A stretch of DNA of 64,000 nucleotides from Mobula hypostoma (taxonomy: Eukaryota), in NCBI RefSeq assembly GCF_963921235.1, contig NC_086097.1:170378001-170442000 (forward strand), read 5' to 3'. Shown piece by piece: positions 1-64,000 of the stretch. The notes beneath the pieces were generated by a model that was given only the letters and a program-made list of their open reading frames with translations, had not been told where the DNA came from and ran no database searches. Both the position numbers and the translations under genes were made by a program. How positions within the stretch are numbered: position 1 is the stretch's first letter; every line of letters starts with the position of its first letter.

Positions 1-560
1 TCTATCACACAGTTCTTTGTATGGACTCAAACCATCTTGCAAATATCCCCTAAACCTATGTACCCTTTCAAAATTAAAGTCGTACTTTATCATTACTCAT
101 TCAGTTTCGATTGTTATCCTTTCCTCTTCCAATTACATCAGCTCTTCATCTATCAGTTCTTGGTCATGGGATGCCAAAACCTCTTCAACATCATCTTTGT
201 CAGCTTCCACAAGCCAAACTCACTTTGTCCTTACCTCGTTCACCACGATGGAAACGCTTAATTATGTCTAGTTTTATGCTTAGTGTAACACCCTTATGAG
301 CTCTTTCAGGGCTTTTCCGATACCTTAGAACTCATCTTGCAAACGGCTGCTCACAGGCACGTGTTTAAACAATGCTGGCTAGATTGCAGTTCCGAATCCG
401 GGGGAGAGCGGCTGCTCGGGCGCGCGCAGCCTTTTATCGCGCGCTGCTTTTTTTTGTAACAGTGAAAACACCTTCTGAAAGCGAAAACAAGGTACTAATG
501 TAGGTCTTTCGTAACAGTGAGGTTTCATAAAGCGAACGTTCGAAAAACAGGGGACACCTG
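1..560 (-). mobile_element. Tigger/pogo-like (Tc1/mariner superfamily) DNA transposon, internally deleted, runs off the left edge
   Basis: Minus-strand terminus CAGGTGTCCCCTGTTTTTCGAACGTTCGC at 560 resembles a Tigger TIR. Decayed transposase from ATG 335: ...KGVTLSIKLDIIKRFHRGE (psq/CENP-B-type HTH) joined to an acidic C-terminal piece EVDKDDVEEVLASHDQELIDEEL. No DDE core seen. Confidence 0.75.
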
Positions 561-789
561 GTACTCTTCTTACAGAGGTCAAATCGTTACACAGTGCGTT
601 GAGGTAGAATAGGGTAAAGCAATAACAATGCAAAATAAAGTGCAAAAGCTACGAAGAAAATGTGATGCAACTAAATGTTAAAGAGCAAGATGTTGCATGT
701 AAATTAGGATCTTCATTCAGATCAACATCATGGTTAGACTCTGGGAGCTCTCTTAATTAAATTGTTTAATTAGATTGACTCTTGTAAAC

Positions 790-2110
790 AGGCAAGACGT
801 TCATCTGCAATAACTCAGGTTGCATTTTGTCATACAGGTAAAGATGGACACTCACATGGGAACCAGCTATGCCTGCCCCTTCATAGCTACATAGAACAGT
901 CTATATTCTAAGCCTTCCCTGGTAATGCTCCCCAACTCTTCCTCTGACAACTGGATTGGAGCTGTTTCATGCACCCGTGCAGAGCTAATCAATTTCATCA
1001 CCTTTATCCCTAACTTCCACCCAGCCCTTAAGTTCACTTGGCCCACTTCTGACACTTCTCTCCCCTTTCACAATCTCTTTGTCTTCATCATGGAGACAAA
1101 CTGTCAACTGTCATCTGTCACCCCATCTTCATGCTGCCTCAACAGTGATAGAGTTCCTCTTGTCCTTACCTACTACCTCATGAACCTCTGCATCATCCTC
1201 TGTACTTTCTGCCATCTCCAACGACATGCCACCACCAAACGTAACGTTACCACACCCCCAGCTCCATTTTCTGCAGGGAATGTTCCCTCCAGGATTCCCT
1301 TGCCCATTTGTCCCTCCCCATTAATTTTCCTCCTGGCATTTATCCCTGTGAGCAACTAAAGCAGCAAACAGCTACATCTGCCCATTCACCTCCTCCCTCA
1401 CCTCCATTCAGGGCCACAAACAGTCCTTCCAGGTGAGGTAACACTTCACCTGTGAATCTGCTGGGGTCGTCTATTGTGTCCGGTGCTCCTAATGCTGCCT
1501 CCCCTACATCGGTGAGACCTATCGTAGAGTGGGGGACTGCATTGTTGAACACCTTTGCTCCATCCGCCAGAAGTCGAACTTCCTGGTGGCTAAACATCTT
1601 AATTATGATTCCCACTTCCATTCTGACATGTTGGTCCATGGTTTCCTCTTGTGTCAAGATGAGGCCACTCTCAAGGTGGAGGAGCAACATCTAGTATTCC
1701 ACCTGGGTAGCCTCCAACCTGATGGCATGAATATCGATTTGTCCTTCTGGTAAAAAAAAGATTCCCTCCCCCCCCCTTCTATTCTCCACTCTGACCTCTT
1801 ACCTCTTCTCATTTGCCTATCACCTCTCTTTGGGTCCCCTCCTCCTTTCCTTTCTCTTATGGTCCACATTTCTCTCCAATCAGAGTTCTTCTTCACCAGC
1901 CCTTCATCTTTCTGATCCACCTGGTTTGACCTGTCACCTCCTAGCTATCCTCCTTCACCCCTCCCCACTTTTTCATTCTGGCGGCTTCCTCCTTCCTTTC
2001 CAGTCCAGAAGAAGGGTCTTGGCCTGAAACTTTGATGGATTATTCATTCCCTAAGGTGCCTCCTGACCTGTTGAGTTCCTCAAGCATTTTGTGTGTGTTG
2101 CTTTGGATTT
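790..2110 (+). mobile_element. Penelope-like element (decayed RT remnant + GIY-YIG endonuclease + 3' tail)
   Basis: RT-like THMGTSYAC at ~850; GIY-YIG-like VVYCVRC..YIGET..GDCIVEHL...VEEQHLVFHLGSLQPDGMNID (1465-1745); pyrimidine-rich 3' UTR; tail GAAGGGTCTTGGCCTGAAAC...GACCTGTTGAGTTCCTC. Confidence 0.85.
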
Positions 2111-2869
2111 CTTCATGTCTGGGATATTGAAACAGAGCTAGTCCAAGTTATTTTATACTCTTCACAAGGTCTTCAGAGTATTTAGCACCTTTTTTCAGGT
2201 TCTTGGGATTAATTGAACTGCCGATAAATTCAATCCATGCATCATTATGGGGTTTGTCTTCCTTCGGCAGAAGCTTCATTCCTTTGCAAGATTCAGGGCT
2301 TTTGTTTTGTGAATCTCAAAAGTTCTACCCCATGTGATACTGTGGCAATAGAGCCCATGAGGGCAATGATTCTCTCCTCCGTTTGTGTAAATCTAGCTGC
2401 ATTTGATTTACCAGCATCTGCATGAGCAGAAGCAAGCTAACATTGCCAATGGAATCTAACTTACCCATGTCAGTATTTTATAGCTGGAGATTCATGTTTT
2501 GTCACTAACTATTGAAGAAGTCACAGCATTCCTCTGCTGCACCATGATTTGCTAATCTCTTCTCGGCTACACAATTGGGCAACGGACCTCGATGTAGGTA
2601 AAAACAGTTGTCTGTAAATGCATGGAGAAAAAGATTTCGTCTTTCCAAGGATCTTTGGGCCAGAGATTGGGACAAATTCAGAATGTTTGAGTACAAACTA
2701 TTCCAATAAAATACAATCTATCATATCCAGTCTAAATTTGTGTGGGGTTGGCAGATTTACTTATCTTGGTCTCTGCAGAAAACTGAATTAACTTACTTCT
2801 CAGCATCTTGATATCAATGATGAAGGACGGACATGAAATCATCTCTTAACCGCAGTTGCCTTCACTTTC

Positions 2870-3455
2870 GGGATATTATGTATAAAAGATGTTACCGCTG
2901 CACAGAACTTTGGAAAGACTACATTTGGAACACTGTATGCAGTTCTGGTTCCCTCAGTACAGGACGGATGTGGAGGCTTAGGAGAGGGTGCAGAGAGATT
3001 ATCTAGGATGTTGCTTGGATTAGAGGATACGAATTATAAGAAGTTAGACAAATTTAGATTAGTTTCCCTAGGGTGTCAGATGCTAAGGGATGACCTGATA
3101 GAAGTTTATAACATTAAGAAATGCATAGATAGTCAGAGACTTTTTCCCAGTGGGGAAATATCAAATACTATACAGAGCATAGGTTTAAGGTGAGAGGAGG
3201 AAAGTTTAATGGAGATCTATGAGGTATTTTTTTGTACAGAGAAAGGTAGGTGCCTGCAAGGTGCTGTTGGCAGAGGTGGTGGAAGTAAATCTGACAGCAA
3301 TGTTTCAGAGGTATTTAGACAGACACATTAGCAGGCAGAGAGTGGAGAGATGTAGGGCATGTGGAGATGGCTGCAATTAGTTAATTTGTCATCGTGGTTA
3401 GCACAGGGATCATGTGTCGAAGGGCCTATATACTGTTCCACAGTTTATGTTCTAA
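2870..3455 (+). mobile_element. CR1 LINE 3' fragment (decayed)
   Basis: HLEHCMQFW and LRDDLIEVY remnants of the CR1 ORF2 C-terminus, followed by CR1-type 3' UTR. Confidence 0.8.
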
Positions 3456-3695
3456 ATTGATGACCCCTGCTACAAAGAAGGTCACAGGCAACAGGTGTAT
3501 GTTTACACCGCTACCTATAGGTTTCCCTCCAAGTTATACACTATTGTGACTTGGAATAATGTCACTGTTCCTCCTGTGTTATTGTGTCTAATTCCTGGTA
3601 CCCTTTCCCCCACAACAGCATGAAAGGTCTTTCTGAGAAGAATTGCACTGGTTCAACAAAGCAGCTCAATGCCATCTTCTCAAAAACAATTATGA

Positions 3696-4051
3696 CTAGG
3701 TCGACGCAGGCCTAGGGGGCTGGTGTTGGGCACGATGATGGACTCTGCACTTCTCCCTCTCCCTCATCGGTGTGTTCTGTTCATCTACATTAGCTGCGCC
3801 ACTGTCTTTGAGGAGCATGTTGACCATAGTCTTGGGAGGGCACCCAGGGTTCATCCTCCCATGCTTGGGCTCCCATATGATGACTAGGCTGGCAGGTAGT
3901 TCACGATGATGGACTCTCCACTTCTCCCTCTCCCTCATCAGTGTGTTCAGTTCATCTACATTAGCTGCGCCTCTGTCTTCTAGGAGCGTGTTGACCGTAG
4001 TCTTGGGAGGGCGCCCAGGGTTCATCTCCCATGCTTGGGCTCCCATATGAT
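3696..4051 (-). mobile_element. RTE-clade LINE 3' fragment with internal tandem duplication
   Basis: ELPASLVIIWEPKHGRMNPGRPPKT...LMREREKWR resembles an RTE ORF C-terminus; ~150-bp unit present twice (3731-3881, 3902-4051). Confidence 0.7.
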
Positions 4052-4164
4052 AGCAATAAATGCAGGCCTTGATAAAACTACCCAGATAAAGGGGGAGGAA
4101 AAAGGAACAGAGAAAGTGTTAATTAAAACAGGACTCAAATCTATTTTGGATGAGGTAAGATCCA

Positions 4165-4825
4165 GAATCTGAATCGGAATCATGTTTATTATATGATGTG
4201 AAATTTGTTGTTTTGTGGCCATTGTACAGTGCCTAAACATAAAATTACTATAAATTACAAAATAATTAAATAGAGCAAAAAAAGGAATAATGAGGTATTT
4301 TCATGAGTTCATTGATCATTCAGAAATCTGATGATAGAAGGGAGGAAGCTGTTTCTGAAATATTGAATGTGGGCCTTCAGGCTCTTTTACGTCCCCCAAT
4401 GGTAGTAATGAGAATAGATCTTGTCCTGGATGGTGAATGTCCTTAATGAAAGACACTGCTTCTCGAGACATTACCTCTTGAAAATGTCCTTGATGGAGGG
4501 AGTCTTGTGTCCGTGATGGAGCTGGCTGAGTCTACAGCCTCTGGTGACACTGTGCGTTGTAACCTCCATACCAGGCAGTGATGAAACCTGTCGGAATGCT
4601 TCCCACCATACACCTATAAAAATTTACATGTCTGGTGACATACCAGATCTCTTCAAACTTCTAATTAAGTGCAGCCTCTGGCAGGTCTTCTTTATGATTG
4701 CATCAATGCATTGGGTCCAGAGCAGATCTCCTCTGAGATGTTGATGCCCAGGAACTTGAAGCTGCTCATCCTTTCCACTGCTGGCCTCTCAATGAGAACT
4801 GGTGTACGTGCTCCTGACTTCCCCT
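4165..4825 (-). mobile_element. Rex1/Babar-like LINE 3' fragment
   Basis: VERMSSFKFLGINIS motif; same 3' UTR and (TCTGAT)-like tail as other copies in the window. Confidence 0.75.
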
Positions 4826-6529
4826 TATATAAGAATGTTATTATATGACAGAAGCAAATCCCACATGTTGCCATTTCTACTGTTGTTGGTCACGCCTTCC
4901 AACATGGCTCTTCTGGCGAGAGCCCTGTTGCTGAAGTGTGTGTGGTAAAGATAATGGCTAGTTTTTTGATAGTTCTATAAGGAGACTTAGTCAAGTCACA
5001 TCAAGTCAAATTGATTGCCATGTGCACAAGTACAGTGAGGTAGTGCTACAATGGAAACTTGCTTACAACAGCATCACAGGCACATAGGTACAGATAACAC
5101 ATAGAACATAAGTTACTCAGAAACTATATAAATTGTCATTCGTTTGTTTTGTGCTATATCGAATGATGCAGATAATCATGGCCTTTCCATAACCATTATA
5201 GTTCTTGGCATAGTTCTTGGGGCTTGGGGGGAGGAGGAGGGGGCTAAAGGATGACCTGTTGGCTAGTAGAGGGGTGGAGCACCTTACCACCTCCTTTGGT
5301 AGAGACGTATCTCCAACCTGCTATCCTGCATAAAATGTGCATTAATTATAAAGAGGAAATGACAGCAAAACAAGACATTAGAACAAATAACACAATCAGA
5401 GTCCATTTCGTCGCAGTGCAAGAGATGATCCATAGTGTTCAATTGCTGGCGTAGGCTCATGGTTGTGCTGATTGGTTCAAGAACGAAATGGTTGAAGGGA
5501 AATAGCTGTGTAGTTGGGTGGCACAGGCTTGTTTGGCCAGAAGGGCCTGTGGCTATGCTGTGCCTCTAAATAAATTGACAACATATTATTGAATGAGAGA
5601 TGTAAAAGCTTTTTAATAAACTTTCTAGCTACTCATCCACACTTGACTTAAAATTAAGAAATAATGACAACAAAAAAAAATCACAAAACCTTAGCCTGGG
5701 TAGTTTGAGTAGTTTGCTGGGTAGATCAATGGGAGGATGTAAATTGTATTAAATTCTGTTTGGAAGAGTCTGTATGGTGTGATCTTGTATTTTATTTTGT
5801 GCTCATCATAAAGAAACTGAAGTTAATTGAATCAAGCAACTATTTGATAAACGTGCCTCTGTGCTCACCTGTGGGTGGGAATATAAAGTAGCCAAGACCC
5901 ATGAAATTGTTAACAGTCTGATAATGAGAAAGGCTGAAAGGGTGGAGGTGAGGTCATGCACAGAAGAGGTGATGTCGAGTTGATTGGTATGATATCAAAG
6001 TTACTGCAGCGGTATTTGAAAACCTGGGCTATTGATCAGGAGACTGGGGGCCAATCTCCATCAGGGCAGCTGGCGCACTTAAACTTAAGTAATTAAATGA
6101 ATCTGGAATAAAGAGACTATAATCAATAATGGCTATTGGGGAACTTGGATGGCTCATTAAAATATTGCATAGAAGGGAAGTTTGGTGTCTTTAACCGTCT
6201 GAAGCACACATGACTCTAGGCACAAAGCACTGTGAGAGCTGTTGAATTGAGGCCAATCAATAAAAGTTGATGGAAACATCCTTGACCTGTGAATAAATAA
6301 CAAAATGCTCTGATTGCAAGTGTGGTACCTCCAGGTTAAGAATTGTTTGCATAGACAATAAGTAATTTTCACACCCTTTTCAATTGAAGAGGGCGAAAAT
6401 AAATGGGGTTAACAATGGAGTGGAAGGTTGTAACACTGCTTTTTCCAGAATACTGTTTGATGAAAATGAACAAAGCAATCTTTCAATGCCAGCAGATCTC
6501 ACGATATTAACTGTGGTTCTTTGTGGCTG

Positions 6530-6950
6530 CTGAGCAAGAGGACTGTGGTTCAAGGTCCTTTCCAGGCTCTTGGGCATATCATCTAGCCTGAAGCCTGGGC
6601 ACAGAACCAAATGCATGTTGCACTGTCAGACTTGCTTTCTTTTAAAAGAGGTTTGAAAGATTCCTTTCAAAGCAAAGTTGAGGAATTCTCCCCTGATATC
6701 CTTGCCAATATCTATTGCTCAAGCAACAGATTTGCTATAGCTTATATATGGGATTTTGTTGTGTATGAATCGAGTGCTGCATTTCCTATGTTAGAACAAT
6801 GGTCTGCTCTAACAAAGGGATATCCATTATATCTATTACTCAATATCTATTATTCAAGAAACAGATTTGTTATCGTTCATTTATGGGATCCTGCTGTGTA
6901 TTAATTGAGTTCCGCTTTTCCTACGTTAGAACAGTGATCACATGAAAACT
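6530..6950 (+). mobile_element. Deu-domain-like SINE (SacSINE/AmnSINE type); 3' tail displaced to ~7585-7660 by a CR1 insertion
   Basis: GGAATTCTCCCCTGATATCCTTGCCAATATCTATT...TGCATTTCCTATGTTAGAACA resembles the Deu domain; tail CATTGGTTGTAAAACGGCTTGAG...GTGTTATAGAAAGGAAAG at 7588-7650. Confidence 0.55.
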
Positions 6951-6964
6951 CCTTCATTAGGCCT

Positions 6965-7520
6965 AACTTTCAGAGTTATGCGGCAATGAAATGAGCCCTT
7001 TGGCCTAACTGGCTCATGCCAACCAAGATTCTCATCCCATTTGTCTGTGCTTGACCTGTGTCCCTTTAAACCTTCCCTATCCATGTACCTGTCCAAATGT
7101 CTTTTAAATTTTGTTATTATGCTTGCCTCAACCACTTTCTCTAGCAGCACGTTCCATAAAAACACCACCCTCAGTGTATAAAAGTTGCATCTCAGGTACC
7201 TATTAAATGTTTCCTCTCTCAACTTAGACCTATACCCTCTAGCCTTGATTCCACAGCCCTGTGGAAAAAAAAGACTGTGCACATTCTCCCTATCTGTGTC
7301 TCTCATATGTTCCACACTTCCATAAGGTTACCCCCCATTCTCCAACATTTGAAGGAGTAAAGTCCTAACTTGCACAATCTCTCCCGATAACTCAGTTCCT
7401 CAAGTACTGGCAATGTAGAGGCATGGGGTTACAGAACACTTCTTCATACTCTTTCCAGTGGCATCTTTCCTTTATCAGGATAACCAAAACTCTACACAAT
7501 AGTCCAAGTGAGGCCTCATC
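6965..7520 (-). mobile_element. CR1 LINE 3' fragment
   Basis: ARGYRSKL...NFYTLRVVFLWNVL...FKRHLDRYM, the CR1 ORF2 C-terminus. Confidence 0.85.
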
Positions 7521-7679
7521 ATCGGAAGCTGCAGGGAATACTCAGCAGATCAGCCAGTTTCTGGGGAAAGAGAAATATGTCAGTAATCATTGGTTGTAAA
7601 ACGGCTTGAGGTGAGCTAACGTTGTGATAAAGTGTTATAGAAAGGAAAGTTCCCTTTTTTCTTAACCATGTTTCATGTC

Positions 7680-8620
7680 TCCTCAGGGGTGTGTGCTTAG
7701 CCCATTGCTCTACTCTCTATATACCCATGACTGTGTGGCTAGGCATAGCTGAAATACCATCTATAAATTTGCTGACAATACAACCATTGTTGGTAGAATC
7801 TCAGGAGGTGACGAGAGGGCGTACAGGAGTGAGATACGCCAACTAGTGGAGTGGTGCTGCAGCAACAACCTGGCACTCAACGTCAGTAAGACGAAAGAGC
7901 TGATTGTGGGCTTCAGGAAGGGTAAGATGAAGGAACACATACCAATCCTCACAGAGGGGTCAGAAGTGGAGAGAGTGAGAAGTTTCAAGTTCCTGGGTGT
8001 CAAGATCTCTGAAATTCTAACCTAATCCCAATATATCGCAGTTATAAAGAAGGCAAGACAGTGGCTATACTTTATTAGGAGTTTGAAGAGATTTGGCATG
8101 TCAACAGATACACTCAAAAACTTCTATAGTTGTACTGTGGAGAGCATTCTGACAGGTTGCATCACTGTCTGGAATGGGGATGGGGTGGGGAGGCTACTGC
8201 ACAGGATTGAGAGAAGCTGCAGAGGGTTGTAAATCTAGTCAGCTCCATCTTGGGTACTAGCCTACAAAGTACCCAGGACATCTTCAAGGTGCGGTGTCTC
8301 AGAAAGACAGCATCCATTATTAAGGGCCTCCAGCACCCAGGGCATGCCCTTTTCTCGCTGTTACCATTAGAAAGGAGGTACAGAAGCCTGAAGGCACACA
8401 CTCAGCGCTCAGCGATTCGGGAACAGCTTCTTCCCCTCCGCTATCTGATTCCTAAATGGACATCGAACCCACTTCTTTAATATATACTATTTCTGTTTCT
8501 GCATGATTTTTAATCTATTCAATATAAGTATACTGTTATTTATTTATTTATTTGTTATTACGTTATTTTGTTCTTTTCTCTTCTATATTATTTATTGCAT
8601 TGAACTGCTGCTGCTAAGTT
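7680..8620 (+). mobile_element. Rex1/Babar-like LINE 3' portion (RT core to 3' UTR)
   Basis: PQGCVLSPLLYSLYTHDC...KFADNTT...SFKFLGV; visibly very similar to 61083-61740. Confidence 0.85.
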
Positions 8621-8873
8621 GAATAGCTGTTTTTGAGCTTGGTGGTGTGGAATTTCAGGCTTCTGTACCTCCTGTCAATGGTATCTCAGAGAAGATGGCA
8701 TGGACTAGATGTGGGAGTCTTTGATGATAATGGTGTCTTTTGCATACTGCGTGGTGTGTTATGTAAGTACTGGGATGGTGGCGGCTTGGATGTCAGGAGC
8801 TAAGGGTCCTGTCTCAGACTAAGGGCCAAGTCATTTAGGATTGAAATGAGGAGATATTTCTGCACTCACAGAG

Positions 8874-9182
8874 TGTCACGATACACAGTCAACTATGCCA
8901 GCTTCCAGGGTTTAGAAACTCAGACTCTCTGGGATGTGGATAGCTGGCATGGGCCCTTTAAAGATTCAATCCTGCCCTGCTAATTGGCAACTATATTTCA
9001 TTGCCAGGATTTTAATATTTAAAGAGCACCTGAACTGAGGTCCAGTGCTCAACCGTCAGCTCTATTTTGGATTCTTATCTAACGCCTAGTTTAGTTCCCC
9101 TACCTTGTCTCAATCTTGCGTTGTAGTCTCAGATACTCCAGCACTTGGCTCCTTACCATCTTCGCCCAAGTCTCTTGTCACA
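8874..9182 (+). repeat. 5' LTR of the Sushi-like Gypsy
   Basis: Starts TGTCACGATACACA, ends TTGTCACA; shares GGATAGCTGGCATG, CCCCTTTAAAGATTCAA, TATTTAAAGAGCACCTGAA, CTTGTCTCAATCT and TAGTCTCAGATACT with 15006-15306. Confidence 0.9.
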
Positions 9183-9199
9183 GTACGATTGAGCCTAAC

Positions 9200-10060
9200 A
9201 TGGACCCAACGGGGTGTTGGAGCCTCTCATCAGCTGTGGGTAGCCACAGTGAAAAAATTTCAGGACAGAGCTGGGAGATACACAGCACCAGCTGTCATTA
9301 GGAGGAAGCCAGAATCACTGAGGTGAGGCTGTCGGTCGCTCTGCGGAGTCAGTCCATCTTCTCACCCCGGAGAGATCTGGCAGCCATCTGGATTATTGCC
9401 ACGGCTTCCTCAATGAGTGGTCGCTGTGTTTGAAGTGCCAGAAGGTGGCTTTCATGATCTCTGTACTGACAGGGAGAGCCCTAGCCATCAGGAACGGAAG
9501 TCCGAGATCTGCTCTGATTCGGAAGAATTCATGAACACTATGAAGAGGGTGTTCCATCATCCCACCGGAGCTAACAGAGCCTCGGACCGTCTGATGAAGA
9601 TGTGTCAGGGTAGTTGGGCAGCAACTGACTACGCTATTGAGTTTTGGACTCTGGCTGAAGAGTGTGGCTGGAATGAGGAGGCCTTGATCACTCTGTACCA
9701 CCATGGACTCTGAGGCGGACTAAAGGATGCCCTTGCCTTTGGAGAGCTGGTAGGGGACTAAGAGGCTCTGATTGAGCTGTTTATCTGCCTCGATAATCCC
9801 CTGGCGGAACAAAAGTGGGCCTTTCTCAGAAAGCTGAAGAGGGCTAGCTCAAGCCCACCATAAACGCATCACAGTTTCACTTCCAACCTTGGATAATGAT
9901 CAGCCCACCTTCTGCACAAGATCCTGTCAAGCCAATGTAGATCAGTCGCACAACAATCTCCGGCGTTGGAGTCGAGGTTGCTGCTATTACTGGAGTAAAG
10001 TAGACTCGCTGCAGGTCAAATGTCCGAAGTTGCAGCTGTTGGGAGAACTGCTAAGGCTGT
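9200..10060 (+). pseudogene. Retrotransposon Gag (Sushi/PEG10/RTL1-like capsid, degenerate Zn knuckle), frameshifted
   Basis: EEFMNTMKRVFHHP...RLMKMCQGSWAATDYAIEFWTLAEECGWNEEALITLYHHGL; degenerate knuckle RGCCYYWSKVDSLQVKCP at ~9975-10030. Confidence 0.85.
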
Positions 10061-13000
10061 CCAGTGTTGGGAAGACTGTGACGGTAGCAGCTACTACTCC
10101 CAACCCTACTGATTCTGGTGTCACTCTGAAGGCAGCGATCTCCTGGGGAAAGAACCCATGAAGGGTGAAAGCCTTTGTGGATTCTGGGGCAGCTAGTCAT
10201 TTCCTGGACTTGGGTACTGCCCAGCAGGCTCAACATACCTCTGCTGGAGTTGAGCCAGCCCATGCTTACGACCGCCTTGGATGGCCATCCTTGTCGGGCC
10301 TGTCAGATCCTGCAGCAGACATCAGTTCTTGTGAATGTGGATAGGGGAACATGTGGAGTATATTTGTTTCCATATCATTGATTCTCCTCACATTCCTCCT
10401 GATCCTCATGCAGCCTTCCCTTGGCCGTCCAAACATAACCCTTCTGTGAACTGGAAGGAAGGGAGAATCATTGTATGGTCAAGTCATCGCAAAAGGAAAT
10501 GTTTTCGGTTTGGTGTTCTGACCCCCAGACTCTCTGGAGACCAGTGGCCAATGAAGAGGCAAACTTTTTCTCGATGTAACCTGGAGAACTTCGGGAAATC
10601 CAGTCCCGCCTCCAAGGGCAGACAAACTAGCTCCAGTCAACAGGACCGTGCGAGTCTCGACCCTGTCTAGTAGGGAATGCAGTGGAGCTGGAGAGAGAGG
10701 GTCTCTGGCTCAGGAGCAAGCCAAGGAGTTTGCCAAAGAGGTGCCCAAGCATTCTGGAGCCCAAGCAGCCAGGCCTAAGGGAACTAGTCTTGAGTTCCCG
10801 TCGAAGGGAAAGGCTCCTAAACATAGACTCTTAGAGTGTAGCTCCAGGACATGTCAGGTCACTTGTCTGAGTCCAGTACTACCTGATGCATGGTCGGCTG
10901 GTCGGTGACTAAACCTGCTCCCCCACCAGGCTTGCCTGGTGAGGAGGGTGGCTAGACACCCTGCAGGACGAAAAACAAGACCTGTCAAAGGGTGGATGAA
11001 CCCTCTCATAGGGTCAACAGCGTTCTAGCAAACACGTGCTGTGAAGCGTGGAAAGGACATCCCTTGCATCGAAGCTTGGTCTGGCCATTCACTGCAACAG
11101 AACTTCCCCCAGCCGTCTTGGACCCCACCATGCACTGGATCCGGGAGGGAATGTCGAGAGGGTGGGTCTGGACCTATGCAACCACCTACTCACCTAAAAT
11201 CCATTCATGCACATGCTGCTCCTTTTTGAGGAGTGGAATATCCTAAACCTCACTAACTGACTGAAAGGAACCATTATCATCCTATGTGATGGATAGCCAG
11301 AGAGAGTTCCAGGACAAAAACTCTTCACAGTGCCTCGTTGCCATCATCTAAGGATACAGATGAGAATTTGGACTCTGTTTTGACCCCAGTGAACCTATGA
11401 AAGAGACTCTGAGGTCAGCTGGACCACTCCCGCTAGCAAAGGAGCCCCAGGAGTCATCTAAGGAGGGTTGTTGGGGGTGGTTGCAACACCCAAGCCAGTT
11501 GAAATCCCTTCTGTCTACAAGGATTTGGAAGAGACCTTCAACAAGGAAAAGGCCTCAACTCTTCCACCACACCAACCGTACGACAGTGCTGGAGATCTTG
11601 CTCCCCACAGGGTTGATTATACGTGCTCTCAGTCCTGGAGAGAAACACAACGGAGGAGTACATAAAGAAGGCTTTTGCCATGGGATTCATTCAGCCCTCC
11701 ACCTCACCAGCTGGCTCAGGCTTCTTCTTTGTACAGAAAAAGAATGGGAGCATGTGACCATGCGTTGATTATAGAGGGCCGAACTGCATAATGGTCAAGA
11801 ATCATTATTCCCTTCCACTCATAAACGCTGCCCCCAGAGTATTCTTGAAGCTAGACTTGTGGAATGTTCCATATAAAGGAGGGTGATGAGTGGAAGACTG
11901 CATTTAACACACTGACAGGGCACTATGAGTACCTGAGCGAGCCCTTTGGCCTCACTAATGCACCAGTGGTTTTCCAGGTGTGTTCTGGGATGCTATCCAT
12001 AAGTACACCTTTGTCTACTTGGATGACACCCTAATTTTCGCGTAGTCCATGGAGGAGTACATTACTCACGTCAGAGATACCTTGAAGAGGCTTCTGGATC
12101 ATGGACTTTATGTCAAGCTGGAGAAATCCGAATCTCACATAACCACCATTGCATTTTTAGATTTTATCTTCTGTAATGGCTATCTCAAGAGGGACCCTGC
12201 TAATATCCAGACAGTCAGAGATTGGCCACAACCATCCAATATGAAACAATTCCTGGAATTTTCCAATTTTTACAGAAAATTCATCAGGGACTTCATATTA
12301 GTGGCAGCTCTGCTGATAGCATAAAATGAAAGATTCATGGGCCATTTTGTTTGGGCTACCAAATCGGAGGCTGCTTTAGTAGGACTCAAACAACACTTCA
12401 CTACAGCTCCCATTTTGGTTTCATCTAACCCAGACCTTCCCTTGATCATGAAAGTGAATGCCTCAGACATCAGCGAGGGTGCAGTGCTGTCTCAACAGAC
12501 ACCTTCAGACAATAAACGCTTCCGAGTGCGTTCTGCTCCAGGTGGCAATCCCCGGAAAAAATGAATGATGACATCGGAAATAGAGAGCTGCTTGTGGGCT
12601 TTGACATTGTAGGAATGGCGTCACTGGTTTGAGGGGGCCAAAAACCCTTTATTGAATGGTGATGCCACAAAACCTGGCTTGTGTTCAGGAGGCCAAAACA
12701 CTGAATTCCAGACAGGCCAGCTGGTCTCTTTAACTAGTTCGATTTTGTTCTGGCTTAATGACCAGGGTCAAAGAATCAAAAACCACATGCCTTGGCTCGT
12801 CAGCTCAGCCAACCCAAAAGAGGGAAGCAGACTACCACCATTTTGCCCCAAGCTAAGGTGATAGTGCTCATTTGTTGGGGAATCAACTCACTTATTTGTA
12901 AGGTCCAGGCACAAGGGGAGATTCCCAAGAGTGGTTTTCCGGGTTGCCTGTTCGTCCCAAGTTCTGTCAGGTCTAAGGTACTTCAATGGGAACATGCATT

Positions 13001-13755
13001 GAGAATGACCGCACACCCAAGGGTTGCCAGAACCCTTGAGTTTACTAAGAGAAGGTACTGGTGTCCTAGAATGGCTAGAGAGGTCCGACCATATGTGTAG
13101 GCATGTGGTGGGTGCACCTAGAACAAGTTGCCTATACCCAACCTCAAGAGCTCCTTCACCCTCTACCCGTTCCGGACAGACCATGGGCTCACATCTCAAT
13201 GAATTTTGTCACGGGTCTTCTGCCTTCCAAGGATAAGACCATCATCATGGTAATTGTCAATTGTTTTTCAAAAGCCTGCAAATTCCTTGCATTGGTCAAA
13301 CTACTGTCAGCAGCAGAGATGGCTCAGATCGTCTGCATCAAGTCTTCAGGATCCATGGATTTCTGGTGGACATTGTGTCAGATTGGGTTGCACAACATGT
13401 GTCATATTTTAGGAGGGCATTCCGTATGCTGATCAGGGCTACAGTGAGTCTTTCCTCTGGGCTTCACTCATAGTTCAACAGCCAGATGGAGTGGGTAAAC
13501 CAGGATATGGAACGAACCTTGAGATGACTGACCTTAGAAAAATCAGGCGAGTGGTTCTGCATCACTCTTCCCTGAGAAGGAGAAGCTTTGCAGCCTGGGC
13601 AACAGGTCTGGTTGTCTACTCAGGATTTGCCTCTTCAGGTAGAGTCTAAGAAATTAGCACCAAAGTTCATTGGACCTTCTGAGATTCTCAAGAATGTAAA
13701 CCCGGTGGCTTACATATTGCAGCTCTCCAAGACCATCTCTGTAAATCCATTTCAT

Positions 13756-14716
13756 GCACGTCTGCTCTTACCCCATCCCCTCACCACCCTACCAGGGATA
13801 GGGTTCCTCTTGTCCTCATCTACCACACCACCAGCCTCTGTGTTCAGCACAAAATTCTCCTCAACTTCAGTCACCTCCAAAGAGATCCCACCACTAAGCA
13901 CATCTTTCCCTCCCTCCCATTTTCTGCTTTCCACAGGGATCACTCCCTACTCAACTCCCTTGTCTATTCGCCTCTTCCCACTGATCTCCCTCCTGGCACT
14001 TATCCTTGAAAGAGGAACTTACCCCTACACCTCCCCCCTCACTACCATCCAGGGCCCATCGTGAGTTTATTGGGGTCATTTACTGTGTTCGGTGCTCTTG
14101 GTGTGGCCTTCTGTATATTGGTGAGACCCGACGTAGATTGGGAGACGGCTTCGCCGAGCATCTACACTCTCTTCGTCAGAATAAGCAGGATCTTCCAGTG
14201 GCCACCCATTTGAATTCCACTTCCCATTCCCATTCCAATATATCCATCCAAGGCCTCCTCCACTGTTGTGATGAGGCCACACGTAGGTTGGAGGAACAAC
14301 ACCTTATATTTCACTTGGCTAGCCTCCAACCTGATGGTATAAACATCGATTTCTCAAACTTACGGTAATGCCCCCACACCCCGCTTCACCATTTCTCATC
14401 CCCTTTTCCCTCTCTTACCTTATCTCCTTGCCTACCCATCGCCTCCACATGGTGCTCTTCCCCCTTTTCTTTCTTCCATGGCCTTCTATCTCTTTCACCA
14501 ATCAACTTACCAGCTCTTTATTTAATTTCTCCCCCTCCAGCTTTTACCTATTACCTTGGGTTTCTCTCTCCCTTTCCCCCGGCCTTTTAAATCTACTCCT
14601 CAGCCTTTATTCTCCAGTCCTGCCGAAGGGTTTTGGCCCGAAACGTTGACGGTACTTTTTACCATAGGTGCTGCCTGGACTGCTGAATTCCTCCAGCATT
14701 TTGTGTGTGTTGCTCA
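13756..14716 (+). mobile_element. Penelope-like element fragment nested in Gypsy integrase
   Basis: GVIYCVRCSWCGLLYIGETRRRLGDGFAEHL...LEEQHLIFHLASLQPDGINIDF (GIY-YIG); 3' tail; degenerate duplicated flanks GTAAATCCATTT / GTAAATTCCACTT. Confidence 0.9.
14615..14652 (+). ncRNA. Minimal type-I hammerhead ribozyme-like motif (degenerate) in the Penelope 3' repeat
   Basis: CAGTC-CTGCCGA-A-GGGTT TT GGCCC-GAAA-CG-TT-GACGG gives stem I / CUGANGA-like core / stem II / GAAA / minimal stem III / UH / stem I'. Core A6 is C here, so activity is uncertain. Confidence 0.6.
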
Positions 14717-15005
14717 GGTAAATTCCACTTCCCACATTTCCACATTAAAATCTGTAAGCACCACTACCATCCGCCCCGTGGCCACCCAGGTTTGTCGATG
14801 GGAAAAGGTCTTCACTGTAAAAATAATTCTGGACTCATGAACTGTTTTAGTGTTCGGCTGCTGCACGTAGAGTGGGAAGGATTCGGACCTGAGGAATGGT
14901 GCTGGGTTCCTGAAAGGGTCACCTTGGATCTGGCTCTTATCCATACTACCATCCTTGTCTCTGAGCAGCCAAGGTCATCCGGAGTTGGTTGTATGGGAGG
15001 GGTCC

Positions 15006-15306
15006 TGTTACGATACACACCTGACCGCATCTAGGGTTTAGACGCTCTGACTCGCTATAATATGGATAGCTGGCATGCCCCTTTAAAGATTCAAGCCTGC
15101 CCCACGAATTGGCGGCCATGTTTTGGCACCAGAATTTTAGTATTTAAAGAGCACCTGAAATGAATCCAAAGCTCTGCTTTGGACTCTCATCTAGCGTCTA
15201 GTTTAATACCCTGTCCTTGTCTCAATCTCCTATCATGTCTTGATTCTAGTCTCAGATACTCGAGCACTTGGGTCTTTAACATCCTCGCCTAGGTGTTTTC
15301 GTCACA
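15006..15306 (+). repeat. 3' LTR of the Sushi-like Gypsy
   Basis: TGTTACGATACACA...TTCGTCACA, preceded by PPT-like GGGAGGGG; homologous to 8874-9182. Confidence 0.9.
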
Positions 15307-16296
15307 CAGTGGTGAATCTTTGGTATTCATAAGAAGATCAGTGGATTTCTGGAGGGATCTGAAGTAGTGTAGGAACATGGACCTGATGTAAAAGACCTGG
15401 CATAATCTTTATGAATATCTGAACAGGCTTGTTGGCTGAATGGCCTCTTCTTGCTTCTAATTTATCTTCTCTTGCATTACTCAGCATCAATATCCATTAT
15501 TTTGCTCAGTCTCAATAATTCATGAAATACCATCCTTTCAAAAAGATGCAGAGATGTCATATCTTGGTGTGCTGGCTCCCACTCTCATTTCTACGTTTTA
15601 ATTCACTTCTGTAAGTAGACAAAAAGTATTCTGCAATCTTATAATTAGACAGATGCATGTCATCTGTTTTAATTACTGAGCCAGCAGTGAAAAGCCATGA
15701 TCTGTGCAAAATTGGGACTCGGACTTGTACATGAGAGAAATGACAGATTTCTTAATACTGCAATTAATCTTCTTAGCATCTAAAATGAGAACTTAAATGT
15801 TCAGCTAACATTAATCAAAACAGTTCTAAATTAGGTTTAGAATTCTGTAAGGGCTAAAAATGAATCAATAAATTTAAGGTGACATGGTATTTCTGATTAT
15901 AGAGTACTGTTTAATGAATGATACTTGAAAACCAAACCAGAAAGCATTAAGTCAAATCGAGATTCTGGAGGTATTTTCTAGTAAATTATTTGTTGAACTT
16001 AAAACTGCTAACAGTTGTGTATGCTGATCCAATGTAGCTTGTATCTGCACTGTAAGTTCTCTGTGATTGAAGGTCACAACATCTTGAAGACATAAATACA
16101 TTTGCCCAGCTTCTCCATCTCTGCTACGTTTATTCTAATGGTCCCATTTCGCATATAATGTTGGTATACATTCTGTTTTGCTCAGCTGAACATTCACCTC
16201 CTTTGGGAATGACGGGAGAAAACTATGTTTATTTTCACATCTTTCTGCTGTTTTAGAAACTTATATTCTCTTTGTCCTTATCTTTCATCTTATCAG

Positions 16297-16775
16297 CCTC
16301 CAGAATCAAAGGGTTATCATACGAGGAACGTTTGATAGCTCTGGGTCTGTACTCGCTGGAATTTAGAAGGATGGGGGGGGGGATCTCATTGAAACCTTTC
16401 GAATGTTGAAAGGCCTATGCAGAGTAGATGTGGAAAGGATGTTTCCCAAGGAGGGGGAATCTAGGACAAGAGTGCACAGCCTCAGGATAGAGGGGCATCC
16501 AATTAAAACAGAAATGCAGAGACATTTCTTTAGCCAGAGGGTGGTGAATTTGTGGAATTTATAGCCACAGACAGCTGTGGAGGCCAGGTTGTTGGGTGTA
16601 TTTAAGGCAGAACTTGATAGGTTCTTGATTGGACATTTCATCAAAGGTTACGGGGAGAAGGCTAGGGAGTGGGTCTGAGGAGGGGTAAAAAAATGGATCA
16701 GCCATGATTGAATGGCAAAGCAGACTCAATGGGCTAAATAACCTAATTCTGTTCCTACATCTTATGGTCTTATAG
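16297..16775 (+). mobile_element. CR1 LINE 3' fragment
   Basis: LGLYSLEFRRM..DLIETF...QRVVNLWN; 3' end CCTAATTCTGTTCCTACATCTTATGGTCTTAT. Confidence 0.9.
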
Positions 16776-16974
16776 ATCACCCTTTCCCATTTCTGGTATC
16801 TCCCAGTAATTAAACCCTTCCATTCCCCTTAAACATTTTAGTAGGGGAGAGGTCTATTCTCATCATTCTCAATGCAAACTGCCTCATCCATGGGATCTTC
16901 CAGGACAAATTCAGGAGATTCAGTGCTTGAAGATTAAAGAGAGTGGAGCTGCAGGAATCTGGAAAAAAACAAAC

Positions 16975-17440
16975 ATTCCCGCCATTGAGCACTGCCACAA
17001 GAAAGTAGCATCCATCATCAAGGACATCCACCATCCAGGCCATGCCCTCTTCTCTCTGCTACCATCAGGAAAGAGGTATAGGAGCCTTGGGTCCAACACT
17101 AGCAGGTTCAGGAACAGTTATTCCTCTTCAATCATCAGGCTCCTGAATCAGCATGGATAATTTCACTCATCTTAACAATCAACTAACTTCACAAACACTG
17201 GACTCACTTTTAAGGACTCTACAATTCATGTTCTCAGATTGATTGATTGATTGATTGACTTATTGATTTATTTATTTTTAATACTTCCAGTTTGTTTCCT
17301 TTTGCACATTGGTTGTTTGCCAGCCTTTGTGTGTAGTTTTCATTGGTTCTATTGCATTTCTTTGTTCTACAGTGAATTTGTGCAAGGTAATTTATGGTGA
17401 CATATACATACTTTGATAATAAATGTACTTTGAACTTTGA
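16975..17440 (+). mobile_element. Rex1/Babar-like LINE 3' end
   Basis: ASIIKDIHHPGHALFSLLPSGKRYRS; tail TTTGATAATAAATGTACTTTGAACTTTGA. Confidence 0.85.
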
Positions 17441-17457
17441 AATAAGCCACTGTAAAG

Positions 17458-18390
17458 ACTCATAGAACATAGAATAGTACAACACCAGACGAGGCCATTC
17501 GTTCCAGGATGTTGTGTCAATCGATGCCAATTTATACTGCATGTCCTCCTCCTTCTCAATGTCATCTCTATCCCTTCATTACATGCATATTCTATATCTA
17601 CTTAATAGCCACTTAAGTTCCACTGAACTGTCTGCTTCTACTACTACTCCGGGTACCTGCTACTCTGCGAAAAAAAAATCCTTCATCTACCATTTAAATC
17701 CACCCCTCCTAACCTTAAAACCATGTGCTTTGGTGTTTGACATTTCTGCTTTAGGGGAAATGATCTGACTGTCTACTTTACATATTGTTTTCATAATTTA
17801 AAAAAAATCATCTTTCAAGTCTCCCTTCAGCCTCTAAGGGTTTATGCTTGTCCAAACTTTCCTTATACTTGTCCAAACTTTTCTTATACAGTAGCTCATA
17901 CCCCCTAATCCAGTCAGCATCCTGGTAAATCTCTTATGTACCCCTTCAAAAGACCCTTCCTGTAATGAGGCAAACAGAACTGCACACAATACTTCAAGTG
18001 TGGTCTGACTAAAGTTTCATATAGCAGCATGAACTCCTTACTCCAATATTCAGCACCCCTCAGCATGCAGTATTCCTTCATTGCCACCTTAACTACTTGT
18101 GTAGCCCACTTCACTGATCTATGAACCTGAATGTCACCCTCCTGGATACTCCTGTATTTAAATTCTATTAATAGGCTTACCATTAACTGTATTTTCTCCT
18201 TTTATTTCACCTCCTGAAGTGCAGACCTTGACAACTCCTAACATTTGCTTAGATTAAACCCCAACTGTCTCTTCACTGTGCATATCTGCAACTGGCCTAT
18301 ATCCAATGGTATTTGTTACCTTTTATACGTTCCACAATTCCGCTAATTTTATTTTGAACCACAAACTCACAAATCCACCCATCTACATTT
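17458..18390 (-). mobile_element. CR1 LINE 3' fragment
   Basis: LYETLVRPHLKYCVQFCLPHYRK; (TTCTATG)n-type tail at ~17460. Confidence 0.8.
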
Positions 18391-18399
18391 TCATTTAAA

Positions 18400-21300
18400 T
18401 CACTCGTATTCTCTTCGGTAGGCTGCAACAATCGCAAGCAGTCACTTGATTGGCAGGAATTTTAAAAAGAGCTCTGGTCCTTTTGGAACTTTTCAGTGGG
18501 CTGCAATCATAACAATGTCCTAGGCACACAGCAGTGGACAATAAATAGAAGGGGGGGGGGTGTAAGCGGAGCGGCTATTGTTGGAGTGAAACAGTGTTAG
18601 AGTGGTCAGGCTTAGGCAAGAACAGGCACAGGTTGGAATTTAAGCTTGAGAAGTTAAAGGTATTACGGGTGTAGGTCAGATGGCAGTTAAGACAGTGGGA
18701 TGTTCCTCCTGTAATATATGGGATTTCAGGGTACCAACAGTCTCCCAGATGACTACATTTACTGGAAGCGCACCTAAATTCAGCTCCTGACTGATAGGAA
18801 CGAGGAACTGGAGCTGGAGCTGGATGTACTCAGGACCATCCAGGAGGCTGAAAACCTCAAAGATGTGGTGGTCACCCCCAGAGTACTAGTAGTTGGGTGA
18901 CAACCAGGAGAAGTAAGGGGAGAAAGCAGTCAGTGCAGGGTTCTCCTTGGCCATTTCCCTCGGAAGCAAGTAGATTCCTTTGGATATTGTTGGGGGTGTG
19001 GAGGCTAATAACATACCAGGACATAGCTGCAACAGACAAGCCAGTGTCTCTGAGGCTCAACAGGGAAGGATAAAGTCAAACAGAACAATAGTGATAGTAG
19101 ACTCAATAGTTAGGGAAACGGATAAGAGATTCCATGACAGTGAAAGAAGTGCTTGGATGGTGTGCTGCCTCCCAGCTGCTAAGGTCTCGAATGTCCCAGA
19201 GCAGCTGCAGAAGATTCTCAAGAGGGAGGATGAGGAGCCAGCGGTCATGTTGCACACTGGCACCAATGACATCAGTAGAAAGGGGGAAGTGGTCCTGTGC
19301 AGTGAGTATAGGGAGGTAGGAAAGAGGCTGAAGAACAGGACCTCCAAGGTAGTAATCTTTGGATGACTCCCAGTGCCACGTGCTAGTTTGGGCAGGAATA
19401 GGAAGATAGTACAGGTCAATGAGTGGCTGAGGAATTGGCGTAGGGGGCAGGGTTACAGATTTCTTCTGGGGAAGGTATGACCTGTACAAAATGGATGGGT
19501 TACACCTAAACCCAAGGGGGACAAATATCCTTGTGGGTAGGTTTTCTAGAGCTATTGAGAAGGGGTTAAACTAATTTAGCAGGGGGATGGGAACAACACT
19601 GATAGGGCTGACAATGGGGCAGTTGGTATACAAGTCGATACAGTGAGTAGTGAGAATGTGAGGAAGGACAGGTAGGTGATAGGGCAAATTTGCAGTCAGC
19701 GGGATGAGTTGAGGTGTAACATGGGGGCAAAATCAAAAAAGGATGATGAATACAGGACTGAGGGTGTTATATTTGAAAGTGCAGTATACAGAATAAGGTA
19801 GATGATCTTGAGGAGCAGTTAGAGATTGGCAGGTATGATGTGTGGGCATCACTGAGATGAAAGAAGGTCATAGTTGGGAGCTTAGCACCCAAGGATACAA
19901 ATTGTATTGGAAGGACAGGCAGGTAGACAGTGGGGATGTGGTGGCTCTGATGGTAAAAAATGAAATCAAATCCTCAGAAAGAGGTGACATATGTAGTTTT
20001 GGAAGATGTAGAATCCTTAAAGGTAGAGCTAAAAAAAACTGCAGGGGTAAAAAAAAAACCCTGATGGGAGTTATGTACAAACCTCCAAACAGTCACCAGG
20101 ATGTGAGATGTAAATTACAATGGGAAATAGAAAAGGCATGTAAAAAGGGCAATGTTACAACAGTCATGAGGGATTTCTATATGCAGGTAAATTGAGAAAA
20201 TCAGGCTGGCGCTGGATCCCAAGGGAAGAAATTTGTAGAAAGCCTAGAGATGGCTTTTCAGAGCAGAGTATGGTTGAGCCCACTAGGGGAAAGGCACTTC
20301 TGGATTGCATGTCGTATAATGAACCAAATTTGATTAGGAAGCTTAAGTTAAAGGAATACTTAGGAGTGATCATATTATGCTAGATTTCACCTTACAGTTT
20401 GAGAGGGAGAAGATAAAGTCAAGTGTATCAATATTACAGCAGAGCAAAGTGAATTACAGAGGCATGAGAGAGAAGCCAGTCAAAGTTGACTGGAAGGGGA
20501 CACTATCAGGGATAACAGCAGAACAACAATGGCTGGAGTATCTGGGGGCAATTTGGAAGGCGCAGGATAAATACAGCCCAAAGATCAAGAAGTATTTTAA
20601 AGGAAGGACGAGAGAATCACAGCTGACAAGAGAAATCAATGACAGTATAAGAGGAAAATTGAGTGCATATAATATGGCAAAAATTAATGGGAAGTTAGAG
20701 GATTGGGAAGTTTTTTTAAAAAAAAATCAACAAAAGACAGCTAAAAAAAATAAGGAGAGAGAAGGTGAAATATGAAGGCAAGCTAACCAACAATATAAAA
20801 GAGAATATCAAAAGTCATTTCAGAGAAATAAAAAGAGAGGTGGGAGTGGATATTGGACCACTGGAAAATGATACTGAAGAGATAGTAATGGGGGACAAAA
20901 CATGACAGACGAACTCAGCAAGTATTTTGCGTCGGTTTTCACAGTGGAAGACACTAGCAGTATGCCGAAAATTTGAGAATATCGAGGGCAGAAGTGAGTG
21001 CAGTTGCTATTAATAAGAAGGTTGGTGTTTGGGAAACTGAAAGTAGATAAGTCACCTGGACCAGATGGACTATACCCCAGGATTCTGAAAGAGGTTGCTG
21101 AAGAGATTGTTGAAGCATTTGTAATGATCTTTTACAATCACTAGATTCTGGAATGGTTCTGGAGGATTGGAAAATTGCAAACGTCTCTCCACTCTTTAAG
21201 AAGGAAAGGAAGCAAAAGAAAGGAAATTACAGGTCAGTTAGCCTGAATTCAGTGGTTGGGAAGATGTTGGAGTCAATTAATGAGGATGAGGTTCAGGGTA

Positions 21301-22617
21301 CTTGGAGGAACATGATAAAATAGGCTAAAGTCAGCATTGTTTTCTTAAAGGGAAATCTTGCCTGGCAAGTTTGTAGAATTCTTTGAGAAAATAATAGACA
21401 GGATAGACAAATGAGAGTTAGTGGATGCTGTTTACTTGGATTTTCAGGAGGCCTTTGACAAGGTGCCTCAAATTAGGTTTATTAGGGTAAGAGCCCATGG
21501 GATTACAGGAAAGATACTAGTATGTATAGAAGATTGGCTGAGTGGCAGGGGATAAATAGTGGGAATAAAGGGGGCCTTTTCTGGTTGACTGTTGGTGACA
21601 TGTGATGTTTTACAGGAGTCAATATTGGAAATGTTTCATTTCACTTTATACGTCAATGATTTGGATGATGCAATTGATGGCTTTATGGCTAAGTATGTGG
21701 ATGATGCAAAGATACGTGGAGGGGCAGGTAGTTTTGCGAAGGCTATTAGTCTGTAGAAGGACTTAGACAGACTGGGAGAATTGGCAAAGTGGCAGATGGA
21801 AATAGTGTTAGGAAGTGCATGGACATGCACTTTGGTAGAAGGAATAAAGGTGTAGACTATTTTCTAAAAGGGGAGAAAATTCAAGAATCAGAGGTGCAAA
21901 GGGACATGGGAGTCCTTGTGCAGAATTCTCTAAAGGTTAACTTGCAGGCTGAGTTGGTGGTAAGGAAGGCAATTGCAATGTTAACATTCATTTTGAGAAG
22001 ACTAGAATTATTACAAGAAGGATGTAATGATAAGGCTTAATGAGGCATTGCTCAGATTGCACTTAGAATACTATGAGCAGTTTTAGGGACCTTGTATAAG
22101 GAAAGATGTACTGGCTTTTGATAGGGCCCAGAGGAGGCTCATGAGAATGATCTCAGGAATGAAAGGGTTAATATATGAGGAACATTTGATGACTCTGGGT
22201 CTGTACTCACCAGAGTTTAGAAGAATGGGCGGGGGGGGGGGTTGGAATTTCATTGAAACCTATTGAATATTGAAAGACTTAGACAGAGTGGATGTGAAGA
22301 GGATGTTTCCTCCAGTGTGTGAGTCAGGGGACCAAAGGGCACAGCCTCAGAATAAGGGGACATCCATTTATAATAGAGGTAAGATAGAATTTATTTAGCC
22401 AGAGGGTGGTGAATCAGTGGAATTCATTTCCTCGGAAAGCTGTGGTGGCCAGTTCATTAGGCGTATTTTAGGCAGGGGTTGACAGGTCAGGGCATCAAAG
22501 GTTATGGGGAGAAGACAGGAGAATAGGGTTGTGAGCGATAATAAATCAGCCATGATGGAATGGTGGAGTAGATTCAAAGGGCCAAATGGCCTAACTCTGC
22601 TCCTATGTGTTACGGTT
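18400..22617 (+). mobile_element. Near full-length CR1 LINE (ORF1 Zn-finger + SGNH esterase; ORF2 APE-RT), pseudogenised
   Basis: ORF1: CSSCNIW ~18700, VIVDSIVR, CCLPAAK, HTGTND, DGLHLN (GDSL/SGNH). ORF2: GITE, YKPPN, DFY, EPTRGKALLD (APE); KSPGPDG, YLDFQEAFDKV, YVDD ~21694 (RT). CR1 3' UTR to 22617. Confidence 0.92.
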
Positions 22618-22625
22618 ATATATAT

Positions 22626-23442
22626 AGAGAGAGAGAGAGGGAGGGGGGGAGAGAGAGGGACAGGGGGGAGAGAGAGGGACAGGGGGAGAGAGAGGGAGAG
22701 GGGGAGAGAGAGGGAGAGGGAGAGGGGGAGAGAAAAAGAGGGAGGGGGAGAGAGAGAGAGAGGAGAGAGGGGAGAGAGAGAGGGGGAGAGAGAGAGGGAG
22801 AGAGAGAGGGGAGAGAGAGAGAGGGGGGAGAGAGAGGGGAAGAGAAAGGGAAAGGGAGGGGGGAGAGAGGGAGGGGGAGAGAGAGAGAGAGGGGAGGGAG
22901 AGGGAGGGGGGAGAGAGAGGGAGGGGGAGAGAGAGGGAGGGGGAGGGAGAGGGAGGGGGAGAGAGAGGGAGAGAGAGGGGGAGAGGGAGAGAGAGAGGGA
23001 GAGAGGGGGAGAGAGAGGGAGAGGGGGGAGAGAGGGGGAGAGAGAGAGGGGAGAGAGGGGGAGAGAGAGAGAGGGAGAGAGGGGGAGAGAGAGAGAGGAG
23101 AGGGAGGGGGGAGAGAGAGGGAGAGGGGGAGAGAGGGGGAGAGAGAGAGGGAGAGAGAGAGGGGGAGAGGGAGAGAGGGGGAGAGAGGGGGGAGAGAGGG
23201 GGAGAGAGGGAGGAGAGAGAGAGGGAGAGAGAGAGGGGGGAGAGAGAGGGGGGAGAGAGAGAGAGGGAGAGAAGGGGAGAGAGAGAGGGAGAGAGGGAGA
23301 GAGAGGGAGAGAGGGGGAGAGAGGGAGAGGGGGGAGAGAGAGAGGGAGAGAGGGAGGGGGGATAGAGAGAGAGGGAGGGAGAGAGGGGGAGAGAGGGAGA
23401 GGTAGAGAGGGGGAGAGAGGGAGAGAGGGGGAGAGAGAGAGA
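22626..23442 (+). repeat. 817-nt polypurine (GA/GGA/GGGA) low-complexity tract
   Basis: Only four pyrimidines seen (22661, 22680, 23363, 23403); explains the spurious ER/G-rich and SLP-rich ORFs. Confidence 0.97.
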
Positions 23443-23908
23443 TATGCTGCCTGACCTGCTGAATTGTTCCATCATTTTGTGTCTGTGGCTCCAAATCCAA
23501 AGTTGCACTTCACCCTGGATCCCATGTTTTTTTTTATCTTCTAAATCAGTTTATAGGTCGACATTGGTTATATCTACAATATTACCCTCATCAAGCTCCT
23601 TTGTTAGCTCCTCAAAAAGTCAATCAGGTTTGTAAGGTATGACCTGCCCTACATAAAGCTATGCTGGGAGGGTCAGGCAGTATCTGTGGTGGGGAAAGGT
23701 ATAAGCTGAAATTTTGGTTTGAGATCCTGCATCAGTAAAGAGAGGGAGGAGGAAGGATTCCCATTATGCTGTAGTTGAAAGGTGGGGTGAGGGTTGGTGG
23801 GTGGATAAAAGAGACTTGTAGATAGGTGGAACCAGATGGGGAGGGGATGATTGGCAGCTAGAACCAGGTCTAAACAGGAGATGTGGGAGGTGACCAAGGG
23901 GGTTAAAA

Positions 23909-24358
23909 ATTAGATTAGATTAGATTAGATTCAACTTTATTGTCATTGTGTTGAGTACAGATACAAAGCCAATGAAATTCAGTTAGTATCTGACTAGAAA
24001 TGCAAAGAATAGTGTTATTTACAAAATAACTGCGAATAAAAAGTAAGTGCTACAGTATACAAATATAAATGCACTGAGACAGTACAATATGGGTGCAATA
24101 CTGCTTAGCGCTGTGTTGTGAGGTTCAGCAGGGTCACAGCCTCAGGGAAGAAGCTCTCCCTGTGCCTGCTGGTGCAGGAGTGGAGGCTCCTGTAGTGCCT
24201 ACCGGATGGGAGGAGAGTAAAAAGTCCATGGTTAGGGTGAGATACATCCTTGATAATGCTTTTCACCCTGCCCAGGCAGTGTTTATGGTAGATGTTCTCA
24301 ATGGTGGGCAATTAGGTGCCGATAATCTGCTGGGCAGTTTTCATCACATGCTGGAGTA
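23909..24358 (-). mobile_element. Rex1/Babar-like LINE 3' end with (TCTAA)n tail
   Basis: KSIIKDVSHPNHGLFTLLPSGRHYRS; TTAGA repeats at ~23909-23931. Confidence 0.85.
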
Positions 24359-24775
24359 CTTTGAATGAACTTGACCTTTTCTCCTTGGAGCGATGGAGGA
24401 TGAGAGGTGACCTGGTAGAGGTGTATAAGATGATGAGAGGCATTGATTGTGTAGATGGTCAGAGGCTTTTTCCCAGGGCTGAAATGGCTAACACGAGAGG
24501 GCACAGTTTTAAGGTGCTTGGAGGTCGTTACAGAGAAGATGTGAGGGGTAAGTTTTTTTACGCAGAGAGTGGTGAGTGTGTGGAATGGGCTGCCGATGAC
24601 CGTGGTGGAGGCGGATACGATAGGATCTTTTAAGAGACTCCTGAATAGGTACATGGAGATCATAAAAATAGAGGGCTATGGGTAACCTGAGGTAATTTCT
24701 AAAGTAAGTACATGTTTGGCAGAGCATTGTAGGCCAAGAGGCCTGTAGGTTTTCTTTGTTTCTATGTTTCTATGA
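24359..24775 (+). mobile_element. CR1 LINE 3' fragment
   Basis: LDLFSLERWRMRGDLVEVYKMMRG...TRGHSFKV; (TTCTATGT)n tail. Confidence 0.9.
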
Positions 24776-25364
24776 ATTCTGGGTTTAATATACACTTAGA
24801 AATGCTATCCTATTTGGAGTCAGTTCTACAATTTTTGATAATCCCTCAATGTTGAATATTTCTTTTACTCTATTTCTCATAGAATTCTTTGTTCATAAAA
24901 CACAAATTCAATTTACACGTTTTGTAAGTTAGTATTTTAAATCCAGATATACCTGGATTTAAATTCTGACTTCTGTGTCATACTCTGCAGAGGAAGTGAA
25001 GCATCCTTTCACCCTGCAGGTTCAACTGCTCAGCTTTGTAATTCATCAAACAGTGATATTTGCTGGCATTTTGTATTCTGAAATCCATTCATATCTTGTC
25101 ATAATCTTTGTATAAAAGAACAGCAAATCTGTTAATCGTATGGTTTTCTGACTGAAAGGAAAAGACTTAAATACCCAAACCACCTTTCAGTGCATTCCAG
25201 ATGGCCTTCCATTGTGGAAGTGCATTAAGAAGGTAGTCGGTTTGGGTGTAGAAAAGTGGGAAATATATTAGCCAATGCAGGACCTAAGGACATAGTTAGG
25301 GACACCATCCATGTCAGCTTCTGATAACTCAAGCCCTCCAGTCCCAGTAGCAACCCTATGGATC

Positions 25365-26850
25365 TCTCTGGAGCCATAAGATCATAATAAGATCTTGAGA
25401 CATAGTAAGCCATTCAGCTCATCAAAACTTCTCTACCATTCAATTAAAACTGATTTATTTTTTTCCTCTCAACCCATTCTTCTGCTTTCTCCCCCTAACT
25501 TCTAACACCCTTTTTAATCAAGGTCTTATCAATCTCCATGCGATGTATTAGGAGGATGATGGCACCAAATGGCAACTCCTTTGCTTGCGTCTTCGGAAAC
25601 AGCTCTATTCCGATTTTTGACATCTCTTTTTTTAACCTTTCAAGGTTCTTTTGAAGACCCCGAACTGGAGTTACACTCTGACTTTGGTTCTTTGCAGGAA
25701 TGGGACCCGCTCTCAGGGCCTCATGACTGGCTGTTTTTTGATATGCCAAGGGTGCAGCCTGGAAGAATAGCACACCTTCTGGGTGCTAGATTTTCAAGGC
25801 TCCGGAGGCAGGCGGATTTCAAGGCCGGTGTCACCGCCTGATGGGTTGTGGGAGAAGGAAGATTGTATGCAGTGAGCTGGCTGCTGGCTGTGTGCCCAAA
25901 GACCTGAGTTCTTTGGGCAAAGAGCTCCGAAAAAGCGATGCAACAGATTTTAAACATCATAAATCAGTGAGTTGCTTTGTTATGTCTCCCCCTCGCTGTG
26001 AAATGGGGACACCTCTTTTTCCCTTATCAGGGAGAGAGAGAGCCTGTGGTATGTCGAATTACCAGATGAACGAGTAGTCTTTGGGGTACTGCAAGTCTGT
26101 GTCTTTGTTGATGCTTTTCTGCACACTTGAGTGCTCGGTGGGAGGGTGCCGATGCTTTTTTTGCTGCTGGGGGGGTGGGGTTCATTGCTTTGCTGCTGCT
26201 TATGCGTGGGAGGTGGGAGTTGCGGGGGGTCTTTGGAGTTCTAACGTTTAACTGTCATTCATTCTTTGGGGCACTCCTCTGTTTTTGTGGATGTTTGTGA
26301 AGAAAAAGAATTTCAGGATGTATATTGTATACATTTCTCTGACATTAAATGTACCTATTGAAACCTTCACTTTATGTACCTGATGATTTGACCTCCACTG
26401 CCGCCTGTGGTAATAATTTCCACAGATTCTTCCTCATCACTGTTCTAAAGGAATGTTGTGCTCTCTGGTCCTAGACTTTCCCACTATGGGAGACATCCGA
26501 TTCATGTCCACTCTACCCAGTCCTTTCAATATTTGGTAGGTTTCAATGAGATCCCCCTCCTCATCCTTCTAAACTCTAGTGAGTAGAGGTTTAGAGCAAT
26601 CAAATGCCTTTCATTTCTGTGATCCTTCTCGTAAATCTCCCCTGCACCCTCTCCAATGCCAACACATCCTTCCTTGGATATGGAACCCAAACTAATCACA
26701 GTACTCCAAATGTAGTCTGGCTAATGCCATATAAATCCTCAACATTACATCCTTGCTTTTACATTCTAGTCCTTTCAAAATTAATGCTAATATTGCATTT
26801 GCTTTCCTTACTACTGACTCAACCTTTAAGTTAACAGCTAGGGAATCCTG
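25365..26850 (-). mobile_element. CR1 3' fragment split by an unrelated insertion (25539-26365)
   Basis: CR1 3' UTR at 25365-25538 continues at 26366-26850 (TTCCACAGATTC, GGTTTCAATGAGATCCCC, GCATTTGCTTTCC). Confidence 0.75.
25539..26365 (+). mobile_element. Unclassified non-autonomous retroposon with a Rex-like 3' tail
   Basis: Interrupts a CR1; no recognisable protein motif; ends GTATATTGTATACATTTCTCTGACATTAAATGTACCTATTGAA, resembling Rex-like tails in this window. Confidence 0.55.
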
Positions 26851-27929
26851 CACTTGAATTTCTAGCTTTTCCAGCTTTTAAGCAGAGCATTGTAAATTCT
26901 TGATTAGTAAGGGCATCAATGGTTGTGGGAGATGGCAGGAGAACGGAGTGGAGAGGGATACAAATACAGCCATGATGGTGGAGCAGAATTGATGGCCTGA
27001 ATGGCCTAATTCTGCTTCTATATCTTATGGCCTTATGGTTTTATGATCTTAATACAACCTTCCAATTGCTGGGTGAGCCATCTCATCCAGAAACTTCTTA
27101 TTATAAATGCTTCTTACTCCTTTCTTCTGTATTATTAGACTTGTTTTCACTTTCAGTTTCCAGAAAGGCTGAAGCACTAAGTCTATTTCTTGACAAATCC
27201 TGCCTGTATTTCCAGCAATTTTTGCTTTAAGATTTTCACAGGTTCTTGAGCTCGCAAACTCTGAAAAGATAGTTTTATAGACCATGCTATGAATAACGTG
27301 GAGAGCTAATTCTGAAATTAGCATCCTTAAAAAATTTCCCATGGCCTTGTATTTTCTCTAAGGTAACTTTTGGTGGTCCAACACTAAGGTTTCAGAAGTA
27401 ACTTTATTTTGAGATGGGAACTTAACATACTGTATACTACTGCCCTACTGCAAAGTTTCTTCAAGGTATGCCTCCTCTCTTTGGCAGGAGCTCTGTGAGA
27501 GTCACTCTCATTGTTCTGCCTCTGTGATTTCTGGTGCTCTCCAACATTTTGACCATGTACTCACCCATATTTCCTGCTTCACCCTTCACTCCACCGCTTT
27601 GTACTTCCCTTTTCTTTCCAGTCAACCCAAAAAGTTTACTGTGTCCATTTCCCGCTGTAGATGCTACGTAGCTTGCTGTGTTTCTTCAGCACATTTGTGA
27701 TGTGCCTAACATATACTTCCCAACATTCTTTACTCCAGTTTCCCATCCATGTCTCTCCTGGTTCCTGCATCAGTCAGTTATTGTATCTGTTACACTCCGT
27801 TTCACTCCGAATGTCCCAGCCTTTGAAACCTGATTGCTCAAATACAGTTTGACTCTGTAAGTCCAAATGTAACATAAAGGCTAGCAAAGTACTGTATATA
27901 AACCCCAAACTACCAGCATTGGATTGCTA

Positions 27930-28665
27930 GAAGGTTCAACTACGAAGTGCTTGTGAAGGTTTATAAAATTATGAGAGGCATAGATTAGATGAGCTAGCAA
28001 TATTAGAGAGTCCAAAACTAGAGGGCATAGGTTTATAATGAGAGGGGTGAGATTTAAAATGGACCTGAGGGGGTGACCTTTTCACACAAGACTGTGGTGT
28101 GCATACGGAGTGAGCAATTAGGGAAGTATTAGAGGGAGGTACAATTATGACTTTTAAGAGACACATGGATAGGGTCCAGAGGAGGTTTATGAAAATGATC
28201 CTGGGAATGAAAGGGTTAATGTATGAGGATTGCTTGAGGTCTCTGGGCTTGTACTTACTAGAGTCTAGAAGAATGAGGGGGTGTTCAGTGGAACTTATCG
28301 AACACTGAAAAACCTAAATAGAGTGGACATGGAGAAGATGTTTCCTATAGAGGTGTCTAGGACCAAGAAACACAGCTTCAGAATACATGGAAATCCCTTT
28401 GGAACAGAGATGAAAAGGAATTTCTCTAGCTAGAGAGTGGTGAATCTGTGGAATTCACTGCCACAGGTGGCTGTGGCGGTCAAGTCATTAGGTATACTTA
28501 AAGTGGAGGTTGATAAGTTCTTAATTTGTAAGGGCATCAAATATTATGGGGGGGAAGACAAGAAAATGGGGTTAAAAGGGAAAATATATCAGCCATGATT
28601 GAATGACAAGCAGATTTGATGGGCTCGTCATGGCCTAATTCTGTCCCAAGTCTTAATGCCTTATG
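27930..28665 (+). mobile_element. Two abutting CR1 3' fragments
   Basis: 27930-28170 and 28171-28665 each show CR1 C-terminal remnants (RGHRF, RVVNLWNSLP) and UTR. Confidence 0.75.
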
Positions 28666-28761
28666 AATACGAAATGTTTAGATAGATATGGACAATTGCT
28701 GGCAGTAAGACCAGCTCAGTTAGGAAACCTGGACGGCATAAAAAGGTTGGGATGAAGGGCT

Positions 28762-30605
28762 TAGAAACATAGAAAACCTATAGCACAATATAAGCCCTTC
28801 GGCCCACAAAGTTGTGCCGAACATGTCCCTACTTTAGAAATTACTAGGGTTACCCATAGCCCTCTATTTTTCTAAGCTCCATATACCTATCCAAAATTTT
28901 CATAAAAGACCCTATCGTATCCGCCTCCACCACTGTTGCCGGCAGCCCATTCCACGCACTCACCACTCTCTGCGTAAAAAACTTACCCCTGATGTCTCCT
29001 CTGTACCTACTCCCCAGCACCTTAAACCTGTGCCCTCTTGTGGCAGCCATTTCAGCCCTGGGAAAAACCCTGACTATCCACACGATCAATGCCTCTCATC
29101 ATCTTATACACCTCTATCAGGTCACCTCTCATCCTCTGTCGCCCCAAGGAGAAAAGGCCGAGTTCATTCAACCTGTTTTCATAAGGCATGCTCCCCAATC
29201 CAGGCAACATCCTTGTAAACCTCCTCTGCACCCTTTTCTATGGTTTCCACATCCTTTCTGTAGTGAGGCGACCAGAACTGAGCACAGTACTCCAAGTGAG
29301 GTCTGACCAGGGTCCTATATAGCTGCAACATTAGCTCTTGGCTCCTAAATCCATTTCCACGATTGATGAAGGCCAATACACCGTATGTCTTCTGAACCAC
29401 AGAGCCAACCTGCTCAGCTCCTTTGAGTGTCCTACGGACTCGGACCCCAAGATCCCTCTGATCCTCCATACTGCCAAGAGACTTACCATCAATACTATAT
29501 TTTGCCATCATATTTGACCGACCAAAATGAACCACTTCACACTTATCTGGTTTGAACTCCATCTGGCAATCCTCAGCCCAGTTTTGCATCTTATCAATGT
29601 CCCACTGTAACCTCTGACAGCTCTCCACACTGCCCACAACACCCCAAACGCTGGAGGAACTCAGTAGATCGGGCAGCATCCGTGGAAACGATCAGTCGAT
29701 GTTTTGGGCCAGAACCGTTTCCACGGATGCTGCCTGATCTGCTGAGTTCCTCCAGCATGTTGTAAGTGTTGCTTTGACCCCAGCGTCTGCAGATTATTTT
29801 GTGTTCACAACATCCCAACCTTTGTGTCATCAGCAAACTTACTAACACATCCCTCCACTTCCTCATCCAGATCATTTATAAAAATCACGAAAAGTAAGGG
29901 TCCCAGAACAGATCCCTGAGGCACATCACTGGTCACCAACCCTCCATGCAGAATATGACCCATCTACAACCACTCTTTGCCTTCTGTGGGCAAGCCAGTT
30001 CTGGATCCACAAAGCAATGTCCCCTTGGATCCCATGCCTCCTTACCTTCTCAATTAGCCTTGCATGTGGTACCTTATGAAATGCCTTGCTGAAATCCATG
30101 TACACTACATCTCCTGCTCTTCCTTCATCAATGTGTTTAGTCACATCCTCAAAAAATTCAGTCAGGCTCGTAAGGCACGACCTGCCCTTGACTATTCCTA
30201 ATCATATTATACCTCTCCAAATGTTCATAAATCCTGCCTCTCAGGATCTTCTCCATCAAATTACCAACCACTGAAGTAAGACTCACTGGTCTATAATTTC
30301 CTGGGCTATCCCTACTCCCTTTCTTGAATAAGGGAACAACATCTGCAACCCTCTATTCCTCCGAAATCTCTCCTGTCCCCATTGATGATGCAAAGATCAT
30401 CACCAGAGGCTCAGCAATCTCCTCCCTTGCCTCCCCCAGTAGCCTGGGGTACATCTCATCCAGTCCTGGTGAATTATCCAACTTGATGCTTTCCAAAAGC
30501 TCCAGGGCACCCTCTTTCTTAATATCTACATGCTCAAGCTTTTCAGTCCACTGCAAGTCATCACTACAATCACTAAGATCCTTTTCCATAGTGAATACTG
30601 AAGTA
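28762..30605 (-). mobile_element. CR1 LINE 3' half (RT to 3' UTR)
   Basis: SPGLDEMYPRLL, VYMDFSKAFHKVPH, KFADDT, LYRTLVRPHLEYCAQFWSPHYRKD, FFTQRVVSAWNGLP. Confidence 0.93.
29648..29805. mobile_element. Short foldback element built from Penelope 3' tail, with 13-bp TSD
   Basis: Inverted arms 29650-29690 / 29716-29756; TSD CACAACACCCCAA (29635-29647) / CACAACATCCCAA (29806-29818); interrupts CR1 RT. Confidence 0.85.
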
Positions 30606-30968
30606 AGGCTTGTTTCTATGCTGTTTAGCTTTATGATTCTCTATTACTATAGCCAAGTTCCATCAGCACACTGAGGCCAGTATCCACCATGCTACCTTAC
30701 TAAATGGAATTAGGGTCTTGGATACAGCATGGAAACAAACTCTTCAGCCCAACTGGTCCATGCCAATCAAGATGCCCCATTCAAGCTTATTCTATATGAC
30801 TGCATCTGGTCCATAAGTTGAAAACATTTCTTATTGGTGTACCTGTGCAACTGTCATTTAATTGGCTCAAATCTGGCAGCTCAAAATTGGACATCCTTGA
30901 TCATCATCAACAGCAGAAATGAATCTCACCATGACTGTAACCCCATTGCTTGGCATGTACCTCATTGC

Positions 30969-32160
30969 CATCATCATCATCAGGCCCAGTTTGAGCTTTG
31001 ACTGCCATGGCCCACACACTCCTGTTTTGGGTCAAGTGGATCAATTCATTGGCATTCATTTCCAGTTATCTGTCTGCAGTCTCCATCATCATTTGTCTTT
31101 GCCTTCCTTTTGTTTTCTTCCCTTCAATCTTTCCCATAATTACCGCGCATTCTAACTCCTCTTTCCTAATCACATGTCAAATGAAGTTACGTTTCCTTTT
31201 CATGATCTCATACATTATTTCACTTTTTGAGCTTGCTCTATTCATAACATCCTCATGACATATCATTTCATCCATGATATTCTTTGCATCCTCCTCAAAA
31301 ACCACATCTCTGCTGATTCAGTTTGTTTCCTCATGTTACTAGATATTGTCCAACATTCTGATCCATATAACATAACTGGATAAATGTAACATTTCAGTAC
31401 TCTGAGGCAGGTTGTCATGCCTAGTTTAGTGTTGGTCAGTATACTCTTCATTCTCGTAAAGGTGTCTTTGGCCATCCTTATTCTTCTTTTGATGTCCATG
31501 TCGCACCTGCCATCTGTTGTCACCCAGCTTCCTAAGTAGCAAAAGTTCTGTACTTGTTTTATGTCTTCCCCATTTATTTTCAGCCACAGAGAGGATTCTT
31601 CTTCTTTTTGGATATCACCATACATTCTGTCTTTTTGCAATTGATAGATAGACCCATTTTTGCACTTTCTTCAACAATTATATCAATTAAGTTTTGTAGC
31701 TCTTCTTGCAATTAACACAGTGTCATCCGCATATCTGAAATTATTGATGTTTTCACCGCCAACTTTGATTCCCAAGATGTCTCTTATTTTTTGTAATATT
31801 GTTTCACTGTACATATTAAACTAATCAGGGGAGAAAACACACCCTTGTCTAACACCTCTCTTGATTTTCGTAAACTGACTCACTTCTCCATCTATTCTTA
31901 CAGCAGCAGTTTGTTCCCAGTACAGATTTCTGATTAGGCGGATGTCTTTCGAATCTGGATCTAGAGTTTCCAGTAATATTTCAAATAACTTATTGTGCTT
32001 CACTTCATCAAATTCTTTTGTGTAGTCGATAAAACAAACAAATCTTTTTGCACTTGAATATCTCGTTCTGATAGTATCCTTAACATCAATATCGTGTTTC
32101 TTGTACCTTTGTCTTTTACAAAAACCACATTGTCCTTTACCTATTTCAGCTTGTACCTCA
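30969..32160 (-). mobile_element. RTE/BovB-like LINE 3' fragment
   Basis: FIDY, GVRQGCVFSP, LRYADD, NFCYLGS, YPVMLYGSECWT; (GAT)n tail at 30969-30982; internal deletion near 31260. Confidence 0.9.
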
Positions 32161-32179
32161 TTGTACCATTGCTTTTAAA

Positions 32180-32600
32180 CCATAAGATCATAGATCATAA
32201 GACATAAGAGCAGGATTAGACCGTTTGGCCTGTTGAGTCTGCTCGGTCATACAATCATGGTTAAATTTTTTTAACTTCATTCTCCTGCCTTCTCACCATA
32301 ACCTTTCACCCTCATATGAATCAAGAACCAATCAATCTCTACCTTAACTACTTCCAATGACTTGGCTTGCTCAGCCCTCTGTGACAGCAAATTGCACAGA
32401 TTCATTACCAGGTAGCTGAAGAAATTCCTCTACTAGTTCTAAAGCAATGTCTCTTTTTTAAGGTTGTGTCCTCAGCAGCTAGACCAATGGAAACAACCTC
32501 TCCATGTTCACTTTATCCAGGCCTTTCAGCAGCTGGTAGTTTAAAATAACATCCCCTTTCGTCCTCTGAACTCCATTGAATACAGGCCCGATATGAGTGG
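32180..32600 (-). mobile_element. CR1 3' fragment
   Basis: CR1 UTR with CATAAGA-type repeats; LKGLDKVNMERLFPLV. Confidence 0.8.
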
Positions 32601-32756
32601 AAGCAGGAATACAAAGAGCTGCCAATGTTGGAATCTGATAAGGTGACGAAGTGAGAATGGGAGAAGGGAAAGGCAGTTGGAAACTCTGGAACCAGAGCCA
32701 GAGACAGTGAGAAGCTATTTGCCCTCTTGTGATGGAGGGATTCATTAGTATGATAA

Positions 32757-33125
32757 TAGAAACATAGAAACATAGAAAATAGGTGCAGGAGTAGGCCATT
32801 CAGCCCTTCGAGCCTGCACCGCCATTTATTATGATCATGGCTGACCATCCAACTCAGAACCCCGCCCCAGCCTTCCCTCCATACCCCCTGACCCCTGTAG
32901 CCACAAGGGCCATATCTAACTCCCTCTTAAACATAGCCAATGAACTGGCCTCAACTGTTTCCTGTGGCAGAGAATTCCACAGATTCACCACTCTCTGTGT
33001 GAAGAAGTTTTTCCTAATCTCGGTCTTAAAAGGCTTCCCCTCTATCCTCAAACTGTGACCCCTCGTTCTGGACCTCCCCAACATCGGGAACAATCTTCCC
33101 GCATCTAGCCTGTCCAATCCCTTTA
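32757..33125 (-). mobile_element. Young CR1 3' fragment
   Basis: Open frame DRLDAGRLFPMLGRSRTRGHSLRIEG...QRVVNLWNSLPQ; (TTTCTATG)n tail. Confidence 0.9.
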
Positions 33126-33249
33126 GTGAGGCAATGGACTGGATTGAGTTTTGCTGAGGCCCGAAAAAGAGCGCAAGATTGAAGAAGATGGAGGTGCATA
33201 GCCACCAACCCCGGATTCGGGATGGTACCCACTGACTGACTGACTGACT
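33126..33249 (+). mobile_element. Short RTE-like 3' end with (GACT)n tail
   Basis: QWTGLSFAEARKRAQD*RRWRCIATNP resembles an RTE C-terminus; ends ACTGACTGACTGACTGACT. Confidence 0.6.
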
Positions 33250-35034
33250 TAATTAGTTTCAAAATCAAAGTTATGGATGCAAAGGAGGGAATGTTTACTC
33301 CAGTAAAAGGTTAAAGCATTTACTTTGTTTCTCTATCTATTAATGTTGTCTGACCTGCTGAGTATTTGTTTAATAAAACTTTTTGTGTTTTATTAATACA
33401 AGGGATTCTGCAGATTATGGAAATCAAGAGTAGCACATGCTGGAGCATCTCAGCAAGTCGGACAACATCCATGAAAAGTAATAAAGAACCTTGAAGGGTC
33501 TCAGCCTGAAACATCAACTCGCTGAGTTCTTCCAGTATTTTGCATTTGTGCTACTTTGTGTTTTCATTACTGTATTTAGAGTCAGAGCATGGAATCAGGC
33601 CCTTCGGCCCTAGTCATTCATGCCAATTCTGTAACCTACCAAACTCATCGCTTTTGCCTACATTTAGTCCATATCCCTCTGAACCCCTCCTATCAATGTA
33701 TTTGAATATCTTTTGAATGTTGTCATTGTACACCTCTCAACCACTCTGTCATAAACACAACATACTCTTTGTGGAGAAGTGCCCTTCAGGTTCCTTTTAA
33801 ATCTTTCCCCCTTTACTTTAAACCTATGCCCTTAAGTTTTAAGTTCATATTACCTGGGATAAGGACTATGTACATTCACCCTAATAATGTCCCTGATGTT
33901 AAGGACACCCCTCAATCCCCTACACTCTGAGGAACAAAGTCTTTGTGTCAGCCCATGAATCCAATAACTGTGCAAGAAGCCTTCTCGCTGAAAACCACTC
34001 CTCAGTCACCTTTGCAAGAAGCAAACTGACATTTTATTTTAGCACTCAATTAAAATTACCGGTCGACAGAAACTTAATCCTAAAACTGGGAGCAGGAAAT
34101 GGAGGCTAGTAGGAAGACATTCATCTGTTGATTTTGGATTCTGGATTTCCTGTTGTGCCATCCTGGCCTCCAGCATCAATAGAGAATGCTGTTTCTCAAA
34201 GATAATTTTGTATCATATGAACTTGACCCAACACAAATTGAGACTTTGATGGTCATGGAGTGGTATTCCACCAGCATGGAAACAACTCATTAGAAGAGTG
34301 CATGTTGCCAACTTGTTGTTTTACTACAGGCAATAAGCAAGTATAAAGCTGTTCGAGGATTCAGACCAACACATATTGGAAAAGTTTTCCAATATTCACA
34401 GTGTTGGGCACAAATAAATTAAAAGAGAATTGCTCAGTTACATTTGAGCTGTGATTTAGCTGGGCATAACTTAACCTGTCCTCAGAGTTAGCTTGTGGAG
34501 TTCTAGTCCTTGTTTATACCTTATGAATAATTCTTAATGCTTTCCCTGTCTTTAATGTTGGGAAACATAACTGCATAACCAATGATGAATGGAGGGAAAA
34601 ATGAAATAATTGGTAAAACAGGATATTCTCTTTGCAAAGAATTAAATTGATGTGAATTCAGCATAATTTTCTGGGTGAATAAGTGTCATGTTTTTAAGTG
34701 AAACTTGAAGGTTTCTTTCGATTTACAAAATGACAGCATTTTGCAGAAGTGACAGGCACAATTTAAGACTAAATAACATAAAACAATACTCGAATGGGTG
34801 AAACCACAAATGCTGGAATCTAGAGCAACAAGCAATATGCTGGAGGAACTCAGCGGGGCTGAGATTCTGAGAGGGGTGAAGAATTGTCAATATCCTGCTT
34901 CAGAACTGAGCGTGCAGAGGAGAGATAGCCAGTATCAAGCGGATGAAGTATACTTACATGATTCATGAACACATTTCTTACCTACCTGATTACACTTCTG
35001 GTAGCTTTTGTGTTCCTGCTTATAACCCCTCCCC

Positions 35035-37060
35035 CAATCCCAAGCTTCAAGATGTATTCCAAAAACAAAGAAATACTCAAATGGCAAAATAGTACAACCA
35101 TGGCTAACAAGGGAGGTCAAAGTTAATGTAAAAGCAAAAGAGAGGGCATACAGCAAAGCAAAAATTAGCACAAAGATAGAGGACTGGGAAGCCTTTAAAA
35201 CCCTACAGAGAGCACCTAAAAGAATCATTAGGGGAAGGAAAAGGTGAAATATGAAAGCAAGCTAGCAAACAATATCAAAGTGGATAATAAAAGCTTTTTC
35301 AAGTATGTACAAAATAAAAGAGATGAGAATGGATATAAGACCGCCAGAAAATGAGGCCAGAGAAATGACAACGGTGGACAAAGAGATGACAGATGAACTA
35401 AATGAGTATTTTGCGTCAGTCTGCACTGTGGAAGACATCAGCAGTGCGCCAGATGTTGGAGGGTGTGAGGGAAGAGAAGTGAGTGCAGTTACTATGACAA
35501 GGGAGAAGGTGCTCAAAATACTGAAAGACCTCAGGGTATATAAGTTACCCAGACCAGATGAACTGCACCCTAGGGTTCTGAAAAAGGTAGCAGTAGAGAT
35601 TGTGGCAGGATTAGCAATGACCTTTCGAAATCATTGGGCTCTGGCACTCAAAATTGCAAGTGTCACTCCACTCTTTAAGAAAGGAGAAAGGCAGCAGAAA
35701 GGAAATTATAGACCAGTTAGCCTGATCTCAGTGGTTGGGAAGATGTTGGAATCAATTGTTAAGGATGAGGTTACGGAGTACTTGGTGACGCAGGACAAGA
35801 TAGGACAAGGTCAGCATGATTCCCTGAAGGGAAAATCTTGCCTGACAAACCTGTTGGAATTCTTTGAGGAGGTTACACATAGGGTAGATAAAGGGACTTT
35901 CAGAAGGACTATGACAAGGTACCACACATGAGGCTGCTTACCAATTTAAGAGCCCATGGTACTACAGGAAAGTTACTGGCATGGTTAGAGCATTGGCTGG
36001 TTGGTAGGAGGCAGCGAGTGGGAATTAAAGGATCCTTTTCTGATTGGCTGCAGTTGACTAGTGGTATTCCGTAGGGGTCGGTGTTGGGACTACTTCATTT
36101 TTATGCTGTATATTAATGATTTAGATGATGGAATAGATAGCTTTGTTGCCACGTTTGCAGTTGATATGAAGATTGGTGAAGAGGCAGTTAGTGCTGAGGA
36201 AACAGGTAGGCTGCAGAAGGACTTAAACAGATAAGGAAAATGGGCAAGAGGGTGGCAAGTGAAATACAATGTTGGAAAATGCATGGCATTATACATTGGT
36301 AGTAGAAATAAATGTGCAGTCTATTTTCTAAATGGGGGGATAATCCAAAAATCTGAGATGCAAAGGGACTTTAGAGTCCTGTGCAGAACACCATAAAGGT
36401 TGACTTGCAGGTAGAGTTGGTGGTGAGGAAGGCAAATGCAATGTTAGCATTCATTTCAAGAGGTCTAGAATACAATAGCAGGAATGTGACGCTAAGGCTT
36501 TACAAGGAGCTGGTGAGGCCTCACCCTGAGTATTGTGAACAGTTTTGGGCCCCTCATCTAAGAAAAGATGTGCTGGCATTGGAGTGGGTCCAGAGGAGGT
36601 TCACAAGGATGATTCCAAGAATGAAAGGGGAACGCTCGATGGCTCTGGATCTGTAATGATTGGAATTTAGGGGATCTCATTGGAACCTTTGAAATATTGA
36701 AAGGCTTATTCAGCGTGGATGTGGAAAGGAAGTTTTCCATGGTGGGGGAGTCTAGGACAAGAGGGCACAGCCTCAGGATAGAGGGGTTTCATTTAAAACA
36801 GAGCTGCGGAGAAATTTCTTTAGCCAGAGTGTGTTGAATTTGTGAAATTTGTTACCACAGGTAGCTGTGGAGGCCAGGTTGTTGTGTGTATTTAAGGCAG
36901 AGTTTGATAGGTTCTTGATTGAACACAGCATCAAAAGTTATGGGGAGAAGGCTGGGGACTGGGGCTGAGGAGGGGAAAAAAGGATCAGCTATGATTGAAT
37001 GGTGAAGCATGCTCGTTGGGCCAAATGACCTAATTCTGCTCTTATGTCTTATGGTGGTAT
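35035..37060 (+). mobile_element. CR1 LINE ORF2 (post-APE to 3' UTR)
   Basis: PLFKKGERQQKGNYRPVSLISVVGKMLE, GKSCLTNLLEFF, LYKELVRPHPEYCEQFW; CR1 3' end. Confidence 0.93.
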
Positions 37061-38099
37061 GATCTTCAGTCTCCACTTTCAGTCTCTACAGACTTTACTT
37101 GGCTCCATTTGCCTTTTCTATCTCCTTCTACCTATTACTCACCTATCTTTGTCTCTCAACTCTATTACTTCCCCCTCCTACCTCCATCTTCCTATCATCA
37201 GTCCACCTATCACCCACTGGGCCCTGTCGCACCTTTCCCACACTCCTCACTATACAGGCTATCTTCCTTTCCCATTCTAAATTCCGATGTTAAGTCAAGA
37301 CCCAGCGGGGATTAAAATTTCTCTTCCCCCACAGATACTGCTCAGTCTCCTGACCTCCTCCAAGCAGATTGTTTGTTGCTTCAGGGTGGGTGAGGAGGCT
37401 TTAAAGAGCTACTTGAATGTGGGAAGAGATACAGAAGAGTGGAAGAATCTGCGGTAGTTTTTGGGACTTGTTGATAAATAGCTAGCAAAATCTTAAAGAC
37501 AAGTGTATAAGTTTTAAGTTCAAAGCATTGATAGATCAGCCAGTCTAAGTAAGGGAGCACAGAGGAGAAGGGGTGATGGTAGTCAGGATATAGCCAGCTG
37601 AACTCTGCATGAGTGTTTTATAGTGGGTGGAAGATATAAGGAGTTTGTTACAGCCTGTTGATTCTTGACTTTTTCCAGTGGCTATCTTTTTCACTAGCTT
37701 GGGTTAAAATTCTATCCTGCCCTATGTCCATGGGAAAGTTTACTAACCATTTGGGCTCCAATTATCAATCACTGATAAAATTTACCCCGGGGCATAATGG
37801 AAGATTAAGTTTAGTTACTGATTGTTGGAAGGGGTGAATATTACCTTAAATGATGGCATTATTACAATGCTCCACTAAATTGGTTGTCTCAGCAACAATT
37901 ACTTTGATGTTGCTCCCTATTTAATAGATGCATCAATCACAAATCATTGTGAGTTTTAATCACTTTCAGACTTGGTAAAAAAACACAGGAGAAAGCTATG
38001 GGCATTTCCCAGCAAGTTAAAAGTTCATCTCTTTCTCTGACCCCCTACAGTATCAATAAAATTGGTATTATTACTGGTTTATTATTCTCACATATACCA

Positions 38100-38790
38100 A
38101 ATTGATCACCACAATCTGGACCCTGGGAGTCAATGTCTCTCTGCAACTGAATCCTTGACTTCCTGGCCAACAGACATTAGTCAGGAAAAATAACCATGAG
38201 CCCATCTACCATGATTATTTTAAACACTGGTGATCCATAAATTGTATTGTCAGTCCCTTATTTCAATCTCTGTACATTTGTGACTTCTTGGCCAGATTCT
38301 TCTCTAGTTCTATCTAAAAGCTGGCAAATGATGCCACAGTGGAGGACTATATCTCAAATAATGCTGAGTGAGAATTCAGGAAGGAGGTAGAGAGTAACAT
38401 GGTGTCATGACAGCAATCTTTCCCTCAGTGTCAGTAAAAGAGCTAGTCATTGACTTCAAGAGGGTTACTGCATAGGCTCTTGTCTATATCAATGGTTTTG
38501 AGGTTGAGCGTGTTGATAGCTTCAAGTTCCTAGGAGTGAAAATCAGCAATCGCCTATCCTGGTCCAACCATGTAGACACCTCAGTCAAGAAAGCTCACCA
38601 ACACCTCTAATTTCCTCAGAAGGCCTAAGAAATTCGACATGTCTCCATCGACTATCCATACATTGTTCCATTCATTGTGTTAGTGATTAACCTTGTTCTA
38701 CTTCAATGCACTGTATTGTTCTGCAGCAGCAGTAGGCAAGACAAGACTTCAACTGTATCAAGATGCACGTGAAAATAATAAACAAACTCC
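38100..38790 (+). mobile_element. Decayed Rex1/Babar-like RT to 3' fragment
   Basis: SLCN*ILDFL, SFKFLGV and KKAHQHL remnants. Confidence 0.7.
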
Positions 38791-38799
38791 AATTCCAGC

Positions 38800-39345
38800 A
38801 TAGGGTGCCATAATAACATAGCACTTAATGAGATGCTATTACAGTTTGGGGTTTTGGAGTTCAGCTCCAATGTTCTCTGTAGGGAGTCTCTGTACGTCCT
38901 CCCAGTGGAATACATGCATTTTCGCTGGGTGCTCTGCTTTCCTCCCACAGTCCAAAGATGTACTGGGTAGGTTAGTTGGTCATTGTAAATGGTCCTGTGA
39001 TTAGGTTAGAGTTAAATCAGAGTTGTTAGGGGTTGCTGGGCAGTGTGGCATGAAAGGCACAAATTTCTTTAGTCAGAGGGTGGTGAATCTGTGGAATTCG
39101 TTGCTGCAGGCAGCCGTAGTGGCCAAGTCACTGGGTGCATTTAAAGTGGAGGTTGATAAATTCTTGATTAGTCAGGGTGTGAAAGATTACGGGGAGAAGG
39201 CAGGAGAATGGGGTTGAGAGGGAAATAGATGGTTCATGATGAAATGGCAGAAGGACTTGATGGGCTGAATGGCCTAACTCTGGTTCTATGTCATCTGGTC
39301 TTATGGAGCTATTCCACATTGTATCTCTAAATAAATAAATAAAAT
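38800..39345 (+). mobile_element. tRNA-derived V-SINE-like element, with a CR1 3' fragment inserted at ~39058-39305
   Basis: V-domain-like GGGTGCTCTGCTTTCCTCCCACAGTCCAAAGA; tail TTCCACATTGTATCTC(TAAA)n resumes after the CR1 piece. Confidence 0.7.
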
Positions 39346-39800
39346 ATCACATCTAATTTAGAACGACCAATATGTCTTTGAGATATGAAAGACAAGCAGA
39401 GGAAACCCTCTGTAGTCTCAGGGATAACACGTGAGCTCCATACAGATAGCACTGGAGGTCAGTATTGAGCACAGTAATTGGGTTATTACTGTCACATTTG
39501 CCAAGATGCAGTGAAAAAATTGTTCTGCATTTCATCTGTACAGATCATTTCAAAACATATGGACATTGAGGTGGTACAAAGGGAAAAGCAATTACAAAAT
39601 GCAGAATATATCTTAGTTTATATTTTCTGTCGCAAAATGCAGGGCAGGCCAACAATAAAGTGTAAGGCCATAGTGAGGGCAAATATCCTTCTTTATCATT
39701 TCAGAGGTTCTTGAAGAATCTTATAACAGTGAGTTAGAAGCTGTCCTTGAACAAGGTGGCATGTGGTTTCAGGCTTTCATATTGTTTGCTCTATAGAAGT

Positions 39801-39966
39801 GGGAGAGAGAGAATGTCCGAAGTGGGAGAGAATGCATGTCCGAAAGGGGAGAGAGAACATCCAAAGGGAGAGAGAGAGAATGCCCGAAGGGGGAGAGGGA
39901 ATATCCGAGGGGGGAGAGGGGGAGAATGCTTGAGGGGGGAGGGAGGAAATGTCTGAAGGGGGAGGA
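39801..39966 (+). repeat. Purine-rich minisatellite (~20-24-bp unit, ~7 copies) within a minus-strand Rex-like 3' fragment
   Basis: Unit approximately GGGAGAGAGAATGTCCGAAG, with variants. Confidence 0.8.
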
Positions 39967-40289
39967 GTCATTGATACATTGGCTGCTTTCTCAAGGCAGT
40001 GGAAAGTGTAGATTCAATGGAGGCTGGATTCCATGATGGGCTGGGTTGCATTCCCAACTCCCTACAATTTCTTATGGTCTTGTGCAGAGCAATTGCCATA
40101 AGCCAGGATACTTTCTGTAGTGAAAGTTAGTGGGATATGTCAAATTTCCTTATCCTTCTCAGGAAGTTGAGACTTTGGTGTGCTTTTCTTGTCTGTAGCA
40201 TCAATACATTGGGACCAGGTCCAGCTATTGGTAATGTTGGTGCTGTGAGGTAGTAGCACTAAATACAGTGCCACTGTGCCACCACGACA

Positions 40290-40970
40290 GAAAAATAGAG
40301 GGGAGATAGCAGTATAAAGAGGTGGAGGGAAGGGAGGGAGCCAGAGCCAGCAGGTGATAGGTGGATCCATGTTGGGGGGGGCGGCGAGTGATAGGCAGAT
40401 AAGGGAGGAAAGAGAGTGGGAAAGATATCAGAAGGTGGGAGGTAATTGGTGAATGTGACAAAGGGCAGAAGATGATGAAATCTGATAGGTGAGGAAAGTG
40501 GAACATGGAACAAGGGGAAGGCGGTGGGCAGGGGAACCAGTGGAGGAGTGTGTGACAATGGGCAGATGGAGAGAGTGGGAGATGGGATAGATAGGGTGAT
40601 GGGGGGGCCAGTTGGATCAGAAGGAGAGAGAAAAGAACAAAGGGAAATAAAGGGATCGAGGGGAGCGGTTACTGAAGGTTTGAGAATTTGATGTTCATGT
40701 CACCAGGTTGTGGACCATCCAGCGAGAGTATGAAGTGCTCCTCCACTAATCTGCATTCAGCCTTTGCCTGGCAGTGAAGGAGGCAGAGGACAGACATGGG
40801 TAGTGGAATTAAAATGGTAAGCTGTACAGATCGTGGCTGGTGCAGTGGAAGGAGTGAAGGTCCTTGATGAAATAGGTTTCCAATCTGCGTCCAATCTCGC
40901 CAATATAGAGGAGGGCCCATAAGCATGGGAAGCAATAAATAACACTGAGGGATTCACATATGAAAGTGTT
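40290..40970 (-). mobile_element. Penelope-like GIY-YIG and 3' UTR fragment
   Basis: LLHCQAKAECRLVEEHFILSLDGPQPGDMNIKFSN; pyrimidine-rich UTR on the minus strand. Confidence 0.8.
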
Positions 40971-42689
40971 AACCCTGCTTCTCCTTCCTCAGCTGCTGTT
41001 CACCTGCTGAGTGTTCCCAGCATTTTCCACCCTTGTTTCAGGTTTATAGGATTCTGCAGCAAGTGAAAAGCTGACGCCTGAGGACGTACAGAATCAGACA
41101 GTGGAGACAATAAAACACGAAGCCACAGAAGCTGATGCCTGGTTTGTTTATCAAGAACCTGTGGAAAGCTGAAAGAAGGTGCTGTCGTGCTTTAGGCTCA
41201 CTGAGGGGGATATGATTGAGGGTTTTGCTGCTTCTTCTGCTAACTTTACACGGATTGAATTGTGTTTAAGTGATGGATTAGTGAAGTTAAATGTGAGGAA
41301 GAACTAAGCAAAAATTTTATTGACTTGCACACATAAGTATGTTCACATTGTTTAAATGAGAGCTTCTTAATTATCCAAGTGCTTTTAATGTCACACTAAA
41401 TTTCATTAGGTGATATACTGAAAAATAGGAAATTTCATTCCAATTGCTGTTCATTTGCTTTTAAATTAGATAATTTTGATGACTATTATTGAATTATTTA
41501 TAAAGGGCAATAAAAATGATGACGGATGGGAATAGGATACTTGGAACCCAACAGACTAATTGTGATCATGCTGTAATTGAGCTGAAAATTGTTGTCCAAG
41601 AGATTTCTAAAACCAGGTCAAATTCTTAAAGGGACTTGACTTAGCATAAAGCAATGACTGATCAAACCAAGTGAGCAATGCTGATGGCATTTGAAAACTT
41701 TAACACTGAACCTTCTCATTTGATTGAATCACCATCCACTCCCACTGAGCATCAGTTCCCTCCACTACCGGTATATCATAGTGCCAAAATATGGCAAGGC
41801 TGTTCTCCTTCTGAAGCTTATCACGTCGACAACTATGTTAAGCAAGTCTGTGGGGTGTCTGAACTGTTATCAGTTTCCCCACCAAGACTCACACCATTTT
41901 AGAAGCTATCTCACCATTTCATCATCATCATTGGGTTTGAGAGTTAGAACTGCAGACTTAGCAGGGCTGTAGGGCTTTCTTCACCATTGGATATAATGGT
42001 TCAAGAAGGCTGCTCACCACAATCCTTTGAAGGAGAATTAGGGATGTGCAATAAACACTGACCTTGATGGTGTGAAGTAGAAGGCAACAATAACTTTGTA
42101 ATTGGTTTAGAGTAGAGATGCCATACATTTTATTTAGTTCACCAAAACTGTCACATGCAGCAGGCATTGCTAAAGACAAGAGGCCCCAATGTGGCAAAGG
42201 TTAATGTGGTCAGCAGTGTGATTAAAGATGGCCACTATAGTGATCTTGAGCAACACGCACAAAATGCTGGAGGAACCCCGAAGGTCAGGCAGCATCTGTG
42301 GAGGGGAATAAAGTTTCAACCTTTCAGGTCAAATACATTTATCAAGAATGGAAAGGAAGGGGGCAGAAAGAATAATAAGTTTGGTGGTGGGAAGAGTGGC
42401 AGTACAAACTGGCAGGTGATAGGTGAGACCAGGTGAGGGGGGATGTCTTTTGTGTTATAGTCATGTGATAAGATGTACACCCATGCAACAGGATGTCACT
42501 TGATCATGTGTATAAAAGAAAGAGATTTTTTCATTGATAAAGGCAACTTATTTGAAATGAAGCTGGGAGTGTTGTCAAGGACCAAACTGGAGATGATGTG
42601 TATACATTTGCTATTACTAGAGCTTTAGAACAGTGGAAAGGATATAAGAACATTGTTTGATTTTCTCTTAAGAGCTATTTATTTCAGAA

Positions 42690-43432
42690 GAAGAGAATCA
42701 GGTTTATGGTCACTGACATCTGTCAGGATCCTTGTTGTCTTGTGGCTGCGGTACAGTTCAAAACATAAAGAAGTTACAGTAAGTTACAATAAAAAATACA
42801 TAAAAATAAATAGTGCAAAAACAGAGCAAAATAATGAAGTGGTGTTCATAGGTTCATTGTCCATTCAGAAATTTGATGGCAGAGAGGAAGAAGCTGTTAT
42901 TAGAACATAGACTGTGGGTCTTCAGTCTCCTGTACCTCCTCCCTGATGGTAGCAATGAGTAAAAGGAATACCTTGGATGAAGAAGGTCCTTAATGATGGA
43001 TGCTGCCTCTTTGAGGCATCATCTTTTTAACATGTTGTTGCTGGTGAGAAGTCTAGTGCCCATGATGCATGATGGAGCTGGCTAAGTCTACAGCCCTTTG
43101 CAGCTTGTCTTGATCTTGTGCATTGATGCAACCAATCAGGATGCTCTCCATGGTAGATTATTTTGACACACTGAAACTCCTCACACTCCTAATGAAATAT
43201 AGCCACTGGCATTTCCTGGATTGATTGAACAGGCTGTGCCCCTGACTGCACTTGTTCAAAATTCAGAATTCAAAGTTCGAAGTACATATACATTATGTCA
43301 CCATATACTATGCTGAGATTCATGTTTTGCAGGCATTCACAGTAGAACAAGGAAATACAATAATATAGTTGAAATACTACATGAAACAAAAATCAATATG
43401 TGAAAGAAGACAAACTGTGCAAATAAAAAACA

Positions 43433-43471
<39 letters not shown>

Positions 43472-44025
43472 ATACTGAGAACATGAATTCTTGAAAGTGA
43501 GTCCATAGGTTGTGGAATCAGTTCATTGTTGAGGTGAGCGAAGTTGGTCAGGGAGCCTGATCATTGAAGAATAATAACTGATCCTCAACTTGGTGCTGTG
43601 GCACCTAAGACTCCTTTACCACCTTCACTGCCTTCCTGATGACAGCAGCGAGAAGAGAGCATGGCCTAGATAGTGGGGGTCCTTGATGATGGATGCTGTT
43701 TTCCAACGACACCTCTCCTCATAGGTGTCATCTGTGGTGTGGAGGATTTTTCCTGTGAGGGACTGGGCTGTATCCAACACTTCCTGTAGGCTTTTCCATT
43801 CTTGGGCATTAGTGTTTTCATACCAGATCATTATGCAACCACTCAGGATACTCTCCGCTGTGAATCTATAGAAGTTTATTAAAGTTTTAGATGAAATGCT
43901 GAATCTGTGCAAACTTGTAGGAAAGGTGAGTCACTATTGTGCCTTCTTCATAAAAGTACGTACATGGTGCTGCCAAGACAAATCTTCTGAAATGATAATG
44001 ATAAGGAATTTAAAGTTGCTGACCC
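42690..44025 (-). mobile_element. Two Rex1/Babar-like 3' fragments (42690-43200; 43260-44025)
   Basis: NFYRFTAESILSGCI...SIIKDPHYLGHALFSLL; (TAA)n in UTR at ~43435-43470. Confidence 0.8.
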
Positions 44026-45389
44026 TGTGGCTGAGTCATGTGAAGACCAAATGATGACTTTTATATTTGCTTTTGTAAGGAACAGCAAGATGAGACTGGA
44101 GACCCTGTTCTTGTTATTAACTATGTAATAAAACATATTTTTAAACACATTGATTGGATAAAAGCTGCACTGTAATAAATCATCATCTTTGCAACATGCC
44201 CTGATCCCATGAAGGGATAAACTAAAACAATTGTACATGTTAATGGCGTATGAAGAAATGGGGGTTTTTATTGGACAATATTTATACTTCTGACATCACT
44301 AATGAATGTTTTCTGTTTTGTTTTGGGAGCCTGCTGTATACAAAGTGGCTTATGTATTTTCTACACTGCAACATTGACAATGAGACATTTGGAAACATCC
44401 TAAAAGAAATGCAAATTTTCTTTCTCTATGAACAAGGTTTATCTCCTGTGTGATTTGTCCTTATTAACAGGTAAGAGATTTTGAGATTCCAATGTGGCAG
44501 ATGCAAGTCTCAGGCAGAAAGTTACAGGTATTTTGTTTCTTTTTCCTCTAAATGATGGCATTTGCTTTGTGATCAATTGTCAATGATTTTCCTGAGTCAC
44601 TAAATCAGTTTATGACAGTGAAGGAGTTCTCATACTAGGCTCAAGAACAGTCCTTCCCCACTGCTATCAGACTCCTGAACCAATCACCTCTTCCCAGTGG
44701 TGCTGGCACATTTTTAATATTTAATTCAAACTTTTTTGTTGTTGTCACTACCATACTTTGCAACATTCTGTTGTTTTTGCACTCGCACTGCATTTTCTGT
44801 ATTTATTATAAAGTAGTTTATTATTGTCACATGCATTGAAGTATATTGCAAAACTTGCAGACTGTTCACACAATTCAATTGTCTGTTATTTTCTGTGTTG
44901 TTCTGCTGAACATTGTGGGCATGCTAAGTTAGTGCTGGAATGTGTGGCGACACTTGTGGGCTGCCACTGGCACAGCCTCAGGCGTGATGGCCATTTACGC
45001 CAATGGCAGCAGTATGAAAGTCTATGGCTCGGGTGCAGGTCGATGTGAATAGGCTGTTTAAATGGTTCAGCATGGACAAGATGAGCTGAAGGATCTGTTT
45101 CTGTGTTGTACTTTTCTGGATGAGTCTATGACACATTTCACAATAAGTTTTGATGTACATGTGATAAATAAATCTGAATATCGATCTGAAACTAAATCTG
45201 AGTGCGGCCTGTTAGTTGGAAAGTCAAAAATCCAGTTGCAGAGGGGGGCATTGACTCCCAAGTCTTGGAGCCTGGTTGGGAATTTTGATGAGTTTGTTTG
45301 GAATTATGGTATTAAAGGTGGAGTTATAATCAATAATCGATAGTCCAACAGTGGTTTTGGGAAATGCATTGTTTTACATCAACAACTAA

Positions 45390-45640
45390 TGCCATAGGAG
45401 GATTCTGCTGGGGCAAATGTTGCCACACTTCAAGTGACAACATAGCATGATCACAACTTACGAATCCTAATCTGAACCATCCATCTTTGGAATGTGGGAG
45501 GAAACTGGAGCACGAGGAGGAAACCCATGCTGCCACAGGAAGAATGTAAAATCTCCTCACAGACAGTGACAGGAATTGAGCCCCAGTCGATGATCGCTAG
45601 CACTGCAGAGTGATTGCACTAATCACTACGCCACTGTGCC
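45390..45640 (-). mobile_element. V-SINE-like tRNA-derived SINE
   Basis: Minus strand: A box-like TGGCGTAGTGA, B box-like GGCTCAATTCC, V domain GGGTTTCCTCCTCGTGCTCCAGTTTCCTCCCACATTCCAAAGA. Confidence 0.75.
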
Positions 45641-45995
45641 AAGAGTTGAGAATCAGAGGTCATAGGTTTAGGGCGAAAGGTGAAATATTTAAGGGGAATC
45701 TCAGAGGGAACGTCTTTACTCAGAGGGTGGAATGAGCTGCTAGTGGACTTGGTAGAGGTGGGTTCAATTCAATCAAGTAGTTTGGATAGATCAAGTACAT
45801 GGATGAGAGAGGTGTAGAACATAAAACATAAAACAGAAGAGTGCAACATTGTGCAGGGCCTTTGCCCCACAACATTGTACAGACCTTTTAATTTATTCCA
45901 ACATCAATCTACCACTTTCCTCCCTCATAGGCCTCCATTTTTCTGCCATCCTAGTGCCTACATTAAATGTCCCTAAGCTAACTGCCTCTACCATT

Positions 45996-47272
45996 ACCCT
46001 GAGATTCATTTTCTTGTGGGCATTCACAATAAACACAAATAAACACCATAGAATTAATAAAAAGACGCACACAAAATGACAGATAAATAATCAGTGTGCA
46101 AAAGACAACAAACTGTGCAAATGTAAAAAATAATAATAATAAATAAATAAGCAATAAATACCAAGGACATGAGATGAAAAGTCCTTGAAAATGAGTCCAT
46201 GGCTTGTAGGAACAGTTCATTGTTGAGGTGAGTAAAGCTGAGTGAAATTATTCCCTCTGGTTCAAGTGCCTGATGGTTGAGGGTAATAACTGTTCCTGAA
46301 CCTGGAGATGTGGGTCCTGAGGTTCCTGTATCATCTTCCTGATGGCATCAGCAAGAAGAGAACATGGCCTTGATAGTGAGGGTCCTCGATAATGGATGCT
46401 GCTTTCCTTGACACCACTCTTTGTAGCCGTGCTCAATGGTGGGCGGGCTTTAGCCATGATGGACTGGGCTAGATCAACCACTTTTTGTAGGCTTTTCCAT
46501 TCAAGGGCATTGGTATTCCCATGCCAGGCCATGATGCAACCAGACAATATCTCCCCACTGCACATTTATAGAAGTTTGACAAAGTTTTAGATGACATGCC
46601 AGATCTTTGCAAACTTCTAAGAGAGTGGCTGTGTGCTTTCTTTGTAATGGAAGTTATATGCTGGACCCTGGACAGATCCTCTGAAATGATAGTGCCAAGG
46701 AATTTAAAGTTGTTGGTCCTCTCCTTCTCTGATCTGCTGACGCAGACTGGCTTATGGACCTCTGGTTTCCTCCTCCTGAAGTCAATAATCATCTCCTTAG
46801 TCCTGCTGACATTGAGTGAGAATTTGTTGTTGTGGCACCACTCAGTCAGATTTTCAATCTCTCTCATGTCATTACCTTTGATTCGGCCAACGACAGTGGT
46901 GTTGTCAGCAAACTGATATATGTCTTTAGTGTTGTGCTTACCCTCACAGTCATAAGTATAAAGCGAGTAGAGCATGGGGCTAAGCCTTATGTGCTGATGG
47001 TGATTATGGAGGAGATGTTGCTGCCAATCCAATCTGACTGGGGTCTGCAAGTGAGAAAATTGAGGATCCAGTTGCACAGTGAGGTATTGAGGTCTAGGTT
47101 TTTGAACTTATTGATTAGTTTTGAGTAGATTATAGTACTGAATGCAGAGCTGTAGTCAATAAAGAGCACCCTGATGTATGCATCTTCACTGCTCAGATAT
47201 TCCATGCTTGAGTGAAGAGGCAATGAACTGGCATCTGTTGTTGACCTATTGTGATGGTAGGCAAATGGACCA
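45996..47272 (-). mobile_element. Rex1/Babar-like LINE 3' part (RT to UTR)
   Basis: FAYHHNRST, VLFIDYSSAFSTI, LSPMLYSLYT, FADNTT, FKFLG. Confidence 0.88.
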
Positions 47273-48961
47273 GATTTCTACATCGGAGGTAAACGATGGA
47301 TTGCAGCAGTCTGTGTTTCATGGATACATTGATCTCTCCGGACAAGATGACTACGTTGGTAAGACCCAAGGGCTTCTTGATCCACGATGGACTGGACGTT
47401 TTTTTTGAGTTTCATGATAAATTCTTTGTGGTGCTCAGATGCAGCAGTTTTTTCGTACACTTGCTGCCCTGACCTGGAACATTTAATTTTTAAGTGCCGC
47501 CCATTTTACTCACCAAGAGAGTTCTTCTCCATGATCCTGACTGCAGTTTACATACTGCCAAAGGCTGATGTTAAGCAAGCACTGAAGGTATTGAGTGTAG
47601 TGATCACGGAACATGGAACAGCCTACCCCAACACTTTTCCAATCATTGCTGGTGACTTCAATCAGGCTTGTTTTAAAAAAATCTCTGCTCAATTATCATC
47701 AACATATCACCTACAGCACCAGCAGTCCCAATACACTTGATGACTACTATACTACCAGAAGGAATGCCTATCGTTCAATCCCTAGACTGCAGTTCAAGGA
47801 ATCAGACCATCTGGCTATCCTCCTACCTGCATAAAGAGCAAGACTACAGAGTGAGGAAAATGGAGATGTGTTTGCTGGAGGCAGAGGAGTGGCTACAGGA
47901 CAGCTTTGAGTCCGTGAAATGTTTGAGGACTTATCTGGCGATCTGATTGAATATGCTAGGTTTCTCAAGGACAAGTCAGCCATGGATAAGTATGGCTTCA
48001 CAAAATCATTTAGAGTCTACCTCAACAAGTAACCCTGAATGAACCGAGAGATCCACAATCTGCTGAGGGCCAGAACTATGGCGTTAGGTCTGGCAACCAA
48101 GTAAATACAAGCGATATGGGTATAACTGATGGAAAGAGACCTCACATGCGAAGTAGTAATTCTGGACCAAACTGGAATCACAAAAGGATGCTCAACAGCT
48201 ATGGCAGTGCTTCAATTCTATCACCTAAAGCTGAGCAGCATTTGTTTTAACAAGATTTTGCTCCCAGATGAGCTCAATGCCTGTTATGTCTACTTTGACC
48301 GACAAAACATGAGGAACCTTCACAAACTCCCAGAACCCTCAGTGATCCTGCAGGCCAATGAGAGAGCATCCTTCAGGAGGGTGAATGCATGGAAAATACC
48401 TGGGCCAGACTGGGTACCTTGTGCTGATCAACTGGATGGAATGTTTATTGAGCTTTTTGCTTCTGCAGTCTGAGGTACCCACCTGCTTCATAAATAATAA
48501 AGGCATCCATTATCTTGCGAGACCATGGATCTCTGCATCTGGAAAGTCTTCACTCTCCAGGGTGCAGGCCTGGGCAAGGTTGTATGGAAGATCAACAGCT
48601 GCCCATGCTGCAAGTCTCCCCTCTCCACGACACCAATGTTGTCCAAGGGAAGGGCAAGGGCTGATACAGCTTGGCACCAGTGTCGTTGCACAGCACTGTG
48701 TGGTTAAGTGCTTTTCTCAAGGACACAACACGCTGCCTCAACTGGGGCTTGAACTCACAACCTTCAGATCGCTAGTTGAATGCCTTAACCACTTGGCCAT
48801 GTGCCCACCTGCTTCATGCAGGCTTCTATTATACTGGTGCTCAAGAAGAAAGTAGTAACCTGCCTTAGTGACCATTGTCCAGTAGCACTTTCATCCACAG
48901 TGATGAAGTGTTTTGAGAGGTTGGTGATGAAACACATCAATTCCTGCCTGAGGAGCAACTT
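47273..48961 (+). mobile_element. Rex1/Babar-like LINE 5' part of ORF2 (APE to start of RT), inverted relative to 45996-47272
   Basis: CCPDLEHLIFKCRPFYSPREF..AVYI...[38 protein letters not shown]. Confidence 0.88.
48492..48803 (-). mobile_element. tRNA-derived CORE-like SINE with perfect 14-bp TSD
   Basis: TSD CCCACCTGCTTCAT at 48478-48491 and 48804-48817; A box TGGCCAAGTGG (48799-48789); B box GAGTTCAAGCC (48756-48746); CORE-like GTGTCCTTGAGAAAAGCACTTAACC; (TTA)-type tail. Confidence 0.88.
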
Positions 48962-50589
48962 AATCTTGAATGCCCCTTATCATCTTATATATCTCTATGT
49001 ACACATCTCTCATCCTCCTTCACTCCAAAGAGAAAAGATCTAGCTCGCTCAACTTTTCCTCATAAGACAAGCTCTCTAATCCAGAAATAGAAGGCTATAG
49101 CCTGGGTCCAGATAGATGACACTGGACACCAGGGTTTTACTGAAAATTGACTTTTTTGCCTGAATCTATGAGAGTGTAGAGTTGGTGGCTACCTGGGACA
49201 AAAGATGCTCTCCAAACAATTTATTTTCTGAAACACATATGGAAAATATTGGATTAGGCAACCTTGCCAGCTGTCAGTGGTTCAGGAGGGAACATCTACT
49301 GTTCAGCAGTTTAAAAGTACAGGCCATCACTGGCTAATGGACACCCTTACATAGGGATAAGCACCAACCATATTACTATATTGAAAAGTTCTACTTATGT
49401 ATTTGTTCATTGTTATGAACAGCAGAGCTAGTTTGTTGTCTCTCCACTTTTAGTAATTGTTCCTTGTTGGCCTTGTGTGCTTTTCATGCCATTCGTTACG
49501 TTATGTGGAGGTGTGGTCACCATATCGAGTGCATTTTCTCTTAAGAAAAGCAATTAATTGTAAATACAGGATATCTCTAGGTTACAAGTTCCAGACTCAT
49601 GGATACCACTGTGAAAGAATGGGCTCCCATGATATTATTGGATTCAAAATTCTGCTATATGTACGTACATTCATTCTTACAAATAGCAGAATTAGATTCT
49701 TCTCTCTCTTTCCACTTTTAGTAATTGCTCTTTCTTATCAGTCTAATGTGCATCATTACACCTCTGTGGAGGTATGGTCATTATATCAAGAGTCTTTTTT
49801 ACATACATTATGCTGACCTATGTGCAGAACTGGATGTCTATTAATCCGATCTCGTTCATTTTCTGGGGACAACCTGTGGTGTGTTCAATAGATTTGGTGA
49901 AACTGAGGAGTGTGGAAGCAAAAGTAGGTGGGTCAGATCCGCCTCGATCTTACTGAATGGCAGAATAGAATCAGAGATGTCATCACTGATGAGCATGACA
50001 TGAACTTCGTTGTGTTTGGAACTGTACATTGCCTTGGTTTATAGATAGGCGAGTGGTAGAGTCTTAGGGTTGGGGGGTGGGGGGTGCGTGGTGAAGGTTG
50101 TTAGAGGTGTGGGGTGGATTAAATAGGCCTGTGTAGGAGTGTAAAAATTGGCACTTGACCGTTGACTCTCTTCCATAGATGCTGCCTGACCTGCTGAGTT
50201 CCTCCAGCATTTTGTATGTGTTGTTTTTGATTTCCAGCATTTGCAGACTTTCTCATGTTTACATCCCTCCATTCTCAATATGCTTGAGTGCCTCTTAAAT
50301 ATCAGTATCACATCTGCTTCCATCATTTCCCCTGATAGTGTGTCCCAGCACCTACCACTCTGTGTTTTTAAAAAAATAGTTTAAACTTTCCTACTTTCAC
50401 CTTAAAGCTATGTTTTCCAGTATTTGATGCTGGAAAAATGATGCTGCCTACCCTGTCTACACCTCTCATTATTTTATAAGCTTCTATCACATTTCCCCTT
50501 GGCTTCTGGTGAAGCAGAGAAGGTAATTCCTGTTTTATTGGATTCCATTCCAACTGCATTGTTTTTCCAAGAAAACAATCGATGTCATT

Positions 50590-51290
50590 AATTCCATCCA
50601 GTGCTCCTGGTGCAGCCTCCTCTACACCAATGAGACTGGATGTGGACTGGAGGACCATTTCATTGGGCACCTTCACTCTGTCTGCCAGAACAGCCAGGAA
50701 CTACCCATGGCCAGCTATTGTTATTCCACTTCCCATTCCCACACTGGCATGTCTGTCTACTGTCTCTTCTATTACCAGGTTGAGTCTAGATACAGATTAG
50801 AGAAAGAATACCTCAACTTCCATTTTGGTAGTCTTCAATCTGCATCAATATCAATTTCTCTAACTTCCGGTAGCCACATCCTTCCCTTTTGTTCCCCCTT
50901 ATCTTTTGTTTTTGTTTATCCTTCTGGCCCCTTTACCCCTTCTCTTTCCACTCACCCTCCCTCACTCAGACCTTCTTCCCTCTGCTTCCCCACCTCCCTT
51001 GGTCCACGATCCTCTCCCACCAGATTCCACCTTCAGCCCTTTATCTCTTCCACCTATCCCCTCTCAGCTTCTCACATCATTCTGACTTCTCACCTCCCCT
51101 TCTCCCCTCATCTGGATTCACCAATCACCTGCTAGCTCATGCTCCTCACCTTCCCCCATCATTTTATTTTGTCTTCTCTTCTCTTTCTTTCCAGTTCTGC
51201 TGAAGGGTCTTGGCCCAAAACATTAACTGCCTATTCCTCTCCATAGAGACCTTCTGACCTGCTGAGTTCCTCCAGCATATTGTGAATGTT
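50590..51290 (+). mobile_element. Penelope-like GIY-YIG and 3' tail fragment
   Basis: STSHSHTGMSVYCL...RLEKEYLNFHFGSLQ; tail CAGTTCTGCTGAAGGGTCTTGGCCCAAAACATTAACTG...GACCTGCTGAGTTCCTCCAGC. Confidence 0.85.
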
Positions 51291-52461
51291 GAATGTTAAG
51301 AAGACTTTTACTCTACTGACCAAGGAGACAGGTGAAGAATCTTCCACTTCACACTTGCTGTCACTCAATGAAGCCTCTGTTAGCTCAACAGCATAGGCAT
51401 TGGAGGGAGTTCAGGGTAAGTTTACCAGACTAATAGCTGGACTGGGAAGTTTGTCTTATGAGGACAACCAAATGAAGAGACTTGACCTTAGTCCAATTCC
51501 CTCTACAAATGTTGCATGATCTGCAGCTTATTGTTTTGTTGCTGCAGTTATGAAAAATAGGAGGGAATTCGATTGAAAAAATAAATCCCTCAGGATTATT
51601 CCCTGGGTGGGTATGGAAAGGGTATTTCCTCGAGAACTACGGAACAGAGAGCTGCCCATTTAGTATGTTTGAGGTGAAATTACTTTCAGATAGTCCTTTT
51701 AAATTTTCTTCCACAAGAAGTAGAATCCACAAAGACATGGATATTCACTAAGCCAGGAGATGAATGGTTGCCAGCGATTATAGTTCATTGGAAGTTTCAG
51801 AAGATTTCATATGTCACCCAAGACTCCAGCAAATTTCTACAGATATACAGTGGAGAGCATTCTGACCGATGACATCACACCTGCTGTAAAGGTATCAATG
51901 CATAGGATCATGAGGACTCAGAGGGGGTAGAGACAACCAACACCATCATGGGCACAAGCCTCCCCACCATCGAGGCCCTCAAGAGCAATAGTCATCATTA
52001 AGGGCCCTCACAATGTGGAACATGCCCTCTTCTCATTACTACTATCAAAGAGGAGGTACAAAAGCCTGAAGATCCACCCCTAACTTTTAGGAACAGCTAA
52101 AACAGTAGACAGAATTCATTATTCATACCATCAGGTTGTAGCCTACCCAGGTAGAATATGAGGAGCTGTTTCTCAAGTTTGTGTTTGGCCTCACCCTGGC
52201 AGTAGAGGAGACTGAGAGCAGTCAGGTCAGTGTGGGAATGGGAAAGGGAGTCAAAATGATCTTGACCTAGCCCAAAGCCATGTGATTGTTCTTCACTGAA
52301 ATATAATTAAAATTGTATGATTAAGAATAACATAGCCAATTTAGTCTCATTAAGGCTCCACAAAAAGTGATAATAAACAGATTTATTTGGAGTTGCTGGC
52401 TGAGAGATGAACTTCAGCTAAAGGACTAGGGCAGCTCCCAGAGTCTTCTTCAAATTAGTAA

Positions 52462-53190
52462 TCATAAAACCATAAGACACAGGAGCAAAATTAGGCCATT
52501 TGTCCCATCGAGTCTGCTCCGCCATTCAATCATGGCTGACCCTTTTTTCTCCTCCTCAACACCATTTCCCCGCCTTCTCCCTGGAACCTTTGATGTAATG
52601 TCCAATCAAGAACCTATCAATCTCTACCTTAAATACACTCAACAACCTAGCCTCCACAGTTGCACGTGGCAACGAATTCCACAAATTCACTGCCCTTTGG
52701 CTAAAGAAATTTCTCTGCTTCTCTGTTTTGAATGGATGCTCCTCTATTCTGAGACTGTGCCCCCTTGTCCTAGACTTTCCCACCATGGGAAACATCCTTT
52801 CCACATCTACTCTGTCTAGTCCTTTCAACATTCGAAAGGTTTCAATGAGATCCCCCCCCCATCCTTCTAAATTCCAACGAGTACAGACCCAGAGCCATCA
52901 AATGTTCCTCGTATGACAACCCTGGAATCATCCTTGTGAACCTCCTCTGGACCCTCTCCAGTGCCAGCACACCTCTTCTAAGATAAGGAGCCCAAAACTG
53001 TTCACAATACTCAAGGTGAGGCCTCACCAGTGCCTTATAAAGCCTCAGCATCACATCCTTGCTCTTGTATTCTAGACCTCTTGAAATGAATGCTAACGTT
53101 GCATTTGCCTTCCTCACCACCGACTCAAGCTGCAAGTTAATCTTTAGGGTGTTCCGCACAAGGACTCCCAAGCTGATTTGCATCTCAGAA
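52462..53190 (-). mobile_element. CR1 LINE 3' fragment
   Basis: LYKALVRPHLEYCEQFWAPYLR...TRGHSLRI...VNLWNSLP. Confidence 0.92.
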
Positions 53191-54079
53191 AACCCTATTA
53201 GATTTTAAAATAGCAATGGAAAAGGAGTAGGTCAGGTCCACAAGTTAGGGTCCTTAAATGATGAAATTAGGCAGTGTGTGGCAGAGGATGAATGAAAAGG
53301 AATAACAAGTGGAAGGCATTTAGGAGAGTGATATCAAGAGTCTACGTGCAGCATGTTCTCAATCGGGGAAGGGTAAAACTGACAAATTTAGGGAAGCTTG
53401 GTTGACGAGAGATATTGAGGCTCAGATCAATAAAAAGAAAGAAGCATACATTGGGATTATGAGGTTGGGGATGAATGAACCCCCTGATAATTATAAAAAT
53501 TAAGAATACTCATAAAAGGGAAACCCGGAGGGTGAAAAATCAGTTCGACAGTACTTAGTTAGGTATGTTGATAGGAAAGATGCAGAAGGATATGGGCCAA
53601 ACACAGAGGTAGACCGGAATCTTAGTCAGTATGGATGAGATGGGCCGAAGAGCCTGATTCCGTACTGTATGATTTTATGATTCAATGATGTTTTTGAGTG
53701 CTGAGTGTACAGGAAAGAGCACCCATGGATACATTCCTACTGAAAGCAGTTCCAAGTTCTGGCAAAGGCTCTTGGACCAGAAATATTGACTGTTTCTTTT
53801 TTTTTTACAGATGCTGCCTATCCTGATGAATTTTTCCAGCACTTTTATTTCAGTTTTGCATCATCTGCGATGCCCCCTTTTACATTTCCAACTCAATGCT
53901 TCTGAAAGAAATAAAAATTTGCAATGTATTGGTGGGTTAATACTCAGGAAATGAGGAGGCTTTCACCCTTGGCTTTGAATGATCTCGGTATCAAAATGTG
54001 GAAAGAGGATAACTGGAGGTATAAAATGACAAGAAAAAAATTGAAATATCACAAATATATAAAAATGATTTAAAGGCTT

Positions 54080-54227
<148 letters not shown>

Positions 54228-56674
54228 ACACACTCACTCACTCACTCACACTCTCTCTGTCCTGGGCCGAAGAGTCTGTCGTGCACTGCACTGTTTTATG
54301 TTCTCCCTTTCTCTACATCTTAAAACATATTTTAATCCTTAACCATACAGTTGGTATAAAAGATTATTAGCTGAAACAATAACTCTCACTCACCTCCAAC
54401 CGATGCTACCTGCCTCATTGAGTTTTTCCAGTATATTCTGCTTTTATTTCAAAATTGCCAGCATTTGTTGCTCTTCACATAAATGCTTATACCTGCTTTT
54501 AAATAATTAATTCTTGATTCTCTGTGTGCCTGTGTGTACCTTACAAGAAAAGAATAGATTAATATTATTTAGCTGGGACATTTAATCTAAAACATTTTTC
54601 TGTTTCTGATTAATTGACTGCATATTGCCTTGTTTGTAGTTAGGTGTTTCTGACCTCTATGAAGTAAATGCTCATTAAATTACATGTAGAATAAAGTTTA
54701 AGAGAAACACGTAATGGGGAAAATGACATGGATTCAACAGAATTGCAATCAGTGCAACTGTGTCCCAACTTCAGAACATTTTCATATACTGTAAGCATCT
54801 TGGGAATTCCTGAAAGGATATGAAAAGCATGATAGAAAGGTGGGTCTATCCTCTTAGAATTTAAAATCAGTGCTGATTAATTAACCACTGTAAATTTAGA
54901 ACTCTTGTAACAGCTTAAAAATCAAATATTTATGTTTCATATTATTTGACGGTTGCACAGTCCCACAGCAATCCATAATTTGTTCCTCTGAAATTAAATT
55001 TATTCCAAAATTCTTGACATCGAATAGTTGTAAGAATTATAGTTTCTTCTGGTTATTGTTTTGATTCATATGTAAATCAGCCATCCCATCTCGTGGTTTA
55101 CCCAGAGGAAATGAGGATCGCTGAATGACAATGAAAAGCAAAGAATGCTACAAATCCTGGCTTTCAGAGTAACAATCTCTCTCTGTAGATGAAAATTTTA
55201 TCCACAAGATGTAACGAATAGGGAAAATTGGATCAGTCTGCTCTCTACCTCCTGTGCTCTTATCTTTTCTTCCATGTTGCTATTCATCCAGCATGGTATA
55301 ATTGAACCACTTAGCCCAGAAATCCTCCAACCACCCAGCAACAAACAGCATAATCCTGCATCCAGTCCAGCCAAGATATCGGACTTTATTAAAGAAGGAT
55401 ATTTTTCAACATCATAATTTGTACATTTTTACATAGATTTAGTGTGCATACACATGGGCATGTATACATAATATGTATGCATACTCAAGCATGAATACAA
55501 GCATGTATCCTGCATGGATGAGTGCGTGCCTTCGAGAACATACCAGACTTACCCAAACGAGAAGCCGTGGAGGAACCAAGAGATTTACAGTCTGCTATGG
55601 GTTAGTTCCATGGTATTCAAGACAGGTGATCCAGAATTGTATAAGAAGTCCAGGTACAACCTAAAGAAAACAATTTCGATTTGAGGTTGAAGATGGAATT
55701 AGGTGCCCATCGGCTCTGGCAGGGTTTACCAGCCATTACTTCTTCAAAGCAAAATTTAACATCATGAATGTCTGTGATGCTTCACTCCCACATTTTATGC
55801 ATGCTTTGAAGGGGAGAAAAAAAATCACACCTGTGAGACTCTCTGCAGCATCTGGTGACCCTGTGATCTCTGTCTCAGCTGACAACATCAAAACATCTTT
55901 AAAGAGAGTGAACCCTCATAAGGCATCGGGTCCTGATGGTATAGCTGGTAGGCTCTGAAAACCTGTGCCAACCAAATGGCAGGAGTATAGTGTATTTAAT
56001 ATTTGAGTACTATTGTAAATAGATTGTTTGATTAAACACTTTTGTTTGTTTACATAATTCTTCATGGGTTATACTGTATGTAAGTGGTACATGAATGGCA
56101 TTTATCATTAAAGGACCACGTCATATTTGAATGGGTCACTAAAAGAAAAAGTAAGTAGATAAGTCATCCCGTGCTCCTGTGATTTTCTTTCAATTAGTTA
56201 CTGGAATTACAAAACATAACTGTGGTGATGAGGAAGTTTTAAAACAAACCTGAGATGACCACCTAACATGTCGAACAGAAGCATATTTTTTTCTTCAGAA
56301 AGGGAGAGGGACACTCGAGTTAAAAAAAACACAACACGTGTTTCTTTGGAAGTGGAAACAGATGTTCCAGTACAAAAAGACAGAAAACAGTCAAAATTCA
56401 TGGGTTCATAAACAGTGAGTACTGGGTATTAGTGATAACAAATAAAAAATATTGACATAGCTGCTGACATTGGAAAGATAGACATCTTCGATTGTACAAT
56501 AGATAACTGGATGATGTATACTGAACAAATTGAGCAGTATTTTAAAGCAAATGGAATAGCCAATAAGAAACAAGTGTCAGTGTTTCTGAGAACATAGGTG
56601 GAAAAGCTTTATATGTTTGACTACTCCAACCATCCCTCTGAAATGTGCTTTGCTGATAATGTGAACATAATGAA

Positions 56675-57297
56675 AGTCAAAGTAAATTTATTATCAAGGT
56701 ACATATATGTCACCATATACAACCCTGAAATTAATTTCCTTATAGGCATACTCAGCAAGTCCATAGGATAACAACTATAACATAATTAATGAAAGACTGC
56801 TCCAACTTGGGTGTTCAACCATTGTCCAAAAGACATCAAACTGGTGCAAATACAAAAGAAAGAAATAATAATAAATAAATAAACAATAAATATTGTGTTG
56901 AAGAGTTGTTGAAAATTAATCCATAGATTGTGGGAACATTTCAATGATGGGATAAGTGAAGTTGAGTGAAGTTATCCTCTTTAGTTCAAGAGCCTGATGG
57001 TTGAGGGGTAATAACTGTTCTTGAACTTGACAGCGTGAGTCCTGAGACTCCTATACCTTCTTCCTGATGGCAGCAGTGTGAAGAGAGCATGTCCTGGGTG
57101 GTGGGTATCCCTGATGATGATGCTGCTATTCTGTGACAGCATTTCATGTAGATGTGCTCAATGCTGGGGAGGGCTTTACCCATGACCCATTACTTTTTCT
57201 ACTATTTTCCATACAAGGTTGTGATGCAGCCAGTCAATATACTCTCCACTACACATTTATTGAAGTCTGTCAAAGTTTTAGATGTCATGCTGAATCT
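56675..57297 (-). mobile_element. Rex1/Babar-like 3' end nested in the Mag-like element
   Basis: GKALPSIEHIYMKCC; tail TTTGATAATAAATTTACTTTGACTTT-like on the minus strand. Confidence 0.8.
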
Positions 57298-57956
57298 AGC
57301 TGTAATATGCAGCAGAAATTCTAGCTCCTCCATTTTACCAGTGTTGGGATTAACTGGTCTTTGATGGGTGTTGCTGTACCATCCAAGCCGAGAGCCAAAG
57401 TGTTGGAGGAACTTCGATACATGATGGTCATCTAGGCATGGTGAAAATTAAAGCATTGGCTTGAAGCTTTGATTTTTGGTCTCGGATAGATCAGCAGATT
57501 GAGCAAATTGTCACGCATTGTTTGTGATGCCAGCATGCCCAGAAGATGCCAAGAGCAGCACCTCTCCATCCTGGGAGTTGCCTGCATTTCCATGGTAGAG
57601 GATTAATGTGGATTTTGCCAGATCATTTATGGGCACAAATTTCTTGGTGGTAGTGCATGCAGATTCAACGTGGCCATAGATGTTCCCAATAATCTCCACT
57701 ACAGCCTGGCATGCTGCTGATGTGTCGAGGAGCTTTCTCTCAAGGACTGATGTTCCAGAACACTTAGTCAGTGACAATGGACCAGTTTGTTGCAGAACAG
57801 TCTCACTTAATCCTGAATAAGAAATAGTACACTTGCATTGTCCCACCCAGCTACAAATGCCTTGATGGAAAGGTTTGGTCCAAGTCTAAAGAATGCACAG
57901 CAAGCAATGTCAACAGCACACACTACACTAACACTGAATTAGAAGTTTGCCAATTT

Positions 57957-58584
57957 TGTTAGATTAGATTATTTATTTTTTTTTAGATTAGATTATGTAT
58001 AGCTTGTTTGACCTGCATGGTACACGATGGGCTAAATGGACTCCTTTTATGTCCTGAATTTTTCATGATTCTAGGTTAGATTAGATTATGAGGACACGCA
58101 GTCATCTTTTATTGTCATTTAGTAATGCATGCATTAAGAAATGATACAATTTGTTCCTCCAGAATGATATCACAGAAACACAAGACAAACCAAGACTAAA
58201 ACAACTGACAAAAACCACATAATTATAACATATAGTTACAACAGTGCAAACAATACCGTAATTTGATAGAAGAACAGCCAATGGGCACGGTAAAGAAAGT
58301 CTCAAAGTCCCTCGAAAGTCCCATCATCTCACGCAGACGGTTGAAGGAAGAAAACTCTTCCTGCCATGAGCTTCCAGTGCTGCAAACTTGCCGATGCAGC
58401 ATCCTTTAAGCACCTGACCACTATCCGACTCCAAGTCCGTCTGAAAACTTTGAGCCTCCGACCAGCTATCTGACACCGAGCATCGAGCACCATCTCTGCC
58501 GAGCGCTTTGACCCTGGCCCCGGCAACAGGCAATAGGCCAAGCTGAGGATTTGGGGCCTTCCCCTCCTGAGATTCTCGATCGCA
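57957..58584 (-). mobile_element. Unclassified non-autonomous retroposon with (TCTAA)n tail nested in integrase
   Basis: Flanked by CAATTT (57951-57956 / 58585-58590); integrase reading resumes after it; two TTAGA arrays with a short CR1-like 3' fragment between them. Confidence 0.65.
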
Positions 58585-58959
58585 CAATTTCCTCCTTACA
58601 TATTGAAATACAGCATATTCCACAAACAACAACTCTCCAGCTATGCTGTTCCTGAGTCATCCATGTGCTCACACCTGGATATCCTCAAACCCAATCTCAG
58701 AAGGAGTACGCAGGACAAACAGCTGAGACAGACAGGCTTCTCAAACAAGGGGGTTCGATGTTTTTTGTCCTGGACAAGCAGATCTGGTGAGAGACTACAG
58801 AGGGACTATATATATTTATGTTCTTATTTGAGTTGAGATGCATTCTATATTGAGCTGGAATTTTTGTTAAGCAGAAAGGAGTGAAGCATATTTAATATTT
58901 CAGTAATATTTGAATAATATTATAAATATATTAAACACATATTATAAATATATTAAATT

Positions 58960-59325
58960 TTGCAGCATTTAGAAATCCAAAGCAACACACACAAAATGCT
59001 GGAAGAATTCAGCAGGTCAGGCAGCATCCAGGAAATCAACAAACGGTCGATGTTTTGGGCTGAGACTCTTCTTCAAGATTGGAAAGAAAGGGGGAAGGTG
59101 CCAGAATAAAAAAGGGTGGGGGAGGGGAAGGAGGATAACTAGAACGTGATGGGTGAAGCCAGGTGGCTGGAAAAGCTAAAGGGCCAGAGAGGAAGGTATC
59201 TGATAGGAGAGGAGAGGTGGACAGTAGGAGAAAGGGAAAGAGGAAGGGTGCCAGTAGGAGGTGATAGGCAGGTGAGAAGAGGTAAGAAGCTAGAGTGGGG
59301 AATAGAAGGAGAGGGGAGGGCGAGG
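58960..59325 (-). mobile_element. Penelope-derived 3' UTR/tail fragment inserted in the 3' LTR
   Basis: Reverse complement of the tail (GCTGCCTGACCTGCTGAATTCTTCCAGC; hammerhead-like 59044-59081) plus pyrimidine-rich UTR. Confidence 0.8.
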
Positions 59326-60089
59326 ATATTTACAATATATTGTTCGATTAAGCATTCTTGTTTGTTTACATAATTCATTACCAGTTATATGTTAGAAGTT
59401 CATGACTGGCATATGTTATTACACTAACACATCATATGAGAGCGACTCATTGAAAGAAAAACTAAGTAGACAAGTTATCCTGGGATCCATGTGTTTTTTT
59501 TCCATTTAGTCTACTGAGTTTCAAAACATAACAGAGGACATCTTCCATCTCCCACTGCTGCAGTCAGAGGTTCCCACCTGCTTCAAAAGGGTGACAATCA
59601 TTCCAGTGCCCAAGAAGAGCAGGGTGAGCAGCCTCAATAACTATCACCCAGTGACAATCACATCCACTGTGATGAGGTGCTTTGAGAGATTAATCATGGC
59701 TAGAATCAACTCCTGCAGAAGCAAGGACCTGGACCTGCTGCAATCTGCTCTCTACTTGACCTTAGATCACCTGGATGATAGTAAATACCTATATCAGGCT
59801 ATTGTTTATTGACTACAGCTCAGTGTTCAACACAATCATACCTTCAGACTAATTGACAAGCTCAAAAATCTGGGCCTCAGTACCTCCCTCTGCAAATGGA
59901 TCCTTGACTTCCTTACCAGGAGACCAGTCTGTGCAGATCATAAATAACATCTCCTCCTTACTGACAATCAAAAATGACACACCTCAAGGATGTGTGCTTA
60001 GACCACTGCTCTACTCTCTCTACTTACATGATTATGTAGCTAGGCACAGCTCAAACACCATCTATAAACTTGCTGATGACACTACTGTG

Positions 60090-62050
60090 TCATCATCTGT
60101 GTGGATGAGTGTGTACCTACAAAGACTTACTGCACATTCCCAAACCAAAAGCCATAGATTAACCAGGAAGTACGTTGTCTGTTGAAGGCTAGATCTGTAG
60201 CATTCAAGTCTGGCGATCCAGGCCTGTACCAAAAAACCAGGTATGATTTGCGGAGGGCTATTTCAAGGGCGAAGAGACAATTTCGAACAAGGTTGGAGGC
60301 GACATTGGATGCACAACAACTCTGGCAAGGCTTGCAAGATATTACCTCCTACAAAGCAAAACACAATTGCATGAATGGCAGTGATGTTTCAGTAACAGAT
60401 AAACTCAACGTCTTCTATGTCTGCTTTGAAAGGAAGAGTACAACTACAGCTGTGAAGATCCCTGCTGCACCTGATGACCCTGTGATCTCTGTCTCAGAGG
60501 CTGATGTTATGCTGTCTTTAAAGAGTGAACCCTCACAAGGCAGAAGGTGCTGATGGAGCACCTGATAAGGCTCTGAAAACCTGTTCCAACCAACTAAAGG
60601 GAGTATTCTTGGACATTTTCAACTTCTCACTTCTACGAGTGGAAGTTCCCACTTGCTTCAAAAAGGTGACAATTATACCAGTGCATAAGAAGAATAATGC
60701 GAACTGCCTTAATGACTATCATCCAGTAGCACTCACATCAACAGTGATGAAATGCTTTGAGAGGTTGGTCATGACCAGACTGAACTCTTGCCTCAGCAAG
60801 GACCTGGACCCATTGCAGTTTGCCTATCGCCACAATAGGTCAACGGCAGATGCAATCTCAATGGCTCTCCACACGGCTTTAGACCACCTGGACAACACAA
60901 ACATCTATGTCAGGATGTTGTACATCGACTATAGCTCAGCATTTAATACAATAATTCCCACAATCCTGATTGAGATATTGCAGAACCAGGGCCTCTGTAC
61001 CTCCCTCTGCAATTGGATCCTCGACTTCCTAACCTGAAGACCACAATCTATCTCCTCCTCACTGAAAATCGATATTGGTGCACCTCAGGGTTGTGTGTTT
61101 AGCCCACTGCTCTACTCTCTATATACACATGACTGTGTGGCTAGGCACAGCTCAAATATCATTTGTAAATTTGCTGATGATACAACCATTGTTGGTAGAA
61201 TCTCAGATGGTGATGAGAGGGTGTACAGGAGTGAGATATGCCAACTAGGTGAGTGGTGCCGCAGCAACAACCTGGCACTCAACATCAGTAAGACGAAAGA
61301 GCTGATTGTGGACTTCCAGAAGGGCAAGATGAAGGAGCACATACTAATCCTCATAGAGGGATCAGAAGTGGAGAGGGTGAGCAGTTTCAAGTTCCTGGGT
61401 GTCAAGATCTTTGAGGATCTAACCTGCTCCCAACATATCGATGCAGTTATAAAAAAGGTAAGACAGTGGCTATACTTTATTACGAGTTTAAAGAGATTTG
61501 GTATGTCAACAAATACACTCAAAATCTTCTATAGATGTACTGTGGAGAGCATTTTGACAGGCTGCATCACTGTCTAATATGGGAGGGGGGGGCGCGGGTG
61601 CGGGGTTAGTGTGCAGGATTGAAAGAAGCTGCAGAGGGTTGTAAATTTAGTCAGCTCCATCTTGGGTACTAGCCTACAAGTACCCAGGACATCTTCAAGT
61701 GCGGTGTCTCAGAAATGCAGCGTCCATTATTAAGGACCTCCAACACCCAGGGCATGCTCTCCTTTCATTGCTGCCATCATGGAGAAGGTACAGGAGCCTG
61801 AAGACACACACTCAACATTTCAGCCACAATGTCTTTCCCTCCTCCATCAGTTTTCTGAATTGAGAATGAACCCATGAACACTACCTCAACATTTTTTCCA
61901 CTCTGTTTGATCTCCTTATTTAATTTAATTTTTTTATATACTTCTTTTGTAATTTATAGATTTTATTATTATGTATTTCAATGTACTGTTGCTACAAATC
62001 AACAAATTTCATGACATACAAATATACCAGTTGAATTAAATCTGATTCAG
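60090..62050 (+). mobile_element. Relatively young Rex1/Babar-like LINE 3' half
   Basis: Long open stretches: [67 protein letters not shown]; (TCTGAT) tail ~62040. Confidence 0.92.
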
Positions 62051-62249
62051 GTTCACACATAAACAGTCAACCACACATCATATTTGCTCATATAGACATG
62101 CAGATAAATGTATACACACACACACATATGCATGCAGTCTCTCTCTTTCTATCTTCATTCCAACACAAATAGCATTCAATTAAACTTTGATAAGACTTGT
62201 AAAACACAATGTACGTAAACGATAGTTTACACAACCAAGCAAAAGGTGG

Positions 62250-63040
62250 ACAGATACACACTAGGAAGTGATCACTATCCTATATTATGTAGATTTGGTA
62301 GAAATTTAGTAGTAGAAGTTGAGGAGAGGTCTGCTAGGTATAATATTCTCTAAGATTCTGTTTAGAGTAGGGAAAATGGGTTGCGCAGTTAGATTTTCAT
62401 GGATACCTGGGCATGCTGGGGTGGAGGGAAATGAAATTATGGATGGCATTGCAAAATTTTCCTTACAGTGTAGGCAAGTAGAAATTAGAGTTCCCATAGG
62501 CAGAGCAGAATTGAAAAGTAGGATTAAAAAAGGTATAGAGAAAAAGTGGCAGGAGGATTGGAAAAATGAATTAAGGAGCAGGCATTATTTTTCTAGTCAC
62601 CCACTAGTTAAAAAGGTCTTGGACTGTTACCTTTTAAGTCGTAGAGATATGGTGAAATTTACAAGACTTAGGTAGGGGCATTGTGGGCTAAATTATTATT
62701 TAAAGATAATAGGAAAACATCCTACTGTATTGTGTGACTGTGGTAGTCCAGAGACAGTCCAGCATGTTTTGCTGAGCTGTAATCGATACAAAATTGAAAG
62801 AAGCATGTTGTTCAAGAGGCTATCTGGTTTAAATTTATTTTGGTTTTCTATTAAATCTTTGTTTGGCCATCAAGAGAATCAACATCTGATTGAAGAGTCT
62901 ATTATTCAATTTATACGTGAGACTAGGTTGTATTCAAGAATTTGAGTTCCTTGAAGTTCTATAATTAATTATACATCCTGCAGAGGGCTGTAATACGCCT
63001 AGATGCGACTAAACAGCCAGAAATAGAAGAAGAAGAAGAA
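62250..63040 (+). mobile_element. I/Nimb-clade non-LTR element, internally deleted (APE end fused to RNase H + CCHC), with TSD
   Basis: TSD AAGCAAAAGGTGG at 62237-62249 and 63039-63051; GSDHYPI at 62264; RNase H VRFSWIPGHAGVEGNEIMDGIAK; CDCG..ETVQHVLLSC; (GAA)n tail. Confidence 0.88.
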
Positions 63041-63150
63041 GCAAAAGGTGGTGCTCTGGATAGACATTAAACTCAGGATTTCCAACATCTGCAGGATCTT
63101 TTATGTTTATGCACCTTGCTGTTCTGACAAAGATCTTTTATCTTGAAATG

Positions 63151-63979
63151 TGTTACGTACCCCGTAACTGGGTTGCCAAACCAGCAGAAATGGACCACTT
63201 AGTTGGAGTCTGGATTACTGGAACTAAAAAAGTTTTATTAAAGAAATAAGTAACATAGTACTCTAATCGTAAGGATATGAATGCAACAGATTAGCAATGA
63301 TAAAACACACATGTACACAGAACTAGGGTAATAGGAATCAAACAAGCTCTATCGCAGTCTAGGGGTAAAATGATCAGTCTCAAGTGACGCAGAGTTCAAT
63401 TCAGCTTAGGATAGTTCGCAGTAATCGCTGTTGTGCCCTTGGGGAGAGAGAGAGATAATATGCAAATCCGATTCAGACAGACCTTTGTTCTTCGCAGTTA
63501 GCTTTCGGGTGAACCCTTTTAATGTCTTCTGTGGTCACCGACTGTGACCCTTCTGTTCCGGATACGACCGTTCTTCTGCAGTAAACCCGGCACCCAGGCA
63601 GTGGCGGACACACACACCAGGTTCCCGCCGATCATACCTTTTCACCCTGTGCGTCTATGGTCGGTTCCCGCGACCAGACCTCCAAACTCCACCAACTTGT
63701 GGGGGCACACCGCTTTTTCCAGGGTCTCGTTATCTCGTGATCTTGTGGTGTGTGTCTTGCCTTAGTGAACCTGTTCTTTTTATCCCCCTGCTGGGGTATA
63801 GCCTGTCCATCAAACTTCAAACGGTTCAAGTTCAAAGCAATCGGTCTGTCAGTACTCTGACTGTTGTCTCTTTCCATTATCTCTCTCTCCTCTCTCATTA
63901 ACATTTTGAATGTTTCTCCATTGTCTCACTTATCTCTCTCATTAGCATCAATCTTCTGATAACTTGGTTTTTCGTCACA
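63151..63979 (-). repeat. 3' LTR (829 bp) of an LTR retrotransposon whose body lies beyond the right edge
   Basis: Termini TGTTACG...CGTCACA; minus-strand PPT GAAGGATAGGGG abuts TG at 63979; AATAAA on the minus strand at ~63234-63239; CpG-rich, so probably young. Confidence 0.8.
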
Positions 63980-64000
63980 CCCCTATCCTTCAAAGGATTT

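What the first reader, a model, noticed from the sequence alone, without database searches (positions are those of the whole stretch)
14615..14652. Penelope-derived tail repeat contains a minimal hammerhead ribozyme fold, in several copies across the window
Seen: copies at 2001-2038(+), 14615-14652(+), 51192-51229(+) and 59044-59081(-), with weaker ones at ~23705-23735(-), ~33490-33520(+), ~42318-42350(-), ~53755-53792(+) and ~63120-63150(+). They share the layout CAGTC-CTGNNGA-A-GGGTCTYGGCCC-GAAA-CG-TY-GACTG. Stem I is CAGTC/GAC(G)G at 14615 and CAGTT/AACTG at 51192, consistent with covariation (could also be deamination). Established: Penelope-like elements carry minimal type-I hammerheads (CUGANGA, GAAA, near-absent palindromic stem III) thought to act as dimers; an extra A after A9 occurs in natural hammerheads. 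Inference: the ancestral consensus CAGTCCTGATGAAGGGTCTCGGCCCGAAACGTCGACTG is a self-cleaving RNA, and this family seeds ribozyme relics every few kb. No copy here has a fully canonical core; two carry CUGC(C/U)GA, possibly a subfamily variant.
Basis: partly seen in the sequence, partly recalled or inferred. Interest (0 to 1): 0.7.

Follow-up and report, generated by a model that had tools for sequence, protein, structure and literature searches.

The report
Penelope hammerhead relics, shared A6C core
These repeats are decayed end-pieces of a Penelope-like jumping gene in a ray-type genome and carry the already published minimal hammerhead ribozyme motif, likely inert at these spots; the one less ordinary point is that the flagged copy's altered catalytic letter (A6 to C) is likely shared by a whole subfamily.

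Summary
Observation confirmed. The motif lies 247 bases after the stop of a 5'-truncated Penelope-like GIY-YIG frame (81% identical to a Mobula protein; likely Neptune clade). The same layout holds at 2001 and 51192. Eighteen tail fragments lie in the window (0 in a reversed control). Their majority has a canonical core and fits the published minimal hammerhead consensus of Penelope-like elements (Cervera 2014). No copy has an intact core, none has a tandem partner, and covariation in 12 copies does not exceed shuffles. The kind is known, and this scan noted it repeatedly before in this and other genomes. One addition: among about 45,000 contigs per DNA run laid on this copy, only 28-38% of depth reads A at core position 6, against 82-98% replacement at five private sites, in three organisms. 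A neutral simulation gave 81-99%. CUGCCGA is therefore likely an amplified subfamily state. A6C is published from a phage ribozyme, where it lowers Mg2+ activity and favours Mn2+. The simplest reading is that cleavage is not needed for insertion. Activity is untested.

The parts
14615..14652 (+). Minimal type-I hammerhead motif: helix I 14615-19/14648-52 (4 of 5 pairs), core 14620-26 with C at position 6, extra A 14627, helix II 14628-31/14636-39, GAAA 14640-43, palindromic ACGU 14643-46, predicted cut after 14647
   Evidence: Sequence, core table, published consensus
13749..14368 (+). 5'-truncated, broken Penelope-like reading frame: linker and GIY-YIG endonuclease with its stop
   Evidence: tblastn with P0002, E 7.5e-76; 81% identity over 101 aa; GIY-YIG in 4 of 6 relatives, below Pfam's cut-off
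14369..14614 (+). Pyrimidine-rich 3' region of the element, upstream part of the pseudo-LTR
   Evidence: Aligns with the same region of the 2001, 51192, 59081 and 40670 copies at 57-66%
14653..14716 (+). Conserved end of the pseudo-LTR downstream of the hammerhead; the insertion ends here, without the further tail kept by some copies
   Evidence: Depth falls from 1.8 million to 1,374 after 14719 in X1, and loose ends continue into a shared tail
13741..13753 (+). Left copy of a decayed target-site-duplication-like repeat; right copy at 14718-14731 (12 of 14 columns match)
   Evidence: Read from the junctions printed; no chance test run
13597..13740 (+). Gypsy-type LTR retroelement fragment (Tf2-like SH3) into which the Penelope piece inserted
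   Evidence: PF24626, E 8.6e-13, profile positions 1-48 of 64
844..2117 (+). Second relic: end of RT, linker and endonuclease (844-1750), hammerhead relic 2001-2038 (U4A, G16.2U, C11.1U), terminal part
50563..51294 (+). Third, more diverged relic: endonuclease (50563-50872), hammerhead relic 51192-51229 (A6C, G12A, G16.2A)
58961..59320 (-). Tail-only relic with hammerhead remnant 59044-59081 (C3U, G12A, G16.2A)
42235..42435 (-). Tail-only relic with hammerhead remnant 42313-42350 (U3 and A8, helix II lost)
53752..53844 (+). Short relic that begins at the hammerhead (A6G, G8A)
23663..23766 (-). Decayed relic with the CUGAUG part of the core left
29638..29791 (.). Two terminal pieces in opposite orientation, joined inside or just after the hammerhead
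   Evidence: Hits 29638-29720(-) and 29716-29791(+); inverted truncated partners are described for Penelope-like elements
33408..33548 (.). Second inverted pair of terminal pieces; the + piece holds the 3' half of the hammerhead (33492-33520)
   Evidence: Hits 33408-33486(-) and 33492-33548(+)

Best explanation
The motif is the minimal hammerhead of the 3' pseudo-LTR of a Penelope-like retroelement (likely Neptune clade), left here in dead, 5'-truncated insertions that are likely inert, and the C at core position 6 of the 14615 copy was likely inherited from an amplified master copy. Shown: position behind a GIY-YIG frame, family membership, fit of the majority to the published consensus, broken cores in all window copies, high share of C6 among laid contigs. 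Inferred from Cervera 2014 and Frangieh 2024: in an active element two motifs would pair through the ACGU palindrome, or one would be folded by the element's protein, and cut after position 17. Inferred: reverse transcription starts downstream of the motif, so every insertion long enough copies it passively; CpG decay then destroys G8, G12 and the palindrome. Inferred: a C6 master could spread because insertion does not need cleavage.
For: Frame and motif are linked at 3 of the 5 endonuclease relics found in the window; the other two end before the motif. Six of six long relatives examined were scanned; five show RT plus C-terminal GIY-YIG. The window majority has C3 U4 G5 A6 N7 G8 A9, the extra A, G10.1-C11.1 and GAAA, and folds into helices I and II as its minimum-energy form. 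The proposed register pairs 70.7% of cells against 23-52% for slid registers. In one search the CpG letters 14625, 14639, 14640, 14644, 14645 and 14648 are deaminated in 3-21% of depth, including catalytic G8 and G12. At 14623, A is read in 36, 38, 28 and 37% of depth in X1, X5, X14 and X22; five private sites (14609, 14651, 14661, 14679, 14687) are replaced in 82-98%. A one-family neutral simulation gives 81-99% at 14623 for seeds of 11-19, while mixtures with 10-50% C6 copies give 27-40% at one seed length each. In Anolis, core mutants abolish cleavage but not insertion in vitro (PMC11167929).
Against: No cleavage, RNA-end or genome-wide alignment data. Covariation is not above shuffles. The C6 share is a remainder: 43 rows of the table were hidden and depth is no copy number. 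Laying on a C6 copy favours C6 contigs; an earlier, cruder simulation gave 64-86% for seeds of 11-15 but 0-48% for seed 19 under the null, so seed bias is not excluded by every set-up. That run used a poor ancestor and few counts. Neither simulation reproduces the shares at 14632 and 14634 well. No RT tree was built, so the clade rests on motifs.
Confidence: 0.8

Rival explanations
1. The C6 subfamily kept a working but throttled ribozyme: slow in Mg2+, faster with Mn2+ or with the element's protein, so that uncut template RNA is favoured until late in the cycle.
For: In the 14615 copy A6C is the only core change and the palindrome and helix II are intact. A6C ribozymes still cut: 0.067 per min at 1 mM Mg2+ and 0.18 per min at 0.3 mM Mn2+ for an engineered mutant, 0.31 per min at 1 mM Mn2+ for the phage variant (PMC7151607 table). 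The Anolis ribozyme needs its protein.
Against: Those rates come from fully structured monomeric hammerheads. Minimal ones are already very slow as dimers, and A6C cost over 10,000-fold at 0.3 mM Mg2+. An intact rest of the core may only reflect a young subfamily.
Confidence: 0.1
2. C6 is ordinary private decay, and its high share among laid contigs is an alignment artefact.
For: The two C6 copies in the window are distant from each other, which shows that A6C can arise independently. One null set-up gave low shares. Depth over the core is only about a twentieth of that over the tail, so strong filtering is at work.
Against: Flanking private transversions at 14609 and 14651 are replaced in 87-97% of depth in the same lay. 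The better simulation never fell below 81% where counts were above 100. One printed X5 contig shows another locus with C at positions 6 and 7 (table 5c).
Confidence: 0.25
3. The 14615 copy is a functional, possibly co-opted self-cleaving RNA at this locus.
For: It is the most complete motif in the window.
Against: Its lowest-energy fold is a different hairpin (z 0.32). The hammerhead dimer scores -9.9 against -27.4 kcal/mol for the best alternative dimer (nearest-neighbour energies ignore tertiary contacts). The nearest same-strand motif, 12.6 kb away, has lost the palindrome. It sits in a dead element nested in another retroelement.
Confidence: 0.03
4. The motif is a chance hammerhead look-alike in a repeat tail.
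For: No Rfam match; single-copy descriptor hits are not clearly above chance; no covariation signal.
Against: All 11 fixed core letters, the extra base after A9, G10.1-C11.1 and a U-rich 5' flank appear in the family majority at the place where Penelope-like elements are known to carry the motif.
Confidence: 0.02

Closest known systems
Minimal hammerheads (min-HHR) in pseudo-LTRs of metazoan Penelope-like elements (Cervera and De la Pena 2014, PMC4209133; parts 1-2 of 4 of the text and parts 1-2 of 3 of the supplement read)
   Same: Type-I layout, CUGANGA plus one extra base, G10.1-C11.1, GAAA, two-base palindromic helix III remnant, short helix I, U-rich 5' flank, position after the ORF, mostly solitary 3' copies of truncated elements.
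   Different: No cartilaginous fish appears in its Table S1 or Figure S3 list as read; none of the aligned representatives has C at position 6; helix II here is short (4 bp).
PAc hammerhead of the Anolis Poseidon element (Frangieh-type in vitro study, PMC11167929; passages and part 2 of the main text read)
   Same: Vertebrate Penelope-like element, hammerhead in the pseudo-LTR, optional short tail beyond the usual 3' end.
   Different: PAc is Poseidon clade and was shown to cut with protein help; this family has the Neptune-type linker and is untested.
A6C hammerhead of phage Bcep176 (PMC3088659 and PMC7151607; passages and rate table read)
   Same: C in place of A at core position 6.
   Different: Single phage monomer with full helices, Mn2+ preference measured; here a minimal motif in a high-copy vertebrate retroelement with no activity data.
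Non-LTR retrozymes of animals (bioRxiv 10.64898/2026.07.22.740005; parts 1-2 of 5 and passages read)
   Same: Type-I hammerheads related to Penelope pseudo-LTRs; reported in one chondrichthyan genome.
   Different: Retrozymes are tandem arrays with a motif in each unit; these copies are dispersed and attached to ORF relics.

Membership tests
min-HHR of metazoan Penelope-like elements | Lies in the pseudo-LTR downstream of a Penelope-like ORF | tested here: met
   About 250 bases after the stop at 14368 and 1750, about 320 at 50872
min-HHR of metazoan Penelope-like elements | Core CUGANGA, GAAA and NUH in the family consensus | tested here: met
   Majority of 12 aligned window pieces
min-HHR of metazoan Penelope-like elements | Canonical core in the flagged copy itself | tested here: not met
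   C at position 6; 0 perfect cores in the window. The copy is filed as a variant or relic, not as an intact member.
min-HHR of metazoan Penelope-like elements | Extra base between 9 and 10.1; G10.1-C11.1 pair | tested here: met
   A at the extra position in 10 of 11 pieces with a letter; G-C in 4 and G-U in 3 of 11
min-HHR of metazoan Penelope-like elements | Palindromic 15.2-16.2, no stable helix III | tested here: met
   C-G in the 14615 copy and in most of the laid depth (5-18% deaminated per letter); CA or TG in 5 other window pieces
min-HHR of metazoan Penelope-like elements | Compensatory changes in helices I and II | tested here: inconclusive
   12 decayed pieces; 3 pairs with a two-sided change, 161 of 500 shuffles as high
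min-HHR of metazoan Penelope-like elements | Self-cleavage as dimer or with protein | not testable with these tools
   Needs an assay; contigs cannot show RNA ends
EN+ Penelope-like elements, Neptune clade | [quoted passage not shown] | tested here: met
   CxxC before the YIG and two histidines in P0001; RT plus GIY-YIG in 5 of 6 long relatives; definition from PMC8557442 passages
EN+ Penelope-like elements, Neptune clade | CX2-5CxxC linker motif, absent from Penelope/Poseidon | tested here: met
   C-x4-C-x2-C in the close relatives P0002, P0003, P0004 and P0006; broken but alignable in the window copies. Shared with Nematis.
EN+ Penelope-like elements, Neptune clade | Placement in the Neptune clade on an RT tree | not tested
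   No named reference RTs were fetched; the preprint found only Neptune and Poseidon in vertebrates
Non-LTR retrozymes | Tandem array with a complete hammerhead in two or more consecutive units | tested here: not met
   Copies are dispersed or inverted and none is complete
Rfam hammerhead families | Score at the gathering threshold | tested here: not met
   0 matches in the window; no hammerhead model up to E 10 in 14500-14760
A6C (C6) hammerhead variants | Mn2+-favoured cleavage | not testable with these tools
   Only the letter C6 is shared

The most novel reading that the evidence does not exclude
A Penelope-like master with a CUGCCGA (A6C) hammerhead core amplified to high copy number in an ancestor of several rays. 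It would be a retroelement subfamily built on a core variant so far described from a phage, and a natural test of whether Penelope elements need ribozyme cleavage: either they spread with a crippled ribozyme, or the variant is tuned by Mn2+ or by the element's protein.
Probability: 0.6. Interest if true: 0.45.

Novelty: new member of a known kind. Interest (0 to 1): 0.25.

Why it matters
The general finding only extends a 2014 result to another fish lineage. The C6 subfamily, if real, bears on an open question: what the hammerhead does for Penelope-like elements, given very low activity in vitro and no need for it in an insertion assay. Comparing A6 and C6 subfamilies in copy number, age, length and tandem structure would test this in a genome, and the assay is cheap.

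Tried and rejected
No whole genome was held, so no genome-wide consensus or subfamily tree. Rfam: nothing. A hammerhead pattern in metagenome contigs: 0 hits; a tail pattern: 0 in viral contigs and 7 in metagenome contigs, all 7 matching only about the 21-base pattern itself and rejected as chance. Two protein searches with a chance translation across the motif, meant as an independent count of A6 against C6, found nothing. No RNA holder was listed for 13000-16000; X22 is only guessed to be RNA and its contigs do not cover the flank after 14730: no evidence on expression either way. Lunse et al. (PMC5785218), the main survey of small Penelope hammerhead variants, is not held; I saw only its citation and a review's summary, so an A6C family listed there cannot be excluded. 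Paper searches for A6C or CUGCCGA with Penelope or retrotransposon terms and for elasmobranch or batoid terms with Penelope listed no paper on this family; only the top listings were seen, and bioRxiv supplements and Repbase or Dfam were not available. The downstream flank looks chromodomain-like by eye but gave no Pfam match. The first dimer energy included a non-standard pair and was replaced. The simulation had a poor ancestor and was redone; both are reported.

Full report
Observation. The four main copies stand at the coordinates given. Two profiles built from window copies each hit 18 places at E<=0.01, and none in the reversed window. That is one tail fragment per 3.6 kb, about half of which reach into the motif. 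Four of the five weaker copies belong to the family; 63120 was not recovered. No copy has a perfect core. A descriptor with one mismatch finds two (14620, 2006), against 0.55 on average in 20 shuffles. Rfam finds nothing.

What carries it. The frame ending at 14368 encodes a GIY-YIG domain 81% identical to a Mobula hypostoma protein and 64-74% to three Hypanus sabinus proteins, so the host is likely a ray. With that protein, tblastn maps five relics in the window: 844-1750, 13749-14368, 50563-50872, 40964-40670(-) and 52258-52112(-). The first three continue into the motif; the other two end before it. Five of six longer relatives have RT followed by GIY-YIG. The CX2-5CxxC linker motif in the close relatives marks Neptune or Nematis rather than Poseidon (PMC8557442 passages); I built no tree. 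The 14615 element is a 5'-truncated insertion of about 970 bases in a Gypsy-type fragment, with a decayed duplication-like repeat at both ends. Two inverted pairs of terminal pieces (29638-29791, 33408-33548) and an optional tail beyond 14716 match the described architecture of these elements.

The motif. The majority of 12 aligned pieces has the canonical core, an extra A after A9, G10.1-C11.1 and GAAA, and folds into helices I and II. This fits the consensus of Cervera and De la Pena 2014 point by point. Every window copy is damaged: 2001 by U4A and G16.2U, 51192 by A6C, G12A and G16.2A, 59081 by C3U and G12A, 42350 by loss of helix II. The 14615 copy differs in the core only by A6C. Its preferred monomer fold is another hairpin, its hammerhead dimer is far from the best dimer by nearest-neighbour energy, and it has no tandem partner.

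Evidence from outside the window. I laid 4 of the 24 listed runs on 14500-14800 at 80% likeness: 47,730, 44,342, 44,394 and 5,150 contigs from organisms A, B, G and A; X1 may be the window's own sample. The family is thus very abundant in three organisms, though depth is no copy number. Most listed variation in the motif is at CpG letters, including G8 and G12 (4-21%), as expected of neutral decay. At five letters private to this copy, 82-98% of the depth shows another letter. At core position 6 only 28-38% shows A. The rest is taken as C; in X1 the single C-to-G place listed is elsewhere, but a C-to-T row could be among the 43 hidden rows. Position 7 stays C in most of the depth, and G8 decays as a CpG partner would.

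Control for bias. Laying on a C6 copy favours C6 contigs. A simulation of one A6 family under neutral decay gave 81-99% A at this site for seeds of 11-19 (12 settings; 4 further settings with seed 23 had 30 counts or fewer and gave 100%). Mixtures with 10, 25 or 50% C6 copies gave 27, 32 and 40% at seeds 19, 15 and 11. An earlier run with a poorer ancestor gave 64-86% at seeds 11-15 and 0-48% at seed 19. The tool's aligner is unknown to me and the simulations fit 14632 and 14634 poorly. I put the chance of a real C6 subfamily at about 0.6-0.7. The 51192 copy is too distant to belong to it.

Mechanism. In an active element the motif would cut the transcript after position 17, as a dimer through the ACGU palindrome or with help from the ORF protein (inferred). 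Reverse transcription starts downstream, so the motif rides along in each insertion and then decays. A6C lowers Mg2+-dependent cleavage strongly and spares Mn2+-dependent cleavage in two prokaryotic-type hammerheads. In Anolis, core mutants do not affect insertion in vitro. The simplest account of an amplified C6 master is therefore that cleavage is dispensable for insertion. A throttled but working ribozyme is the rival (0.1).

Novelty. Minimal hammerheads in Penelope-like elements are published, and this scan has noted the same family many times in this and other genomes. My searches of papers and of earlier findings showed no report of an A6C subfamily, but the main survey of such variants could not be read. 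Verdict: a correct catch of a known kind, interest 0.25, with one testable side lead.

Noticed in passing
window 14600-14617 and the same place in the 2001, 51192 and 42350 copies: The 5' strand of helix I is preceded by a pyrimidine run and contains CAG, like a 3' splice site. In Drosophila virilis Penelope the intron end maps to the 5' end of helix I. A second acceptor-like run lies in the tail after 14716.
   Followed up: no
window 42313-42350(-): This relic has U3 and A8, a published functional covariation of the core, but helix II is lost; two independent transitions would explain it as well.
   Followed up: partly
window 14632: Only 41-56% of laid depth shows C here, more T than the simulation predicts; a second shared variant in loop II may exist.
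   Followed up: no
window 29638-29791 and 33408-33548: Two inverted pairs of terminal pieces; in both, one piece starts inside the hammerhead.
   Followed up: partly
window about 12900-13740 and 14718-15000: Decayed Gypsy-type LTR retroelement on both sides of the insertion; SH3 match upstream, chromodomain-like text downstream without a Pfam match.
   Followed up: partly
window 20622-22616, 35103-37063, 46469-47107, 35266-35931: Several LINE-like repeat families; two frames give weak RT matches below Pfam's cut-off.
   Followed up: no
window about 22620-23440: Long purine-rich simple repeat that is open in all six frames and ends directly on a terminal piece of the Penelope family at 23444.
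   Followed up: no
window 63078-63150: A tail-like piece precedes the unconfirmed 63120 motif, so it may be a very old relic of the family.
   Followed up: partly
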